A stretch of 64,000 nt of DNA from a virus (lineage: Duplodnaviria > Caudoviricetes): IMG/VR virus record IMGVR_UViG_3300043427_002668; one strand, written 5' to 3'. Below are positions 1-64,000 of this stretch, piece by piece. Position 1 is the stretch's first letter; each line of letters begins with the position of its first letter. The notes below the pieces were generated by a model, which did not search any database, had not been told where the DNA came from, and was given only the letters and a program-made list of their open reading frames with translations. A program made the position numbers and the translations under genes.

Positions 1-37
1 AAAAGCAGTTGAGATGCCTAAGGGTGGTGAAATATAA
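1..37 (+). CDS. gp20: 3' end of portal protein gp20 (partial)
   Basis: Reads KAVEMPKGGEI*; T4-like gene order places the portal upstream of the prohead genes. Confidence 0.55.
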   Translation, partial: KAVEMPKGGEI

Positions 38-40
38 ATA
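33..40 (+). promoter_or_regulatory. T4-type late promoter TATAAATA
   Basis: Exact TATAAATA 28 nt upstream of a head-module ATG; gp55 is encoded in the window. Confidence 0.7.
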
Positions 41-68
41 GAAACGACTCTTAATTTGGTTTATAAAA

Positions 69-230
69 ATGGATGATTTACTGGATATGATTGCTTCTGA
101 TGAGTCTGCGTCGAATATCAGCGATAAAATCAAAGATCTTTTATTCTCAAAGGCATCAGAAAAAATCGATGAAGTTCGCCCTGCAGTGGCAATGAGTATG
201 TTTGGTCAAGAGGAACAGGAAGAGGAATGA
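69..230 (+). CDS. small acidic prohead core protein (gp67-like position), 53 aa
   Basis: Read manually: MDDLLDMIASDESASNISDKIKDLLFSKASEKIDEVRPAVAMSMFGQEEQEEE; lies between portal and gp21. Confidence 0.65.
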   Translation: MDDLLDMIASDESASNISDKIKDLLFSKASEKIDEVRPAVAMSMFGQEEQEEE

Positions 231-231
231 T

Positions 232-552
232 ATGAAATCTTTCAAGCAATTTATCTCAGAATCGGTTAATATTGCTGGTGATTTCACAGGAAATCTTTAT
301 ATTAATTCTCAACCAGAACCACAACAACAAGTTGGTGAAGAATATGTTGCGGACATAATCTGGGAAGGGAACTTATATCGTTTAGAGTTAATTACTAAAA
401 ACGGAATTCCATCTACTAGAGAACTTGGTGAACAGTTGCAATCCAATTATCCTGGTGCAATCGTTCATCAAATTTATCCGGTGATAGAAAAGAATTTAAA
501 CATAAAGAACGCGCAGAGATATCATCCATCAAAATTGGAATGGATTGATTGA
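232..552 (+). CDS. hypothetical virion/internal head protein
   Basis: ATG at 232 gives MKSFKQFISES, resembling a T4 capsid-targeting sequence; ORF track start 202 overlaps the upstream gene. Confidence 0.7.
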   Translation: MKSFKQFISESVNIAGDFTGNLYINSQPEPQQQVGEEYVADIIWEGNLYRLELITKNGIPSTRELGEQLQSNYPGAIVHQIYPVIEKNLNIKNAQRYHPSKLEWID

Positions 553-554
553 TT

Positions 555-1286
555 ATGGGGTTTAAAAGCTATATTTGGGATGAACAATTTGATTTAAATG
601 TTGCTCTTGGTAGAGTTCGTGGTGCATCATCTATTCATAAGTTTGGAGCTACTCCTCTACAGTCAAATAACACTACAGCAACTGTATGGGATAAACCAGA
701 TACTCTATATCCATGGACAGCATTTAACACTCCAGGAGTTCTCGTTGCAGGACAAGCAAATGCATCCGATGATGGTAAGCAAGTTACTATTATTGGGTTA
801 GATGAAAATTGGAACGAAATAACAGAAATTTTTACTCTATCCAGCGCAGCAACGGTATCCGGAACTAAAACATTCAAAAGAGTTTATCGTGGTTATGTTT
901 CTAGTGGTGGACAAAATATAGGAAATGTTAGTTTTAATAGAGATGGAACTGAGGTTCTTAGAATTACTGCAGGTCTTGGTCAAACTTTAATGTCAATATA
1001 CAGTGTTCCTGCAGGATACACTGCTTTTCTTTATCAAGGAACAGCATCTACTCAAGTTGGTGCTGATGGGACTGGATTTATGTACGTAAGATATACTGAC
1101 GAAACTGTATTTAGAGTTGGGCATACATTTGAGGTTGATGGTTCTGGCGGACAATATTTTTATAAATTTGCATTTCCTCAAAGGATACCAGAAAAGAGTG
1201 ACGTAGATATTCGAATTACAAGTAGATCTAATAATGGAAGATTTACTGCGGCATTTGATATACTTTTAATCAAAAATGAATTATGA
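555..1286 (+). CDS. hypothetical protein, probably structural
   Basis: About 243-aa beta-rich ORF inside the head module. Confidence 0.7.
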   Translation: MGFKSYIWDEQFDLNVALGRVRGASSIHKFGATPLQSNNTTATVWDKPDTLYPWTAFNTPGVLVAGQANASDDGKQVTIIGLDENWNEITEIFTLSSAATVSGTKTFKRVYRGYVSSGGQNIGNVSFNRDGTEVLRITAGLGQTLMSIYSVPAGYTAFLYQGTASTQVGADGTGFMYVRYTDETVFRVGHTFEVDGSGGQYFYKFAFPQRIPEKSDVDIRITSRSNNGRFTAAFDILLIKNEL

Positions 1287-1329
1287 GAGATAATTCAAAT
1301 AATAAATAACTAATAATAATCATATACAA

Positions 1330-1596
1330 ATGCAAAGGACAAAAGTATTTGAAACTGAAGAGGCAACTGGTTCTTCGGCGGGTGCGGCAACTAGTATTAG
1401 TAATGCCACTTGCATCAGATTGCATAATACAACTTCTGGTATTGTTACAGTTGGTGTTTCAACGATTGTTGGAGCAGCAACTACAATTTATTTTTCTATG
1501 CCAGGAAACTCGGTTGAGTTTTTAGAAAAACTCCCAACAGATGTTATTTGGACATCTTCAGCAATTAAGGCATCAAAAGTAGGATTTACCAACTAA
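1330..1596 (+). CDS. hypothetical small structural protein
   Basis: 88-aa Thr/Ala/Ser-rich ORF immediately before gp21. Confidence 0.7.
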   Translation: MQRTKVFETEEATGSSAGAATSISNATCIRLHNTTSGIVTVGVSTIVGAATTIYFSMPGNSVEFLEKLPTDVIWTSSAIKASKVGFTN

Positions 1597-1600
1597 GAAA

Positions 1601-2251
1601 ATGAAACTTATCACCGAAGAAATAGAATCAGTAGAAGTTATTACCGAAGAAAAGAACGGTCAAAAAACTCTTTATATTCAAGGTCCTTTTCTACAAACTG
1701 AAGTTGTAAACAGGAATGGTAGAATGTACCGTATGCCTGTTATGGAAAGGGAAGTACGGCGTTATACAGAACAGTATGTAAATAAAGGTCGTGCTCTTGG
1801 TGAATTAGGGCATCCAGATGGGCCAACTGTAAATTTGGATCGTGTTTCTCATAAGATTGTTGAACTTCGTCGTGAGGGAAATAACTTCATTGGTAAGGCA
1901 CAAATTCTTTCTACCCCAATGGGTAAGATTGCAGAATCACTTCTTAAAGAAGGAGTGACTCTGGGAGTTTCTTCTCGCGGTATTGGTTCGGTGAGACCAA
2001 CAAGAGAGGGATATACTGAAGTTGGCGAAGACTTTATGTTAGCAACTGCTGCTGATATTGTTGCCGATCCTTCTGCTCCCGATGCATTCGTTCAAGGAAT
2101 TATGGAAGGCAAAGAATGGGTATGGGATGGTGGAATGCTAAGAGAAAGGGTAGCGGAAAACACTAAACGTAGAATAAATACTCTAGTTGATGAGGGTATT
2201 TTAGAAGAGTATAAATTATCTCTCTTCATCGAGTTCTTAAACTCATTGTAA
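1601..2251 (+). CDS. gp21: prohead protease gp21
   Basis: MKLITE start; NRNGRMY, ALGELGHP, GVSSRGIGS and DIVADPSAPDA motifs. Confidence 0.97.
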   Translation: MKLITEEIESVEVITEEKNGQKTLYIQGPFLQTEVVNRNGRMYRMPVMEREVRRYTEQYVNKGRALGELGHPDGPTVNLDRVSHKIVELRREGNNFIGKAQILSTPMGKIAESLLKEGVTLGVSSRGIGSVRPTREGYTEVGEDFMLATAADIVADPSAPDAFVQGIMEGKEWVWDGGMLRERVAENTKRRINTLVDEGILEEYKLSLFIEFLNSL

Positions 2252-2261
2252 TTTATTAAAT

Positions 2262-2269
2262 TATAAATA
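2262..2269 (+). promoter_or_regulatory. late promoter TATAAATA for gp22/gp23
   Basis: Exact consensus upstream of the scaffold gene. Confidence 0.75.
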
Positions 2270-2307
2270 AATATAGTTTATAACTAAAGGTTAAACGGAG
2301 AGTTCAA

Positions 2308-3468
2308 ATGTCTCGTGGAGATTTACAAGAAATGGAAGTAGGCACAAAGCAATCCAGAACCGCTGTTAATGCAAATGCAAAAGCGGCAGACGCGATGCCA
2401 AAACTATCAGGCAATATTCCTGATGGTCAAACAGCAGGTTGGGAAGATCTTGGTGGCCCAACGCCAGAAAATTATAAGTCTGATGATGATTCAGCAAAAC
2501 TCAAAACACCAGGATCAACTCTTAAGCAAGTTAAGGATGTTGTAAATAAGGGTGCTGGTGCTGCTGATGCAATGAAAGGAATGAAAGAGGAAGAAGAACT
2601 CGAAGATGAGGACCTCATCGAAGAAGAAACCGAAGAAGAGGAAATCGTAGAAGCTAAGGAAGAAGAAGAGGAAGAAGAGGGCGGTAAGAAAAAAGAGGAA
2701 GAAGAAAAGGAAGAAGAGGGCGGTAAGAAGAAAATGGAAGAAGAGTTTGACATCGAAGAAGATGTTAATGCTCTTCTAGAAGGTGAAGAACTCTCAGAAG
2801 AGTTCCAAGAGAAGGCACGTATTATCTTCGAAGCTGCTATTAATTCTAGAGTTTCTCAAATTCAAGAAGCAATCGAAGAGCAATATGCAAATGCTCTTGC
2901 TGAAGAAGTTGCAGAAATTAAGTCTCAACTTTCTGAGCGTGTAGACGCTTATCTTGAGTATGTTGCTGATGAGTGGATGCAAGAAAATTCACTCGTTATC
3001 GAACAAGGTCTTAAGACCGAAATGACCGAATCATTCCTCCAAGGAATGAAGGGTCTTTTTGAAGAACATTATGTATCAATCCCTGAAGATAAATATGATG
3101 TGCTTGAGAGCATGGTAGAAAAACTTGATGAAATGGAGACAAAACTCAACGAGCAAATCGAAAAGAATGTTTCCCTAAACAAGCGTCTCGCAGAGGCGGT
3201 TGCGGATGGAATCTTTGAACAAGTCACTGAAGGTCTTGCAGACACTCAGAAAGACAAGCTCGCTTCACTTGCCGAAAGTGTTGAGTTTGAAAGTGAAGAA
3301 GAATATCGTGAAAAACTGGAGACTTTGAAGGAATCATATTTCCCTTCAAGAGTTGTTTCTCCAAAAACTAAAGCAGATACTCTTTCAGAAGGAGTAAGCT
3401 CTGATTATGAGTCACACTCACCATCAATGGCTGCTTATCTCAAGAGTCTCTCAGCATTTAGTAAATAA
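2308..3468 (+). CDS. gp22: prohead core scaffolding protein gp22
   Basis: Very acidic coiled-coil ORF between gp21 and gp23; VDAYLEYVADEW motif. Confidence 0.93.
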   Translation: MSRGDLQEMEVGTKQSRTAVNANAKAADAMPKLSGNIPDGQTAGWEDLGGPTPENYKSDDDSAKLKTPGSTLKQVKDVVNKGAGAADAMKGMKEEEELEDEDLIEEETEEEEIVEAKEEEEEEEGGKKKEEEEKEEEGGKKKMEEEFDIEEDVNALLEGEELSEEFQEKARIIFEAAINSRVSQIQEAIEEQYANALAEEVAEIKSQLSERVDAYLEYVADEWMQENSLVIEQGLKTEMTESFLQGMKGLFEEHYVSIPEDKYDVLESMVEKLDEMETKLNEQIEKNVSLNKRLAEAVADGIFEQVTEGLADTQKDKLASLAESVEFESEEEYREKLETLKESYFPSRVVSPKTKADTLSEGVSSDYESHSPSMAAYLKSLSAFSK

Positions 3469-3528
3469 TTGAATTTAATATAATTCAAACCCAAAAAACA
3501 AACACTTAGTAAACAAAGGTAAACGCAA

Positions 3529-4962
3529 ATGTTTCATTCAGAACATCTGCAGGAAAAGTGGGCACCTCTCTTAGACTATCAGGGTCTTGATCCAATCAAA
3601 GATTCTCATCGTAGAGCTGTAACCGCTGTCCTGCTCGAAAACCAAGAAAAATTCCTCAGAGAGCAAAGTGCATTTGAGCACGGTTCCATGAATATGCTCA
3701 TGGAAGCTCCAACCAATAGTGGTAACGCTGCTGGTGCATCAGGTGCATTTGGTGGTAGTGCTGCTGCAGGTGGTCCTACCGCAGGTTTTGATCCAGTTCT
3801 AATTTCACTCATTCGCCGTTCAATGCCTAACCTGGTCGCTTATGACCTGGCTGGCGTTCAACCAATGAGTGGTCCTACTGGACTCATCTTCGCAATGCGC
3901 TCACGCTACACCAATCAAAGTGGCACCGAGACCTTCTACAATGAAGTAGATTCTTCATTCTCAGGTCAGGATGCTGGGTTTGACGTTACTGCTGGTTTCG
4001 CACAAACCTCAACTGGTATTGGTACTACCACTCAGAGAGGCGATAACCCATCTGTCCTCAACGCTGCTTCAGTTGCTGCTGGTGACTATAACGTCGGTAG
4101 CGGAATGCCAACAGGCGATTCAGAGAACCTTGATGGTACCGGAAGCAATGCTTTCAACCAGATGGCATTCTCAATTGAGAAAGTCACGGTTACTGCAAAG
4201 TCACGCGCTCTGAAAGCCGAGTACTCACTTGAGCTCGCTCAAGACCTTAAAGCAATCCACGGTCTGAATGCTGAAGCGGAATTAGCAAACATTCTCTCAA
4301 CTGAGATTCTTGCTGAGATCAACCGCGAAGTTATTCGTACCATTTACATGGTTGCTGAAAAGGGTGCTTCCCAGAACGTTGCTACCGCTGGTGTATTTGA
4401 CCTCGACGTTGACTCCAATGGTCGTTGGTCGGTTGAAAAGTTCAAGGGTCTTCTGTTCCAAATTGAGAGAGATGCTAACGCTATCGCTCAAAGAACTCGT
4501 AGAGGAAAGGGCAACATCATCATGTGCTCTGCTGACGTTGCTTCAGCACTGACCATGGCTGGTGTTCTCGACTACACCCCTGCACTCAACGCTAATCTCC
4601 AGGTAGACGACACTGGCAACACCTTTGCTGGTACTCTGATGGGTAAGTATCGCGTATATATCGATCCTTATTCAGCAAACCTCACCGCAGCTAATGGTGC
4701 TCCAACAGGTGGCAACCAGTACTACGTTGTTGGTTATAAGGGTTCTTCACCTTATGACGCTGGACTCTTCTATTGTCCTTATGTTCCTCTCCAAATGGTT
4801 CGTGCCGTTGGCGAGAACTCCTTCCAGCCCAAGATTGGCTTCAAGACCCGTTATGGTCTCGTTGCTAACCCATTCGCAGAAGGAACCACTCAGGGTCTTG
4901 GTCGTCTCACAACCAACAGCAACCGCTACTACAGAAGAGTTGCTGTTAAGAACCTCATGTGA
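3529..4962 (+). CDS. gp23: major capsid protein gp23
   Basis: GVQPMSGPTGLIFAMRSRY, KSRALKAEYSLELAQDLKAIHGL and FQPKIGFKTRYG motifs. Confidence 0.99.
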   Translation: MFHSEHLQEKWAPLLDYQGLDPIKDSHRRAVTAVLLENQEKFLREQSAFEHGSMNMLMEAPTNSGNAAGASGAFGGSAAAGGPTAGFDPVLISLIRRSMPNLVAYDLAGVQPMSGPTGLIFAMRSRYTNQSGTETFYNEVDSSFSGQDAGFDVTAGFAQTSTGIGTTTQRGDNPSVLNAASVAAGDYNVGSGMPTGDSENLDGTGSNAFNQMAFSIEKVTVTAKSRALKAEYSLELAQDLKAIHGLNAEAELANILSTEILAEINREVIRTIYMVAEKGASQNVATAGVFDLDVDSNGRWSVEKFKGLLFQIERDANAIAQRTRRGKGNIIMCSADVASALTMAGVLDYTPALNANLQVDDTGNTFAGTLMGKYRVYIDPYSANLTAANGAPTGGNQYYVVGYKGSSPYDAGLFYCPYVPLQMVRAVGENSFQPKIGFKTRYGLVANPFAEGTTQGLGRLTTNSNRYYRRVAVKNLM

Positions 4963-4983
4963 GTCATTTCACATAAATTACTC

Positions 4984-5009
4984 AGAGACCCGAAAGGGTC
5001 TCTTTTTTT
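4984..5009 (+). terminator. intrinsic terminator after gp23
   Basis: AGAGACCC-GAAA-GGGTCTCT followed by a T6 tract. Confidence 0.9.
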
Positions 5010-5029
5010 ATCTAAATACTTAAAAAAAG

Positions 5030-5587
5030 ATGACTAGAGGACAGATTGAGAATAGAAATTATCTATCTCCAACAGGGTTTAAATTCTCTTTGGTAAGAGA
5101 ACCTAAGGTTGCTTTTTTTTGTAATCAGGCAAATATACCAGATTTAAATCTTGGAGTTGCTACTCAACCCTCATACACAAAAATGCTCCCAACTCCAGGA
5201 GACATTATTGAGTTTGGAGATTTAAATTTACGTTTTCTTGTTGATGAAAATCTTGAGAATTATATGGCAATTCAAAATTGGATACGTGGTCTTGGATTCC
5301 CAGAAAGGTTGGAGCAATTTGGTGAACTAGAAAGACAAGGAATGGCGAGAGGTAATTATGTAAAAGATAGACAAAATATTTACTCTGATGGAACTTTACA
5401 GGTTCTTACAAGTAGTCAAGTTCCAAATTTTAAAATAATTTTTAAGGATTTATTTCCATATACTTTATCAACTCTAACTTTTGATGCAACAGATACAGAT
5501 ATTCAGTACTTTACTGCAGAGGTTAGTTTCAAGTATACTATCTATGATATAGTAGATTTGAGCGGAAACCCATTATATGGATATTAG
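5030..5587 (+). CDS. gp3: tail completion/tail tube terminator gp3-like
   Basis: NYLSPTGFKF...ANIPDL...DENLENY motifs; conserved position after gp23. Confidence 0.85.
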   Translation: MTRGQIENRNYLSPTGFKFSLVREPKVAFFCNQANIPDLNLGVATQPSYTKMLPTPGDIIEFGDLNLRFLVDENLENYMAIQNWIRGLGFPERLEQFGELERQGMARGNYVKDRQNIYSDGTLQVLTSSQVPNFKIIFKDLFPYTLSTLTFDATDTDIQYFTAEVSFKYTIYDIVDLSGNPLYGY

Positions 5588-6014
5588 TCTTGATAAAATT
5601 CAGGAGATGTGGGAGAAAGATTCCAACATTGACATTGACAATTTACATACGGAATCTTTAAATATTCCAATTCTCCACGCAAAATATTTTGATTTATATA
5701 ATACAATATTTCTTTTGAGAAAAAAGGCGGAGCAGCAAAAAAGAAATATAAGACATGAAAGATACGAATATTATTCGGGAAAAGCAGATCCAGATGTATA
5801 TGTAGAAAATCCATTTCCAAAGAAAATTAGGGATAAAGATACAATGCAAAAATATCTTGATGCGGATGAAAAACTTTCTACGGTATGTTTGAAAATTGAT
5901 TATTATGATACAATGCTTGTTTATATTGAGAGTATTCTCAAAATGATTCAAAACAGAACTTATCAAATCAAAAATTCTATTGAATTTATGCGATTTAACT
6001 CTGGATTGGGGTAA
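5577..6014 (+). CDS. uvsY: recombination mediator UvsY
   Basis: LHAKY...YYSGKA...RTYQIKNSIEF; upstream of uvsW. Confidence 0.88.
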   Translation: MDISLDKIQEMWEKDSNIDIDNLHTESLNIPILHAKYFDLYNTIFLLRKKAEQQKRNIRHERYEYYSGKADPDVYVENPFPKKIRDKDTMQKYLDADEKLSTVCLKIDYYDTMLVYIESILKMIQNRTYQIKNSIEFMRFNSGLG

Positions 6015-6029
6015 ATAAATACTCATAGC

Positions 6030-7514
6030 ATGATGAATGTTATGAGTGACGTAATTATTGAAAAGAAAAATGAAGTCTTCGTAAAACTTCAATGTGAACC
6101 ACACATTCTATACGAACTTCAACCATATTTTACCTTTGAGGTTGAGTCTGCAAAATTCATGTCTCAGTATAGAAGCAGACACTGGGATGGAAAGATCAGA
6201 CTCTTAAGCACTCATACTGGAGAGATTTACGTCGGACTACTTGATAAAGTCATCGATAAACTTTCTCTGCATAATTATACTTACGAATTTAGAGAAAATA
6301 AATTCTACGGGCAACCATATGAGATCAATGAAACCATCTCATATGAAGGTGTCAAGGATTATATGAGCTCCATATGTTCTCATTCTCCCAGACAATACCA
6401 AATTGAGGGAGTATATGATGCTCTAAGACACAACCGAAAACTGCTGATATCACCAACTGCCTCAGGCAAATCTCTGATGATTTATTCAATCGTGAGATAT
6501 TATGTAGATAAAGGGCAAAAAATTCTTTTAGTTGTTCCAACGACATCTCTTGTAGAGCAGATGTATAAGGATTTTCAGGATTATGGTTGGGATGCTGAGT
6601 CATACTGTCACAGAATTTATTCAGGTAGAGAAAAGACGAATGAGTATCCCGTTACAATTACCACTTGGCAATCAGTATACAAATTAGAACGTTCATTCTT
6701 TGAAGATTATAATGTAATTATAGGAGATGAAGCTCATCTATTCAAGAGCAAGTCACTTGTTGAAATCATGACGAAACTTCATCATGCAAAGTATCGGTTT
6801 GGATTTACAGGAACTCTTGACGGAACTCAAACTCATAAATGGGTTCTAGAAGGATTGTTTGGTCCATCATACAAAGTCACAAAGACTGATGAACTAATGC
6901 GTCAAGGACATCTCTCTCAATTAGATATTCAATGTATTGTTCTGAAGCATCCTCCACAAAAATTTGAAAAGTATGAGGATGAAATTCAATATCTCATTTC
7001 CCACGATCAAAGAAATAAATTTATTACCAACCTTACTCTTGATTTAAAAGGAAATACTCTTGTCCTGTTTTCTAGAGTAGAAGCACACGGATCAATACTC
7101 TATGAAAAGATAAATAACAATAAGCGAGATGATCGTAAAGTATTTTTCATTCATGGTGGAGTTGATACTGAAGAAAGAGAATTAGTCAGAGAAATTACTG
7201 AAAGAGAAAACAATGCAGTCATTGTAGCTTCTTATGGAACTTTCTCTACAGGTATTAATATTAAAAATCTACACAATGTAATTTTTGCTTCCCCAAGCAA
7301 ATCAAGGATTCGCAATCTTCAGTCAATCGGAAGAGTTTTAAGAAAGGGAAAAAACAAAACAAAAGCAGTTCTTTATGATATTGCTGATGATTGCACTTAC
7401 AACTCAAGGAAAAACTATACCCTTAATCACCTCATAGAAAGAATTAAAATCTATAATGAAGAAAACTTTAACTATGAAATAATCACTATACAACTTAAGA
7501 AAAATGGGAATTGA
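6030..7514 (+). CDS. uvsW: SF2 helicase UvsW
   Basis: SPTASGKS (motif I), DEAH, GFTGT and QSIGRVLR. Confidence 0.96.
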   Translation: MMNVMSDVIIEKKNEVFVKLQCEPHILYELQPYFTFEVESAKFMSQYRSRHWDGKIRLLSTHTGEIYVGLLDKVIDKLSLHNYTYEFRENKFYGQPYEINETISYEGVKDYMSSICSHSPRQYQIEGVYDALRHNRKLLISPTASGKSLMIYSIVRYYVDKGQKILLVVPTTSLVEQMYKDFQDYGWDAESYCHRIYSGREKTNEYPVTITTWQSVYKLERSFFEDYNVIIGDEAHLFKSKSLVEIMTKLHHAKYRFGFTGTLDGTQTHKWVLEGLFGPSYKVTKTDELMRQGHLSQLDIQCIVLKHPPQKFEKYEDEIQYLISHDQRNKFITNLTLDLKGNTLVLFSRVEAHGSILYEKINNNKRDDRKVFFIHGGVDTEERELVREITERENNAVIVASYGTFSTGINIKNLHNVIFASPSKSRIRNLQSIGRVLRKGKNKTKAVLYDIADDCTYNSRKNYTLNHLIERIKIYNEENFNYEIITIQLKKNGN

Positions 7515-7899
7515 AGAAGACTTTTATGCAACACTCAAACTAAAGACTGGTGAAGAAATCTTTGCTAAAGTAGCAGCTTCTGAAGAAGAAGATAGAACAA
7601 TTTTAATTGTTTCTAATCCAATCACTGTATGCGAACTTAAAGGAAGAAATGGAATAGTTGGATATAAAATAGAACCTTGGTTAAAAACAACCACTGAAGA
7701 TATGTTTATTTTAAATTTAAATGATATTTTAACTATGTCTGAATCTTCAGACATTGAAATGATAATGATGTATCAAAACTATATACGTCAATCCTCTAAA
7801 GAAGGAAGCAATCATTCCCAAATTACTCGCAGAATGGGATACATTGCTAATGTCAATGACGCTAAGGAAATCTTAGAGAAACTCTATAAAAATAGCTAA
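7504..7899 (+). CDS. conserved hypothetical (possible Sm-like fold)
   Basis: LKLKTGEEIFAKV N-terminus; lies between uvsW and gp55. Confidence 0.7.
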   Translation: MGIEEDFYATLKLKTGEEIFAKVAASEEEDRTILIVSNPITVCELKGRNGIVGYKIEPWLKTTTEDMFILNLNDILTMSESSDIEMIMMYQNYIRQSSKEGSNHSQITRRMGYIANVNDAKEILEKLYKNS

Positions 7900-7949
7900 G
7901 CCCATCCTTTCAACCCCGACAAAGGTTATTGTACTGAGGTTTAAGAGTC

Positions 7950-7978
7950 TTGTCAAGCATTTCTATGAGTGTTATAAT
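7950..7978 (+). promoter_or_regulatory. sigma70-like early promoter for gp55
   Basis: TTGTCA-N17-TATAAT. Confidence 0.65.
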
Positions 7979-8003
7979 ACCTACATATTAATGATAAAAA
8001 CTT

Positions 8004-8498
8004 ATGATAACCACAGCAGTCATGACCAAAAGAAAGAGGTCAGAGCATTATGTAAACAACAAAGAGTTTCTTGCTGCTCTAATTAAGTATCGTGAGGATA
8101 TTGAAATCGCACAACTTCAGGACAAACCAAAACCCCCTATTCCCCGCTACATTGGTGAGTGCTTCTTGAAGATCGCAAATCATCTCTCCTTTAAGCCCAA
8201 CTTTGTAAATTACATGTTTAAGGAAGACATGATTTCCGATGGGATTGAAAATTGCGTTCAGTATATTCACAACTTCAATCCTGAGAAGTCACAAAACCCG
8301 TTTGCTTACTTCACCCAAATCATTCACTACGCTTTCCTTCGTCGTATTCAAAGAGAGAAGCGTCAGTTAGAAATCAAAAACAAAATTCTTGAGCGTTCAG
8401 GATATTCTGAGGTTTTTGATGACAACAGTATTGACGGATCCAACTACAGCGACTATAATAGCATTAAAGATGCAGTGCATTCTAAACTTCGTTATTGA
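8004..8498 (+). CDS. gp55: late-transcription sigma factor gp55
   Basis: HYVNNKEFL, YIGECFLKIA, DMISDGIENC and NPFAYFTQI motifs. Confidence 0.96.
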   Translation: MITTAVMTKRKRSEHYVNNKEFLAALIKYREDIEIAQLQDKPKPPIPRYIGECFLKIANHLSFKPNFVNYMFKEDMISDGIENCVQYIHNFNPEKSQNPFAYFTQIIHYAFLRRIQREKRQLEIKNKILERSGYSEVFDDNSIDGSNYSDYNSIKDAVHSKLRY

Positions 8499-9539
8499 AT
8501 GAAAGTCGCTATTATCACGGATCAGCATTTCGGTGCAAGAAAAAACTCAAAACTTTTTCACGATTATTTTCTGAAGTTCTACAATGATGTATTTTTCCCG
8601 ACGCTGGAACAGTACGGGATTACCACAGTCATTGATATGGGCGATACATTTGATAGTCGTAAAGGTATTGATTTTTCAGCACTTTCATGGGCTAAAAATC
8701 ATTACTATGATAGACTCCAAGAAATGGGAGTAAAAATTCACACTATTGTAGGAAATCATACTGCTTATTATAAGAATACAAACGAAGTAAATGCTGTGGA
8801 TTTACTTCTTCGTGAGTACGATAATGTAACAGTTTATTCGGAACCAACTGAGATTTTTTTGGATAAACTCAAAGTACTTTTTATACCCTGGATTAATCAG
8901 GAAAATGAAGAAAAGACTCTCAAACTCATTCAAAAGACAACTTGCCCTTGCGCGATGGGACACCTTGAACTTCATGGATTTAGAGTCAATCGACAAATCG
9001 TTATGGAACATGGTTTGGATAGCAAGTTATTTGAGAAGTTTAAGCGTGTCTACTCAGGTCACTATCACACTAGATCGACTAATGGAACCGTCTTCTACTT
9101 AGGAAATCCTTATGAGATTTATTGGACGGATGTAGGTGATACTCGCGGGTTTACTATCTTTGATACTGAAACTCTAGAGCACGAACCAATCAATAATCCT
9201 TATAGAATGTTCCACAACATTTACTATGAGGATACTAATTATCAAACTTTTGATACGCGAGATTATGAAAATAAAATCGTAAAAGTTGTTGTCCGAAAAA
9301 AGACAGATACTAAAAAGTTTGAGAAGTTCATTGATAAACTTTATTCCTCTAATATTGCTGAACTTAAGATTGTTGAAAATTTTGAGATTCAAGAATCTGC
9401 AGATTTTGAAGCATTTGAATCAGAAGATACACTTTCAATTCTGAATAGATATATTGAGGAGGCAGAAGTCAATCTTGATAAATCTGTAGTTCAAAAAATA
9501 CTTCAAGAAGTTTATCAAGAAGCATGTGAATTAGTTTAA
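8499..9539 (+). CDS. gp47: recombination nuclease gp47 (Mre11/SbcD-like)
   Basis: TDQHFG, GDTFD, GNH and SGHYH metallophosphoesterase motifs. Confidence 0.96.
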   Translation: MKVAIITDQHFGARKNSKLFHDYFLKFYNDVFFPTLEQYGITTVIDMGDTFDSRKGIDFSALSWAKNHYYDRLQEMGVKIHTIVGNHTAYYKNTNEVNAVDLLLREYDNVTVYSEPTEIFLDKLKVLFIPWINQENEEKTLKLIQKTTCPCAMGHLELHGFRVNRQIVMEHGLDSKLFEKFKRVYSGHYHTRSTNGTVFYLGNPYEIYWTDVGDTRGFTIFDTETLEHEPINNPYRMFHNIYYEDTNYQTFDTRDYENKIVKVVVRKKTDTKKFEKFIDKLYSSNIAELKIVENFEIQESADFEAFESEDTLSILNRYIEEAEVNLDKSVVQKILQEVYQEACELV

Positions 9540-9814
9540 TGTTTATTCTAACAATTAACGGCAGAGAAACTGAAGGTGCATATTCTGTAATGGATGATGA
9601 GGGAGAACATATCCTTTATCTTTTTCAAGAAGAAGATGATGCAACACGATATGCTATGATGTTAGAAGAAGATGGATATCCAGAAATGCACGTAATTGAA
9701 ATTGAAGATGAAGTTATGATAAAAACTTGTGAACTTCATGGATATCAATATACATTAATTACTCCAGATGACATTGTTATTCCTCCAAGTAATGTGACTC
9801 ATGATTTTATTTAA
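9539..9814 (+). CDS. conserved hypothetical
   Basis: 91-aa ORF translationally coupled between gp47 and gp46. Confidence 0.75.
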   Translation: MFILTINGRETEGAYSVMDDEGEHILYLFQEEDDATRYAMMLEEDGYPEMHVIEIEDEVMIKTCELHGYQYTLITPDDIVIPPSNVTHDFI

Positions 9815-11513
9815 AACTATTCGTTGGAAAAATTTTCTTTCTACAGGAAACCAATTTACGGAAGTTGACTTTACAAAAAATTCAACGAATCTTATTATTG
9901 GATCAAATGGTGCTGGAAAGAGTACAATTCTTGATACATTGACTTTTTCTTTGTTTGGGAAACCATTCCGTAAAATTAATAAACCGCAACTTATCAACTC
10001 TACAAATGATAGAGATTGTAGAGTTGAAGTTGAGTTTGATATTGGAAATATTTCTTGGAAGGTAGTGCGGGGTATTAAACCTAATATCTTTGAGATTTAT
10101 CGTGATGATTCTCTCTTAGATCAATCTTCTGCTGCTTTGGATCAGCAGAAATGGTTGGAGCAAAATGTTCTTAAAATGAACTATAAGTCTTTTACTCAGA
10201 TTGTGATTCTGGGTTCCAGTACTTTTGTTCCTTTTATGCAACTTCCTGCAGCTCATCGTCGTGAGGTGATTGAAGATTTGCTTGATATCAAGATCTTTTC
10301 TTCAATGAATAATGTAATTAAAGAAAAGATTCGTGCAGTTAAGGAAGAAATCAAAACTCTTGAACTGAAGAAAGAATCTCTTAATGATAAAGTTAAGATG
10401 CAAAAAGAGTTTATTGAAGAACTTGAAAATCGCGGAAAAGATAATATCAATAACAATAATCGGAAAATTTCTGATCTAATGTCTGAAATTGAACTTCATA
10501 TGACGGAAAATTCAGTTACCGAAGAAAAGGTATTTGAGTTTACTAAAGAGCAGGAGTATGTGACTGGTGCTTCCGATAAACTTCGTAAGTTAGGAAATCT
10601 CAAAGGAAAGATCTCTCAGAAAGTATCTACGATTACTAAAGAGCATAAGTTTTTCACTGAAAATACGGTTTGTCCTACTTGTACTCAAGAGATTGACGAG
10701 ACCTTTAGAATAAATAGAATTACAGACGCTCAAAATAAAGCAAAAGAGTTGCAATCTGGTTATAAAGAACTGGAGGAGGCAATTAAAGAAGAAGAAGAGC
10801 GAGAGCGTCAATTCCTTGCTCTCTCTAAGGAGATTACAAAACTCACAAATGAAATTTCTCAAAATAATATTAAGATCAATGGATGTCAACGACAAATCCG
10901 AGATCTTGAATCGGAAGTTCAAACTATTACCACTCAACTTGAAAACCGAAATACTGAACATGAGAAGTTAGAAAATTTCAGAAACAATCTCCAAACCACA
11001 TACGAAGAACTAGCCTCTAAAAAGGACTCAGTTAACTACTACGATTTCACTTATAGTTTGCTTAAGGACGGAGGAGTAAAAACTAAAATCATCAAGAAGT
11101 ATCTACCGCTGATAAATCAGCAAGTAAACCGTTATCTTCAGATGATGGATTTCTACATTAACTTTACTCTTGATGAGGAGTTTAACGAAACCGTCCAATC
11201 ACCTATTCACGAAGATTTCTCTTATGCATCTTTTAGTGAGGGTGAGAAAATGAGGATTGACCTTGCACTCCTTTTCACTTGGAGAGAAGTTGCAAGGTTT
11301 AAAAACTCAGTAAATACAAATCTCTTGATTATGGACGAGGTGTTTGATAGTTCACTTGATGGATTTGGTACAGAAGAGTTTCTCAAAATCATTCGTTATG
11401 TGATTAAGGATGCTAATATATTCGTCATTTCTCATAAGACTGGTTTAGAGGACAAATTTGAAAGCGTCATAAAGTTTGAGAAAGTCAAAGGTTTCTCGCG
11501 TATGGTGGTCTGA
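9801..11513 (+). CDS. gp46: recombination ATPase gp46 (Rad50/SbcC-like)
   Basis: GSNGAGKS, CPTC hook, FSEGEK signature, MDEVFD and ISH. Confidence 0.97.
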   Translation: MILFKTIRWKNFLSTGNQFTEVDFTKNSTNLIIGSNGAGKSTILDTLTFSLFGKPFRKINKPQLINSTNDRDCRVEVEFDIGNISWKVVRGIKPNIFEIYRDDSLLDQSSAALDQQKWLEQNVLKMNYKSFTQIVILGSSTFVPFMQLPAAHRREVIEDLLDIKIFSSMNNVIKEKIRAVKEEIKTLELKKESLNDKVKMQKEFIEELENRGKDNINNNNRKISDLMSEIELHMTENSVTEEKVFEFTKEQEYVTGASDKLRKLGNLKGKISQKVSTITKEHKFFTENTVCPTCTQEIDETFRINRITDAQNKAKELQSGYKELEEAIKEEEERERQFLALSKEITKLTNEISQNNIKINGCQRQIRDLESEVQTITTQLENRNTEHEKLENFRNNLQTTYEELASKKDSVNYYDFTYSLLKDGGVKTKIIKKYLPLINQQVNRYLQMMDFYINFTLDEEFNETVQSPIHEDFSYASFSEGEKMRIDLALLFTWREVARFKNSVNTNLLIMDEVFDSSLDGFGTEEFLKIIRYVIKDANIFVISHKTGLEDKFESVIKFEKVKGFSRMVV

Positions 11514-11527
11514 ACCACTCAAGAACA

Positions 11528-11749
11528 ATGCAAGTCCCAAACTGGAAGCACCATTCTAAAAAAGAACAAAAACGAAAACTTAAACCGCAAGCACTGAGGC
11601 AAGCAAAAGCACGACTAGCCCAGTTCAAAAAGCGTCATATGGGTCGCCCAAAAGGCGACCTTTCGTTTTATGATAGGTCCATACGAAACAAAACCGATGC
11701 CTGTTCGCCACGAAATCAAATCCCAACTTGCGAAACTTCTTGCGACTGA
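11528..11749 (+). CDS. small basic hypothetical protein
   Basis: Lys/Arg-rich MQVPNWKHHSKKEQKRKLKPQALR; the 3' end overlaps the next gene and is uncertain. Confidence 0.55.
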   Translation: MQVPNWKHHSKKEQKRKLKPQALRQAKARLAQFKKRHMGRPKGDLSFYDRSIRNKTDACSPRNQIPTCETSCD

Positions 11750-13889
11750 AGACCTTGTGGTGGAGCATAAAAAGGTTGAGACTGCCTGCTTTAACGTCCA
11801 TACGCGGGTTCTGACGCTGCCTCTCTGGGAGAAGGCTAGCGGGACCGTCTACGACCTTCTGGTGGGTCACGAAGTGGGTCACGCACTCTTCACGCCTGAT
11901 GAGGACTGGACCGAGACTGCAAAGGTTCCCGCTCAGTTTGTGAATGTCGTAGAGGACGTTCGCGTTGAGAAACTGATGAAGCGTAAGTATGCTGGTCTTG
12001 CTAAGACTTTCTTTGGTGGATATAAGGAACTGAATGAGGAGGATTTCTTTCAACTTGAGGGTGAAGATGTCTCTACCTTTAATCTTGCTGATAAAGTAAA
12101 TCTTTACTATAAAGTCGGTAACTTCCTTTCTCTGGATTTCACTCCAGAAGAAAAGGAGATTGTTGACCTGATTGGTGCAACGGAAACGTTTGCAGATGTT
12201 CTGATTGCTTCTGAGGAACTTTATAAGTACTGTAAGAAAGAACAGCAACAACAGCAGAAAGTTGCTGACTTTGATAATCACGAAACTCAAAGTGCTTCTA
12301 CTTCTCCTAATGGTGAAGATGCTGAAATGGAGCAACCTCAGGACGAGCAAGAGGGTCAATCTAACGAATCAGAATCTACTCAATCTGAGGAGAATAGCGA
12401 TAATGAAGGACCCGCTCAAAGTCAACAAAATACTACTTCACCTTCTAACACTCAGGAAGAACCTGAAGTTCGTACTGCAGAATCTCTGGATGATAAACTT
12501 CGCAGTCTGGTAAATCAGCACGGTGAAGATAATGTGTATGTAGAACTGCCTCAAGTCAATCTTGAGACGATTATTGCGAAGAACTCTGAGGTTCATAAAG
12601 AACTTGATGACTGCTTTAATCATCAGCAGAGGAATATGGATGCTTTGAATGAAGCAAATAACGCACCTCTTTGGAGTCTTTATAAGAATGTAGACCTTGA
12701 GTTTCAGAAGTTCAAGAACTCCGCTCAGAAAGAAGTTAACTATCTTGTGAAGGAGTTTGAGTGCCGTAAAGCAGCAGATAGTTATTCCCGTGCTTCTACT
12801 GCTCGCACAGGTGTTCTAGATACTGCTCGTCTTCATTCTTATAAGTTTAGCGAAGACCTTTTCAAGAAAGTGACTGTTCTTCCTGATGGTAAGAATCACG
12901 GACTTATCTTCATTCTGGATTGGAGTGGTTCTATGCAGAATGTCCTTCTGGATACCTGTAAGCAACTCTTTAACCTGATTTGGTTCTGTAAGAAGGTTTC
13001 CATTCCTTTTGAGGTTTATGCTTTCACAAATGAATGGCGTCGTTATGAATATGACTATGAAACTGGTAAGTATATTTCTTCCGATAGAACTTCTCATTAT
13101 GAGAAGAAAGAAAGTGTGATTGCGATTGATGAAAGTTTCTCTCTGATGAACCTTCTTACTAGTAAAGTTTCTGGTAAGCAACTGGAAAATCAAATGAAGA
13201 ACATTTGGCGTCTTGCTGCGTATTTTAACAACACCTATCACTCTCCTTATACGTATCCCAATCGTTTGTGTCTTTCTGGAACTCCTCTGAATGAGGCTCT
13301 GATTTGCCTTAATCAGATTATTCCTCAGTTTCAATCTCAAAACAAACTTCAGAAGGTTCAGTGTATTGTTTTGACTGATGGTGAAGCACCTCCGCTTCCC
13401 CGTCACGTTGAAGTGAAGCGTGGTTGGGAAAGTGAGCCCTACCTTGGAACCCGTCATATCAATCCTGATAACTCTTTCCTGCGTGATAGGAAGACTGGTA
13501 TGAACTACAAGTTTGGATACGATTATCACGGATATACTGATACTCTTTTGAAGAACCTGAAGGACAAGTTTCCTTCTGTTAATCTGATTGGTATTCGTGT
13601 CCTTGAAAGTCGTGATGCAAATCGCTTCATTCAACTTTATCATTCTTGGAAGGATAAGAAGTATGATGTAATCCAGAGTGACTGGAAGAAGAATAGGAGT
13701 TTTATTATCACCAACTCTGGTTATGATGCATACTTTGGAATGTCTGCAGCAGCACTTTCTCAGGATGCTGACTTTGAGGTTGCTGAATGTGCTTCTAAAG
13801 CACAAATCAAATCTGCTTTTGTGAAGTCTCTGAAAACTAAAAAACTAAATAAAAAAGTTCTTGGTGAGTTCATTTCACTCGTCGCATAA
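11697..13889 (+). CDS. metallopeptidase-like + vWA domain protein (CobT-like partner of MoxR ATPase)
   Basis: HEVGH (HExxH), acidic linker, LDWSGSM MIDAS motif and LTDGE; probable start is the ATG at 11697. Confidence 0.85.
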   Translation: MPVRHEIKSQLAKLLATEDLVVEHKKVETACFNVHTRVLTLPLWEKASGTVYDLLVGHEVGHALFTPDEDWTETAKVPAQFVNVVEDVRVEKLMKRKYAGLAKTFFGGYKELNEEDFFQLEGEDVSTFNLADKVNLYYKVGNFLSLDFTPEEKEIVDLIGATETFADVLIASEELYKYCKKEQQQQQKVADFDNHETQSASTSPNGEDAEMEQPQDEQEGQSNESESTQSEENSDNEGPAQSQQNTTSPSNTQEEPEVRTAESLDDKLRSLVNQHGEDNVYVELPQVNLETIIAKNSEVHKELDDCFNHQQRNMDALNEANNAPLWSLYKNVDLEFQKFKNSAQKEVNYLVKEFECRKAADSYSRASTARTGVLDTARLHSYKFSEDLFKKVTVLPDGKNHGLIFILDWSGSMQNVLLDTCKQLFNLIWFCKKVSIPFEVYAFTNEWRRYEYDYETGKYISSDRTSHYEKKESVIAIDESFSLMNLLTSKVSGKQLENQMKNIWRLAAYFNNTYHSPYTYPNRLCLSGTPLNEALICLNQIIPQFQSQNKLQKVQCIVLTDGEAPPLPRHVEVKRGWESEPYLGTRHINPDNSFLRDRKTGMNYKFGYDYHGYTDTLLKNLKDKFPSVNLIGIRVLESRDANRFIQLYHSWKDKKYDVIQSDWKKNRSFIITNSGYDAYFGMSAAALSQDADFEVAECASKAQIKSAFVKSLKTKKLNKKVLGEFISLVA

Positions 13890-13912
13890 ATACCTAAAAA
13901 GTATCTGTAGAT

Positions 13913-14203
13913 ATGAAAACCTTTCAAGAGTTTATGTGCGAGTTATATCAACTTGATGAAAATGTTTCTAGTGGTCGCACTAAAGTAAGAAATGTGAAGC
14001 AAAGAGTAAGTTCTGCCGAAGTTATTACTAACACTCAAAGACAAAATAAAATCGCACAGCATTTTGCCGACCACGCTGCTAAAAAGAAAGCGGCAGGGGA
14101 CGAAGCTCATGCTGCAGCAACTAAATCTGGTAAAAGTCCTGCAGAGGCAGAAGCACATCGCCAGAGAGCACACAGAAATTATGAAAAACAAATGAGACGA
14201 TAA
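13913..14203 (+). CDS. hypothetical, candidate internal head protein
   Basis: MKTFQEFMCE N-terminus; TAAATA just upstream. Confidence 0.7.
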   Translation: MKTFQEFMCELYQLDENVSSGRTKVRNVKQRVSSAEVITNTQRQNKIAQHFADHAAKKKAAGDEAHAAATKSGKSPAEAEAHRQRAHRNYEKQMRR

Positions 14204-14206
14204 ACG

Positions 14207-14392
14207 ATGAAAACAAAATTTCCCTACGAACACGTTATTAAATACGACACAAAAGAAGTGTGGGTTGCTTGTAGCAGCGTAACTACTGCTATTGGTATTC
14301 CTGCACTTGTTGAAAAATACTATCCTGGTTATAAAGGTCACATCGGCAGCAAGGAGTATCTGGAGACACTTCGGAACCAGTTGGTGAACTGA
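14207..14392 (+). CDS. hypothetical protein
   Basis: 61-aa ATG-initiated ORF. Confidence 0.6.
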   Translation: MKTKFPYEHVIKYDTKEVWVACSSVTTAIGIPALVEKYYPGYKGHIGSKEYLETLRNQLVN

Positions 14393-14457
14393 CCACCAGG
14401 GGTCCCAGCGGACCTTTTTTTGCCCTATAATGATTGAGTTGAAACAAAACACACATT

Positions 14458-15576
14458 ATGTCCCGCATTCAAATGACCGACGACCAGATCATCAGTGACC
14501 TCAAGAACACGTTTGGTGCAGAGTTTACCGCTGCTGATGTTCGCGGTTATTGTGCTTCTAAAAACCTTTCCTATCCCACCGTTACCAAGCGACTGGAAAA
14601 CTTTAAGATTGGTCGCGGTAAGTGGAATCTGGAAGTAACTCAAAAGAAAGTGGAAGAGATTGAGCGTACTTTTAATAGCGTTGCTGTTCTTCCTGAAGTT
14701 CATCAAAACCTTATTCCTGATAAAGATGATACCTTCGTCAAGTTTGGTAATTTTAACGACGTTAAAAAAATTATTCAGTCCCGTCTTTTCTATCCTACGT
14801 TCATTACGGGTCTTTCGGGTAATGGTAAAACGTTCTCTGTGGAACAAGCTTGCGCTCAACTCAAGCGTGAACTGATCCGCGTTAACATCACTATTGAGAC
14901 TGATGAGGACGATCTGATTGGTGGTTTCCGTCTTGTGAATGGTGAAACTGCCTGGCATAATGGTCCTGTGATTGAGGCACTTGAGCGTGGTGCAATTCTT
15001 CTGCTAGATGAGATTGACCTTGCTTCTAACAAAATCCTGTGCCTGCAATCCGTTCTGGAAGGTAAAGGTGTCTTCCTGAAAAAGATTGGTAAGTTCGTGA
15101 AACCCGCTCCTGGTTTCAACGTCATCGCCACCGCAAACACTAAGGGTAAGGGTTCTGATGATGGTCGTTTCATCGGCACTAATGTCCTCAATGAGGCATT
15201 CCTAGAGCGTTTCCCCGTGACCTTCGAGCAGTCCTATCCCGCTCCCTCCGTGGAGCAGAAGATCCTTGAGGGTATCGCTCTGGATCTGGGTGTGGAAGAC
15301 CGTGACTTCTGCAAGCGTCTGGTCGATTGGGGTGATATTATCCGCAAGACCTTCTATGATGGTGGTATTGAGGAAATCATTAGCACCCGTCGTCTGGTTC
15401 ATATCATCCGTGCTTACAGCATCTTCCAAGATAAAGGAAAAGCAATCCAAGTGTGCGTCAATCGTTTTGACGATGAGACTAAGCAAGCATTCCTTGAACT
15501 CTATGATAAGGTGGATGCTGATTTCGAGATGCCAGTTCAAACTGAACTGAACGTTGACGAACAGCAAGCAAACTGA
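14458..15576 (+). CDS. MoxR/CobS-like AAA+ ATPase
   Basis: GLSGNGKT Walker A, LLLDEID Walker B, ATANTKG and NEAFLERF. Confidence 0.92.
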   Translation: MSRIQMTDDQIISDLKNTFGAEFTAADVRGYCASKNLSYPTVTKRLENFKIGRGKWNLEVTQKKVEEIERTFNSVAVLPEVHQNLIPDKDDTFVKFGNFNDVKKIIQSRLFYPTFITGLSGNGKTFSVEQACAQLKRELIRVNITIETDEDDLIGGFRLVNGETAWHNGPVIEALERGAILLLDEIDLASNKILCLQSVLEGKGVFLKKIGKFVKPAPGFNVIATANTKGKGSDDGRFIGTNVLNEAFLERFPVTFEQSYPAPSVEQKILEGIALDLGVEDRDFCKRLVDWGDIIRKTFYDGGIEEIISTRRLVHIIRAYSIFQDKGKAIQVCVNRFDDETKQAFLELYDKVDADFEMPVQTELNVDEQQAN

Positions 15577-15597
15577 TAGAATATGAGGAGGTAAAAA

Positions 15598-15966
15598 GTG
15601 CCTCCTCTTTTTATGACTGAAACAACTTTTACTATTACTATGAGTGAAACAACAAATCATCTTTGGAAATATAACGAAGATAAAATCCTGAAAGACATTC
15701 AGGAGTATGTGACTAGTACTTATGGAAGTCATTATTGCGGTCACAATCAAGAATATCGGGACATTCAAACTATTGACCTGATGGCAGCAAAAGATCTTGC
15801 TCCTGGTTTCTGTCAGGCAAATATTTTAAAATATGGTTCTCGTTATGGTGATAAGGATGGACGCAATAAGCGTGATTTGCTGAAAGTCATTCACTATGCT
15901 ATGCTCCTTCTTCACTTTGACGGTCACTACTCTCGTCAAGATAATGGTCTCTCTGAATTTCGCTGA
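15598..15966 (+). CDS. conserved hypothetical (DUF3310-like)
   Basis: HY...FCQANILKYGSRYGDKDG...DLLKVIHY pattern; true start may be a downstream ATG. Confidence 0.7.
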   Translation: MPPLFMTETTFTITMSETTNHLWKYNEDKILKDIQEYVTSTYGSHYCGHNQEYRDIQTIDLMAAKDLAPGFCQANILKYGSRYGDKDGRNKRDLLKVIHYAMLLLHFDGHYSRQDNGLSEFR

Positions 15967-15971
15967 TTATT

Positions 15972-16637
15972 ATGAAACTTTCTGATAAAACTCTTTCGGT
16001 CCTGAAAAACTTCTCTGGTATCAATCAATCTATTCTCTTTAAGGAAGGAAACAAACTTCGCACAATCAGTGTGATGAAGAACATTCTTGCGGAAGCAACA
16101 ATTACTGAAGAGTTCCCTCGTGACTTTGGTATCTATGACCTTAACCAGTTTCTGAATGGTCTTGGTCTTCACAAAGCACCTGAACTGGACTTTGGAAATG
16201 ATGGTTATGTCGTCATTCGTGAAGGTAAAATGCGGTCTAAGTATTTCTTTGCCGACCCTAGTGTAATCGTTACTCCTCCAGACAAAGAAATCAATCTTCC
16301 TAGTGAAGATGTTTGTTTTGAACTCTCTACGGAGCAAATGGATAAACTTCTGAAAGCAGCAGCGGTTTATCAACTTCCTGATATTTCTGCTGTTGGTGAA
16401 GCAGGTGTTGTAAAACTGGTTGTTCGTGACAAGAAGAACGACACTTCCAACGATTTCTCTATCGTTGTTGGTGAGACTGATAGCGTCTTTACATTCAACT
16501 TCAAAGTAGAGAACATCAAGATTCTTCCTGGGACCTATGAGGTGGTTGTGTCACAAAAACTTTTGTCACGGTTTCAATCCAAGAACCACGACCTGTGCTA
16601 TTATATTGCTCTGGAACCTGATTCTACTTTCGGATGA
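15972..16637 (+). CDS. gp45: sliding clamp gp45
   Basis: MKLSDKTLSVLKNFSGINQSI...FGIYDLNQFL...YYIALE. Confidence 0.96.
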   Translation: MKLSDKTLSVLKNFSGINQSILFKEGNKLRTISVMKNILAEATITEEFPRDFGIYDLNQFLNGLGLHKAPELDFGNDGYVVIREGKMRSKYFFADPSVIVTPPDKEINLPSEDVCFELSTEQMDKLLKAAAVYQLPDISAVGEAGVVKLVVRDKKNDTSNDFSIVVGETDSVFTFNFKVENIKILPGTYEVVVSQKLLSRFQSKNHDLCYYIALEPDSTFG

Positions 16638-17146
16638 ACATCTTTGTAACTTCCCCTTGGCCTGCTGAAAGTGCTATCTGCCTTCCCGATAAGCACGTTG
16701 TCAAGATGCCACTAGAGTGCTGTCAAATGCTGTCTATTGTAGCATCTGAAAAGTGGGGTCATGGGTATGGTTATCTTTATAAATCTGATGAGACACCTTA
16801 CAAAACTGAAAAGGGTGCTTTTCGCAATCATCCCTGCACCAAATGGGCCTTAGAAAGTATTCACAATGCCTATTGGTTGATTAAGCACGGGTTGAACTTG
16901 TGTGACGAGTACACTTTGCGTTATAATAAAGTTCATTCGTGCTACAAGACACTTGTAGATGCTTACTATCTTTTCCCCAAAGGTAAGATTACTGAAGTAA
17001 CTCCATTTGCCCGTGCGATGCCAGATGAATTTAAACTGGACACAACTATTGATACTTTTACTGCTTACAAGATGTACATTAGCAGCAAACCTTGGGTTGC
17101 ATCTAATTATCTTCGTATGCCAGAACGAAAACCTGATTGGATTTGA
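16634..17146 (+). CDS. pyrimidine-dimer DNA glycosylase/DenV-family protein
   Basis: MNIF...DKHVVKMPLECCQMLS and NHPCTKW motifs. Confidence 0.75.
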   Translation: MNIFVTSPWPAESAICLPDKHVVKMPLECCQMLSIVASEKWGHGYGYLYKSDETPYKTEKGAFRNHPCTKWALESIHNAYWLIKHGLNLCDEYTLRYNKVHSCYKTLVDAYYLFPKGKITEVTPFARAMPDEFKLDTTIDTFTAYKMYISSKPWVASNYLRMPERKPDWI

Positions 17147-17148
17147 TT

Positions 17149-17403
17149 ATGAAACTCACACGAATAATCTTTGATAAATGGAAAATCTGGATGACCCTTC
17201 CAGATAGAACCCTAATTTGGGCACTTAAAGATAAAGAAAGTTTGGGTTTTTATGATTGGTATATTATGGATTTTTGGTATTGTCTCAACCACGATTGGTA
17301 TAAGATGAATAACAAAATGTATGCCTATACTGGTTGTGAAGACCCTTATACTGAACCCAGAGATTTTATTGATTATGAAGAGTATTGGAGTGAAAATGAC
17401 TGA
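17149..17403 (+). CDS. hypothetical protein
   Basis: Trp/Tyr-rich ORF; ATG at 17149. Confidence 0.55.
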   Translation: MKLTRIIFDKWKIWMTLPDRTLIWALKDKESLGFYDWYIMDFWYCLNHDWYKMNNKMYAYTGCEDPYTEPRDFIDYEEYWSEND

Positions 17404-17584
17404 ACTTACACAAGCACAAATCAAATTTTTGCAAGGGCAACTGAAATCTCAACTTGAGTTTGCATCTACACTCAAAGAACTCAATCAAAGTAATCCTGAG
17501 GTTCAAAAGAACATTGAAAAATTGGAAGCAAACATTCAACTTCTGCAAAATAAGTTAAAATTGGAGAAACTGGTGGATGAGTGA
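17396..17584 (+). CDS. small coiled-coil hypothetical
   Basis: MTELTQAQIKFLQGQ...; overlaps the stop of the previous ORF. Confidence 0.6.
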   Translation: MTELTQAQIKFLQGQLKSQLEFASTLKELNQSNPEVQKNIEKLEANIQLLQNKLKLEKLVDE

Positions 17585-17644
17585 TTATTCCAAACTACAT
17601 CAAATGTCGTTTGGTTATAAATAATAATAGTTATTACTCTTCTA

Positions 17645-18094
17645 ATGGAACTCAACGGAATTACCTACAAACAATCAAAAACTTATCCAGACATTTATGT
17701 AAGTGCTTGTGGTAAAATTCTAAATGTAAAACCTATTGGAAGAGTTGATAAAAGAGATGGTTATGTTGTAGTTCGTGAAAAACGACTTCATCAACTTGTG
17801 GTAGAATGTTGGGGGGAACCAAGACCAAAAGGTATAGATTGGTGTATAGACCATATTGATGAAAATAAAACCAACAACAAAGTTGAAAACTTGAGATGGT
17901 TGCCTCGTTCAGAAAACACAAGAAGGTCTCAAATTGGAAAATCAAATCCAAGAAAAGCAGTAGTTCAAATGGAACCTGACGTGAAAGGAGAAATTATGAA
18001 TCTTTCCAGTCAGGGATTGTCCCAAAGACAAGTTGCTGATATTATGGGAAAAAGTCAAAAAAGTATTTGGAATGTATTAAATGGAGTTTATTGA
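17645..18094 (+). CDS. HNH homing endonuclease with C-terminal HTH
   Basis: LHQLVVECW...IDHIDENKTNNKVENLRW (HNH_3 type); HTH LSQRQVADIMGKSQKSIWNVL; TATAAATA at 17616. Confidence 0.88.
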   Translation: MELNGITYKQSKTYPDIYVSACGKILNVKPIGRVDKRDGYVVVREKRLHQLVVECWGEPRPKGIDWCIDHIDENKTNNKVENLRWLPRSENTRRSQIGKSNPRKAVVQMEPDVKGEIMNLSSQGLSQRQVADIMGKSQKSIWNVLNGVY

Positions 18095-19038
18095 TGAGTG
18101 ACAATTTTTTGTGGGTGGAAAAGTGGAGACCAAAAAAAGTAGAGGATTGTATTCTTCCAGAGGATACTAAAAAAACTTTTTTGGACTTTATTAATAAAGG
18201 TGAAATTCCCAATCTACTATTGTCTGGTCCTCCGGGCATTGGGAAAACAACTATTGCCAAGGCACTATGCGAACAATTAGGAGCAGATTACTATGTCATC
18301 AACGGATCCGACGAAGGGCGTTTCTTGGATACTGTCAGGAACCAAGCAAAGAACTTTGCTTCGACCGTATCTCTTCAAGGAAATGGTAGGCACAAAGTCA
18401 TCATTGTGGATGAGAGTGACAACACAACCTCAGATGTACAACTCCTACTACGGGCAAATATTGAGGCATTTTATAGCAACTGCCGATTCATCTTCACTTG
18501 CAATTACAAGAACAAGATCATTGAACCTCTTCATTCCCGATGTGCCGTCATTGACTTCACCATCAAAGGGAAGCAACGGGTTCAACTTGCAGGAAGTTTC
18601 TTCCAACGTCTCCAAACGATCCTGGATCAGGAAAAGATTGAGTACGATCAAAAAGTCCTTGCTGAACTTGTATCAAAGCACTTCCCAGACTTTCGTAGGG
18701 TCCTTAACGAGTGTCAGAGGTACGCTACGGGAGGAAAAATCGACTCGGGCATTCTTGCATCTTTCTCAGACATCTCTGTAAATGAACTCGTCAAGAACCT
18801 CAAGGAGAAGAACTTCCCAGAAGTCCGTAAGTGGGTGGTCTCTAACTTGGATAACGATGCTTCTCATCTACTTCGCAGGATTTATGACGCCTCTTATGAT
18901 TGCCTTTCACCCCAATCTATCCCTGCTGCCGTTCTTGTTATTGCTAAGTATCAATACCAATGTGCGTTCGTGGCTGATCAGGAAATTAACCTCCTAGCGG
19001 CACTAACTGAAATTATGTGTGAGTGTGAATTCAAATGA
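18094..19038 (+). CDS. gp44: clamp loader large subunit gp44
   Basis: LWVEKWRP, GPPGIGKT, DESD and PLHSRC; ATG overlaps the HNH stop. Confidence 0.96.
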   Translation: MSDNFLWVEKWRPKKVEDCILPEDTKKTFLDFINKGEIPNLLLSGPPGIGKTTIAKALCEQLGADYYVINGSDEGRFLDTVRNQAKNFASTVSLQGNGRHKVIIVDESDNTTSDVQLLLRANIEAFYSNCRFIFTCNYKNKIIEPLHSRCAVIDFTIKGKQRVQLAGSFFQRLQTILDQEKIEYDQKVLAELVSKHFPDFRRVLNECQRYATGGKIDSGILASFSDISVNELVKNLKEKNFPEVRKWVVSNLDNDASHLLRRIYDASYDCLSPQSIPAAVLVIAKYQYQCAFVADQEINLLAALTEIMCECEFK

Positions 19039-19889
19039 AATCTCTTAAGACACCCCTAAGGTATCCCGGCGGTAAGTCCCGTGCTTGTGTAAAGATGGAT
19101 CCTTACTTTCCAGATCTTCGTAACTATGATGAGTTCCGTGAACCATTTCTTGGTGGAGGATCTGTTGCAATTCATATTACAAAAAAATATCCAGATCTAA
19201 AGATTTGGGTCAATGATCTTTATCCTCCTCTTGTAATCTTCTGGCAACAACTCCAGATGTTTGGGGAAGAACTGAAAGAACATCTACTTCACTTCAAAAG
19301 TGTTTGCCCCAACCCAGAATCTGCTAGGGGTCTTTTTGATATCTCAAAGCAGATCTTAAATGATCCAAACACTGGTGATTTCGAACGTGCTGTGAGATTT
19401 TATATTGTAAATAAGTGTTCTTTTAGTGGTCTTACTGAAAGTTCTTCTTTTTCGGCACAAGCAAGTAACTCTAATTTTTCTGTTCGTGGAATTGAAAAAC
19501 TCCCCGAGTACTCTAAACTTATAGAACATTGGCGTATAACTAATTACTCCTATGATTATCTGATGGATGGAAACAAGGATGCTTTTATGTATCTCGATCC
19601 TCCTTATGATATTAAGGATAATCTCTATGGGAATAAGGGATCAATGCATAAAGGATTTGATCACGATAAGTTTGCTGCTGATTGCAATTCCAACAATATG
19701 GATATGTTGGTAAGTTATAATACGAATCAACTTGTTAAAGATCGCTTCTTAGGTGAAAAATGGAATGCTGCTGAGTTTGACCTGACTTATACGATGCGTT
19801 CTGTTGGTGAATATATGCGAGAGCAAAAACAAAGAAAGGAACTGCTACTTTTTAATTATGGAATTGAAGGATTGGTTGAACTCAATTAA
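19035..19889 (+). CDS. dam: DNA adenine methyltransferase
   Basis: LRYPGGKS, EPFLGGGSV and YLDPPY. Confidence 0.93.
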   Translation: MKSLKTPLRYPGGKSRACVKMDPYFPDLRNYDEFREPFLGGGSVAIHITKKYPDLKIWVNDLYPPLVIFWQQLQMFGEELKEHLLHFKSVCPNPESARGLFDISKQILNDPNTGDFERAVRFYIVNKCSFSGLTESSSFSAQASNSNFSVRGIEKLPEYSKLIEHWRITNYSYDYLMDGNKDAFMYLDPPYDIKDNLYGNKGSMHKGFDHDKFAADCNSNNMDMLVSYNTNQLVKDRFLGEKWNAAEFDLTYTMRSVGEYMREQKQRKELLLFNYGIEGLVELN

Positions 19890-20226
19890 TTTTACAAAAG
19901 AAGATCTGTCGGAAAATATCAAAGAATATCCTCCATTTATTATCAATAAATGCTTAGCGGGTCATATTGATTCTGTTCTTTTTGCTAATGAAATGAATAT
20001 GAATCATCATCTTGACAAAGGTATGCAATATTCGTTTTATCTAAATAGTCTAAGGAAACGGAAGAGATTTTCTCCCTGGCTCCGCAAGGATAAGATCACG
20101 GACTTAGAATGTGTAAAACAATACTATGGTTATAGTAATGAAAAAGCATCTCAAGCACTGAAAATCCTGACAAAAGAACAACTTACTTTCATTAAAAAAC
20201 GACTTGATATTGGAGGAACAAAATGA
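19858..20226 (+). CDS. gp62: clamp loader small subunit gp62
   Basis: MELKDWLNSIN...YPPFIIN...VKQYYGYSNEKA. Confidence 0.9.
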   Translation: MELKDWLNSINFTKEDLSENIKEYPPFIINKCLAGHIDSVLFANEMNMNHHLDKGMQYSFYLNSLRKRKRFSPWLRKDKITDLECVKQYYGYSNEKASQALKILTKEQLTFIKKRLDIGGTK

Positions 20227-20660
20227 CTACTACGGTAGAACCTACTGTTAATTGGTCTCAAGACCAAATGGTAGAGGTAATTCTTAATGAACCTGATGAC
20301 TTTCTGAAAGTTCGTGAAACTTTGACCCGAATCGGAGTCGCATCACGTAAAGAGAAAAAACTCTACCAATCTTGCCATATTCTGCATAAGCAGGGAAGAT
20401 ACTACATCGTTCATTTTAAGGAACTATTTGCTCTCGACGGTAAACACGCAAACCTTACAGTAAATGACGTTCAGCGTCGCAACCGTATCGCACGTCTTCT
20501 TTCTGACTGGGGACTGATTACAGTTGTAAAGGAAGATTCTGTATCTGATATTGCACCATTGAATCAGATCAAAGTTCTTTCTTATAAAGATAAAGGCGAT
20601 TGGATTCTGGAACAAAAATATAATATTGGTAAAAAGGGAAAGGGTGTAGAAACCGAATAA
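20223..20660 (+). CDS. regA: translational repressor RegA
   Basis: DDFLKVRETLTRIG...SCHILHKQGRYYIVHFKELFALDG. Confidence 0.97.
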   Translation: MTTTVEPTVNWSQDQMVEVILNEPDDFLKVRETLTRIGVASRKEKKLYQSCHILHKQGRYYIVHFKELFALDGKHANLTVNDVQRRNRIARLLSDWGLITVVKEDSVSDIAPLNQIKVLSYKDKGDWILEQKYNIGKKGKGVETE

Positions 20661-20712
20661 ATATATTTGAGACTTTCGTGCGGTCTCTACAAAAGTTCGG
20701 AACACCCTAAAA

Positions 20713-20744
20713 AGAGGTTCGGTTTTTTCCGTACCTCTTTTTTT
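20713..20744 (+). terminator. intrinsic terminator after regA
   Basis: AGAGGT...ACCTCT stem followed by a T tract. Confidence 0.65.
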
Positions 20745-20821
20745 CTTATCTTGTATAATTATATTATGGATGCCGAGAGGGTCCACAAAACACAAACTCG
20801 CTTTAAAAAGGAGCTACCATA

Positions 20822-21256
20822 ATGACTAACCTTTCACGATATACTACTGCGGATCTTTCTACTTTGTTGGATAAGATTACTCGCAACAGTATTGGAATGG
20901 ACGAATATTTTGATCGCCTATTCAATCTTCATGAAACTACCTCTAATTATCCGCCATACAATCTTGTTCAAGTAAGCAATGTAGAATCTCGCTTAGAACT
21001 TGCACTTGCCGGATTTAAGAAGGAGGAGGTTTATGTATACACAGAGTATGGAAAACTTTTTGTTGAAGGACAAAAGGAAGACCGAGAAACTGATACCCGC
21101 TACGTCCATAAGGGATTGGCTCAAAGAAGTTTTAAGAGAGCATGGACATTATCCGATGACACAACAATCAAGGATGTCACTTTCGAGGATGGATTGTTAA
21201 CTATTGTTCTTGGTAAGATTGTTCCAGAACATCATACTCGTAAAGATTATCTCTAA
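20822..21256 (+). CDS. small heat-shock protein Hsp20
   Basis: YPPYN, LELALAGF, GLAQRSF and DGLLTI alpha-crystallin motifs. Confidence 0.95.
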   Translation: MTNLSRYTTADLSTLLDKITRNSIGMDEYFDRLFNLHETTSNYPPYNLVQVSNVESRLELALAGFKKEEVYVYTEYGKLFVEGQKEDRETDTRYVHKGLAQRSFKRAWTLSDDTTIKDVTFEDGLLTIVLGKIVPEHHTRKDYL

Positions 21257-21268
21257 ATAAAAATAAAA

Positions 21269-21448
21269 ATGAAATCTTTCGAAGAGTTCAAAGAAATTGC
21301 ATATAAAAATGCAATTCCTCACACTGTTTATTCTGGAGGAAAATCAAAAAAAATTCCAAAAAGAAAAGCAGTTCCTGTAAGAAGTCGCTCAAGTGCTGGT
21401 GGTAATGGAGATGGTGGAGATGGAAGTGGGGGAGATGGTGGAGAATAA
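21269..21448 (+). CDS. 59-aa protein with Gly/Asp tail, candidate internal protein
   Basis: Read manually: MKSFEEFKEIA...SSAGGNGDGGDGSGGDGGE; TAAATA upstream. Confidence 0.6.
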   Translation: MKSFEEFKEIAYKNAIPHTVYSGGKSKKIPKRKAVPVRSRSSAGGNGDGGDGSGGDGGE

Positions 21449-21472
21449 ATAGAATTGAATATCGTCGGCGCA

Positions 21473-21525
21473 GAGGAGCACCTGGCACAATCCAGGTTGA
21501 CTCCTCCTTTTTTTGTTGCTAGAAT
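21473..21525 (+). promoter_or_regulatory. terminator hairpin overlapping a sigma70 promoter
   Basis: GAGGAG...CTCCTC stem plus T tract; TTGACT(21497)-N17-TAGAAT(21520). Confidence 0.65.
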
Positions 21526-21546
21526 ATTTGGAGGTACAAGAAAAAA

Positions 21547-21936
21547 ATGTCTGTTAAACTTATTTTGTTGCAATCTGGAGAAAACATTGTTTCTGAAATA
21601 AAGGAGGGTTATTTTCAGGATAAATTAGTCTGTTATGTTTTAGAGAATCCCTGCAATGTATTTGTTAATGGAACTTACAAAATTTTAGATCAAGAGGATG
21701 ATGGGGATAATGAAAATAAAGTAAGCATCTCACTTCGTCGTTGGCCTTCTATGTTATCATTGGCAAAAGAACAACTAACTACAATTGAACTTTCTCCAAA
21801 TTCTATTGTTACAGTTTTAGATCCTGTTGAAAGTCTTAAACAAATGTATGAAACTCAAGTATTAGGTATTAAAGAAGATGAAACTAATCAAAGTATTGTT
21901 ATTAACGAACAATCAAATTCTAATAACCCAGATTGA
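21547..21936 (+). CDS. conserved hypothetical
   Basis: MSVKLILLQSGENIVSEI; lies upstream of gp43. Confidence 0.7.
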   Translation: MSVKLILLQSGENIVSEIKEGYFQDKLVCYVLENPCNVFVNGTYKILDQEDDGDNENKVSISLRRWPSMLSLAKEQLTTIELSPNSIVTVLDPVESLKQMYETQVLGIKEDETNQSIVINEQSNSNNPD

Positions 21937-22135
21937 AGAGGTAAGTGCTGATATTGGAGAACCTGACTGTAAGTTAGTTAAACCATTCACAGTCACTAAA
22001 GATAAAACATTAGAACCTTTCCTAATGGGTTATACTAAACAAGATACATTTATGATGAGTTCGGACAAGATTCTCACACTCTCTGATCCAACTCCAACAC
22101 TTCTTGAAAAATATGAGGATTTGATTAAGGAATGA
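21878..22135 (+). CDS. conserved hypothetical
   Basis: IEEVSADIGEPDCKLVKPF; coupled to the gp43 start. Confidence 0.7.
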   Translation: MKLIKVLLLTNNQILITQIEEVSADIGEPDCKLVKPFTVTKDKTLEPFLMGYTKQDTFMMSSDKILTLSDPTPTLLEKYEDLIKE

Positions 22136-23403
22136 GATTTTATACTAATGTTCAATTGATTGGAAATCAGTTTTTGGTTCGTGGGGTAGAAAATGGAAAA
22201 AGATTTGAAACAAGAGATGAGTTCTTCCCAACTCTTTATGTGAAAACTAAAAAAGATTCTAAATATCGAACATTAAGTGGCGAAGCAGTTGAACCAGTAA
22301 ATCCGGGAACAGTTCGTGACTGTCGTGAATTTTATAATAAGTATGAAAGTGTAGATGGATTTGAGATCTACGGAAATGACCGTTATATCTACCAATACAT
22401 TTCGGAAAAATATCCGGACGATGAAATTAAGTTTGATATCAGTAAAATCAAACTTGTAACTCTAGATATTGAGGTTGCATCAGAAGCAGGATTCCCTGAT
22501 GTAGAATCTGCATCTGAAGAAATCCTTTCTATCTCTATTCAGGATTATACAACAAAGAAGATTATTACTTGGGGAGTTAAACCATTCAATAACACCCGCA
22601 AGGATGTGACTTATCATCATTGCCCCTCTGAGTATGAACTTCTCAATCACTTCATCAATTATTGGATGGTGGATGTTCCTGATGTGATTACAGGATGGAA
22701 CATCCAGATGTATGACGTTCCTTATATCTGTAAGAGACTGAATCGTGTTCTTGGTGAGAAACTGATGAAACGGTTCTCTAACTGGGGACTTGTGACTGAG
22801 GGTGAAGTATTCATCAATGGACGCAAGCACACCACATTTGATGTAGGTGGTTTGACTCAACTTGACTATTTGGATCTTTATAAGAAATTTACTTATAAAG
22901 TTCAGGAATCTTATCGTCTAGATTATATTGCTGAAGTGGAACTGGGACAGAAAAAACTGGATCACTCTGAGTTTGATACATTCAAAGATTTCTACACCAA
23001 AGGATGGCAGAAGTTCATTGAATATAACATCATTGACGTAGAACTTGTTGACCGTCTGGAAGACAAGATGAAACTGATTGAACTTGCTCTGACGATGGCA
23101 TATGACGCAAAGGTGAATTATGCTGATGTGTTTTATCAGGTTCGTATGTGGGATAATATCATCTACACATATCTCAAGAAGAAGAACATTGTAATCCCCC
23201 CAAAGAACAAGACTAAGAAAGATGAAAAGTATGAAGGTGCTTATGTAAAAGAACCTATTTCTGGTATGTATGATTATGTTGTAAGTTTCGATTTGAACAG
23301 CCTTTATCCCCACCTTATTATGCAATACTCAATATCCCCAGAAACTCTTGTGAGTATGGATGATGTAAATAAGAGGATTGCAGAACTCGAAAGTATGCTA
23401 TAA
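22132..23403 (+). CDS. gp43: family B DNA polymerase gp43, N-terminal fragment (exonuclease + motif A)
   Basis: ExoI DIEV, ExoII GWNIQMYD, ExoIII YNIIDV and motif A SFDLNSLYP; stops 17 aa after SPETL. Confidence 0.95.
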   Translation: MRFYTNVQLIGNQFLVRGVENGKRFETRDEFFPTLYVKTKKDSKYRTLSGEAVEPVNPGTVRDCREFYNKYESVDGFEIYGNDRYIYQYISEKYPDDEIKFDISKIKLVTLDIEVASEAGFPDVESASEEILSISIQDYTTKKIITWGVKPFNNTRKDVTYHHCPSEYELLNHFINYWMVDVPDVITGWNIQMYDVPYICKRLNRVLGEKLMKRFSNWGLVTEGEVFINGRKHTTFDVGGLTQLDYLDLYKKFTYKVQESYRLDYIAEVELGQKKLDHSEFDTFKDFYTKGWQKFIEYNIIDVELVDRLEDKMKLIELALTMAYDAKVNYADVFYQVRMWDNIIYTYLKKKNIVIPPKNKTKKDEKYEGAYVKEPISGMYDYVVSFDLNSLYPHLIMQYSISPETLVSMDDVNKRIAELESML

Positions 23404-23411
23404 TATAAATA
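23404..23411 (+). promoter_or_regulatory. late promoter inside the gp43 insertion
   Basis: TATAAATA 19 nt before the endonuclease ATG. Confidence 0.65.
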
Positions 23412-23430
23412 GGATATAGATAGTTTATAA

Positions 23431-23970
23431 ATGAAAAGAGAGTATCCTATGTATGTTTATCAATACAAAGATGATGATAAAGTTTTTTATGTTGGTATGG
23501 GGCAGGGGTATAGAATGTGGGCTCACTTAAAACCAAGTTCTTATATGCCATATGATGCAAATTATCCATCTTTCTATGGTAAAATAAAATCTATTTTTTT
23601 GTCGGGAAGAGAACCATTTGTTGAAAAGATTTTTGAGGGAACAAAAAAAGAATGTTTAGTCTTAGAAGAAGAACTTATTGAAAAGTATAAATTGATAAGT
23701 GAAGGTGGAACACTTTATAATATTTCAAAAAAAAGTGGTGGTAGAGTAAAAGGTAAATCATATCCTATGAGTGAAAATACCCGTCAAAGGTATAGAGAAA
23801 CTATGAGACAAAATAGAACTTATAAAATTGAAAGTGAAGATTTGAGAAAATTGTATATTATTGAGAATAAGACAAGGAAGCAAATTGCCGAACATTATAA
23901 TTGTAGTGAAGTATTGATTAAACAAAGATTAAAAGAGTTTGGTATTAAAAAAATTACTAAAATACTATGA
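23431..23970 (+). CDS. GIY-YIG homing endonuclease splitting gp43
   Basis: YVYQY-x7-FYVGMG..YR, conserved E (LEEELI) and LYN; NUMOD3-like segment and C-terminal HTH. Confidence 0.85.
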   Translation: MKREYPMYVYQYKDDDKVFYVGMGQGYRMWAHLKPSSYMPYDANYPSFYGKIKSIFLSGREPFVEKIFEGTKKECLVLEEELIEKYKLISEGGTLYNISKKSGGRVKGKSYPMSENTRQRYRETMRQNRTYKIESEDLRKLYIIENKTRKQIAEHYNCSEVLIKQRLKEFGIKKITKIL

Positions 23971-25325
23971 ATAATAATATGTGGAAAGATGTTCGTCAAA
24001 TGTCTCCTCAAGAAATTAAAGAGGAATTGGAAGCACTTAAGAAAGTAAGAGAACTTTCTAATCAAGTGAATGTTGATAAACTTCTTAATCAAGAATTGGA
24101 TTTAGAACCTTTGCGAAAAGTCAATTTGACTATTACTGCAAACGGAGCACTTTATCGTAGAGTAAATGGTTTTCTTCCTGAACTGATGGAGAAGATCTAC
24201 AATGAACGTGTGATCTTCAAGAAGAAGATGCTTGCTGCAGAACAACAGTATGAGAAGACTAAAACAAAAGAGTTGGAAAAGGAAATTGCGCGATGTAATA
24301 ACATCCAAATGGCGAGGAAGATTCAGCTTAACTCTGCTTATGGTGCTATTGGCAATCAGTATTTCCGTTACTATAAACTAGCAAACGCTGAAGCGATTAC
24401 TCTTTCCGGTAAGGTTTCAATTCAGTGGATTATGAATAAGATGAACTCCTACATAAACAAAATTCTTAAAACAGATGGTGAAGATTATGTTATTGCTTCT
24501 GATACTGATTCTATCTATCTCAATATGGGTCCTTTGGTTGAAACTGTATTCAAAGGAAGAGAGAAAACTACTCAAGACATTGTTTCGTTCCTTGATAAGG
24601 TGTGTCAAGTGGAACTTGAAAAATATATTGAAAGTTCTTATCAAGAATTGGCGAATTATGTAAACGCTTACGATCAGAAGATGATTATGAAGCGTGAGTG
24701 TATTGCTGAACGTGGTATTTGGACTGCGAAGAAACGATACATTCTGAGTGTATGGGATAGTGAAGGTGTTCGATATGAATCACCCAAACTGAAAATCAAG
24801 GGTATTGAAGCAATCAAATCTTCTACTCCTGCTCCTTGTCGTAAGATGCTGAAAGAAGCATTTAATATTCTGATGAGTGGAAGTGAAGATGATATGATTC
24901 AGTTTATTGATGATTTCCGCAATAAATTTAAGAAATTACCACCTGAAGAAATCTCATTCCCACGTTCTGCGTCTGACGTTCAGAAATATACATCACACTC
25001 TCAAATTTATGTAAAGGGAACTCCGATTCATGTTCGTGGAGCACTTCTCTTTAATTATTATGTCAAAGAAAATAACCTGACTGGAAAATATTCTTTGATT
25101 CAGAACGGAGAAAAGATCAAGTTTGTTTACCTCAAGAAACCAAATACGATTCATGAGAATGTAATCTCATTTATTCAGGAGTTTCCCAAGGAACTGAATC
25201 TTGACAAATACATAGATTATGAATTACAATTTGAGAAAGCATTTCTAGAACCACTCAAAGTTATTCTTGATATTATTGGGTGGAATATGGAAAAGACAGT
25301 AAACCTTGATTCATTTTTTGCCTAA
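23967..25325 (+). CDS. gp43: DNA polymerase gp43, C-terminal fragment (motifs B, C, thumb)
   Basis: ANGALY, KIQLNSAYG (motif B), SDTDSIY (motif C) and KKRY; ATG overlaps the endonuclease stop (ATGA). Confidence 0.95.
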   Translation: MNNNMWKDVRQMSPQEIKEELEALKKVRELSNQVNVDKLLNQELDLEPLRKVNLTITANGALYRRVNGFLPELMEKIYNERVIFKKKMLAAEQQYEKTKTKELEKEIARCNNIQMARKIQLNSAYGAIGNQYFRYYKLANAEAITLSGKVSIQWIMNKMNSYINKILKTDGEDYVIASDTDSIYLNMGPLVETVFKGREKTTQDIVSFLDKVCQVELEKYIESSYQELANYVNAYDQKMIMKRECIAERGIWTAKKRYILSVWDSEGVRYESPKLKIKGIEAIKSSTPAPCRKMLKEAFNILMSGSEDDMIQFIDDFRNKFKKLPPEEISFPRSASDVQKYTSHSQIYVKGTPIHVRGALLFNYYVKENNLTGKYSLIQNGEKIKFVYLKKPNTIHENVISFIQEFPKELNLDKYIDYELQFEKAFLEPLKVILDIIGWNMEKTVNLDSFFA

Positions 25326-26332
25326 TGGATTTTCTTAAAGATATTGTAAAAGAAATTGGTGATGACTATACAAAGTTAGCATCGGATATTGATGAGACGG
25401 AGATCTATGTTGACACGGGTTCGTATATTTTTAATGCACTGGTTTCGGGTAGCATCTTTGGTGGTGTATCTGGGAATAAAATTACTGCTATTGCTGGAGA
25501 GTCTTCTACTGGAAAGACTTTCTTCAGTCTCGCCGTGGTTAAGAATTTTCTTGATAATAATCCCGATGGTTATTGTCTCTATTTTGATACTGAGGCTGCC
25601 ATTACAAAGTCTCTCCTGGAGTCACGCGGCATTGACACATCACGCCTTGTCGTGGTTAATGTTGTCACCGTAGAAGAATTCCGCAGTAAGGCTCTTAAAG
25701 CAGTTGATCTTTATATGAAGAAACCCGAAGGGGAACGTAGTCCTTGCATGTTTGTGTTAGACTCTCTGGGTATGCTTTCTACAGAGAAAGAGATTACTGA
25801 TGCACTGAATGATAAGCAAGTTCGTGATATGACTAAATCGCAACTTATCAAAGGTGCTTTCCGAATGCTAACACTTAAACTAGGTCAAGCAAATGTTCCA
25901 CTCATTGTCACAAATCATACATACGATGTCATCGGAGCTTATGTACCAACGAAAGAAATGGGAGGAGGTTCTGGACTCAAATACGCAGCCTCTACAATCA
26001 TTTATCTCTCAAAGAAAAAAGAAAAGGATGGAACGGAAGTGGTCGGAAATATTATCAAGGCTAAGACTGCTAAATCGCGTTTGAGTAAAGAGAATAAAGA
26101 TGTTGAGGTTCGTCTTTATTATGATGAGCGTGGTCTTGATCGTTACTACGGTCTTCTTGAACTTGGAGAGATTGGAGGACTTTGGAAGAATGTAGCAGGA
26201 CGCTATGAGATTGATGGTAAGAAGATTTATGCTAAACAGATTCTGAAAGAACCTGAAGTATATTTCACTGAAGAAGTAATGCAACAGTTGGACGAAATCG
26301 CACGAAAGGAATTTAGTTATGGAGAAAGTTGA
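25325..26332 (+). CDS. uvsX: RecA-like recombinase UvsX
   Basis: AGESSTGKT, FDTE, LDSLG and MGGGSGLKY. Confidence 0.95.
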   Translation: MDFLKDIVKEIGDDYTKLASDIDETEIYVDTGSYIFNALVSGSIFGGVSGNKITAIAGESSTGKTFFSLAVVKNFLDNNPDGYCLYFDTEAAITKSLLESRGIDTSRLVVVNVVTVEEFRSKALKAVDLYMKKPEGERSPCMFVLDSLGMLSTEKEITDALNDKQVRDMTKSQLIKGAFRMLTLKLGQANVPLIVTNHTYDVIGAYVPTKEMGGGSGLKYAASTIIYLSKKKEKDGTEVVGNIIKAKTAKSRLSKENKDVEVRLYYDERGLDRYYGLLELGEIGGLWKNVAGRYEIDGKKIYAKQILKEPEVYFTEEVMQQLDEIARKEFSYGES

Positions 26333-27695
26333 GTTTCTAATTCTTAGAAACCTGTTACATAATGAAGAATATGTCCGAAAAGTAATACCATTTATCAAAT
26401 CTGAATATTTTGAAGATCAAAATCAAAAGATTGTATTTGAAGAAATACTTTCTTTCGTTCAGGAATATAATCAACCAGCAACCAAAGAAGTCCTTTGTAT
26501 TGAGGTAGAGAAGCGGCAGGATATTAATGATACTTCTTTTAAAGATATCATTCATCTTATTTCTTCTCTTGAAGATGTTCCAGTTGAGTTTAATTGGTTG
26601 GTTGATTGTACTGAAAAATGGTGTCGTGATCGTGCAATTTATCTTGCACTTATGGAGTCAATTCATATTGCTGACGGTAAAGATGAAAAGAAAAATAGAG
26701 ATAGTATTCCTTCTATTCTTTCTGATGCTCTTGCTGTAAGTTTTGATACTCATATAGGTCACGATTACTTACAGGATTACGAACAAAGATATGAGTCATA
26801 TCACAAAAAGGAGGATAAAATTGAATTTGATCTTGAATACTTTAACAAAATTACCAAAGGCGGTCTCCCTAATAAGACTCTTAATATCGCTCTTGCTGGT
26901 ACGGGTGTCGGCAAGTCTCTATTCATGTGCCATGTTGCTAGCTCCGTCTTGCTCCAAGGGAGGAACGTTCTCTACATTACGTTGGAAATGGCAGAAGAGC
27001 GCATTGCTGAAAGAATTGATGCAAACCTCTTGAATGTTCCTATTCAAGATATTGTTGATCTTCCCAAACAAATGTTTGAGAATAAGGTCAATAATCTTGC
27101 AAAGAAGACCCAAGGAACACTTATAATTAAGGAATATCCTACTGCTTCCGCACATGCAGGACACTTTAAGTCACTTCTTAATGAACTTGCACTTAAGAAG
27201 TCATTTAGACCTGATATTATTTTTATTGATTACCTTAATATTTGTGCTTCCTCTAGGTATCGCGGAAACAGCAACATCAATTCTTATACATTTGTCAAGG
27301 CAATTGCTGAGGAACTTAGGGGGCTCGCAGTTGAGTTTAATGTCCCGATTGTCTCCGCTACTCAGACCACTCGCTCAGGTTATGGTAGTTCTGATGTTGA
27401 ACTTACTGATACTTCTGAGTCCTTTGGTCTTCCTGCTACTGCTGACCTTATGTTTGCCCTTATTAGCACTGAAGAGTTGGAGGGTCTGGGACAGATTCTC
27501 GTAAAACAACTTAAGAATCGTTATAATGACCCAACCATTCACAAGAGGTTTGTGGTTGGAATTGATAGGGCAAAAATGCGTCTTTATGACTGCGAACAAT
27601 CCGCCCAACAAGACATACTTGACTCTGGAAAGGAAGAAGAGTATGATTATGAGGAAAAGAAACCTAAAAAATCATTTGAAGGATTTAAATTCTAA
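26319..27695 (+). CDS. gp41: replicative helicase gp41
   Basis: AGTGVGKS, IDYLN, SATQTTR and QLKNRY. Confidence 0.96.
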   Translation: MEKVEFLILRNLLHNEEYVRKVIPFIKSEYFEDQNQKIVFEEILSFVQEYNQPATKEVLCIEVEKRQDINDTSFKDIIHLISSLEDVPVEFNWLVDCTEKWCRDRAIYLALMESIHIADGKDEKKNRDSIPSILSDALAVSFDTHIGHDYLQDYEQRYESYHKKEDKIEFDLEYFNKITKGGLPNKTLNIALAGTGVGKSLFMCHVASSVLLQGRNVLYITLEMAEERIAERIDANLLNVPIQDIVDLPKQMFENKVNNLAKKTQGTLIIKEYPTASAHAGHFKSLLNELALKKSFRPDIIFIDYLNICASSRYRGNSNINSYTFVKAIAEELRGLAVEFNVPIVSATQTTRSGYGSSDVELTDTSESFGLPATADLMFALISTEELEGLGQILVKQLKNRYNDPTIHKRFVVGIDRAKMRLYDCEQSAQQDILDSGKEEEYDYEEKKPKKSFEGFKF

Positions 27696-27696
27696 T

Positions 27697-28110
27697 ATGA
27701 CTCAAGTTATTGATACAAACAAATATATTGAATTCGTTCGTCAAACTACAAGTCCTGCAAGTAGTGATCTAGCAGCACTTCTTGCTCGTATTGCGGAACT
27801 GGAAGCAACTGCAGATGCTGATGTTCCTCGTCTTCTGACTGCTGCACTAGGTATGAGTGCAGAAGCAGGTGAGTTTACTGAAGTTGTTAAAAAGATTGTT
27901 CTTCAAGGTAAACCTTATAACGAAGAGAATGCTTTTCACCTGAAGCGTGAACTTGGTGATATCTGTTGGTATCTCTCTCAAGCATTTATGGCTCTTGATA
28001 CTAACTTTGAAGAAATTCTTCAAATGAACTATGAGAAACTGAGTGCTCGTTATCCTGAAGGTACTTTTGATGTTTATCGTTCCGAAAATCGTGTGGAGGG
28101 AGACCTGTGA
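27697..28110 (+). CDS. mazG: MazG-like nucleotide pyrophosphohydrolase
   Basis: GMSAEAGEFTEVVKK...ELGDICWY...NYEKLSARYP. Confidence 0.9.
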   Translation: MTQVIDTNKYIEFVRQTTSPASSDLAALLARIAELEATADADVPRLLTAALGMSAEAGEFTEVVKKIVLQGKPYNEENAFHLKRELGDICWYLSQAFMALDTNFEEILQMNYEKLSARYPEGTFDVYRSENRVEGDL

Positions 28111-28292
28111 CTAAAGAAAAACAAGTAACTATTAAAATGGATGCTCGTCAAGCAGCAGCAGTTCGTCAAATTCTTTTTGAAGCACAAAAAGGATACACAT
28201 ATGATGAAGTAAGTGTTCCTCCGCGAATTGCTGATGTTCGTGAAGTCATTCAACAACTTGATGATAGTATTGGTGCTGTAGTTGGTGTTTGA
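28107..28292 (+). CDS. hypothetical protein
   Basis: 61-aa ORF, GTG start overlapping the mazG stop. Confidence 0.6.
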   Translation: MTKEKQVTIKMDARQAAAVRQILFEAQKGYTYDEVSVPPRIADVREVIQQLDDSIGAVVGV

Positions 28293-28322
28293 TAAATAAA
28301 TCGGAAGGTTGCTCTAACCCTC

Positions 28323-28351
28323 TTGACTTTTAGTCGAGAGGGTTTTATAAT
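28323..28351 (+). promoter_or_regulatory. sigma70 promoter for tRNA-Ala within a hairpin
   Basis: TTGACT-N17-TATAAT. Confidence 0.8.
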
Positions 28352-28361
28352 ATCTGAACTC

Positions 28362-28434
28362 GGGGAATTAGCTCATTTGGTAGAGCACCGCCTTTGCACG
28401 GCGGGGGTGAGGGGTTCGAGTCCCCTATTCTCCA
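28362..28434 (+). tRNA. tRNA-Ala(TGC)
   Basis: Full cloverleaf; CCGCC-TT-TGC-AC-GGCGG anticodon arm; GTTCGA T-loop. Confidence 0.93.
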
Positions 28435-28463
28435 TTCTAAATATAAGTAAATAGTCATTAAAA

Positions 28464-29801
28464 ATGACAGATACTGAAGTATTGCTAGCTGTAAATATTG
28501 CTTTAAAAAACTACCAAACTAAAGTAGTTAAAGCTGGTCCAAAGGTAGATAAAATCAGAATAATTGCTTCTCAGAGAGCAGAAGCACAAGATCTTATATC
28601 CAAAGAACTTAAGAAAAGAGGAGTTCAATTTGTTAATGAAATTGATAAAAGCGAATCTTCTTTTCCAGTAACTAAAATAGAATTAAAAAAATCAAAATCT
28701 ATTATAAAGTTAATATATAAAAAAGGTGCAGGTGGTGGATCAGGTGCTGGTGCAGCAGTAACTAAGTTAGCCGAATCATCTCAGGCTTTGTATGCTGCGA
28801 TGGCATTTAATGTTTTGAAAAGGGAAATTACAAATAAAGATTTAACAAAAGAAAACTTTCAAAAAGCACTCGCAACTGCTGATACTGATGAAAGTTTTCA
28901 AAAAATGGTGAATGATTTACCTGATGATTGGATAGAGTCATCTATAGCAGGTGCTAATGCCTTATTTAAGATGTATGGTGGAAGTGGAAAATATACTTTT
29001 CATAGAGGATCAAAATCTGTAGAAATTATAGAAAATACGTTTACTAAAATTAATAGAGAAGAACGTGCTTTTGGTAATCTTAATAAATGGAGTCCTGCTG
29101 ATATATACATGATTTCGGATTCTTCTGCCATCAGAGATATATCAGAAGAAAAAACTCTTAAGGGACTGAATGAAAAAATGTTTGAGTACATTCAAAGTAA
29201 AAAGGTGATAGGAGTTTCTTTGAAGAAGAATGAAAGTGGTAAGGCAAAAATAACACCAAAAAATTTTCCAACAGATAAAAAAATAACAACAGCATCATTT
29301 AAAGGAACTACTACAAATTTAGATGCTATGGATGGTTATATTCAATGGGGATCTGCTCCAAGTGAAAAAATTCAATTTAGAAGTTTTGGTGGAGAAACTT
29401 CATTGACTGGATGGCAGGGAGAAATTAAAGGAGCGTCTGCAAATCAAGGTAAAGTTTCTCTTGGTCCATTAAACTATATTTTAAAAAGACACGGATTTAA
29501 AGAACTACCTTCATCGCAAGAGTCTGCTAGGTTAGCGGAACAAAATACTGAGAAACACGCCAAAGATATATCAAAAATGATGGTGGATTATGGATTGATA
29601 AAAAGTGGAGATCTTGATGCTATGGCGTCAACAATTCAATCCAAATCAAACAAATATAGATATTCTAAGTATTTGGTTATGAGATTACTATTGACAATTA
29701 AGAATGCAAATAAAGATAAAGCAGATGAAGTTGTAAAGGATTTATATCTTTACGCAAGTTCTCAAGCAAGTTTTTCAGCACCTTACATAAAGTTAGAATA
29801 A
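28464..29801 (+). CDS. putative PD-(D/E)xK restriction-like nuclease
   Basis: NKWSPADIY...IGVSLKK pattern; AT-rich; the family call is tentative. Confidence 0.5.
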   Translation: MTDTEVLLAVNIALKNYQTKVVKAGPKVDKIRIIASQRAEAQDLISKELKKRGVQFVNEIDKSESSFPVTKIELKKSKSIIKLIYKKGAGGGSGAGAAVTKLAESSQALYAAMAFNVLKREITNKDLTKENFQKALATADTDESFQKMVNDLPDDWIESSIAGANALFKMYGGSGKYTFHRGSKSVEIIENTFTKINREERAFGNLNKWSPADIYMISDSSAIRDISEEKTLKGLNEKMFEYIQSKKVIGVSLKKNESGKAKITPKNFPTDKKITTASFKGTTTNLDAMDGYIQWGSAPSEKIQFRSFGGETSLTGWQGEIKGASANQGKVSLGPLNYILKRHGFKELPSSQESARLAEQNTEKHAKDISKMMVDYGLIKSGDLDAMASTIQSKSNKYRYSKYLVMRLLLTIKNANKDKADEVVKDLYLYASSQASFSAPYIKLE

Positions 29802-29827
29802 TAAATAAAGGTATAAGATTAAACAAT

Positions 29828-31132
29828 ATGAAGAGTTTCTTTACATTTTTATCAGAAGCAACACAATCACAAGCATCTCAGCAGGCTCAAAAAATGGGTT
29901 TGAAAGGAGACGGTCACGGCGGTTGGTTGGATCGTTCTGGTAAAGTCGTAGCAAGAACTGATAAAGGAAAACTGAAGTTCATTGATGGTCGCCAAGCAGC
30001 AGGAGCACAGGAACCCGCTGCAGCACCAAGGCAGTCAGGTGCAGCCCCTATGCCTCAGCAACCTCAAGGAGCACAAGCACCCGCTCCTGCCGCCCCTCAA
30101 GCACCTGGAGCAGCACCACAGGACCAAGAGCAACAACAGGAACTTCCACCACTGACTGTCGTATTTGGTCGTTTTAATCCACCAACAGTCGGACACGAAA
30201 AACTTCTAAAGTCTGCAAAGAGAATTTCTGCTGGTGGAGACATTAAGATCTATCCATCAAGATCTCAAGATCCAAAGAAAAATCCATTGGATCCAAATAA
30301 AAAAGTTTCGTTTATGAAGAGGATGTTCCCTGAGTTTAAGGATAACATCATTAACGATGATGAGATGAAGACCATCTTTAACGTTCTTGTTTCTGCTAAC
30401 GAAGATGGATACACAAGTGTAAACATTGTTGTTGGTTCTGATCGTCAGGCAGAGTTTGAGAACCTAGCGCAAAAGTACAATGGAGATCTTTATACCTTCG
30501 ATCAAATTCGTGTAATCTCCGCCGGTGTTCGTGATGCAGATGCTGAAGGTGTAGAAGGAATGTCTGCATCCAAGATGAGAAAGGCGGTAATGGATAATGA
30601 CTTTGCATCATTCCGTAGAGGAACTCCAAAGACATTGGATGATGGAGATACTCAAACACTCTTTGATGCAGTTCGTCAGGGAATGGGTGCGAAGAAAGCA
30701 TCAAAAGTCAAAAAGGAGAGTTATAATCTCTGGGAGATTGCTCCAAAATGTGATATGAGAAATCTTCGTGAAAATTATGTGAGAGGTAGAATTTTTAGAA
30801 TTGGAGATAAGGTTGAGAACTTAAATACTGGGTTGATTGGTGAAGTAATGCGTAGAGGAACCAATCATTTAATCTGTGTAACAGAAGAAGGTTATATGTT
30901 TAAATCTTGGATTAAGGATTTGATGGAATATACTGAAGTGAAAATGGATAGTCCAATGAGAGATAAGACGCATCCAAATACTTTGGTGGGAACTTTGGGT
31001 GCATTTAAGCATTATGCAAAAATGACCCCAGGAGTAATAGGAACCAATAGTCAGTATCTTCAGAAAGGTGGTAAGGCATACGGAGTCAATTTCATAAATA
31101 AGTATAAGGCAAAGAAAGCAAGTACTTATTAA
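29828..31132 (+). CDS. HIGH-family nucleotidyl/cytidylyltransferase-like protein
   Basis: FGRFNPPTVGHEKL, VVGSDR and MSASKMR; N-terminal MKSFFTFLSEA plus a Gln/Pro/Ala linker. Confidence 0.85.
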   Translation: MKSFFTFLSEATQSQASQQAQKMGLKGDGHGGWLDRSGKVVARTDKGKLKFIDGRQAAGAQEPAAAPRQSGAAPMPQQPQGAQAPAPAAPQAPGAAPQDQEQQQELPPLTVVFGRFNPPTVGHEKLLKSAKRISAGGDIKIYPSRSQDPKKNPLDPNKKVSFMKRMFPEFKDNIINDDEMKTIFNVLVSANEDGYTSVNIVVGSDRQAEFENLAQKYNGDLYTFDQIRVISAGVRDADAEGVEGMSASKMRKAVMDNDFASFRRGTPKTLDDGDTQTLFDAVRQGMGAKKASKVKKESYNLWEIAPKCDMRNLRENYVRGRIFRIGDKVENLNTGLIGEVMRRGTNHLICVTEEGYMFKSWIKDLMEYTEVKMDSPMRDKTHPNTLVGTLGAFKHYAKMTPGVIGTNSQYLQKGGKAYGVNFINKYKAKKASTY

Positions 31133-31133
31133 G

Positions 31134-32855
31134 ATGTCTATTAATCCTCTGAACGATATTTCCAGAGTGTATCTGGAGCAGGTTGCATCAGATTGTGTAA
31201 CCGAAGTTTCTGCTGATCTTGCTCTAAGAGCATCAAAAGAAGCAGGAAAGAGAGCTGGTATTCTTGCTGGATTGAGTGGTGGTGATCCCAAGGTAGCAGC
31301 AAAGGCAAAGAAGAAGAGAGCACAAGCAGAAAGACTTTATAGTAAGCAAGCAAAGAGGAGAGTTGTTACTGTCTCTCCAATCAAAGAAGAGGAAAATGTA
31401 GTTGATGAAACTTCACATCTTGAGACCGATATGAAGAAGCGTCGTGAAGCAAACGAAAAGGCAGTTGAAGATATGAAGAAGACTGATGCTTATAAGAGCA
31501 TGGCGGCAGCAGCAGCAAAGAAGTTTGACGAAGCACTCGATCCCGTAGGGCACGAAGATGATGATGTTGATAATGATGGTAAGAAGAACACCAACGCCGA
31601 CAAGTATCTTAAGAACCGTAGAAAGGCAATCGGTAAGGCAATCTCAACTCACGAAGCAAAAGAAGTGAAGAGATGGTGGGATGATGATGGTGATGGAAAG
31701 GGATATGAGGAAGGAGAAGTATCTGGTAAGTTTAAGAAAAAGAAAAAAATTAAAGAAGGTTTCTCAAATTGGAGACAAGACCTTTCTGAAGTAATGGATG
31801 TCGTTGATAAAGAGCAGAACGATCAAAAAATTACTGAAAAGAAAGTAAATAATAAAATCAAGATTAACCCATCTATGGGTGAGGCAGTAGAAAATCTTGG
31901 TGGAACTCTACTTGAGATGGTAGAGATTGATGAAATGGATTATGTTGTTGAAAGCGTTTATGATGAACTTCTAGAAGAAGGATATGAAGAAGATGATATT
32001 GAAGAGGCAATTGAGTATGCTTTAACTGAAGCAACTGTAACCTACGGTCATGATACTCCAACTGGAGAGAAGAAGAGAAAAAATCTTGTGGGAGCAGTAG
32101 CAAGACTTGCAAGACAAAAACTTTCTAGTAAAGTTCGTGGTGCTAAGAAAGCAGCAAAACAAGCAGTAGCAACTGGTGCAAGAAAAGTTGCTAAGGGTGC
32201 ATTGGGTGTTGCACGTAAGATGGAAGGCGGAGACAAAAAACCACATACTGCAGCAAGAAAACCATCAACCTATCGTGGTGCTGGTGCAGGTCAGAAGGAA
32301 AAAGTAAGCAGTGGATCTTATACTCCACCATCTAAAAAGAAAGCAGAAAAATCACCAGATCCCTGGGCTGGAAGTGAGACAACTCCACCAAAAGCAAAAG
32401 CAAAAACTAAAAAAGCAGCAGCACCAAAGGCAAAGGCAACTACTGCACCAAAAAGAAAGAGAAAGTCAAAGTTAGATGATTTGCTTGCATCTGTAAGAAG
32501 TGAAAGCGTTCAGATTGATGAAAAGGTCTTAAGTACTGCTGAAACAAAAGAAAAGGAAAGAATTGTAAAGTCGATGAAGTCAAAAGCACCAGACTTTGAA
32601 AAGAGATATCCTGGTCGTGGTAAAGAAGTGATGTATGCTACTGCTACTAAAATGGCTAAAAGAATGGCAGAGCAGGCAATGGAAATTCAACCAAAAACGC
32701 AGGCTCAACCTCAACAGTCTCAACAAGCAAATCAGGACGCAAAGGCAAAAGCAGCAGCACAAAGAGCAAAATCAGCAGCAGTAACTCTTAAGACGAAGGA
32801 ACTACAAACCCTTAGACAAACTCCAGCTGGAACTTCAGTATCTAGTTTTGGGTGA
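31134..32855 (+). CDS. large low-complexity protein, candidate internal head protein
   Basis: Alternating acidic and Lys/Ala-rich blocks; DxDxDNDG motif; many (I/L)xE sites. Confidence 0.75.
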   Translation: MSINPLNDISRVYLEQVASDCVTEVSADLALRASKEAGKRAGILAGLSGGDPKVAAKAKKKRAQAERLYSKQAKRRVVTVSPIKEEENVVDETSHLETDMKKRREANEKAVEDMKKTDAYKSMAAAAAKKFDEALDPVGHEDDDVDNDGKKNTNADKYLKNRRKAIGKAISTHEAKEVKRWWDDDGDGKGYEEGEVSGKFKKKKKIKEGFSNWRQDLSEVMDVVDKEQNDQKITEKKVNNKIKINPSMGEAVENLGGTLLEMVEIDEMDYVVESVYDELLEEGYEEDDIEEAIEYALTEATVTYGHDTPTGEKKRKNLVGAVARLARQKLSSKVRGAKKAAKQAVATGARKVAKGALGVARKMEGGDKKPHTAARKPSTYRGAGAGQKEKVSSGSYTPPSKKKAEKSPDPWAGSETTPPKAKAKTKKAAAPKAKATTAPKRKRKSKLDDLLASVRSESVQIDEKVLSTAETKEKERIVKSMKSKAPDFEKRYPGRGKEVMYATATKMAKRMAEQAMEIQPKTQAQPQQSQQANQDAKAKAAAQRAKSAAVTLKTKELQTLRQTPAGTSVSSFG

Positions 32856-32898
32856 AAAAATCCTAAATAGTTTTAGGTTATACTTATAGGAGGTCATT

Positions 32899-33084
32899 AT
32901 GTCAATTGGAGCACTACTTGCTTTTTATAAAGCAAATGAAGCAGCAATTTTAACGATTCTACTTATTATTTCTGAGTTTCTTGGCGCGAATCCAAAAGTC
33001 AAAGCAAACGGAATCCTTTCATTTATTTTGCAACAAGTTCGCAAAAAGGCGGAAGATGGTGGTGCAGTTGATCCAACTCCTTGA
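32899..33084 (+). CDS. small hydrophobic protein (holin-like, tentative)
   Basis: GGAGG RBS; hydrophobic ILTILLIISEFLG and KVKANGILSFI segments. Confidence 0.6.
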   Translation: MSIGALLAFYKANEAAILTILLIISEFLGANPKVKANGILSFILQQVRKKAEDGGAVDPTP

Positions 33085-33105
33085 TATTTCTTTATAAACT
33101 CTTAA

Positions 33106-33136
33106 AGAGACCTCATTTTTGGGGTCTCTATTTTTT
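33106..33136 (+). terminator. intrinsic terminator abutting a late promoter (33136-33143)
   Basis: AGAGACCTC/GGGGTCTCT stem plus T tract, then TATAAATA. Confidence 0.75.
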
Positions 33137-33176
33137 ATAAATATTTCTACGAATAAATTTAGAAAAGGTAAAAAGA

Positions 33177-33941
33177 ATGGCACTCTGGGGAAACAATGAC
33201 AATGTTGGTTCTGGTGGTACAGTATCATTAAATTATAGTACTCTTGAGGTCACTGGAACCGGAACTACTTTCGGAAGAGTTGGTGCGGCTGCAACTGGAG
33301 ATGTGATTAGATTTGGTATTCGTGGTGGCGGTGGCACCTACTTCGGAGATGCTGTGATCGTTGGTATTACAAGTGATACATTATTAACTATTGGATCTAC
33401 TGCAGGACTAAGTGGAGCAGCAATTGCAGGAACATCTTTCTATATTAGCGAACTTCCTAGTTACACAGTTCTAGACAGTACCTTTAGTAATGCTAATGAT
33501 GCTGCCCCATCATTAGCAACTTTAGCTATTACGGGAACAGCAACTACAAATGCTAATATTGGAACTTCAGTTATTCCTGTTGTTCCTCCATCTGGTTTGA
33601 TTGCTGGCGATTTACTTTTAAATAACTCAAGCAACATTCGCATTTCTGTTGTTGGAGTTACCAGCATTACTCTTGCATCTACAATTTCTGCTGGAATTGC
33701 GACGGGAGATACTCTGACATTTAAGAGATATACTGATGGATATGACCGTCAAGTTTATGGAATTTCTACAACAACTGATTATGTTGCAGTTGGATACAGT
33801 GGGTACGCTCACGCTGGATGGGTTGGAGTAACAACCTACATTGACTGCCAAGGAAACTTCAGAGTTAAGACTGAAACTTTAGTTGCAATGTCTGGAATTA
33901 CAACTGGATCTGACGGAATTCTTTATCCAACTCCTGTCTGA
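33177..33941 (+). CDS. virion structural protein (MALWG-type)
   Basis: MALWG start; HAGWVG...KTETLVAMSGI C-terminus; Gly/Thr-rich; late promoter upstream. Confidence 0.75.
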   Translation: MALWGNNDNVGSGGTVSLNYSTLEVTGTGTTFGRVGAAATGDVIRFGIRGGGGTYFGDAVIVGITSDTLLTIGSTAGLSGAAIAGTSFYISELPSYTVLDSTFSNANDAAPSLATLAITGTATTNANIGTSVIPVVPPSGLIAGDLLLNNSSNIRISVVGVTSITLASTISAGIATGDTLTFKRYTDGYDRQVYGISTTTDYVAVGYSGYAHAGWVGVTTYIDCQGNFRVKTETLVAMSGITTGSDGILYPTPV

Positions 33942-33947
33942 TAATAT

Positions 33948-34340
33948 ATGATTTTTAATGAATTGAATGAGAGTAATTTTCTCTTATTTGCTATTAAACA
34001 TTATGAGAACCCACAAGCGGTTACAAAAGAAGACTTTGAAAAAGATTTAAATCATTTTAAATATATCAAAAGGTTGCTGAAGAGATACAAAAAATCAGGT
34101 GAGCTCAAAACTCACCTGATTTTAAATCATTTTATTGTCCTTTATAATATCTTTGGTGAAGCAGCAACTCCAATGTTGTTTTTTAAAATAGAAAAAGATC
34201 TTTGGTCTTCTATGAAAAGTTTTATAATATTCTTGAATAAACTTCCAGAGTATCCCAAGTGTTATATTCATAACATCCAAGTTGATTTATATTGCTTAGA
34301 ACAATTATATAAGATCTACAATGGAAAAGAAGAAGCTTGA
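33948..34340 (+). CDS. conserved T4-like hypothetical
   Basis: ELNESNFLLFAIKHYENP...LILNHFIVLYNIFG. Confidence 0.75.
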   Translation: MIFNELNESNFLLFAIKHYENPQAVTKEDFEKDLNHFKYIKRLLKRYKKSGELKTHLILNHFIVLYNIFGEAATPMLFFKIEKDLWSSMKSFIIFLNKLPEYPKCYIHNIQVDLYCLEQLYKIYNGKEEA

Positions 34341-34533
34341 TTGGATTGTTTCAATTATAAGAGAGCAAATGGTTGCAAATGCTCCAGGTGCTTCTGGTGG
34401 ATTTTCTGGTTCTGCGGATCCAAAGGGACCTGTTGCTGGATTTGATCCTTTGATGGGAAAAAAGAAGAAGGATGGAACAGTAGATTTTAGAAGAATCAAA
34501 CCAAATTATAGAAGATGGGTAAAGGATAAATAA
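34321..34533 (+). CDS. hypothetical protein
   Basis: 70-aa ORF containing GPVAGFDPLM. Confidence 0.65.
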   Translation: MEKKKLDWIVSIIREQMVANAPGASGGFSGSADPKGPVAGFDPLMGKKKKDGTVDFRRIKPNYRRWVKDK

Positions 34534-34596
34534 TTTCAATACTACTTGAGGTTTTTGTTTCATAGAGGTAGTAGGAGAAATAATCACCTCAAAAAA

Positions 34597-35007
34597 ATGT
34601 TTAATCAAAATACATCTGCTGACACTAAAATTGCAGTATTGGAAGAGCGCCTTTCCGCTTATGAAACTATGATTAATAAGATTGATGAAGCAATACAGAT
34701 AATGGGAAAGGCAAGTCAAAATATTAATAAGATGCTCGCCGTTCATGAAGAAAGAATAGAGCAGTGTCACAAAACAGATGATTATATTGGTAGAGTTATT
34801 GAAGAATTAAGAGTTGAAAATAAAGATCAGCACGAAGAAGTATCAAAAAGAATAGAAAAGGTAGAAAATAAATTAGAAGAATTTGTAAAATATCGTTGGA
34901 TAATAGTTGGGGTTTTTGCGGTTGTTTCTTTTGCATTTTCACAATCTCATATGGTTGTTGATTTTTTAACTCCAGACACACCTCAAGTACAGATACGACA
35001 AAAATAA
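34597..35007 (+). CDS. coiled-coil protein with C-terminal TM helix
   Basis: KIAVLEERL...LAVHEERI; hydrophobic WIIVGVFAVVSFAF. Confidence 0.7.
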   Translation: MFNQNTSADTKIAVLEERLSAYETMINKIDEAIQIMGKASQNINKMLAVHEERIEQCHKTDDYIGRVIEELRVENKDQHEEVSKRIEKVENKLEEFVKYRWIIVGVFAVVSFAFSQSHMVVDFLTPDTPQVQIRQK

Positions 35008-35033
35008 ATAGTTGAGTGTTGGCGTTAGAGCCA

Positions 35034-35141
35034 ATGAAAACTCAAAAGAAAGTTACTCTCTACACCCTACAAAAAACAACAAATTCTGTTGTGAAGTGGA
35101 CTGGAATCATCACTTCACTTTGCCTTGACAAGTCCAAATAA
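35034..35141 (+). CDS. possible 35-aa peptide
   Basis: ATG-TAA ORF MKTQKKVTLYTLQKTTNSVVKWTGIITSLCLDKSK. Confidence 0.35.
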   Translation: MKTQKKVTLYTLQKTTNSVVKWTGIITSLCLDKSK

Positions 35142-35176
35142 ACTGGTAGAATACATCAACTGGATACTGTTTGATT

Positions 35177-36145
35177 ATGGACTTTGTTGATGTAAAGTAC
35201 ATCAATTTGATTTCTGCGCGATTTCAAAAGTTTAAGAAAGTAAAGCACAATCTCTACAACTTTCGCTGCCCTATTTGTGGAGACTCGCAGAAGAATAAGA
35301 ATAAAGCACGGGGATATTTGTATCAAGTCAAAAGTAATACAAACTTTAAGTGTCATAATTGCGGACTTAATATTTCCTTTAATAATTTTCTCAAACAATT
35401 AGATCCAGTAATTTACAAACAATATACATTCGAAAAATTTAAAGATGGAAATACTGGTAAAAACTTTATTGTAGATGAACCGAAATTTAATTTCGAAGCA
35501 CCGAAGTTTAAACCTAAGTTAGATTTACCGAAAGCATCTGAGAATTCCATAGCAAAATCTTACTTAGAAAAGAGAAAATTAAATCCGGATAAATTTTATT
35601 ATACCGACAAATTTAAGGAGTGGACTAATTCTCTCCAACAAACATTCGACAGCACAGAAAGAGATGAACCAAGGATTATTATTCCTTTGTTCTATCAAAA
35701 TACTCTAGTCGGATTTCAAGGAAGAGCACTTGGTCCAAATAAGATTAAATATATCACCGTGATGTTAAATGATGATGCCCCAAAAATCTATGGTCTCGAT
35801 GAAATACAAAAAACTGAAACTGTCTACATCACCGAAGGTCCATTTGACTCAACATTCATTCGCAACGCGATTGCTTTATGTGGAGCTGATGGTGATGTTA
35901 GTAAGTGGGGTATTGACAGGTGTGTTTGGATTTACGATAACGAACCACGTAATGCAGAAATCCATTCAAGAATCTCCCGCGTTATTGACAGAGGAGAAAG
36001 GGTCGTTGTCTGGCCTTCATCAATAAAAGAGAAAGACATTAATGAGATGGTACTATCTGGACTGGACGTTCAGTCTGTGATAGAATTAAATACTTATTCT
36101 GGATTAGAAGCAAAACTAAAATTTACTACTTGGAAGAAAATATGA
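35177..36145 (+). CDS. gp61: DNA primase gp61
   Basis: CPICGDS...CHNC zinc finger; FQGRAL, EGPFDS and YDNEPRN TOPRIM motifs. Confidence 0.96.
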   Translation: MDFVDVKYINLISARFQKFKKVKHNLYNFRCPICGDSQKNKNKARGYLYQVKSNTNFKCHNCGLNISFNNFLKQLDPVIYKQYTFEKFKDGNTGKNFIVDEPKFNFEAPKFKPKLDLPKASENSIAKSYLEKRKLNPDKFYYTDKFKEWTNSLQQTFDSTERDEPRIIIPLFYQNTLVGFQGRALGPNKIKYITVMLNDDAPKIYGLDEIQKTETVYITEGPFDSTFIRNAIALCGADGDVSKWGIDRCVWIYDNEPRNAEIHSRISRVIDRGERVVVWPSSIKEKDINEMVLSGLDVQSVIELNTYSGLEAKLKFTTWKKI

Positions 36146-38442
36146 GCAACGGAACCAAAGTTAAAAAGCGTGATGGTCGAATTGAATCTCTTGACCTAGA
36201 TAAAATGCATTTGATGGTTGAAGAGGCGTGTAAGGGTCTTGCTGGAGTCTCTGCTAGTCAAGTTGAAATGACTTCTGGTATTCAGTTTTATGATGGAATT
36301 ACAACAGCAGAAATTCAGGAAATTTTGATTCGTTCTGCTTCTGACCTTATTGATTTGGATCATCCAAATTATCAGTATGTTGCTGCTCGTCTGCTTTTAT
36401 TTGCAGTCCGAAAGCAATTGTATGGAAGAATGAAAGAAATTCCAACACTAGAGCAACACATCTATACTTGTGTAAATGCTCAAGTGTATGATGATGATAT
36501 TTTTAACAAATACTCTAGAGAAGAAATTGAACGTGCCGATTCATATATCGATCATAGTCGTGATTATCTCTTCACTTATGCAGGTCTTCGCCAAGTAGTT
36601 GATAAGTACTTGGTTCAAGATCGTAGTGGTGGTGGAGTATATGAAACTCCTCAGTTCATGTATATGATGATTGCTCTGACTATTTTTGCAGAGTATCCAA
36701 AAGAAACCCGTATGTCATATGTTAAGAGGTACTATGACGCAATCTCAAAGCACAAAATCAACATTCCCACACCTATCATGGCGGGGGTTAGAACTCCACT
36801 TCGACAGTTTGCTAGCTGTGTTCTTGTTGATGTTGATGACACCCTCGATTCTATCTTTAGCTCTGATATGGCAATTGGTAGGTATGTTGCACAGAGGGCG
36901 GGCATCGGTATCAACGCAGGCCGCATCCGTGGCATCAACAGTAAAATCAGAGGTGGAGAAGTTCAGCACACAGGTGTTGTTCCATTCCTCAAAAAGTTTG
37001 AGGCAACTGTCCGATGCTGCACTCAAAATGGCATCCGTGGTGGATCAGCAACTGTCCACTTCCCAATCTGGCACCAAGAAATCGAAGACATCCTAGTGCT
37101 GAAAAACAATAAAGGTACGGAGGATAATCGTGTTCGCAAACTTGACTACAGCATTCAAATCAGCAAACTCTTCTATGAGAGGTTCATTCAGGATGGTGAG
37201 ATCACGCTTTTCTCCCCACATGATGTACCTGGACTATATGATCGTTTCGGATTCTCTGATTTTGATGATCTCTACGTTTCGTATGAAAAAGATCCGTCCA
37301 TTAAGAAAAAGACTATTAAAGCGCAAGAACTCATTCTTAACCTCCTTAAGGAACGTGCGGAAACGGGTCGTGTCTACATTATGAATATCGATCACTGCAA
37401 TTCACACTCTTCTTTCAAGGATAAAGTAAATATGAGTAATCTCTGTCAGGAGATCACTCTTCCAACAGATCCTATTCAGCATATTGATGATAATATGGGT
37501 GAGATCGCTCTCTGTATTCTCTCCGCTATTAACGTTGGCAAAGTAAAGTCTGATGAGGAACTTGAAGAACTCTGTGATCTTTCTGTTCGTGGATTGGATG
37601 AGTTGATTGACTATCAAAAATACCCCGTAGCAGCGGCAGAAATCGCCACTAAGGCACGTCGTTCTCTTGGTGTTGGGTTTATTGGATTGGCACATTATCT
37701 TGCTAAACTTGGATTTAATTATGATTCTCAAGAAGCATGGGATGCAGTTCATGGACTTTCTGAGTCTTTCCAGTACTACCTTCTGAAAGCATCCAATCAA
37801 CTTGCTAAAGAAAAAGGTCATTGTGAATACTTTGGACGTACTAAGTATGCTGATGGTATTCTTCCAATTGATACCTATAAAAAAGATGTAGACGAAATCA
37901 CTTCCATTGATTATGAACACGATTGGAAATCTCTTAGGTCATCGATCCTGGAGCACGGTCTCAGGCACTCAACACTGTCCGCACAGATGCCATCGGAGAG
38001 CAGTTCCGTTGTGTCAAACGCAACTAATGGAATCGAACCACCTAGAGATTACCTGTCCGTTAAAAAGTCCAAAAAAGGACCTCTCAAGCAGATTGTTCCA
38101 CAGTATCAAACCCTTAAGAACAATTATACGCTTCTGTGGGATATGCCTAGCAACCGTGGGTATATTAATATTGTTGCAGTTATGCAAAAATTCTTCGATC
38201 AAGCGATTTCTGGAAACTGGTCGTATAATCCAGAAAATTATGCCAACAATGAAGTTCCTACTTCAGTAATGGCAAATGATTTTCTGACTACATACAAGTA
38301 CGGATGGAAAACTTCTTATTATCAAAATACATATGATATTAAGACTGATGAAGTGGTAGAAGAGAAGAAGTCCGAATTGGAAAGTCTTCTTAATGAGTTA
38401 AGTTCAGTAGAGGAGGGAGAGTGTGAATCCTGCGCAGTTTGA
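36142..38442 (+). CDS. nrdA: class Ia ribonucleotide reductase alpha
   Basis: ATP cone; PTPIMAG, FASCVL, SNLCQEI and AQMPSESSS; C-terminal CESC. Confidence 0.98.
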   Translation: MSNGTKVKKRDGRIESLDLDKMHLMVEEACKGLAGVSASQVEMTSGIQFYDGITTAEIQEILIRSASDLIDLDHPNYQYVAARLLLFAVRKQLYGRMKEIPTLEQHIYTCVNAQVYDDDIFNKYSREEIERADSYIDHSRDYLFTYAGLRQVVDKYLVQDRSGGGVYETPQFMYMMIALTIFAEYPKETRMSYVKRYYDAISKHKINIPTPIMAGVRTPLRQFASCVLVDVDDTLDSIFSSDMAIGRYVAQRAGIGINAGRIRGINSKIRGGEVQHTGVVPFLKKFEATVRCCTQNGIRGGSATVHFPIWHQEIEDILVLKNNKGTEDNRVRKLDYSIQISKLFYERFIQDGEITLFSPHDVPGLYDRFGFSDFDDLYVSYEKDPSIKKKTIKAQELILNLLKERAETGRVYIMNIDHCNSHSSFKDKVNMSNLCQEITLPTDPIQHIDDNMGEIALCILSAINVGKVKSDEELEELCDLSVRGLDELIDYQKYPVAAAEIATKARRSLGVGFIGLAHYLAKLGFNYDSQEAWDAVHGLSESFQYYLLKASNQLAKEKGHCEYFGRTKYADGILPIDTYKKDVDEITSIDYEHDWKSLRSSILEHGLRHSTLSAQMPSESSSVVSNATNGIEPPRDYLSVKKSKKGPLKQIVPQYQTLKNNYTLLWDMPSNRGYINIVAVMQKFFDQAISGNWSYNPENYANNEVPTSVMANDFLTTYKYGWKTSYYQNTYDIKTDEVVEEKKSELESLLNELSSVEEGECESCAV

Positions 38443-39619
38443 TTTTAAAGTTTCTTCCACGGAAGACCAACAAACAAATATTAAAGGAATGACGGTATTT
38501 AATACTGAAAAGGTTGATACCAAAAAACAACCAATGTTTTTTGGCAAACCTCTTGGAATTCAAAGATATGATTCATACAAATACCCTATCTTTGATAAAT
38601 TAACAACTCAACAACTTGGATACTTTTGGAGACCCGAAGAGGTTTCTCTCCAGAAGGATCGTGGAGATTATCAGACTTTACGACCAGAACAAAAGCATAT
38701 CTATACTTCCAATTTGAAGTATCAGATTATGCTTGATTCCGTTCAAGGTCGTGGTCCTGGTATGGCATTTATTCCTTACTGTTCTCTTCCTGAACTGGAA
38801 GCCTGTATGGAAGTGTGGGGATTTATGGAAATGATCCATTCACGATCCTATACCTACATCATCAAGAATGTTTATTCCGACCCTTCTGAGGTCTTTGATA
38901 CCATCATCGGTGACGAGCGCATTCTAGAGCGTGCTAGAAGCGTTACAGAGTCATATGACGACTTCATTCAATCAGCACAAACTTATGGGACATCCAGTGA
39001 TTGGATGTTTAGACTTGAGGGAGTACAAACCGCAAAAGAGACACTCACAGATGTTAAACGAAAACTGTATAGAGCAGTCGCAAACGTTAATATTCTTGAA
39101 GGCATTCGCTTCTACGTTAGTTTTGCTTGTAGTTTCGCCTTTGGTGAACTCAAGCTCATGGAAGGATCAGCAAAAATTATTTCTCTTATTGCAAGGGATG
39201 AAAATCAACACCTAGCACTTACTCAGAATATTCTGAATAAGTGGAGAGAAGGTGATGATCCTGAAATGAAACAAATTGCTAAAGAAGAGGAAGAATGGGT
39301 TTATAAAATGTTCGATCGTGCTGTAAATGAAGAAAAGAAGTGGGCTGATTATCTTTTTAAAGATGGCAGTATGATTGGACTCAATGATAAACTTCTTCAG
39401 CAATATGTTGAGTGGATTGCTAATCGTAGACTTAAAGCGATTGGTCTTAAACCCCAATATGATATTTCTGCAAATAACAACCCACTTCCTTGGACCCAGC
39501 ACTGGATTTCTTCCAAAGGTCTTCAGGTTGCTCCACAGGAAACTGAGGTAGAATCCTATGTAGTTGGAGGCATTAAGCAGGATGTTACCAAAAATACTTT
39601 CGCAGGATTCCAATTATGA
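38423..39619 (+). CDS. nrdB: class Ia ribonucleotide reductase beta
   Basis: FWRPEEV, EMIHSRSY, LEGIRFY, DENQH and APQETEVESY. Confidence 0.97.
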   Translation: MNPAQFDFKVSSTEDQQTNIKGMTVFNTEKVDTKKQPMFFGKPLGIQRYDSYKYPIFDKLTTQQLGYFWRPEEVSLQKDRGDYQTLRPEQKHIYTSNLKYQIMLDSVQGRGPGMAFIPYCSLPELEACMEVWGFMEMIHSRSYTYIIKNVYSDPSEVFDTIIGDERILERARSVTESYDDFIQSAQTYGTSSDWMFRLEGVQTAKETLTDVKRKLYRAVANVNILEGIRFYVSFACSFAFGELKLMEGSAKIISLIARDENQHLALTQNILNKWREGDDPEMKQIAKEEEEWVYKMFDRAVNEEKKWADYLFKDGSMIGLNDKLLQQYVEWIANRRLKAIGLKPQYDISANNNPLPWTQHWISSKGLQVAPQETEVESYVVGGIKQDVTKNTFAGFQL

Positions 39620-39731
39620 TGAATGGTGCGAGGAAGCAATTCTAAATGCCTATAAAGAGGCAGCAGAATGCGATGAGTTTATGTTTGGAGATTATGACTT
39701 TTGTAGGGAATGGTTAGGTGCAAATGAATAG
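39582..39731 (+). CDS. 49-aa acidic protein overlapping the nrdB 3' end
   Basis: MLPKILSQDSNYDEWCEEAILNAYKEAAECDEFMFGDYDFCREWLGANE; ends at a terminator. Confidence 0.5.
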   Translation: MLPKILSQDSNYDEWCEEAILNAYKEAAECDEFMFGDYDFCREWLGANE

Positions 39732-39735
39732 ATAT

Positions 39736-39758
39736 AGGAGGTTATACCTCCTTTTTTT
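39736..39758 (+). terminator. intrinsic terminator
   Basis: AGGAGGT-TAT-ACCTCCT followed by a T tract. Confidence 0.8.
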
Positions 39759-39920
39759 ATGTCTAAGAATCAACTTACAAAAGATGAGTTAAAAGTTCGC
39801 GTTTTAAAACTAAAAAATAATTTGTATAATGAACATATTAGGCATGATATGGATATGAAAGGACTCGCTCATAAATATCTGAACGAAGTTCTTGATATTA
39901 TTGATGAGTACAGATATTGA
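39759..39920 (+). CDS. 53-aa hypothetical
   Basis: MSKNQLTKDELKVRVLKLK...LNEVLDIIDEYRY. Confidence 0.55.
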   Translation: MSKNQLTKDELKVRVLKLKNNLYNEHIRHDMDMKGLAHKYLNEVLDIIDEYRY

Positions 39921-40347
39921 CTATGAAAACCCTTGGACCTATAATGGAAAGGTTTTTGAGTCTAGTGATATTCAAGATCATTTTGGTTTTGTTTATCATA
40001 TTCAAAACAATCTCAATGGTAGGGAATATATTGGTAGAAAATATTTTTGGAGTTTTAGAACTCCTAAGGGGAAAAAACGAAAAGTAAAATCCGAGTCCAA
40101 CTGGAAGGAGTATTATGGGTCTTGTCCGGAACTTAAAGAAGACATTGACAAATTTGGCAGAGAAAATTTTAGTCGAACTATCTTATCATTACATAAAACA
40201 AAGGGCAAAACAAACTTTGAGGAAACCAGACAGTTATTCGCCCATAACGTCCTTACCGAAGGACTTGACGACGGAACCCCAAGGTACTACAATAGCAACA
40301 TCCTCAACAGGTACTTCCGAAAAGATTATTATGAACGCAACGACTGA
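39904..40347 (+). CDS. GIY-YIG (Seg-like) endonuclease
   Basis: FGFVYHI...YIGRK...WKEYYGS...EE...YYNSNI. Confidence 0.82.
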   Translation: MSTDIDYENPWTYNGKVFESSDIQDHFGFVYHIQNNLNGREYIGRKYFWSFRTPKGKKRKVKSESNWKEYYGSCPELKEDIDKFGRENFSRTILSLHKTKGKTNFEETRQLFAHNVLTEGLDDGTPRYYNSNILNRYFRKDYYERND

Positions 40348-40504
40348 AGATATTGTTGCTCATGTGCGAGGGTGGTCTCTTGACCGTGCTGCGGATATGA
40401 GTATTGAAAAGGAAGATGCCCGTGCAATTCTTGCTGAGTTCTATGAGTGGATTGAACCAGAAGGAGATGAACTTGAAATTGTTTCCTTAGAACCAGAAGA
40501 TTGA
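40331..40504 (+). CDS. hypothetical protein
   Basis: MNATTEDIVAHVRGWSLDRAAD...; ATG at 40331. Confidence 0.6.
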   Translation: MNATTEDIVAHVRGWSLDRAADMSIEKEDARAILAEFYEWIEPEGDELEIVSLEPED

Positions 40505-40529
40505 CAAACTCTAAATAAAAACTTATAAT
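40501..40529 (+). promoter_or_regulatory. sigma70 promoter with an embedded TAAATA
   Basis: Perfect TTGACA-N17-TATAAT. Confidence 0.8.
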
Positions 40530-40660
40530 GCTAAAATCCCTGTTATGAGCAGGGTTTTTTATTATGAGACTTTGATACTTGATTTAGAGCCGTGGAGACT
40601 GCCCCTTGAGAAAGGGGATGTGCGCTTTCTCTATACGGATGTAGAGTTCTATTAATTTTA

Positions 40661-41284
40661 ATGCTTAACGTCTTTACTGTAGCCCTGCCCCTTCTGGCAT
40701 CGGTTACAACCATAACGGCAACACTGCCATCATCTGCAAGTGCTCCAAAATATTCTATTATTAAGGAGTTTGAACCAGAGAAGACAGCGATCCTAGAGGT
40801 TGCTCCCGAAAAGCCAAAAGAGAAAAGGCTAATTTGTAAAGGGTGTAATGAACATGAAAATGCTGCCCTGGCATATTTCCAGGACCGTGGTATTAAAGAC
40901 AGAAACGCCCTTGCTACCATCATGGGTAACATTCGTCAGGAATCAACTTTTATTCCTAACATTTGTGAAGGTGGTAGCAGAACCAGTTGGAATAACTGCG
41001 GCCGCGGTTATGGACTGATTCAATGGACATCTGCCGATCGTTATTATGGATTGGGTGATTTTGCTAAAAGGTATGGTGGTTCTCCATCATCACTTGATAC
41101 GCAACTTCGTTATCTTACAACTGAAGTCCAATGGAGACGAATTGAAGAAAGGATGAAAACTCCTGGCAAGTCTATCAATCGTTATATGGACTATGCGTAT
41201 AGTTGGATTGGTTGGGGGCATCATGGTGCCCGCACTTCGTATGCTCATGATTATGCCAACCGACTGATTCAGGTAGAAGTTTGA
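40661..41284 (+). CDS. signal-peptide-bearing peptidoglycan hydrolase (phage tail-lysozyme-like)
   Basis: Hydrophobic N-terminus; ALATIMGNIRQES...GYGLIQWT...LDTQLRYL. Confidence 0.78.
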   Translation: MLNVFTVALPLLASVTTITATLPSSASAPKYSIIKEFEPEKTAILEVAPEKPKEKRLICKGCNEHENAALAYFQDRGIKDRNALATIMGNIRQESTFIPNICEGGSRTSWNNCGRGYGLIQWTSADRYYGLGDFAKRYGGSPSSLDTQLRYLTTEVQWRRIEERMKTPGKSINRYMDYAYSWIGWGHHGARTSYAHDYANRLIQVEV

Positions 41285-41288
41285 TTGT

Positions 41289-41313
41289 AAGGGGAGTATA
41301 CACTCCCCTTTTT
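41289..41313 (+). terminator. intrinsic terminator
   Basis: AAGGGGAGT-ATAC-ACTCCCCTT followed by TTT. Confidence 0.85.
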
Positions 41314-41356
41314 AGTGCATATATACTTAATCCTAATTATTTTTTTGAGGGGTATT

Positions 41357-41554
41357 ATGTCTGAAACTGCACAACAAATTGCTGATGCATTTGCGACTTG
41401 GCAATCTGAGGATGAAAAATTTGCGAATGGAAACAGTGCTGCTGGCACCAGAGCCCGTAAAGCACTTCAAGAACTGACTAAACTTGCAAAAGCACGTAGG
41501 TCAGAAATCTCAGAAGAGAAGACTGCCAGAAAAGAAGCAAAGGCATCTGCTTGA
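41357..41554 (+). CDS. histone-H1-like (Hc1-family) small protein
   Basis: GNSAAGTRARKALQELTKLAKARRSEI motif. Confidence 0.65.
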   Translation: MSETAQQIADAFATWQSEDEKFANGNSAAGTRARKALQELTKLAKARRSEISEEKTARKEAKASA

Positions 41555-41589
41555 TAAAATAAATAGAGGGGAGTGTATGCTCTCCTCTT

Positions 41590-41883
41590 ATGTCTATTGA
41601 TAATCTTCCACAAGAACCAGAAGACATAGTTAATATTGCTGCTAGAACAGGATATTTAAAAGTAGAAACTGATATAGGTGAAGTTAAATTAAACTCTTAT
41701 AATCAGGTAGAGATACAACCAAAAGGAACTCCATTTGGAACAAAGTTAAAAGTAGAAGCAGATGGGTCTATAACGCCGACTCTAACTTTTGATACCAAAA
41801 AGATGAGAGAACCTAGAAAGAAAATTGATCCAGAACAAATATTAGATGATGCTCTAGAGGATTTTTTTGATGAGCAACAGTAA
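41590..41883 (+). CDS. hypothetical protein
   Basis: 97-aa ORF. Confidence 0.6.
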   Translation: MSIDNLPQEPEDIVNIAARTGYLKVETDIGEVKLNSYNQVEIQPKGTPFGTKLKVEADGSITPTLTFDTKKMREPRKKIDPEQILDDALEDFFDEQQ

Positions 41884-42151
41884 GTTTAATATCTTTGAAT
41901 TTAAGTTTGGTAAAGAAAAAAAATCTCTAAAGGAATGGATAAAGATAGGTGCAATTATTCACGGATCTTTAGACTTGATTTCTTTGATTCCTGGAGTTGA
42001 GAAAAGAAAGGCTTTTAATTTAATGGATGAGATTCAATTGAGAATCGGGACTATTGATGTTATTAATGATTATATTATTCAAGATGAAGAGTTATTAAAA
42101 TATCGTATAGATAGAGTTATTGATAAGTCTCTGGAGGAATATAATGATTAA
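41867..42151 (+). CDS. hypothetical protein
   Basis: 94-aa ORF. Confidence 0.6.
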   Translation: MMSNSKFNIFEFKFGKEKKSLKEWIKIGAIIHGSLDLISLIPGVEKRKAFNLMDEIQLRIGTIDVINDYIIQDEELLKYRIDRVIDKSLEEYND

Positions 42152-42581
42152 ACTTTTCACTATCAAAGGTGGAAAAGTTAATATATTCGGTATTACTAAG
42201 GCGATGGTAATCGCTTTTATTACATCAAGTATTGTAGTTGCTATTGCGGGATATTTTAAATTATCTCAAGAAGATCTTTGGAAGTTTATTACGCTTATTC
42301 AACAGGAACTGGGAATTGAATTTGGAGAGGATTTGAATGAGAAGTTTAGGAATGATGAGAAGTTATTAGATTTTATCATCAAAAACAAAGTAGATCAAGC
42401 CATATATGACTATGAACGCTTGACAGGGGACTCTGGAACCCCTAGAATACCTTTGCCACGGTTGATAGAGAAGGCTCCAGAAGCTTCTATATGTTACACT
42501 GAAGAGTGTAAGAAACTAGGAGGAGAAATGAGACTTTGTGCTCCGTGGCTTGACACCTGTAAGGAAGAACCTGTAAAATAG
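42120..42581 (+). CDS. membrane-anchored hypothetical
   Basis: TM segment AMVIAFITSSIVVAIAGYF; Cys-rich C-terminus CYTEECKKLGGEMRLCAPW. Confidence 0.65.
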   Translation: MISLWRNIMIKLFTIKGGKVNIFGITKAMVIAFITSSIVVAIAGYFKLSQEDLWKFITLIQQELGIEFGEDLNEKFRNDEKLLDFIIKNKVDQAIYDYERLTGDSGTPRIPLPRLIEKAPEASICYTEECKKLGGEMRLCAPWLDTCKEEPVK

Positions 42582-42586
42582 AATAT

Positions 42587-42664
42587 GTCGCGGTTTAAAC
42601 CTTAAGATAAGATCCAGTGGGGCACTTATTAAAAAGGTTTAATTTAGATTCACAACCACGCGAC
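42587..42664 (+). ncRNA. long stem-loop RNA candidate
   Basis: GTCGCG/CGCGAC, TTAAACCTT/AAGGTTTAA and GATAAG/CTTATT nested stems. Confidence 0.4.
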
Positions 42665-42670
42665 ACTCAC

Positions 42671-42699
42671 TTGACGATCAAATCCTAACCTGGTATGAT
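42671..42699 (+). promoter_or_regulatory. sigma70 promoter for the tRNA cluster
   Basis: TTGACG-N17-TATGAT. Confidence 0.7.
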
Positions 42700-42777
42700 T
42701 GTTTTGTTGGTTCGGAAGTCCTCTAACACTTCTGGTAATATACATAAGGCACTGTCTTATGCGTTTCCAACTTATAT

Positions 42778-42849
42778 GGGCTCATAGTTAAGCGGATATA
42801 ACCTTCGCCTTCTAAGCGAATGTCCCTGGTTCGATTCCAGGTGAGCCTG
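42778..42849 (+). tRNA. tRNA-Arg(TCT)
   Basis: TTCGC-CT-TCT-AA-GCGAA anticodon arm; full cloverleaf. Confidence 0.92.
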
Positions 42850-42933
42850 TTGGAGTTTATCTCCATATATAAAAGTAATAGAGAGTAAGTCTCTGTTATA
42901 TCCTTATGAGGTATATCACACTTACTCCATCTT

Positions 42934-43018
42934 GCCCGAATGGCGGAATTGGCAAACGCAATAGGTTTAGGTCCTATCGCCCTACGACGGCTTACAGGTT
43001 CAAATCCTGTTTCGGGCA
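42934..43018 (+). tRNA. tRNA-Leu(TAG)
   Basis: ATAGG-TT-TAG-GT-CCTAT; long variable arm. Confidence 0.9.
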
Positions 43019-43058
43019 CTTGACAATCAAACTCAAAAGGTTTATGATTGTCTCATAA

Positions 43059-43129
43059 GCGGGTATAGTTTAGGGGTAAAATGCCATCCTTCCAAGTTGG
43101 AGTCACCGGTTCGATTCCGGTTACCCGCT
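43059..43129 (+). tRNA. tRNA-Gly(TCC)
   Basis: GCGGGTA/TACCCGC acceptor; CT-TCC-AA loop; TTGACA-N17-TATGAT promoter at 43020. Confidence 0.92.
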
Positions 43130-43149
43130 CTGAACCTTCGGGTTCTTAT

Positions 43150-43221
43150 TCCACAATGGCGCAGCGGTAGCGCAGAAGACTGTTAATCTTTTGGTCCCTG
43201 GTTCGAATCCAGGTTGTGGAG
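43150..43221 (+). tRNA. tRNA-Asn(GTT)
   Basis: GAAGA-CT-GTT-AA-TCTTT; full cloverleaf. Confidence 0.92.
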
Positions 43222-43223
43222 TT

Positions 43224-43455
43224 GAAAGGGTTGGAAATGTCCGATTCTTTCATATTGGTTCTGGGTGGAATTCCCAGCAGTTCCGTTAGGGACTGTCCTT
43301 TGTAGGTTCGATACCTACATCTTCCTTATGGGAGATAAGAACGGCTATTGGAAACCTTCGTAGGTGCCAAAACCTCTCCCCAGGTCGATGTTTAAACTGG
43401 TGCTTGGGTGAATGTAAAGAGTGGGGACATAGGTAAAGTCCCCAACACCTACCAC
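43224..43455 (+). ncRNA. multi-hairpin structured RNA candidate containing a T-loop
   Basis: At least 6 well-paired stems in a non-coding 230-nt gap (see findings). Confidence 0.5.
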
Positions 43456-43456
43456 A

Positions 43457-43530
43457 TCCTCTGGTAGTCTATTGGTAAGGACAGGCAGACAATGCACTTG
43501 GAAACTAGGTTCGATTCCTAGACAGAGGAC
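43457..43530 (+). tRNA. tRNA-like element with a non-canonical anticodon arm
   Basis: Acceptor CCTCTG/CAGAGG; D-arm with GGTAA; T-arm CTAGG-TTCGATT-CCTAG; anticodon stem only GCA/TGC. Confidence 0.5.
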
Positions 43531-43535
43531 CTTTT

Positions 43536-43608
43536 GCCCGATGACCCAGCTAGTGAAGGGACCTGCCTTACAAGCAGGCATCGGTAGGGGCGGAACCTAT
43601 ATCGGGCA
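43536..43608 (+). tRNA. tRNA-Val(TAC) with an atypical T-loop
   Basis: CCTGC-CT-TAC-AA-GCAGG; T-loop is GGCGGAA rather than TTCRANT. Confidence 0.75.
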
Positions 43609-43638
43609 TACTTGATAAATAAATACAAAAAGAGTATA

Positions 43639-44073
43639 ATGGAAAAACTGTTTAAACTCTTAAGTGATGCTCAGTCATCACTTTTTGTTTTATTTCATAA
43701 AACTTGGGCGTTTCACTGGAATGTAGTTGGAGAAGATTTTACTCAACTACATCAACTCTTTGGCGGACAGTATGAAACGATGTTTGAAGAGATTGACAGA
43801 CTCTCCGAACATATGAGATACTTAAATGTAAAACCATTAAGTTCTCTTTCAAGAATGCTTGAGGTTACACAAATTAAAGAGGCAGCAAGTTCATCTGGAG
43901 CAAAAGATATGCTTCAAGAACTTCTGGATAATAACACTAAGTTTTGTGAGTTGATGGTAGAGATTTCGGAAGAAGCAGAGCAACAAAAGTCTTATGCAAC
44001 TGCTAATCTAGTTCAAGATTTAATGGAATCTCACGGTAAGTTTGTATGGCAATTAAGATCACATTTACAGTGA
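43639..44073 (+). CDS. dps: Dps/ferritin-like DNA-protection protein
   Basis: HKTWAFHWNVVG.DF.QLHQLF..QY....EEID...E ferroxidase motif; H.KF.WQL C-terminus. Confidence 0.92.
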   Translation: MEKLFKLLSDAQSSLFVLFHKTWAFHWNVVGEDFTQLHQLFGGQYETMFEEIDRLSEHMRYLNVKPLSSLSRMLEVTQIKEAASSSGAKDMLQELLDNNTKFCELMVEISEEAEQQKSYATANLVQDLMESHGKFVWQLRSHLQ

Positions 44074-44088
44074 TGAGGATGAAGAACA

Positions 44089-44340
44089 ATGTTATCAATA
44101 AGATGCAAAGATTGTAATAGAGAACTAACAGGACACCACTCAAAAACAGTTACTTGTGGATGTCCGAATATGGCAACAATTCGTGGAGATAAGATTTCGG
44201 CACTTGACTTATCTCGCATTGTTATGCTAAACTCTTTAAAAGAAAATCAAAAAAAAGGTGTGCTGACTTCTCAAGATATTGCTTGGCAAGAAGCACGTCG
44301 CCAGCGTAAAGTTAGGCGTCTTGATTTTGAAGTTCGTTAA
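44089..44340 (+). CDS. small Zn-binding hypothetical
   Basis: CKDC...CGC motif. Confidence 0.65.
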   Translation: MLSIRCKDCNRELTGHHSKTVTCGCPNMATIRGDKISALDLSRIVMLNSLKENQKKGVLTSQDIAWQEARRQRKVRRLDFEVR

Positions 44341-44352
44341 GAACTGAATATT

Positions 44353-44437
44353 GGAAAGGTGGTCGAGTGGTTGAAGGCTCCAGTCTTGAAAACTGGCGAT
44401 GTGAAAGCATCCGTGGGTTCGAATCCCACCCTTTCCG
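44353..44437 (+). tRNA. tRNA-Ser(TGA)
   Basis: CCAGT-CT-TGA-AA-ACTGG; long variable arm. Confidence 0.93.
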
Positions 44438-44549
44438 TTAAGAAGCATTAAAAATTTAAGATTCTCTTCAACAGTGTTACTCTTTGAACACAAATCGTTG
44501 ACGTTCAAAAGTCCAGAACTAGTATATAGTAGTAATACGAACTAGAAAA

Positions 44550-44699
44550 ATGGATCAACGCACCTATGATAATTGGGTGAAGATCAAAGAAACTTTTGAG
44601 GCTTCTGGTAACACTGATAATATGTTCTATAAAAGAGCAGTTGAGATAGTTAAAACCCGTAGAGATCCTCTTGCAAAATTTCTTGGAGATGAGAAGTGA
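44550..44699 (+). CDS. 49-aa hypothetical
   Basis: MDQRTYDNWVKIKETFEASGNTDNMFYKRAVEIVKTRRDPLAKFLGDEK. Confidence 0.55.
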   Translation: MDQRTYDNWVKIKETFEASGNTDNMFYKRAVEIVKTRRDPLAKFLGDEK

Positions 44700-44899
44700 T
44701 GGAACCTCAAGACGAATTTATTACTCGTTCAGAAGTTCAGGAGATGATTGATGCAGCAATACGACGACACAACCGTAATGCTTCTATCATTAGTATGTGC
44801 GTCGGTTGGGTGGTTCTTGCTTTATTTGCTGAGGGACTACTGAGACTGATTGGTATTATTCCCCCACTCTTACCTTGGCTTAAGATCACGTTAAACTAA
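44696..44899 (+). CDS. small membrane protein
   Basis: AIRRHNRNASIISMCVGWVVLALF TM segment. Confidence 0.65.
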   Translation: MMEPQDEFITRSEVQEMIDAAIRRHNRNASIISMCVGWVVLALFAEGLLRLIGIIPPLLPWLKITLN

Positions 44900-45003
44900 T
44901 GTCAGAAGAAGATTTAGAAGAACTACTAAAAAGAGTTTTACAACAAAAGATGAATGAACTTTTTGAAGAACCTTCTACATACGAGGACGAAGACGATGAA
45001 TGA
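44899..45003 (+). CDS. 34-aa acidic peptide
   Basis: MSEEDLEELLKRVLQQKMNELFEEPSTYEDEDDE; TAATG coupling. Confidence 0.5.
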   Translation: MSEEDLEELLKRVLQQKMNELFEEPSTYEDEDDE

Positions 45004-45085
45004 CCGCATCTATACAGCACTCACAATCTTTGGTATAATAGGATTGTTAATCATTTGGTCCCTAGATCACGCATATATAAAATGA
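44996..45085 (+). CDS. 29-aa single-TM peptide
   Basis: MNDRIYTALTIFGIIGLLIIWSLDHAYIK. Confidence 0.4.
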   Translation: MNDRIYTALTIFGIIGLLIIWSLDHAYIK

Positions 45086-45198
45086 TTTTCCATATCGTAG
45101 AAGCACTCGCAGCAAATCCATTTTTTCTTTTTCTCTGCGGGTGCGGGTTGACAATCGTACCATTTGCTGGTATTATGTTTATACATAGAGACAAGTAA
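45082..45198 (+). CDS. 38-aa TM peptide
   Basis: MIFHIVEALAANPFFLFLCGCGLTIVPFAGIMFIHRDK; ATGA coupling; stop abuts tRNA-Pro. Confidence 0.45.
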   Translation: MIFHIVEALAANPFFLFLCGCGLTIVPFAGIMFIHRDK

Positions 45199-45272
45199 CC
45201 GGGTTTAGCGCAGTTTGGTAGCGCATCTGCTTTGGGAGCAGAGGGTCGCAGGTTCGAATCCTGCAACTCGGA
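45199..45272 (+). tRNA. tRNA-Pro(TGG)
   Basis: TCTGC-TT-TGG-GA-GCAGA; full cloverleaf. Confidence 0.93.
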
Positions 45273-45288
45273 CTCATAAAATCACTTT

Positions 45289-45522
45289 ATGAAAATGAAT
45301 CCAGAAATCGAAAAACTTCCATCCTTTACAATTGAAGAGTTTCAAGCAGATTTTGATAACCTTATGAATAGAGTAGAAAGCGGTGAGACACTACTCATCA
45401 AAAGTCAACACGGAAATGCAGTAATGGTTCCTTACAAAGAAGTGGTTAGTATATGTAACGAAGCAAATGTGGATCTTGAAGAGATAGTCAAGATTCACAC
45501 AGACCACGAAGAAGGGTCTTGA
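45289..45522 (+). CDS. Phd/YefM antitoxin-like protein
   Basis: TIEEFQADFDNLMNRVESGETLLIKSQHGNAVMVPY resembles the Phd N-terminal pattern. Confidence 0.55.
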   Translation: MKMNPEIEKLPSFTIEEFQADFDNLMNRVESGETLLIKSQHGNAVMVPYKEVVSICNEANVDLEEIVKIHTDHEEGS

Positions 45523-45561
45523 CAGAGCGTTCCAGGTCCGCTACTATAGATCTGGTCTTAA

Positions 45562-45633
45562 GGGACTGTCGCCTATGGGTTAAGGCCCACTGCTTATAAC
45601 GGTGTGAACTGAGTTCAAGTCTCAGCAGTCCTA
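45562..45633 (+). tRNA. tRNA-Ile(TAT)
   Basis: CACTG-CT-TAT-AA-CGGTG; TTGACA-N17-TACTAT promoter just upstream. Confidence 0.85.
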
Positions 45634-45832
45634 CTTTGCTTATCCATTTTGTAGTGGGTTTTTTAGGATAAGCAACAGAAAACCTACTTGAAAAAAGGAG
45701 AGTGAAAAACCCCAGCTGCAAGTCGGTGCGAAACAGACCTATGACTTGTATTGCGCTTCTGTTTCACTGTATGGATCTCTCCTCCAACATACATTTATTA
45801 TAAATAGGTGTATGTATACGTTCATAACCAAA

Positions 45833-46252
45833 ATGATTATCTGTAAATCCTGCGGTAAAGAAGTTGAACAACATCCACGAAAAGGTGGAAGAGCAAAACT
45901 CTATTGTAATGAAACTTGCCGAATGAAATGGAGATATAGAAATGATCCTTGTGTTATGAACAGAAACACTTATACTGAACAAAAAGAACGTGCATATTCC
46001 AATAAATGGAAAGCACTTCAATATAAAGGTGCTAAGTGTCAAACTTGTGGTGAAGATAGGCCAGCAACTCTATGCTTTCATCATAGAGATCCTTCTCAAA
46101 AAGAATTAAAACTTGATGGAAGATCTTTTGCTAATAGGAAATGGGACACTATCAAAGAAGAAGTAGATAAATGTGATCTTCTTTGTCATAACTGCCATCA
46201 TATATTACATTATGGTGATAGTTGGGGAGAGTTTTTACAAACGCTGGTTTAG
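45833..46252 (+). CDS. HNH endonuclease with N-terminal Zn finger
   Basis: CKSC...CNETC; CQTC...FHHRDP...CDLLCHNCH; TATAAATA at 45799. Confidence 0.85.
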   Translation: MIICKSCGKEVEQHPRKGGRAKLYCNETCRMKWRYRNDPCVMNRNTYTEQKERAYSNKWKALQYKGAKCQTCGEDRPATLCFHHRDPSQKELKLDGRSFANRKWDTIKEEVDKCDLLCHNCHHILHYGDSWGEFLQTLV

Positions 46253-46315
46253 CTCTCTGGCGAAAGCACTGCCCTCATAAGGCAAGATAGGTCGGTTCGA
46301 TCCCGACAACCAGCA
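46243..46315 (+). tRNA. tRNA-Met(CAT) (elongator or Ile2)
   Basis: GCTGGTT/AACCAGC acceptor; CT-CAT-AA loop; overlaps the HNH stop codon. Confidence 0.85.
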
Positions 46316-46340
46316 TCAGACACTTCCCAAAGCGTCCTAC

Positions 46341-46369
46341 TTGACTTTCAAACATCAACACTCTATAAT
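46341..46369 (+). promoter_or_regulatory. sigma70 promoter
   Basis: TTGACT-N17-TATAAT. Confidence 0.75.
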
Positions 46370-46391
46370 AACAAGGTCAACAATCAAAACA

Positions 46392-46607
46392 ATGACTCTC
46401 ACTTCTAAATTCAAGAAAGACGTTCAAACCCTTCGCGGTGCAGCAAATGGTGATTTCTACCTTGATGTAAAGAATCCGAAACTCTACAAAAAGGTTCGCC
46501 GTTACTATGAAAACGAAGGTGTAGTGTTCTCGGGTGATCCTCTGGATGATTATGAAATGCTTATGGAATATGTTCTTGCCGATCTTGAATCCGTTGAAGT
46601 TGCATGA
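46392..46607 (+). CDS. conserved hypothetical
   Basis: MTLTSKFKKDVQTLRGAANG...LDVKNPKLYKKVRRYY. Confidence 0.7.
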   Translation: MTLTSKFKKDVQTLRGAANGDFYLDVKNPKLYKKVRRYYENEGVVFSGDPLDDYEMLMEYVLADLESVEVA

Positions 46608-46837
46608 CAAAAGTTCTTCTGGAACGTGAAGGATATCGCTTCGTGGAAGCAGGTATCCTTGAAATCAACGGTAAACCTGATTATCGTTTACAGAAACAAA
46701 ATTACTATACCAAACGCTGGAACGACATTTATCTTTTTGATAATGGTCTTCAATGTACTACCGCTATGGAAGACATTGAGTATGCGAAATGGTTAGATCC
46801 AGATAGAGTTCCTTGTTATGTAAGGGATGATGATTAA
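46604..46837 (+). CDS. conserved hypothetical
   Basis: GYRFVEAGILEINGKPDYRLQ; ATGA coupling. Confidence 0.7.
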   Translation: MTKVLLEREGYRFVEAGILEINGKPDYRLQKQNYYTKRWNDIYLFDNGLQCTTAMEDIEYAKWLDPDRVPCYVRDDD

Positions 46838-46884
46838 ATAGTCACGGATGGACTTTAACAGCACTGGTCGGGAGCAAACCCCTA

Positions 46885-47112
46885 ATGTCAAAAACAAGTA
46901 TCTTACGATATCTTGGTAATCTTCTTCTCATTATTGGTTATCAAACTATGTTATGGGGAGATTTTAAATATGGTTTAATGTTAAAAGTTGTTGGGGGATT
47001 ACTCACAGTACCTTTTGCAATTAAACTTAAACTTTGGGATGTGCTATTCTTATGCGCTTTCTTTGGTATCTCCGAAATATCAAAGTTATCCCAACTTTTC
47101 TTAGTTTCATAA
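46885..47112 (+). CDS. small multi-TM membrane protein
   Basis: About 3 hydrophobic segments; the stop lies within the RNA hairpin. Confidence 0.65.
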   Translation: MSKTSILRYLGNLLLIIGYQTMLWGDFKYGLMLKVVGGLLTVPFAIKLKLWDVLFLCAFFGISEISKLSQLFLVS

Positions 47113-47178
47113 AACTAAGTGGTGGAGTCAACACGACCCCTTAAAACTAAATAAATTGAGAGTTTTTTACTAATAAAA

Positions 47179-47376
47179 ATGACAGTTAAAAAATCAACAT
47201 CTTCGGATAAACCTTATATGTCCGAATACGATAAAAGTGTTGAGACTCGTCTTCAAAATCTTGAAGAAAAGTTCAGCGATTCTAGTTCAGATAATATTGA
47301 TGAAGATAGACTTTCTGCTTTAGAAGCAAAGGTTAATAATCTTATTGAGAGACTTTCTAAAAAAATGTCTTTCTGA
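47179..47376 (+). CDS. small coiled-coil hypothetical
   Basis: YMSEYDKSVETRLQNLE...RLSALEAKVNNLIE; TAAATA upstream. Confidence 0.6.
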   Translation: MTVKKSTSSDKPYMSEYDKSVETRLQNLEEKFSDSSSDNIDEDRLSALEAKVNNLIERLSKKMSF

Positions 47377-47481
47377 GTTTCCAATTTCTCTCAAGAATTG
47401 GTGGTGCGGATGGGGAATTCTTTCTCCGCCTGGTTTCCAATTTCCAGTTAAAGAATTGGTGGCGAGCCTGAATTAATTATT

Positions 47482-47515
47482 GGAGGTTGACAACAACCTC
47501 CTTTTTTTGTATCAT
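47482..47515 (+). promoter_or_regulatory. terminator/promoter cassette at the start of the glycan island
   Basis: GGAGGTTG-ACAA-CAACCTCC plus T tract; TTGACA(47487)-N17-TATCAT. Confidence 0.75.
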
Positions 47516-47541
47516 ATATAGATGGCGTTTAGTTATTTTCG

Positions 47542-48447
47542 ATGAATGTAATTGCTGGAAATTGTGCGGGAGTTTTTAGTGGATTTCTTCTGCAACTTGC
47601 ATGGATGGAAACCGCAGAAAGATCAGATGGAGAAATAAATCTTTCACTTCACACAAGAAATAAAACTCATTACCCCGGTAGCAGCTATTCAAACTATAGG
47701 TGGTTGAAGTCTTCTGAAGTAAATAATTTTGATGAGGTTTTGGAAAAAAACGTTCTTTTTGATTTTTTTGAACCAAATGAGTATATGGTAAAAGAATATC
47801 CAAAAGAGTTTACTTATTTTGAAGCTTATCCTGCAGATATAAAATCTGAACTAAAATTTTATCCAGAAGATACTCTAAAATATGATGGTAGAGGTAGTAA
47901 AAAAGAGCAGTATGTTGACCTGGAAAATATTAGCAAAACAAGAGTAGCTTTAAATCGACAGTGGAATAAGTTTAAACTTCTGGATCATTTTAATCAAAAA
48001 GCAAAAGAAGAAGAAAAACTAATAGAGGGAAAAAAAGTAATGTCTATTATGCTAAGGCATTCGGGGCATTATCAAGGAATAACCAACGTTGTAGAACATG
48101 CTATCGACTCAGTTAAGAGTAAAATAGATGATTATGATGCTGTTCTCTTAACCACAATGATTCAACCGTTTGTTGATGAGTTTAAAAGTGTTTTTGGTAA
48201 TAGGTGCATTTGTGCTGAAAGACCAAGACTTTCTACTGATATTGATTGGAAAGGTGGAAGACCTTCTAATCAGGAATCTATGACTGATGATGAGTATGCA
48301 ATTGAATATCAGAATGCCTTTCTAGATGTAATTTTATCCAGTAAAACCGATCTCATTATTGGTAGTAGTAGTAATATGTTTCTTTCTGCATTGTCTATGA
48401 ACCCAGATGTTTCATATGATCTTTTTTATTTTACTGATGGATATTGA
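47542..48447 (+). CDS. putative fucosyltransferase-like (NodZ/O-FucT-like GT-B)
   Basis: SIMLRH donor-binding-like motif; AFLDVILSSKTDLIIGSSSNMF. Confidence 0.55.
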   Translation: MNVIAGNCAGVFSGFLLQLAWMETAERSDGEINLSLHTRNKTHYPGSSYSNYRWLKSSEVNNFDEVLEKNVLFDFFEPNEYMVKEYPKEFTYFEAYPADIKSELKFYPEDTLKYDGRGSKKEQYVDLENISKTRVALNRQWNKFKLLDHFNQKAKEEEKLIEGKKVMSIMLRHSGHYQGITNVVEHAIDSVKSKIDDYDAVLLTTMIQPFVDEFKSVFGNRCICAERPRLSTDIDWKGGRPSNQESMTDDEYAIEYQNAFLDVILSSKTDLIIGSSSNMFLSALSMNPDVSYDLFYFTDGY

Positions 48448-49250
48448 TTATGAAAAAAAAGTTTAACTTAGTTGGTAATACTTTTACCCATCTTACTAAT
48501 GGTAACAAGGGATATTCCGTTCATGGAAAAGAATCCAAATATATTGAGTGGGTTCAAGATGGTGGTGATGGAACTTTTTACATCGATGATACTATTAATA
48601 ATGGGATTAATGATAAAATGAAGGGACCAAAATATCTTTGGTTGCTTGAATCTAAATTCATTAAACCTGGACTTGTAGAAAGTATTATTGAAAATCGTGA
48701 GTTAGTTGAGAATACTTATGAGACTATTTTCACTCACGATCAGAGACTTTTAAATCTTGGTGATAAGTTTAAGTGGGTTCCCGCTCAGGGATTTTGGATT
48801 AAAGAACCTAAAATTTATGAGAAATCAAAAATGATTTCAATGATCTCTTCAAACAAAAGAATGTGTGAGGGGCATATTAAAAGGTTGGAATGGGTAGAGA
48901 GGATTGGAGAACAAGTTGACCTTTATGGTCGCGGATTTAAAGAAATTGCTGATAAAGAAGAAGGATTATGTGACTATATGTTCTCGGTAGCAATTGAGAA
49001 CGGTCAGTATGAAACATACTTTACAGAAAAACTTCTTGATTGTTTCGCAACAGGAACAATTCCTGTTTATCTTGGAGCACCAGATATTGGTAGTCATTTT
49101 AATACTGATGGTATTATTGTATTGAGTGAAGAGTTTGATGTTTCTGAAGAAATCTATTATAGTAAAATGGATGCAATTCAGGACAATTTGGAGCGTGCTA
49201 AAAAGATGGAAATTTTAGAAGATTTTATTTGGGAGAATTATTATGTTTGA
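48444..49250 (+). CDS. GT10-family (alpha-1,3-fucosyltransferase-like)
   Basis: YMFSVAIEN...YFTEKLLDCFATGTIPVYLG. Confidence 0.82.
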   Translation: MIMKKKFNLVGNTFTHLTNGNKGYSVHGKESKYIEWVQDGGDGTFYIDDTINNGINDKMKGPKYLWLLESKFIKPGLVESIIENRELVENTYETIFTHDQRLLNLGDKFKWVPAQGFWIKEPKIYEKSKMISMISSNKRMCEGHIKRLEWVERIGEQVDLYGRGFKEIADKEEGLCDYMFSVAIENGQYETYFTEKLLDCFATGTIPVYLGAPDIGSHFNTDGIIVLSEEFDVSEEIYYSKMDAIQDNLERAKKMEILEDFIWENYYV

Positions 49251-49830
49251 TAAAAACAAATACTTCAAGAAGGTATATGCAAAAGAGTCTAAAAATATAC
49301 CAACTTGCGCTTTTCTGTTTAGGGATTTTGGAGTTAAACTTGGATGCAAATATTTTGTTGAAACTGGAACACATCTCGGACATGGAGTTCAGTACGCATT
49401 GGATCATGGATTTGAGTATGTTCTAAGTTGTGAGTTCATGCAGGATAGATATCAGCATTGTATGGATAGGTTTGCAAAAAATGATAATGTAAATCTTTAT
49501 CTTGGAACTTCATTAGAATGTATGCCTAAAATGCTGGAAGCAGTGAATGATAAAGCATGTTTTTGGTTAGACGCTCATGATGAGGGTGGTGGAGTTCCTA
49601 CATTTGAAGAACTTCAACTCATTAAAGATCATCCGATAAAAAATCACACAATTGTGATCGATGATATTCCAGTTTACTTTTCTGATAAGAAGGAAGAATT
49701 GGAAAATTTAATTTTTTCTATTAATAAAGATTATAAAATTGAATATGTCCCCGTATATTTTGGAATTGCTCCAGAATATACTTCTCATCGAGTTGTCGAT
49801 GATTATCAACTATTTGCATACGTGGAGTGA
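49243..49830 (+). CDS. SAM-dependent methyltransferase-like
   Basis: FVETGT.LG, FWLDAH and IVIDD. Confidence 0.65.
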   Translation: MFDKNKYFKKVYAKESKNIPTCAFLFRDFGVKLGCKYFVETGTHLGHGVQYALDHGFEYVLSCEFMQDRYQHCMDRFAKNDNVNLYLGTSLECMPKMLEAVNDKACFWLDAHDEGGGVPTFEELQLIKDHPIKNHTIVIDDIPVYFSDKKEELENLIFSINKDYKIEYVPVYFGIAPEYTSHRVVDDYQLFAYVE

Positions 49831-49834
49831 AACT

Positions 49835-50179
49835 ATGAGTAATTTCGGAGAACTGATTGATAAGTGTATTGAAGAAACAATTAATGAAGTTCTTTCTCGC
49901 AGAGAACTTCCTGATGTTGAATACATTGAAACTGACAATCTTGGGGAAGTAATTGAAAAACTTTCAATTCTTCATACTCGTATGTGGATGTTGGAAGATG
50001 CAATTCAAGAAGCAAAAACAGATGCAGAAATAGCAGAACTAAAAAAGAAAATTGACATTTGCTTTAAGGTTAAAAGACCACGTTTGGTTCAAGCTGTGAA
50101 TCTAATGGTAGATAATGCAATTTCCACGGGAAGAACTTTGAGGGAAGATTCTGTAAAACTTTATAAAGGTGTTGAATGA
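49835..50179 (+). CDS. helical hypothetical (DUF4254-like)
   Basis: LGEVIEKLSILHTRMWMLED. Confidence 0.6.
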   Translation: MSNFGELIDKCIEETINEVLSRRELPDVEYIETDNLGEVIEKLSILHTRMWMLEDAIQEAKTDAEIAELKKKIDICFKVKRPRLVQAVNLMVDNAISTGRTLREDSVKLYKGVE

Positions 50180-50901
50180 AAATTTGTTTAATTAATCAAC
50201 CAGCAGGAATTGGTGATGTATTTTTTCTGCAATATGTTGCAAGAAAGTATCTTGAAATGGGATACAAAGTTATTTGGCCGTTAAGAGAAAGTATTCTTTG
50301 GATTAAAGATTATATTACTGATATTGATTTTTGCTCTCAAAATGATAATTTTCCTGGAAAGGAATATTATGGACAAATGGGAATTATTCAATCTCCTCAA
50401 TTTGTTTATCTTGGAATGGATATGATCCATTTTTGGAAAAATGATTTTGGAATTTCTGAGTCTGAAACGTGTATGTGTATGCACGCAAAGTATCTTCAAC
50501 TCTTTCTTGATTGGACTAAATGGTCTGAAGGATTTAAATTCACACGAAACATAGAAAGAGAAAATTATCTTTATTATGATGTATTGGGTCTGAAAGATGA
50601 TTCTGAATATGTGTACGTTAATCGTTATGCAAACACTGATCTCAAGAAAAACAACATTCTTAAATTTCCAGAATTTGATCTTCCAGTTGTAGAGAACGAT
50701 ATTAATTATTGTTTATTTGACTATTGCAAAGTACTTGAAAATGCAAAAGAAATTCATACAGTACATACATCGGTTCCTTACCTGATTGATGTTCTTGATA
50801 TTAAAGCTGAGAAATATCTAATGTATCAGGGAATTCATAATGATGATGTGAAGCACATTCCATTTCTAAATACAAATCCAATTTACATTCCAAATAATTA
50901 A
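50176..50901 (+). CDS. glycosyltransferase-like hypothetical
   Basis: AGIGDVFF N-terminus; LFDYCKVLENAKEIHTVHTS C-terminus (GT-B-like). Confidence 0.55.
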   Translation: MKICLINQPAGIGDVFFLQYVARKYLEMGYKVIWPLRESILWIKDYITDIDFCSQNDNFPGKEYYGQMGIIQSPQFVYLGMDMIHFWKNDFGISESETCMCMHAKYLQLFLDWTKWSEGFKFTRNIERENYLYYDVLGLKDDSEYVYVNRYANTDLKKNNILKFPEFDLPVVENDINYCLFDYCKVLENAKEIHTVHTSVPYLIDVLDIKAEKYLMYQGIHNDDVKHIPFLNTNPIYIPNN

Positions 50902-50905
50902 AACT

Positions 50906-51244
50906 ATGTACGTAGAAGAAAGACCTTGGGGGATTTTTGAAAACTTATGTGATGAAGAGACCTATAAGGTAAAACGAATATATGTAAATCCAAATCAATC
51001 ATTTTCTCTTCAGTACCATAATAATCGTTGGGAAGATTGGATTGTGGTTCAAGGTAGTGGTATAATTAACGATGGTTTTGAAGTTAGAAATTGTATTGTT
51101 GGCGATAGGTTTCATATTCCACCAAAAAACATCCATAGAGCAACTGCTGGTCCGGAAGGATTAACTTTTATCGAAGTTCAACGTGGTGTTTGTGATGAAA
51201 ATGATATTGTAAGAATTGAAGATAACTACGGTAGAGTTGCATAA
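50906..51244 (+). CDS. cupin, type II mannose-6-phosphate isomerase C-terminal-like
   Basis: ERPWG, SLQYH..RWEDW, H...AG...FIEVQRG...ENDIVRIEDNYGR. Confidence 0.88.
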   Translation: MYVEERPWGIFENLCDEETYKVKRIYVNPNQSFSLQYHNNRWEDWIVVQGSGIINDGFEVRNCIVGDRFHIPPKNIHRATAGPEGLTFIEVQRGVCDENDIVRIEDNYGRVA

Positions 51245-51289
51245 CTTATTTTTTCATACTATAATTGCAATTAAGTATTAAGTAAAAAA

Positions 51290-52030
51290 ATGAATCGAAT
51301 TACAAATTACTCTGATCTTGAAACTCGCATTGTTTCTTGGTTAAAAGAATATGCCGAAAAATTTAATATTAAGGCATTTGTAATTGGTGTTTCTGGTGGG
51401 ATTGATTCTGCCGTTTCATCCACTCTTGCTGCTAAAACAGGTCTTCCAGTTTATGCTCTTGGAATGCCTATCCTTCAAAAGGAAGAACAGGAATCACTCT
51501 CTGATACCCATCTTGAATGGTTGCAAGCAAACTTTAGTAATGTCATCGTTCAAAAGTATGATCTCACTAAAGTGTTTGAGACCTTTAAGTTCACGATGAG
51601 AGAATTCGGTACTGATACTCATGCTCTTGCCAATACACGTTCTCGTATTCGTATGGTTACATTGTATCAAGTTGCCACTTCAGTTGGTGGTATTGTTGTT
51701 GGTACAGGAAACAAAGTTGAGGATTATGGTGTAGGATTTTATACTAAATATGGTGACGGTGGAGTTGATATTGCTCCTATCGCAGATCTCTATAAGACTG
51801 AGGTTTGGGAACTTGGTAGGCATTTTGGTGTAGATCAACGCATTATTGATGCCTCTCCTACTGATGGTCTCTGGGATGATGGAAGAACTGATGAAGATCA
51901 ACTCGGTGCTTCTTATTCTGCTTTAGAGGAAGCAATGGAACTTGGTACAGGTGATGCTGTAGAAGTTCTTAAAAAATTCAATGCTATAAACAGTCATAAA
52001 ATGAATCCTATTCCTACTTTTACTCTATGA
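51290..52030 (+). CDS. nadE: NH3-dependent NAD+ synthetase
   Basis: GVSGGIDS, NTRSRIRMVTLY, GTGNKVE, FYTKYGDG, LYKTEV and PTDGLW. Confidence 0.93.
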   Translation: MNRITNYSDLETRIVSWLKEYAEKFNIKAFVIGVSGGIDSAVSSTLAAKTGLPVYALGMPILQKEEQESLSDTHLEWLQANFSNVIVQKYDLTKVFETFKFTMREFGTDTHALANTRSRIRMVTLYQVATSVGGIVVGTGNKVEDYGVGFYTKYGDGGVDIAPIADLYKTEVWELGRHFGVDQRIIDASPTDGLWDDGRTDEDQLGASYSALEEAMELGTGDAVEVLKKFNAINSHKMNPIPTFTL

Positions 52031-52950
52031 GTGTTTGTCTTACTTTAAGTAATAAAATTTCCGATGATAGTTGGAAAAAAACTATTCCATTGATTGACGG
52101 ATTTGGAACAGAAGGAATAGGTTCCATGATGCAATATCATCTACTCCTGAGGTTTTTTACAGACCTCATCGGGGTAGATTTTACTTATCCTGGTTCTGCA
52201 AATTTTGCTCATCATTCTTACAGTGGATATTCTGAAAATGAATATATGAATTTGATTGATTCCTTTTTTAATTTTCCAAATTTAAAGAATAGTTGGGACG
52301 AAGTTTATAATATTACAGATATTAATTATGAATTATTTTCTTTGATCGAGAATCACAAAAATAGTGATAGGAAAATATTAATCAATCTTTCTAATTGTCA
52401 TAGGCAAATATCAAATATATGTCACCAAAAACTTGACGACATATTTACTAAAGATAGAATTGATCGAATTAGAGAAAAACTATCTTTTGATGGAGAAAAG
52501 TATTTTGATGATGGTGTAAATATTTGTTTGCATCTTAGAACATCAAATCCAAATGATATTCCTTCAGAGATTGCTTCTCCGTTGAGAGAATATTATGTTA
52601 GGGAACGTGAATTTTTTAGATATAAAAATCTCATTGATTTTTTAAAGAAAAATACTGAAAATCAAAAAACAACTCTTCACATTCATTCTCAAGGATTTAC
52701 GACAAATTTTGAAGAATTTTTAGAATTTAAAACTCACGATTTTAATATTCAACTTCATATTGACGATCATCCCATAAGTGATCTCTATCATATGTCAAAT
52801 TCTGATTTATTCATAATGTCTAATAGTTCATTTTCTTGGATAGCATCTCTTTTAAATAGCAATCAAAAGATAGTTAGAGATAATTTTACAAATGGACCTT
52901 TTGTGCCTAATTCATTAAAAGCAAACTACGATTATACTGAAATTATATGA
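52027..52950 (+). CDS. GT11-like glycosyltransferase
   Basis: GIGSMMQ, CLHLR and DLYHMSNSDLFIMSNSSFSW. Confidence 0.6.
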   Translation: MSVCLTLSNKISDDSWKKTIPLIDGFGTEGIGSMMQYHLLLRFFTDLIGVDFTYPGSANFAHHSYSGYSENEYMNLIDSFFNFPNLKNSWDEVYNITDINYELFSLIENHKNSDRKILINLSNCHRQISNICHQKLDDIFTKDRIDRIREKLSFDGEKYFDDGVNICLHLRTSNPNDIPSEIASPLREYYVREREFFRYKNLIDFLKKNTENQKTTLHIHSQGFTTNFEEFLEFKTHDFNIQLHIDDHPISDLYHMSNSDLFIMSNSSFSWIASLLNSNQKIVRDNFTNGPFVPNSLKANYDYTEII

Positions 52951-53729
52951 AACCTACAATTAATGAAGTTAAGTCCTTCTGGGACAATAGACCTTGTAAT
53001 GTTAGGCATTCTAAAAAAGAAGTTGGAACTAAAGAATATTTTGATGAGGTGGAAAATAAAAAATTTTTTGTTGAACCTCATATTAAATCTTTTTCCAAGT
53101 TTAATGAATGGAATGGTAAGAAGGTTTTGGAAATTGGATGTGGTTTGGCTACCGCAGGAATTAATTTTGCTAGGTATGGTGCAGATTACACTGGAGTAGA
53201 ACTTTCCGAAGAAAGTCTTGCATTGGCACAAAGAAGATTTGAAGTTTACAATCAACGTGGTGAGTTCTATCAAGGAAATGCAGAAAATCTTTCTGACTTT
53301 CTTCCGGAAGAAAAGTATCATTTGGTTTATTCTTGGGGAGTAATCCACCATACTCCACATCCTGAAAAAGTAATCAAAGAAGTTAGTAAGTATATGAGTA
53401 AGGATGGTGTATTTAAGTTGATGATGTATGCATCCGAGTCCTGGAAGAATTATATGATTAGTATTGGACTCGATCAACCAGAAGCACAATATGGATGTCC
53501 TATTGCTTATACATATACTGAAGAAGAAATTTATGATTTACTTTCAGAAGATTTTGATGTAATTTCTATAGAAAGAGATCATATTTTTCCTTATCAAATT
53601 GAACCATACAAGGAAGGAAAATATATAAAACAACCTTGGTTTGAAGTTATGCCTGATGAAATGTTTGAAATTTTAGAAAAAAAATTGGGGTGGCATTTAT
53701 TAATTACAGCGAAACTTAAAGGAGAATGA
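52947..53729 (+). CDS. class I SAM methyltransferase
   Basis: VLEIGCGLA, GVELSEESL and YSWGVIHH. Confidence 0.88.
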   Translation: MKPTINEVKSFWDNRPCNVRHSKKEVGTKEYFDEVENKKFFVEPHIKSFSKFNEWNGKKVLEIGCGLATAGINFARYGADYTGVELSEESLALAQRRFEVYNQRGEFYQGNAENLSDFLPEEKYHLVYSWGVIHHTPHPEKVIKEVSKYMSKDGVFKLMMYASESWKNYMISIGLDQPEAQYGCPIAYTYTEEEIYDLLSEDFDVISIERDHIFPYQIEPYKEGKYIKQPWFEVMPDEMFEILEKKLGWHLLITAKLKGE

Positions 53730-54898
53730 GTATGAAGATTGGAGTAATTGGAGCTGGGAGACTTGGAATTTGTTTTGCTCTTCTATGTGAAGCAGCAGGA
53801 TATGATGTTTTAGTTTCTGATATTAGGGAAGATTATGTTAATGGTCTAAATGACCGCAAGATTATTACAAATGAACCAGAAGTAGAAAACCTTCTTCGTG
53901 TTGCTAAAAACTTTAGAGCGACTACAGATAATAAAGAAGTAATTCGTGAGTGTGATTTAATTTACACACTTGTCGCAACTCCTTCACTTGAGGATGGTTC
54001 TTATGATGTTTCTGCTATTTGGAGTGTAGTAGAAGATATTAAAGAAGAAATCGAAGTAAATCCAAAGAAAAAATATTTTGTTGTTGGATGTACTACTAAT
54101 CCTGGTGACTGTGAAAACTTTAAAAAGCAACTTCCTTCCTGTGTAAGTGTCTTCTACAATCCAGAATTTATCGCACAAGGATCTATTATTAACGATCTTC
54201 GTACCGCTGATATGGTTCTTTTGGGGACAAATCCTTTTGAAGATAATGACAGAATTGTATCTGAAATTAAAAAGTTATACGATAAAATCCAGACTACTCG
54301 TGCAATCGTATGTACGATGTCAACAACCGCAGCAGAAATAACTAAGATTGCAATTAACTGTTTCCTGACGACTAAAATTAGTTACGCAAATATGCTTGGT
54401 GATGTTCTTCATCATTCTGGTTGTGGGGATGAAGTTTCTGCTGTTCTGAGTGCTGTAGGAACTGATAGTAGAATTGGCAGAAAGTATCTTGGATATGGAT
54501 TTGGTTATGGTGGTCCTTGTCTTCCAAGGGATAATAGATCCTTTGCTGCATTTGCTAAAAAGGTTGGACTGGAGTATAATTTAGGATCAGTAACTGATGA
54601 AATTAATAATCAACACGCAGGATTTATTTGTGATTATTATGAAAAAATGAATTCTGATAGAAAACCTTTCTATTTTGAATATATCACTTATAAGAAAGGA
54701 ACTGATATTCTTACCGAAAGTCAGCAATATCGTTTATGTATTGATTTACTAGATCGAGGACATACCGTTTACATTCTTAATGATAGTAGAGTTACTCCTC
54801 AAGTCTGTGATTACTTACTTGATACGTATGGGGAAAAAGTTAAATTTGTTGATGATAAAAAATACGTTACCGAATCAATTTTTATTATAAATTTATGA
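53726..54898 (+). CDS. ugd: UDP-glucose/GDP-mannose 6-dehydrogenase
   Basis: GAGRLG, NPEFIAQG, KIAINCF and GYGGPCLPRD. Confidence 0.9.
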   Translation: MSMKIGVIGAGRLGICFALLCEAAGYDVLVSDIREDYVNGLNDRKIITNEPEVENLLRVAKNFRATTDNKEVIRECDLIYTLVATPSLEDGSYDVSAIWSVVEDIKEEIEVNPKKKYFVVGCTTNPGDCENFKKQLPSCVSVFYNPEFIAQGSIINDLRTADMVLLGTNPFEDNDRIVSEIKKLYDKIQTTRAIVCTMSTTAAEITKIAINCFLTTKISYANMLGDVLHHSGCGDEVSAVLSAVGTDSRIGRKYLGYGFGYGGPCLPRDNRSFAAFAKKVGLEYNLGSVTDEINNQHAGFICDYYEKMNSDRKPFYFEYITYKKGTDILTESQQYRLCIDLLDRGHTVYILNDSRVTPQVCDYLLDTYGEKVKFVDDKKYVTESIFIINL

Positions 54899-55989
54899 CT
54901 AAGTATATAAAAATTAGTTCTATTGATCAGATAAAACCGATTCTTAATTCGATTAATACTGAAGAATATTCATTAGTAAACTACATTTGGACTGAATATG
55001 GTTTTCTTGCATTGATGTTCAATGAAATGTTTATTGATTATTTTAAATCTACGGGACCAAAAATCGGATTTTGTTTTCCGGGTCATGAAATATTTTATGA
55101 AAAACACGTAGATATTTTAGTTACTCTCGATGGTTTTATTGATACTACGAAGGCATATAAAGACAATAAAGAAACAGAATTACTTTTAAATAATTTTAAA
55201 AACATATCTGATAGAGGAATTGCTTTCTGGCATACTATTCGTAATTTTGATGAAGATGCCTATGTTTCTATGTTTGATGGGTATGTATTTAAAAATGTTT
55301 TGTATCCAATAGGAAAGGAACTGCATTGGAGTTTGGGATGGCCTATTGGTCCTGGATATAAGTATGCTGAAGGTGAAGATGGTGTTTGGTATACTCCAGA
55401 CACAGAATGGAACAGAACGGGAACGGCAAATTGGGATTTAGACTTATGGGATTCTGATTTTATAAAGGGCGAAGAACTTAATATTGAAAATTACAATTGC
55501 TTTTTTGTAAAAAATTCTTGGAAAACTAGAAGACATTCTTCAACGAATATTGAAGATCTTTTAGTTGAAAGTGAAAGTTCTGCTGACTTTGGATTTGTTG
55601 GATTTGAACTTTATAGTAAAATTGTCAAGTATCATATTGATAACAAGATAAATTTAGTTGTCATTGATGATCTGGTTGAATTTCCTCATGTTGAAAGTGA
55701 GTACATTCATTATGTGACAATGACTAATTTTCTTGATGTCAGACTTCTGATGACAGTAGCAAATAAGTCTAATAACTTTATTAGTAGTGGCACAGGTCCT
55801 CAGGATTTGGCATTATATTATTGCGATACTAATCAGATTGTTGTTACCAACAGTGATTTTATATGTCAAAAAGTGCATTTCTTTGAAAAAATGCAAAAGA
55901 TAAGAAATAGAAAACAATTTTTCTACGATATGAGATGTGATAAACTTGATGACGTGTTGGAATTTTTAAGCGAAGAAACTATCTCATAG
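54895..55989 (+). CDS. hypothetical, possibly glycosyltransferase-like
   Basis: 364-aa ORF coupled within the island; no diagnostic motif recognised. Confidence 0.65.
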   Translation: MTKYIKISSIDQIKPILNSINTEEYSLVNYIWTEYGFLALMFNEMFIDYFKSTGPKIGFCFPGHEIFYEKHVDILVTLDGFIDTTKAYKDNKETELLLNNFKNISDRGIAFWHTIRNFDEDAYVSMFDGYVFKNVLYPIGKELHWSLGWPIGPGYKYAEGEDGVWYTPDTEWNRTGTANWDLDLWDSDFIKGEELNIENYNCFFVKNSWKTRRHSSTNIEDLLVESESSADFGFVGFELYSKIVKYHIDNKINLVVIDDLVEFPHVESEYIHYVTMTNFLDVRLLMTVANKSNNFISSGTGPQDLALYYCDTNQIVVTNSDFICQKVHFFEKMQKIRNRKQFFYDMRCDKLDDVLEFLSEETIS

Positions 55990-55998
55990 GTTAAGTTT

Positions 55999-57003
55999 AT
56001 GAAAGTTGCACTTATTACAGGAATTACGGGTCAAGATGGTTCATATCTTGCGGAATTTCTTTTATCAAATGGATACCAAGTTCATGGTATTATTAGACGT
56101 TCATCATCTATTAACACGGATAGAATTGATCATATTTTTAATAAAATTACATTACACTACGGTGATCTAAATGATTCTACCAATATTATTAGAGTGATTC
56201 AGGATGTTCAACCAGATGAGATTTATAATCTTGGCGCTCAGAGTCATGTAAAAGTTTCTTTTGAAACTCCTGAATATACTGGTATGGTTGATGGTCTTGG
56301 AACTCTCCGCATTCTTGAAGCAGTTCGTCTTCTAGGAATGGAAAAGAAAACAAGAATCTATCAAGCATCTACTTCAGAAATGTTTGGTAAAGTTCAAGAG
56401 ATTCCTCAGAAAGAGACTACTCCATTTTATCCTCGTTCACCTTATGGTTGTGCCAAACTTTATGCATATTGGACTACCAAAAATTATCGAGAAGCATATG
56501 GAATATATGCCTGCTCTGGAATTCTCTTCAACCATGAATCTCCAAGAAGAGGAGAGACATTTGTAACACGTAAAATTACCCGAGGTCTCAAGGCAATGTC
56601 TGAGGGTAGGCAAACCGTTCTTAAACTTGGCAACCTGAACGCAAAACGTGACTGGGGACACGCTAAGGACTTTGTAGAAGCAATGTGGTTAATGCTCCAG
56701 CAAGATGAACCTGAGGATTATGTGATTGCAACTGGAGAACAATATTCTGTTCGTGAGTTTGTTGAAGAAGCGGCACCTTATTTTGATATGAATATTGAAT
56801 GGCAATTTACTGATGTTGGGACAGAAATTGGCGTTGATAAAAATTCTGGACTAGTAAGAGTTATTGTTGATGAAAAATATTTTAGACCTGCTGAGGTTGA
56901 TACTTTGCTAGGCGATGCTTCCAAAGCTAAAGAAAAGTTGGGTTGGAAACCAAGAATTTCTTTCAAAGAACTTGTTAAGGATATGTGTCTCAATGAAAAG
57001 TGA
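55999..57003 (+). CDS. gmd: GDP-mannose 4,6-dehydratase
   Basis: GITGQDG, AQSHV, QASTSE, YGCAK and [17 protein letters not shown]. Confidence 0.97.
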
Positions 57004-57919
57004 TTCTAGAATCTTAGTTGCTGGTGCCAACGGAATGGTTGGTTCTGCAATTGTTCGAAATCTTGAAAGTAAAGGTTACACAAATATTATGAAAGGCACC
57101 CGTCATCTTGTAGATTTTACAAATCAACAAGCAACTGATGATTTTATTGAATCTGTAAGACCTGAGTATGTTTTTTTAACTGCAGCAAAGTGCGGTGGAA
57201 TACTGGATAATATTAACAATCCGGTGAATTATTTGTTGGATAATCTAAACATTCAAAATAATGTAATTTCATCTTCTCATAAGTATGATGTTAAGAAGTT
57301 AATGTTTTTTGCTTCTTCCTGCGTTTATCCTAAAGAAAGTCCTATGCCCATAAAGGAAGAAAATCTAATGATGGGTAACTTTCAAAAAACTCACGAGTTT
57401 TATTCAATTGCTAAAGTATCTGGAATTAAACTTTGTGAGGCATATCAAAAACAATATGGATCTGACTTTATTTCTGTGAATCCTTGCAACATATATGGAA
57501 TAGAAAATAAAGTCGATTCTCCAAACGCACACGTAATGTCAAGTTTGGTCTATAGAATTTGGAAAGCAAAAAAAGATAACGTTCCTCAAGTTGAATGTTT
57601 TGGTGACGGATCTCCAAAAAGAGAGTTTTTGTATTCTGATGATCTCGCTGATGCTGCAATATTTTTAATGACTCAAAAAACAGATTCGTTTATTAATATT
57701 GGAACTGGTATTGAAACTAGTATTGTGGAGTTAGTAGATGAGATTTGCAATATTATTGAATATAGTGGTAAAATAGTATGGGATACATCAAAACCAAACG
57801 GAGCACCAAGAAGAGTTTTGGATGTTAGTAAATTGAACTCTCTAGGGTGGAAACCAAAAACTTCCTTAAGAGGAGGTATTGTAAAAATTGTTAATCATTT
57901 AAATCAGAATTATGTCTAA
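56993..57919 (+). CDS. fcl: GDP-L-fucose synthase/ColC-like epimerase-reductase
   Basis: GANGMVG, AAKCGGI, SSCVYP, YSIAK, HV and [10 protein letters not shown]. Confidence 0.9.
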
Positions 57920-59078
57920 ATCAACTTGGCCACTGATGGAAAACACGATTACGTTTTCTGATCGTTTTAAGATGGCATTGTTTCTTCTCACTAGTGACAA
58001 ACTTACTAATGGACCAAAAGTTCGTGAATTTGAAAATAAGTGGTCTGAGTGGTTAGGTGTTAAACATTCTTTATATGTTTCTAGCGGCAGCACCGCAAAT
58101 ACTTTGCTTGTTTCTGCCGTAAAGGAATATTATGGATTAAAGGATGGGGATAAAGTTCTTGTTCCATCTTGTACTTGGATGACTAATATTGCTCCTGTAA
58201 TTCAAGCAAATCTTCAACCTATTTTTTGTGATATTAATCTTAGAAATTTTTCTTTTGATATTGATGAATTAAAGTATATTGCATCCGAACATCCGGATAT
58301 TAAAGCAGTCTTCATCACACATTTGATTGGACTTTCTTCTAATGTGGAAAAGGTTCGTGAAATTTTTCCAAACGTATTGGTTATGGAAGATATATGCGAA
58401 TCACATGGTGTACGAGGGCCTGATGGAAATAAACGTGGAATAAATTCTGTAGGATCGACTTTTAGTTTTTATTTCGGACATCATATTACAACAATCGAAG
58501 GTGGTGTTGTTTGTACGAATAATACCGAACTTTATGAGTTGATGAGAATGAAGCGTAGTCATGGTATGGCAAGGGAAGCATCTCCTCATATGTTTAAAAA
58601 GTATTCCGAAGAAAATCCAGATATTGATCCAACCTTTTTGTTTATGACAGAAGGGTTTAATCTTAGAAATCATGAGGTTTGTGCTGTTCTTGGATTGTCT
58701 CAGTTGAAAAAGTTGGATAAAAACATCCAGATTCGCAAAGAAAATTTTAAGTATTGGTGGGAAAAAATTTTTAAATCCGAGTCCTATTTTATCCCAGAAT
58801 ACCAAAGGGGAAATAGTAGTTTTTGTTTTCCTATTATCACCAAAGAAAGTTCTTCTATTTCCTTGGTGAAAGAAAAATTAAAAATGAGTGGCATAGAATA
58901 TCGCCCTATCATTAGTGGAAATATTCTTCTACATCCTGCATTTAAAAATTATAAACTTTGTACCAAAAAAGAAACTCCCAATGTCCTTACTCTTCACCAA
59001 AACGGTGTGTATGTTGGTAATAGTCAGTTCGTAAACAAAGAAAGAATTGATAAATTAATTTCAATAATGGATGTATAA
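57912..59078 (+). CDS. PLP-dependent GDP-4-keto-6-deoxymannose 3-dehydratase (ColD-like)
   Basis: DegT fold; VSSGSTAN, EDICES and SFYFGHHITTIEGG (His where aminotransferases have Lys); RPIISGN. Confidence 0.8.
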   Translation: MSKSTWPLMENTITFSDRFKMALFLLTSDKLTNGPKVREFENKWSEWLGVKHSLYVSSGSTANTLLVSAVKEYYGLKDGDKVLVPSCTWMTNIAPVIQANLQPIFCDINLRNFSFDIDELKYIASEHPDIKAVFITHLIGLSSNVEKVREIFPNVLVMEDICESHGVRGPDGNKRGINSVGSTFSFYFGHHITTIEGGVVCTNNTELYELMRMKRSHGMAREASPHMFKKYSEENPDIDPTFLFMTEGFNLRNHEVCAVLGLSQLKKLDKNIQIRKENFKYWWEKIFKSESYFIPEYQRGNSSFCFPIITKESSSISLVKEKLKMSGIEYRPIISGNILLHPAFKNYKLCTKKETPNVLTLHQNGVYVGNSQFVNKERIDKLISIMDV

Positions 59079-59103
59079 TATATAAATCTGAACTAAATTA
59101 ATC

Positions 59104-60066
59104 ATGAACAAAACTATAAACTTTTTTAATGGATTTCACTGCGGTGATTTATTTTCTAGTAAAGAATTTGTCAGACAAATAACAACAGAATTAACTGGAT
59201 TCAATTTTGGATATTATCACGAAAATCATCCAAAGGTTTTATTGGATTTGAATATTCCTTGTTTGGGTCAATATAAGTTAGAACACAACGTACATAAATT
59301 TGTAGAAGAAGAGAATACTCTCAATATTAATACTTGGAGTGGAGCTTATTCTCCAGCTTGTTCTTTTGAACCTCCATATTTTCAAGTTGATGGTATTGGA
59401 ATAAGTTTGGATCTTCTTTGTCTGGAATGGGAGTTTATTTTTCAGAAAATTAATGATACTTTTGGGACTTCTTTGAAGTTAAAGGAAAAGTCTAATTATG
59501 TTCCTGAAATTAACTTTGAATGTTTTAATTTAGAAAATCATAAAAAGTTTTTGGAAGAAAGAGGAAACACCAAGAAAATATTATTTTGTAATGGATTTCC
59601 AATGTCAGGACAGTCAATTCCTGGTGATATGAAAGATATTATTTTGTATTTTGCCGAAAAGTATCCTGAGTATGATTTTATTTGTACTAAGAAATTTGAT
59701 AGTGAAATTAAAAATATATTGTTTACTGACGACATTACCGTCAAATATGATATTCCTATTCGCCTTAACATCCCTTGGAATGATAGAACAAATGGTATTT
59801 GTGATTTGAATGAAATTTCTTATTTGAGTAATTTTTGTGATCTTATAATCGGAAAGCAATCTGGTCCTTTTTGTTTTTGTGCCACAAAGGATAACTTTAT
59901 GAATAAGAATAAACATATAATTTCATTTAATAATAATCCCACTGATTCTCTTGCACATAATCTGGATGTTGAATGTGATTATTTTCTTTGCAGTGAATTT
60001 GAAAGATTTTGTAATGATACACAATACGTTATGGACATCATTGAGGAAAAAATAAATATAATTTAA
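59104..60066 (+). CDS. glycosyltransferase-like hypothetical
   Basis: HCGDLF N-terminus; DLNEISYLSNFCDLIIGKQSGP (GT9-like tail). Confidence 0.55.
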   Translation: MNKTINFFNGFHCGDLFSSKEFVRQITTELTGFNFGYYHENHPKVLLDLNIPCLGQYKLEHNVHKFVEEENTLNINTWSGAYSPACSFEPPYFQVDGIGISLDLLCLEWEFIFQKINDTFGTSLKLKEKSNYVPEINFECFNLENHKKFLEERGNTKKILFCNGFPMSGQSIPGDMKDIILYFAEKYPEYDFICTKKFDSEIKNILFTDDITVKYDIPIRLNIPWNDRTNGICDLNEISYLSNFCDLIIGKQSGPFCFCATKDNFMNKNKHIISFNNNPTDSLAHNLDVECDYFLCSEFERFCNDTQYVMDIIEEKINII

Positions 60067-60074
60067 ATGTTTTC

Positions 60075-60103
60075 TTGACATTTTTGCTTTTACATATTAC
60101 TAT
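60075..60103 (+). promoter_or_regulatory. internal sigma70 promoter
   Basis: TTGACA-N17-TACTAT. Confidence 0.7.
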
Positions 60104-60123
60104 ACATAGAGGTTTTATTTTTT

Positions 60124-61209
60124 ATGAAAATGGGTCAATATAAAAAAACTGCTCTTGTTTGCGGTGCTGGTGGATTTATTGGAAGTCATATGGTTAAAAG
60201 ACTTCGTTCGGAAGGATACTGGGTTCGTGGTGTTGATATTAAGTATCCTGAGTATTCTAAAACACAAGCAAACGAATTTATTGTTGGAGATCTGACTGAT
60301 TTTGATTTTGTTACCAGAATTATTGAATATAAAGGTGAGTCTGGTAATTTCCACAATTTGGTTCCGGAAAAATATGTGGATTCTTTTGATGAGATCTATC
60401 AGTATGCTGCTGATATGGGTGGAGCTGGATATATTTTCAGTGGAGAAAATGATTCTGAGGTAATGTATAATTCTGCTACTATCAACCTCAATATTCTAAA
60501 AGCTCAACTGAATCTTAATACTCGAAAGGAAGTTAATAAGACTAAGATTTTCTACAGTAGCAGTGCATGTATGTATCCAGAGTACGCTCAAATGGATGTA
60601 AACAATCCTGGACTAAAAGAATCGGATGCTTATCCTGCTGGACCTGATTCTGAATATGGTTGGGAAAAACTATTCTCTGAGCGACTGTACTTGGCATTTA
60701 ATCGCAATCACGAAATTCCTTGCCGTATTGCACGTTTCCATAACATCTATGGTCCTGAGAGCACTTGGGAAGGTGGTAAAGAGAAGTCTCCTGCTGCAAT
60801 GTGTCGTAAAGTGGCATATGCAGAAGATGGCGGTGAAGTTGAGATTTGGGGCGATGGAGAACAAACTCGTTCATTCTTGTATATTGATGAGTGTCTGGAA
60901 GCAACACGTCGTCTAATGGAGTCTGACTTCTTGGGACCTATTAACATTGGTTCTGAGGAAATGGTTACGATTAATCAACTAGCAGATATTGCCGCTAAAG
61001 TTGCTGGTAAGACAATCACCAAAAAGCACATTGATGGTCCTCTTGGTGTTCGTGGTCGCAATTCAAATAATGATCTGATTCGTGAAAAACTTCAATGGGA
61101 TTATGGAATGTCTCTTGAGGAAGGTATTGCCAAGACTTATGATTGGATTTCATACCAGATTGAAAAAAAGGAAAGACTTGCTAATTGGGAACCACTTCCT
61201 AACTTCTGA
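60124..61209 (+). CDS. GDP-mannose 3,5-epimerase-like (GME)
   Basis: GAGGFIG, AADMGGAG, SSACMYP, YGWEK, GGKEKSPAAMCRK and GVRGRNSNN. Confidence 0.88.
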   Translation: MKMGQYKKTALVCGAGGFIGSHMVKRLRSEGYWVRGVDIKYPEYSKTQANEFIVGDLTDFDFVTRIIEYKGESGNFHNLVPEKYVDSFDEIYQYAADMGGAGYIFSGENDSEVMYNSATINLNILKAQLNLNTRKEVNKTKIFYSSSACMYPEYAQMDVNNPGLKESDAYPAGPDSEYGWEKLFSERLYLAFNRNHEIPCRIARFHNIYGPESTWEGGKEKSPAAMCRKVAYAEDGGEVEIWGDGEQTRSFLYIDECLEATRRLMESDFLGPINIGSEEMVTINQLADIAAKVAGKTITKKHIDGPLGVRGRNSNNDLIREKLQWDYGMSLEEGIAKTYDWISYQIEKKERLANWEPLPNF

Positions 61210-61231
61210 TATTAATAGTAGAGAGTAAACT

Positions 61232-62101
61232 GTGATTGGATATAATCGTCTTGGAACAAATGGACGTTTGGGAAACCAAATGTTTCAATATGCTGCTCTG
61301 AGAGGAATTGCATCAAACAATAACTTGGAATGGTGCATTCCTCCAGAGGATACTCCTACATATGCAAATTATGGTCTTTTTGAAGCATTTAAACTTACTA
61401 ATTTAAAACATACAGGTCTAGTTAATGGTCCAACTTATGATGAACCTGGATTTGAATTTGATGAAAAACTATTTAACGATTGTCCTGATAATGTAAATAT
61501 TGATGGATATCGTCAAAGTGAAAAATATTTCAAACATATTGAAGAGTCTATTCGTGAAGACTATCAATTTAAAGATGATATCTATGAACCTTGTGCTGAG
61601 TTTATGAGTCAGTTTAAGGGAGATATTACCTTACTTCACATTCGTAGGGGAGATAATACTGGTCGTCCAAATTGGTATCCAATGCCAACAATAGAACATT
61701 ATGAATATCTTTTTGAAAAATATTTCACGGACAATCAACCAGTTTTAATTTGTTCTGATGATCTTGACTGGGTAAAGGAACAAAAACTATTTCAAAGTGA
61801 TAGATTTTATCTATCTGAAACGAGGGTTTATTATCCTCATCAAACTTTAAATGGTGCAGGACAAATGGAAAGATCATTAGTTCCATTTTATGATCTATGT
61901 TTAATGTCTATGTGTAGTAATGCCATTATTGCAAATAGCTCTCTATCTTGGTGGGGTGCTTGGTTGCAAAAAAATTCAAACAAAAAAGTTATTACTCAAA
62001 CTCCTTGGTTTGGTAAAAATCTTTCATTTAATAATCTTAAAGATTTAATTCCAGAATCTTGGATCATTGAACCAATTCCAGAGGAGAGAATACAAAAATG
62101 A
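61232..62101 (+). CDS. GT11 alpha-1,2-fucosyl/colitosyltransferase-like
   Basis: GRLGNQMFQYA, HIRRGD, SDD and ANSSLSWWGAWL. Confidence 0.9.
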   Translation: MIGYNRLGTNGRLGNQMFQYAALRGIASNNNLEWCIPPEDTPTYANYGLFEAFKLTNLKHTGLVNGPTYDEPGFEFDEKLFNDCPDNVNIDGYRQSEKYFKHIEESIREDYQFKDDIYEPCAEFMSQFKGDITLLHIRRGDNTGRPNWYPMPTIEHYEYLFEKYFTDNQPVLICSDDLDWVKEQKLFQSDRFYLSETRVYYPHQTLNGAGQMERSLVPFYDLCLMSMCSNAIIANSSLSWWGAWLQKNSNKKVITQTPWFGKNLSFNNLKDLIPESWIIEPIPEERIQK

Positions 62102-62904
62102 TGGACTTAACTTTTTTAATTCCAACTAGAATTGAGACTGAAGATAGATTGAGAAATATCATTTCTTCAGTCTCTTATTTGCTTAGACATATTCCTGCAA
62201 AGGTAATAGTCAAAGAAGTTTCAAGTCGTCCTACATTTCAGTTTAGAGCAGTTCCTGAAATTAGAAAATATGTGGATACTTCAAATCTTGAGTATTTGTA
62301 TGAAGAGTCTCAAGAACCCCTTTTTTGTAAAAGTAAAGTTTTAAATGATTTAATTGTTGCATCATCTACAAAAGTTGTTGCAAATTATGATGCTGATTGT
62401 ATTCTTCCAATCGATTCATATTATCAGGCATATACTGCAATTAATGAGGATCGAGTAGATGTAGTCTATCCTTATGGATGCGGAATTTATCAATGGAAAG
62501 CATCATACGGTCCAGAGATCTATGAGAGATTTGTAAGCACTTTGGATACCTCTATTTTAGATCAGAATAAATCACTTTCTAACTCCACTATTGGATGGAC
62601 TCAATTTGTAAACCGAAAGAAGTATATTGAGTCTTATATGATGAATGAAAACTTTATTTCCTGGGGATGTGAGGATGATGAATTTTATTATCGTATGAGC
62701 GTTCTTGGTAATCGTATTGGAAGAATTGATAATTATGTCTACCATTTAGAACACTCAAGAACTCATAATTCTTGGTTTAGCAACCCCAACTTTAATAATA
62801 ACTACCATCTTTGGAATCAAATTAAAACATTTGACAGAAATCAATTGATGGGATATTATGAAAATCAGGACTATGTAAAAAATCGCAGAAGTCAAATACG
62901 ATGA
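62098..62904 (+). CDS. GT-A glycosyltransferase (GT2/GT7C-like)
   Basis: NYDADC DxD motif; NENFISWGCEDDEF. Confidence 0.8.
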   Translation: MMDLTFLIPTRIETEDRLRNIISSVSYLLRHIPAKVIVKEVSSRPTFQFRAVPEIRKYVDTSNLEYLYEESQEPLFCKSKVLNDLIVASSTKVVANYDADCILPIDSYYQAYTAINEDRVDVVYPYGCGIYQWKASYGPEIYERFVSTLDTSILDQNKSLSNSTIGWTQFVNRKKYIESYMMNENFISWGCEDDEFYYRMSVLGNRIGRIDNYVYHLEHSRTHNSWFSNPNFNNNYHLWNQIKTFDRNQLMGYYENQDYVKNRRSQIR

Positions 62905-63725
62905 TTGGTTTTAATGCACTAGGTAGAATGGGACGTTTGGCAAACCAAATGTTTCAGTATGCCTCACTTAAAGGAATTGCGAGAAATGTAGGAGCAGATA
63001 TTTGTATTCCAAATCATTCTCAAGCAGTTGATGATGGTATCGGCAACAAACTCAGAACAGAACTTTTTGATTCTTTTGATCTGAAAGTTAATGTTGGACT
63101 TCTGAATAACGGACATTCCCCTACCGTTCAAGAAAGATATTTTCATTTCGATGAGGAACTTTTTTCAATGTGTCCGGATCATGTGAGTCTTCAGGGATAT
63201 TTTCAGACAGAAAAATACTTTAAACATATTGAGTCGGAGATCCGCGAAGATTTTACTTTTAAGGATGAGATTCTTAAACCCTGCCAAGAAATGATTTCTT
63301 CTATTGAAAATCCTCTGGCACTTCACGTAAGAAGAACTGACTATATTGTAAATAGCGATAATCATTTTAATCTTCCACTTGAATATTATAAAGCAGCATT
63401 AAAGCATTTTGATAATGATCGAAGTGTGATTATTTTTTCTGATGATCCTGAATGGTGTAAGTCTCAAGAGATATTCTCAGATGATCGTTTTATGGTTTCT
63501 GAGAATACTGATAATCGAGTGGATCTTTGCTTGATGTCTCTCTGCAATGATTTTATTATTGCAAACTCTTCTTATTCTTGGTGGGCTGCTTGGTTATCTT
63601 CTAATGAGAATAAAAAAGTTATTGCACCCGTCCAGTGGTTTGGTAAAACTGGATATACAAAAGATCACAATACTAAAGATTTAATTCCCGATGACTGGAC
63701 AAGAATTATTGATGGACAAGAATAA
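62901..63725 (+). CDS. GT11 alpha-1,2-fucosyl/colitosyltransferase-like
   Basis: GRLANQMFQYA, HVRRTDY, FSDD and ANSSYSWWAAWL. Confidence 0.9.
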   Translation: MIGFNALGRMGRLANQMFQYASLKGIARNVGADICIPNHSQAVDDGIGNKLRTELFDSFDLKVNVGLLNNGHSPTVQERYFHFDEELFSMCPDHVSLQGYFQTEKYFKHIESEIREDFTFKDEILKPCQEMISSIENPLALHVRRTDYIVNSDNHFNLPLEYYKAALKHFDNDRSVIIFSDDPEWCKSQEIFSDDRFMVSENTDNRVDLCLMSLCNDFIIANSSYSWWAAWLSSNENKKVIAPVQWFGKTGYTKDHNTKDLIPDDWTRIIDGQE

Positions 63726-64000
63726 GTCTGCATATAAACTTAAAGGAATTCCGCAAATTTACTGGATCAACCTTGATGCAGATACTCACAGGCGTGAGTA
63801 TATGGAAACCCAATTTAAATATTGGCAAATTGAGAATCATACTCGTATTTCTGGATATGACGGGAGAGAGGATGATGTATCAAGTCATTTAAAAGGAAGA
63901 ATTCCTGATAATGTGTCACAAAATGAATTGGGGTGTTGTATGTCACATCTCAAAGCAATTAAACATTTCTATGAAAATAGTACAGATGATTATTGCTTGA
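63712..64000 (+). CDS. GT25-family glycosyltransferase (partial, runs off the window)
   Basis: IYWINLDADTHRREYME...ISGYDG...ELGCCMSHLKA. Confidence 0.8.
   Translation, partial: MDKNKSAYKLKGIPQIYWINLDADTHRREYMETQFKYWQIENHTRISGYDGREDDVSSHLKGRIPDNVSQNELGCCMSHLKAIKHFYENSTDDYCL

Follow-up and report, generated by a model that had tools for sequence, protein, structure and literature searches.

The locus analysed here raises the question of whether three adjoining genes of a phage, gmd, an fcl-like gene and a gene for a DegT-fold protein, constitute a route to a 3,6-dideoxyhexose, one of the antigenic sugars of bacterial O-antigens. The window, a 64,000-nucleotide stretch of the IMG/VR virus record IMGVR_UViG_3300043427_002668, belongs to a T4-like cyanomyovirus of freshwater. 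It encodes phage hallmarks, including the major head protein, DNA polymerase and RNR, and its closest records are in the family Kyanoviridae. The sequencing runs carrying this DNA are mostly freshwater metagenomes, with no RNA run among those listed. A search of the phage collection with positions 40000-64000 gave no close match, the top record being 78.5% identical over 11% of the query.

The three genes are part of a sugar island that exceeds 16 kb and is positioned behind a wcaG RNA motif (Table 1). On the 3' side of this RNA, a hairpin and promoter scan detected a hairpin followed by a T-run, resembling a terminator, at 47482-47501 and a promoter-like site at 47487-47515. The glycosyltransferases of the island include two or three of family GT11, a GT10, a GT25 and a GT9-like protein, and its small cupin supplies the GDP-mannose pool. 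The GT9-like gene is an insertion that is missing in the closest metagenomic relatives (L098-L100), and its product had no match in Pfam and PHROG searches. The order of the island is shared by metagenomic phage contigs of 122-177 kb.

Table 1. Features of the sugar island in the window
Feature	Coordinates	Strand	Evidence or remark
wcaG RNA motif (RF01761), head of sugar island	47373..47473	+	Rfam 95 bits, gathering score 42
Island, upstream half	47542..55989	+	profile and PHROG matches
GT10	48444-49250	+	upstream half of island
Small cupin, mannose-6-phosphate isomerase C-terminal type	50906..51244	+	PF01050, 4e-21
NAD synthase	51290-52030	+	upstream half of island
Weak GT11-like	52027-52950	+	upstream half of island
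SAM methyltransferase	52947-53729	+	upstream half of island
NDP-sugar dehydrogenase	53726-54898	+	upstream half of island
GT-like ORF	54895-55989	+	upstream half of island; atlas: viral glycosyltransferase-like clusters
gmd, GDP-mannose 4,6-dehydratase	55999..57003	+	TIGR01472 558 bits (cut-off 415); PF16363 504 bits
Fcl-family GDP-4-keto-6-deoxymannose epimerase/reductase, candidate ColC-equivalent	56993..57919	+	NF047922 363 bits; E. coli GDP-fucose synthetase 1bsv 1.2e-78
Predicted ColD-type PLP/PMP-dependent 3-dehydratase, clade B	57912..59078	+	PF01041 195 bits; ColD 2gms 1.5e-57; model; no Fe-S insert
GT-B/GT9-like putative glycosyltransferase	59104..60066	+	GT9 structural match TM 0.64; atlas viral clusters
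GDP-mannose 3,5-epimerase (GME) homologue	60124..61209	+	Arabidopsis GME 2c59 7.6e-88
GT11 glycosyltransferase paralog a	61232..62101	+	PF01531 59.5 bits
Glycosyltransferase-like protein	62098..62904	+	phrog_15655, weak GT7C match
GT11 glycosyltransferase paralog b	62901..63725	+	PF01531 97 bits
GT25 glycosyltransferase, truncated by window end	63691..64000	+	PF01755

All three ORFs of the originally predicted trio (55999-59078) were found in place. Gmd clears the curated equivalog model of its family. The fcl-like frame is open from 56915 to 57919, with the ATG at 56993 as the likely start; it overlaps the end of gmd by 11 nt, and its own stop overlaps the ATG of the DegT-fold gene by 8 nt. 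The three genes are translationally coupled, in an operon-like arrangement.

In the DegT-fold protein, the motif SFYFGHHITTIEGG occupies residues 185-198, and its first histidine is His190 (codon 58479-58481). The alignment pairs this residue with His188 of E. coli ColD, at exactly the column that sets the H188N and H188K mutants in the PDB apart, and with the catalytic Lys of ArnB. His is found at this position in 96 of the 98 aligned homologues, with Lys only in two Lys-type outgroups, so His190 is no chance substitution; the GHH motif pattern is matched by 79 of the 80 IMG/VR relatives, with no pattern match in the 80th. The original observation that His replaces the Schiff-base Lys is thus borne out. 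Eight positions of ColD (W88, E162, S163, T192, H215, R219, R250, N371), which presumably help to bind GDP or the sugar, are all present in the window protein and are conserved in at least 97% of the 88 rows of clades A and B of the tree described below. At the position of ColD Ser187, beside the catalytic His, the window protein has Gly189; Ser187 is a weak marker of ColD because it was found not to be conserved among dehydratases (10.1101/2021.09.04.459008). The Lys-to-His replacement itself is the hallmark of the dehydratases (PMC8987622; 10.1101/2021.09.04.459008).

Sequence and structure comparisons point in the same direction. A PDB sequence search placed four ColD entries on top (194-198 bits), ahead of the CDP-specific dehydrase E1 (124) and perosamine synthase (96). 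The AlphaFold model (pLDDT 93) superimposes on ColD chains with TM 0.86-0.90, and its 12 best fold matches are ColD chains, followed by GDP-perosamine synthases and E1, although the sequence identity to E. coli ColD is only 32-35%. In a quick IQ-TREE search with 95 rows, the Fe-S-free His enzymes are separate from E1 (SH-aLRT 89), and the window protein falls in clade B (SH-aLRT 96), which is sister to the classical ColD clade A (99). Clade B, to which the phage proteins belong, contains no characterised member to our knowledge. Hence, the original identification as ColD holds for the type of enzyme, which is Fe-S-free, carries His for Lys and is linked to gmd, but the protein lies outside the clade of characterised ColD enzymes. 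We conclude that the DegT-fold protein is a predicted ColD-type, Fe-S-free 3-dehydratase, and, judging from alignment, tree and structural model, neither a CDP-specific E1 nor an aminotransferase.

Together, the products of the trio probably lead to a rare 3,6-dideoxy sugar, for which GDP-L-colitose is the best candidate, and to GDP-fucose as well. Gmd, assigned by homology, would convert GDP-mannose to GDP-4-keto-6-deoxy-D-mannose. The His190 enzyme, going by its family features, would then remove the C3 hydroxyl in a PMP-dependent reaction that yields GDP-4-keto-3,6-dideoxy-D-mannose, with PMP regenerated from glutamate and no reductase partner involved. C5 epimerisation and C4 reduction by the Fcl-family enzyme would produce GDP-L-colitose, and the same enzyme would convert the product of Gmd directly to GDP-L-fucose; it may out-compete the dehydratase for this common 4-keto intermediate. 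Separately, the GDP-mannose 3,5-epimerase would supply GDP-L-galactose, and the island glycosyltransferases might assemble or decorate a glycan in the course of infection, with the host envelope or the virion as candidate targets. We hold this scheme, taken as a whole, to be moderately probable.

The weakest step is the last one. In its favour, the Fcl-like product retains the equivalents of all the catalytic residues S107, C109, Y136, K140 and H179, that is, the Ser/Tyr/Lys triad and the epimerisation pair Cys109/His179. Its sequence identity is 43% to E. coli Fcl versus 33% to E. coli ColC, and it lies outside the ColC clade (support 99) that accompanies classical ColD; it groups weakly with Fcl (support 84), on a long terminal branch (1.01). 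Against the Fcl model NF047922 it scores under the cut-off of 500 bits, as do other phage Fcls (420-474). Also in favour of the step, the scores on this model step down from 444-474 in phages without the dehydratase to 420-427 in those with it and 363 here, compared to 304 for E. coli ColC. The partner reductase thus appears to be Fcl-type rather than ColC-type, and fast-evolving, so the predicted "Fcl-like ColC" found no support in that form. Because this partner is of the Fcl type, evolves fast and is missing in many close phage relatives, the formation of colitose itself is a step that we infer.

The main alternative keeps the proposed role of the dehydratase but ends in a product other than L-colitose: another enzyme, a host reductase, the GME-like SDR or an Rmd-like reductase, would yield a different GDP-3,6-dideoxyhexose, possibly methylated, and the Fcl-like enzyme would serve GDP-fucose only. 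The phylogenetic affinity of the reductase with Fcl fits this possibility, and so does the methyltransferase in the island. Fcl is missing from at least 14 close relatives that have gmd, the ColD-like gene and GME, and it was sought throughout five phage records, one rated 98% complete, and not found, so Fcl is not an obligate partner. In some clade-B bacterial loci (L022, L036), the dehydratase is accompanied by a distant Gmd-like SDR instead of Fcl. Against this, the fcl-like and colD-like genes of the window overlap, gmd, fcl and the colD-like gene are kept together in 48 of 76 IMG/VR relatives (those with room upstream), and the normal C5-epimerase/C4-reductase chemistry of Fcl on a 3-deoxy substrate would yield colitose. 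Moreover, the Fcl-like enzyme is the only 4-reductase candidate detected in the island. Two GT-like ORFs (those next to the trio on either side) were considered as hidden reductases and rejected, as the atlas places both in viral glycosyltransferase-like clusters of GT9-like type; the second SDR was rejected as the missing ColC, being a GDP-mannose 3,5-epimerase homologue that would give GDP-L-galactose. We therefore regard a non-colitose product as unlikely, although it is the strongest competitor, and L-colitose as the likeliest end product.

The other readings concern the dehydratase itself. In the first, it would be an E1-type, CDP-specific dehydrase (RfbH/DdhC) that leads to abequose, tyvelose, paratose or ascarylose; JGI and the S-CAM7 GenBank entry label it in this sense. 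E1 (CDP-6-deoxy-L-threo-D-glycero-4-hexulose 3-dehydrase) shares the DegT fold and the His for Lys with the phage enzyme and, like the predicted activity of the latter, deoxygenates a 4-keto-6-deoxy sugar nucleotide at C3; locally, the motif FY.(G/A)HH resembles FYPAHH of E1, and RfbH (NF011936) is the best NCBIfam model. However, the RfbH score of 183 bits is far under the 423-bit cut-off, E1 rows differ at the eight ColD positions, including Cys in place of Arg219, which is Arg in the window protein, and the tree sets the protein apart, as the original prediction required. E1 depends on a [2Fe-2S] Cys motif and on E3. That motif is present in E1 and SpnQ and absent from ColD (PMC8987622); the alignment shows a gap in its place here. 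The flanking gene is gmd, and a cytidylyltransferase, a CDP-glucose dehydratase and an E3-type reductase are all missing from the island. The score, the missing insert, the tree and the gmd context make an E1 identity very improbable, and we reject it. Equally improbable, and likewise rejected, is a sugar aminotransferase such as GDP-perosamine synthase, the reading implied by the RefSeq and PHROG labels and compatible with the DegT fold and with the place of perosamine synthases right after ColD among the fold matches, because the Schiff-base Lys is missing and the family has His at position 190 almost without exception.

Automatic labels do hide the identity of the enzyme, as originally suggested. 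"Aminotransferase" is the name given by RefSeq and PHROGs (phrog_3139 for the window protein), and PGAP applies it even to E. coli ColD; JGI (CDP-6-deoxy-D-xylo-4-hexulose-3-dehydrase) and the S-CAM7 GenBank entry do recognise a 3-dehydrase, but of the CDP type. The gene family is abundant, its close homologues in metagenomes numbering more than 5000 and its IMG/VR matches at least 518, and it seems to be consistently mislabelled as one or the other. The exact window protein is absent from the contig index. Linkage to gmd, which suggests a GDP substrate, is also seen in the relatives: gmd lies within 6 kb of the dehydratase gene in 71 of the 76 IMG/VR relatives, and in the nearest bacterial relatives the two genes are neighbours.

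The proposed role of the two GT11 paralogs as colitose transferases fared less well. Both are above the PF01531 cut-off and are 27% (a) and 29% (b) identical to WbgN of E. coli O55, a characterised colitosyltransferase (PMC12723683) that is homologous to the Pfam GT11 proteins of the window and is labelled alpha-1,2-fucosyltransferase in RefSeq. The closest GT11s to both paralogs, at 47-55% identity, are from phages without the dehydratase, with paralog b 55% identical to the GT11 of S-SCSM1, and GME is encoded directly upstream. Since this second SDR points to L-galactose, the sequences do not assign a donor to either paralog.

The closest bacterial parallel, the colitose pathway of E. coli O55/O111 (Gmd, ColD/WbdK, ColC/WbdJ, WbgN), begins with the same enzyme. 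Its ColD is likewise a DegT-fold enzyme with His in place of Lys and without an Fe-S cluster, with E162, S163, H215, R219, R250 and N371 in common; gmd is tightly linked and GT11 transferases are nearby. Unlike the E. coli enzymes, the phage dehydratase belongs to a sister clade and has Gly for Ser187, and its partner is Fcl-type; the setting is an island of a lytic cyanophage with GDP-mannose 3,5-epimerase and not an O-antigen cluster with wzx/wzy. The phage locus appears to be a new member or variant of this pathway, now extended to phages. Cyanophages S-SCSM1, S-SRM01 and S-SKS1 carry gmd, fcl, GT11 genes and the wcaG RNA as well, and S-SCSM1 also GME, in a set described as cell-wall/LPS modification genes (PMC9602691); unlike the window phage, they have no 3-dehydratase and, therefore, no 3-deoxy branch.

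The same gmd-fcl-dehydratase-GT11 block is already present, under other names, in the published Synechococcus phages S-CAM7 and ACG-2014f. Both are T4-like cyanomyoviruses of marine origin; their islands are smaller, and GME is missing beside the block. They have the same gene order and the GHH motif at 52-53% protein identity, the dehydratase gene being annotated as a CDP-type dehydrase, a hypothetical protein or an aminotransferase. In the literature searched, no paper contained both "colitose" and "cyanophage", and no colitose reading of these two blocks was found. A phage-encoded route, if real, would bring a rare sugar into the list of viral auxiliary metabolic genes. Clade B, being uncharacterised and paired with an Fcl-type epimerase/reductase or with none, lends itself to inexpensive and clearly defined enzymology, and the two cultured phages of Synechococcus WH7803, S-CAM7 and ACG-2014f, could reveal the purpose of the glycan.

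More speculatively, an abundant cyanophage lineage with its own ColD-type clade might run a virus-specific 3,6-dideoxyhexose branch that is independent of canonical ColC, the last step being taken over by a fast-evolving, repurposed Fcl here and by a GME-like or host enzyme in the Fcl-less relatives, while the island behind an orphan wcaG RNA would build a glycan of L-fucose, L-colitose and L-galactose that remodels the surface of the infected cell or the virion; this broader picture we consider distinctly doubtful. Recent capture of the dehydratase from a host found no support in 401 sampled picocyanobacterial genomes, where the best match is 41% identical; these hosts carry classical ColD with ColC and another clade-B type.

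Judged from its sequence, the window comes from a T4-like cyanomyovirus. PHROG matches include the head scaffold, major head protein, UvsW-type helicase, gp46-like nuclease, DNA polymerase and both RNR subunits, the closest DNA matches are to Kyanoviridae, and freshwater metagenome runs are the main source of sequencing data containing the stretch. The trio of interest (gmd, an Fcl-like gene and a DegT-fold gene) lies in an AT-rich sugar island with every gene on the plus strand. The RNA motif, hairpin and promoter-like site ahead of the island resemble in their layout a riboswitch-style expression platform for this orphan RNA motif.

Features of the sugar island and its upstream flank
Feature	Position	Strand	Description
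Ninth tRNA gene	28362-28434
Eight clustered tRNA genes	42778-46315		Upstream of the island
wcaG RNA motif	47373-47473		Directly upstream of the island; RF01761, 95 bits
GC-rich hairpin and T-run	47482-47501		Immediately after the wcaG RNA
Promoter-like site	47487-47515		Near-consensus TTGACA-17-TATCAT; overlapped by the hairpin
Island, upstream part	from 47542	+	In order: GT10, mannose-6-phosphate isomerase cupin, NAD synthase, weak GT11-like ORF
NAD synthase	51290-52030	+	Complete, inside the island; PF02540, 1e-47; same position kept in metagenomic relatives L098-L100
Island, next part		+	In order: SAM methyltransferase, NDP-sugar dehydrogenase, GT-like ORF, then the trio
gmd	55999-57003	+	558 bits on the curated Gmd equivalog model (passes; cut-off 415)
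Fcl-like gene	56993-57919	+	Open from 56915; likely start ATG 56993, within the final gmd codons
DegT-fold gene	57912-59078	+	Begins 8 nt ahead of the Fcl stop
Island, downstream of the trio	to window end	+	In order: GT9-like ORF, second SDR, GT11, GT-like ORF, GT11, GT25
GT-B/GT9-like ORF	59104-60066	+	320 aa, between the ColD-like and GME genes; absent from the otherwise collinear L098-L100
Second SDR	60124-61209	+	Plant-type GDP-mannose 3,5-epimerase (GME) homologue

The original prediction that the DegT-fold protein carries His in place of the Schiff-base Lys was borne out. In HMMER alignments to ColD entries, H190, the first His of the motif at residues 185-198, falls on His188 of ColD, the E. 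coli GDP-4-keto-6-deoxy-D-mannose 3-dehydratase; the crystallized ColD mutants H188N and H188K differ at exactly this column, where ArnB has Lys. His occupies the column in 96 of the 98 aligned homologues, with Lys solely in two Lys-type outgroups, and the Gly-His-His pattern is matched by 79 of 80 IMG/VR relatives (the remaining one did not match).

Assignment of this protein to the ColD type, and neither to E1, the CDP-specific Fe-S 3-dehydrase, nor to the aminotransferases, is well supported; a ColD-like mode of action is predicted because of the sequence, the fold, the absent Fe-S insert, the tree and specific residues. The top four solved relatives by sequence are all E. coli ColD (194-198 bits, compared with 124 for E1 and about 96 for perosamine synthases). 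With an AlphaFold model built from an alignment of 40 rows (pLDDT 93, pTM 0.92), the twelve best Foldseek matches are ColD chains (TM 0.86-0.90), followed by GDP-perosamine synthases and E1. The Cys-rich insert of E1/RfbH aligns with a gap in both ColD and the phage protein; a [2Fe-2S] motif of four Cys is present in E1 and SpnQ but not in ColD, and in ColD PMP is regenerated by glutamate transamination rather than via a reductase (PMC8987622).

In a tree of 80 bacterial loci, E. coli O55 and O111 ColD, a Salmonella RfbH fragment and a cyanophage E1-like gene, the His enzymes free of Fe-S separate from E1 (SH-aLRT 89), so that the clustering with E1 that would have spoken for a CDP-linked enzyme is not seen. 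They form two clades. Clade A (support 99) is classical ColD, from E. coli, Yersinia, Vibrio, Marinomonas, Campylobacter and one Prochlorococcus, with gmd-colC-colD synteny. The window protein belongs to clade B (support 96), along with every phage and metagenomic relative, sponge symbionts, a Halieaceae, Gemmataceae and others. Thus, the protein reads as a 3-dehydratase distinct from E1, but falls outside the characterized ColD clade, in an uncharacterized sister clade. Residues W88, E162, S163, T192, H215, R219, R250 and N371 (ColD numbering) are conserved at 97% or more in both clades and differ in E1, which has Cys at position 219. Unlike ColD, the window protein has Gly at position 187; Ser187 is reportedly non-conserved among dehydratases (preprint 10.1101/2021.09.04.459008).

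The predicted GDP specificity rests on genomic context. The trio genes overlap in an operon-like manner. Of the 76 IMG/VR relatives that leave enough space upstream, 71 have gmd no more than 6 kb away; gmd also adjoins the dehydratase gene in the closest bacterial relatives (L014, L019, L020 and L022), and the island order is repeated on phage contigs of 122-177 kb. No CDP-glucose genes or E3-type reductase were found in the island. The DegT-fold protein is probably a 3-dehydratase that takes the product of Gmd as its substrate.

The proposed Gmd-ColD-ColC route to colitose is supported for its first two enzymes, but the partner is Fcl-like rather than ColC-type: it shares 43% identity with WcaG, the Fcl of E. 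coli, and 33% with O55 and O111 ColC. The SDR tree places it apart from the ColC clade, which is well supported, and groups it weakly with Fcl enzymes, at the tip of a long terminal branch (1.01). It retains the five catalytic residues (Ser, Cys, Tyr, Lys and His); the conserved NLYGPxDNF loop reads NIYGIENKV. On the curated Fcl model, the window protein scores 363 bits, phage Fcls with a neighbouring dehydratase 420-427, those without one 444-474, and E. coli ColC 304; the falling scores would be compatible with drift from canonical Fcl, although they prove nothing. Among relatives, the Fcl-like gene has diverged far more rapidly than the genes beside it (47-62% identity, against 65-77% for the ColD-like gene and about 72% for gmd).

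The second SDR was considered as ColC and rejected, as it matches Arabidopsis GME at 7.6e-88. It immediately precedes the two GT11 genes, and GDP-L-galactose is probably a further product of the phage; S-SCSM1, a cyanophage without the 3-dehydratase, has an annotated gene of this kind (PMC9602691). Because the second SDR is a GME and the unnamed ORFs on either side of the trio resemble GT-B glycosyltransferases, the Fcl-like enzyme is the only predicted island candidate for C5 epimerization and C4 reduction. Its normal reaction on the 3-deoxy substrate, should the enzyme accept it, would yield L-colitose, and GDP-L-colitose appears, on balance, to be the most likely final sugar. Fcl is missing from at least 14 close relatives that carry gmd, the colD-like gene and GME, and none was found in five phage records, one of them 353 kb long and rated 98% complete. 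In a sizeable group of close IMG/VR relatives (L115, L116, L118 and L141-L153), gmd directly abuts the ColD-like gene, with GME next and no Fcl in the records searched.

The GT11 enzymes could use fucose, colitose or L-galactose as the donor sugar. WbgN of E. coli O55, characterized as an alpha-1,2-colitosyltransferase with tolerance for GDP-fucose as well (PMC12723683), is annotated in RefSeq as an alpha-1,2-fucosyltransferase and is homologous to the Pfam GT11 proteins of the window. The two window paralogs show 27-29% identity to WbgN and 47-55% to GT11s of phages lacking the dehydratase.

The gmd-fcl-dehydratase-GT11 block is already present in the published Synechococcus phages S-CAM7 and ACG-2014f (52-53% identity), labelled 'putative CDP-4-keto-6-deoxy-D-glucose-3-dehydrase', 'hypothetical protein' or 'aminotransferase'. 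The expectation that an automated 'aminotransferase' label hides the function fits RefSeq, PHROGs and PGAP, which calls E. coli ColD itself a DegT-family aminotransferase, but not the S-CAM7 GenBank record or JGI, where more than 5000 metagenomic homologues are named CDP-type dehydrase. A literature search found no paper combining 'colitose' with 'cyanophage'. The findings would extend a known pathway to phages, with an Fcl-type partner and a dehydratase from the uncharacterized sister clade. They are useful for re-annotation and offer a well-defined target for biochemistry, but do not amount to a new kind of system.

Dehydratase homologues occur in 28 of 401 sampled picocyanobacterial genomes (the host family), none a close match to the phage gene. 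Twelve host loci were examined (including L101, L108 and L110, and L102-L104): classical ColD stands beside ColC in three, and another three encode a separate 'AHH' type of clade B. Colitose-type sugars may therefore be made by some of the hosts themselves. In a different cyanophage lineage (S-H68, S-B43 and RB11-B), a longer E1-like homologue (5827-7122 in the S-H68 locus, L013) has the His and a partial Cys-rich insert with three Cys, and lies beside dTDP-glucose pathway genes; this is a second, separate predicted deoxy-sugar route in cyanophages.
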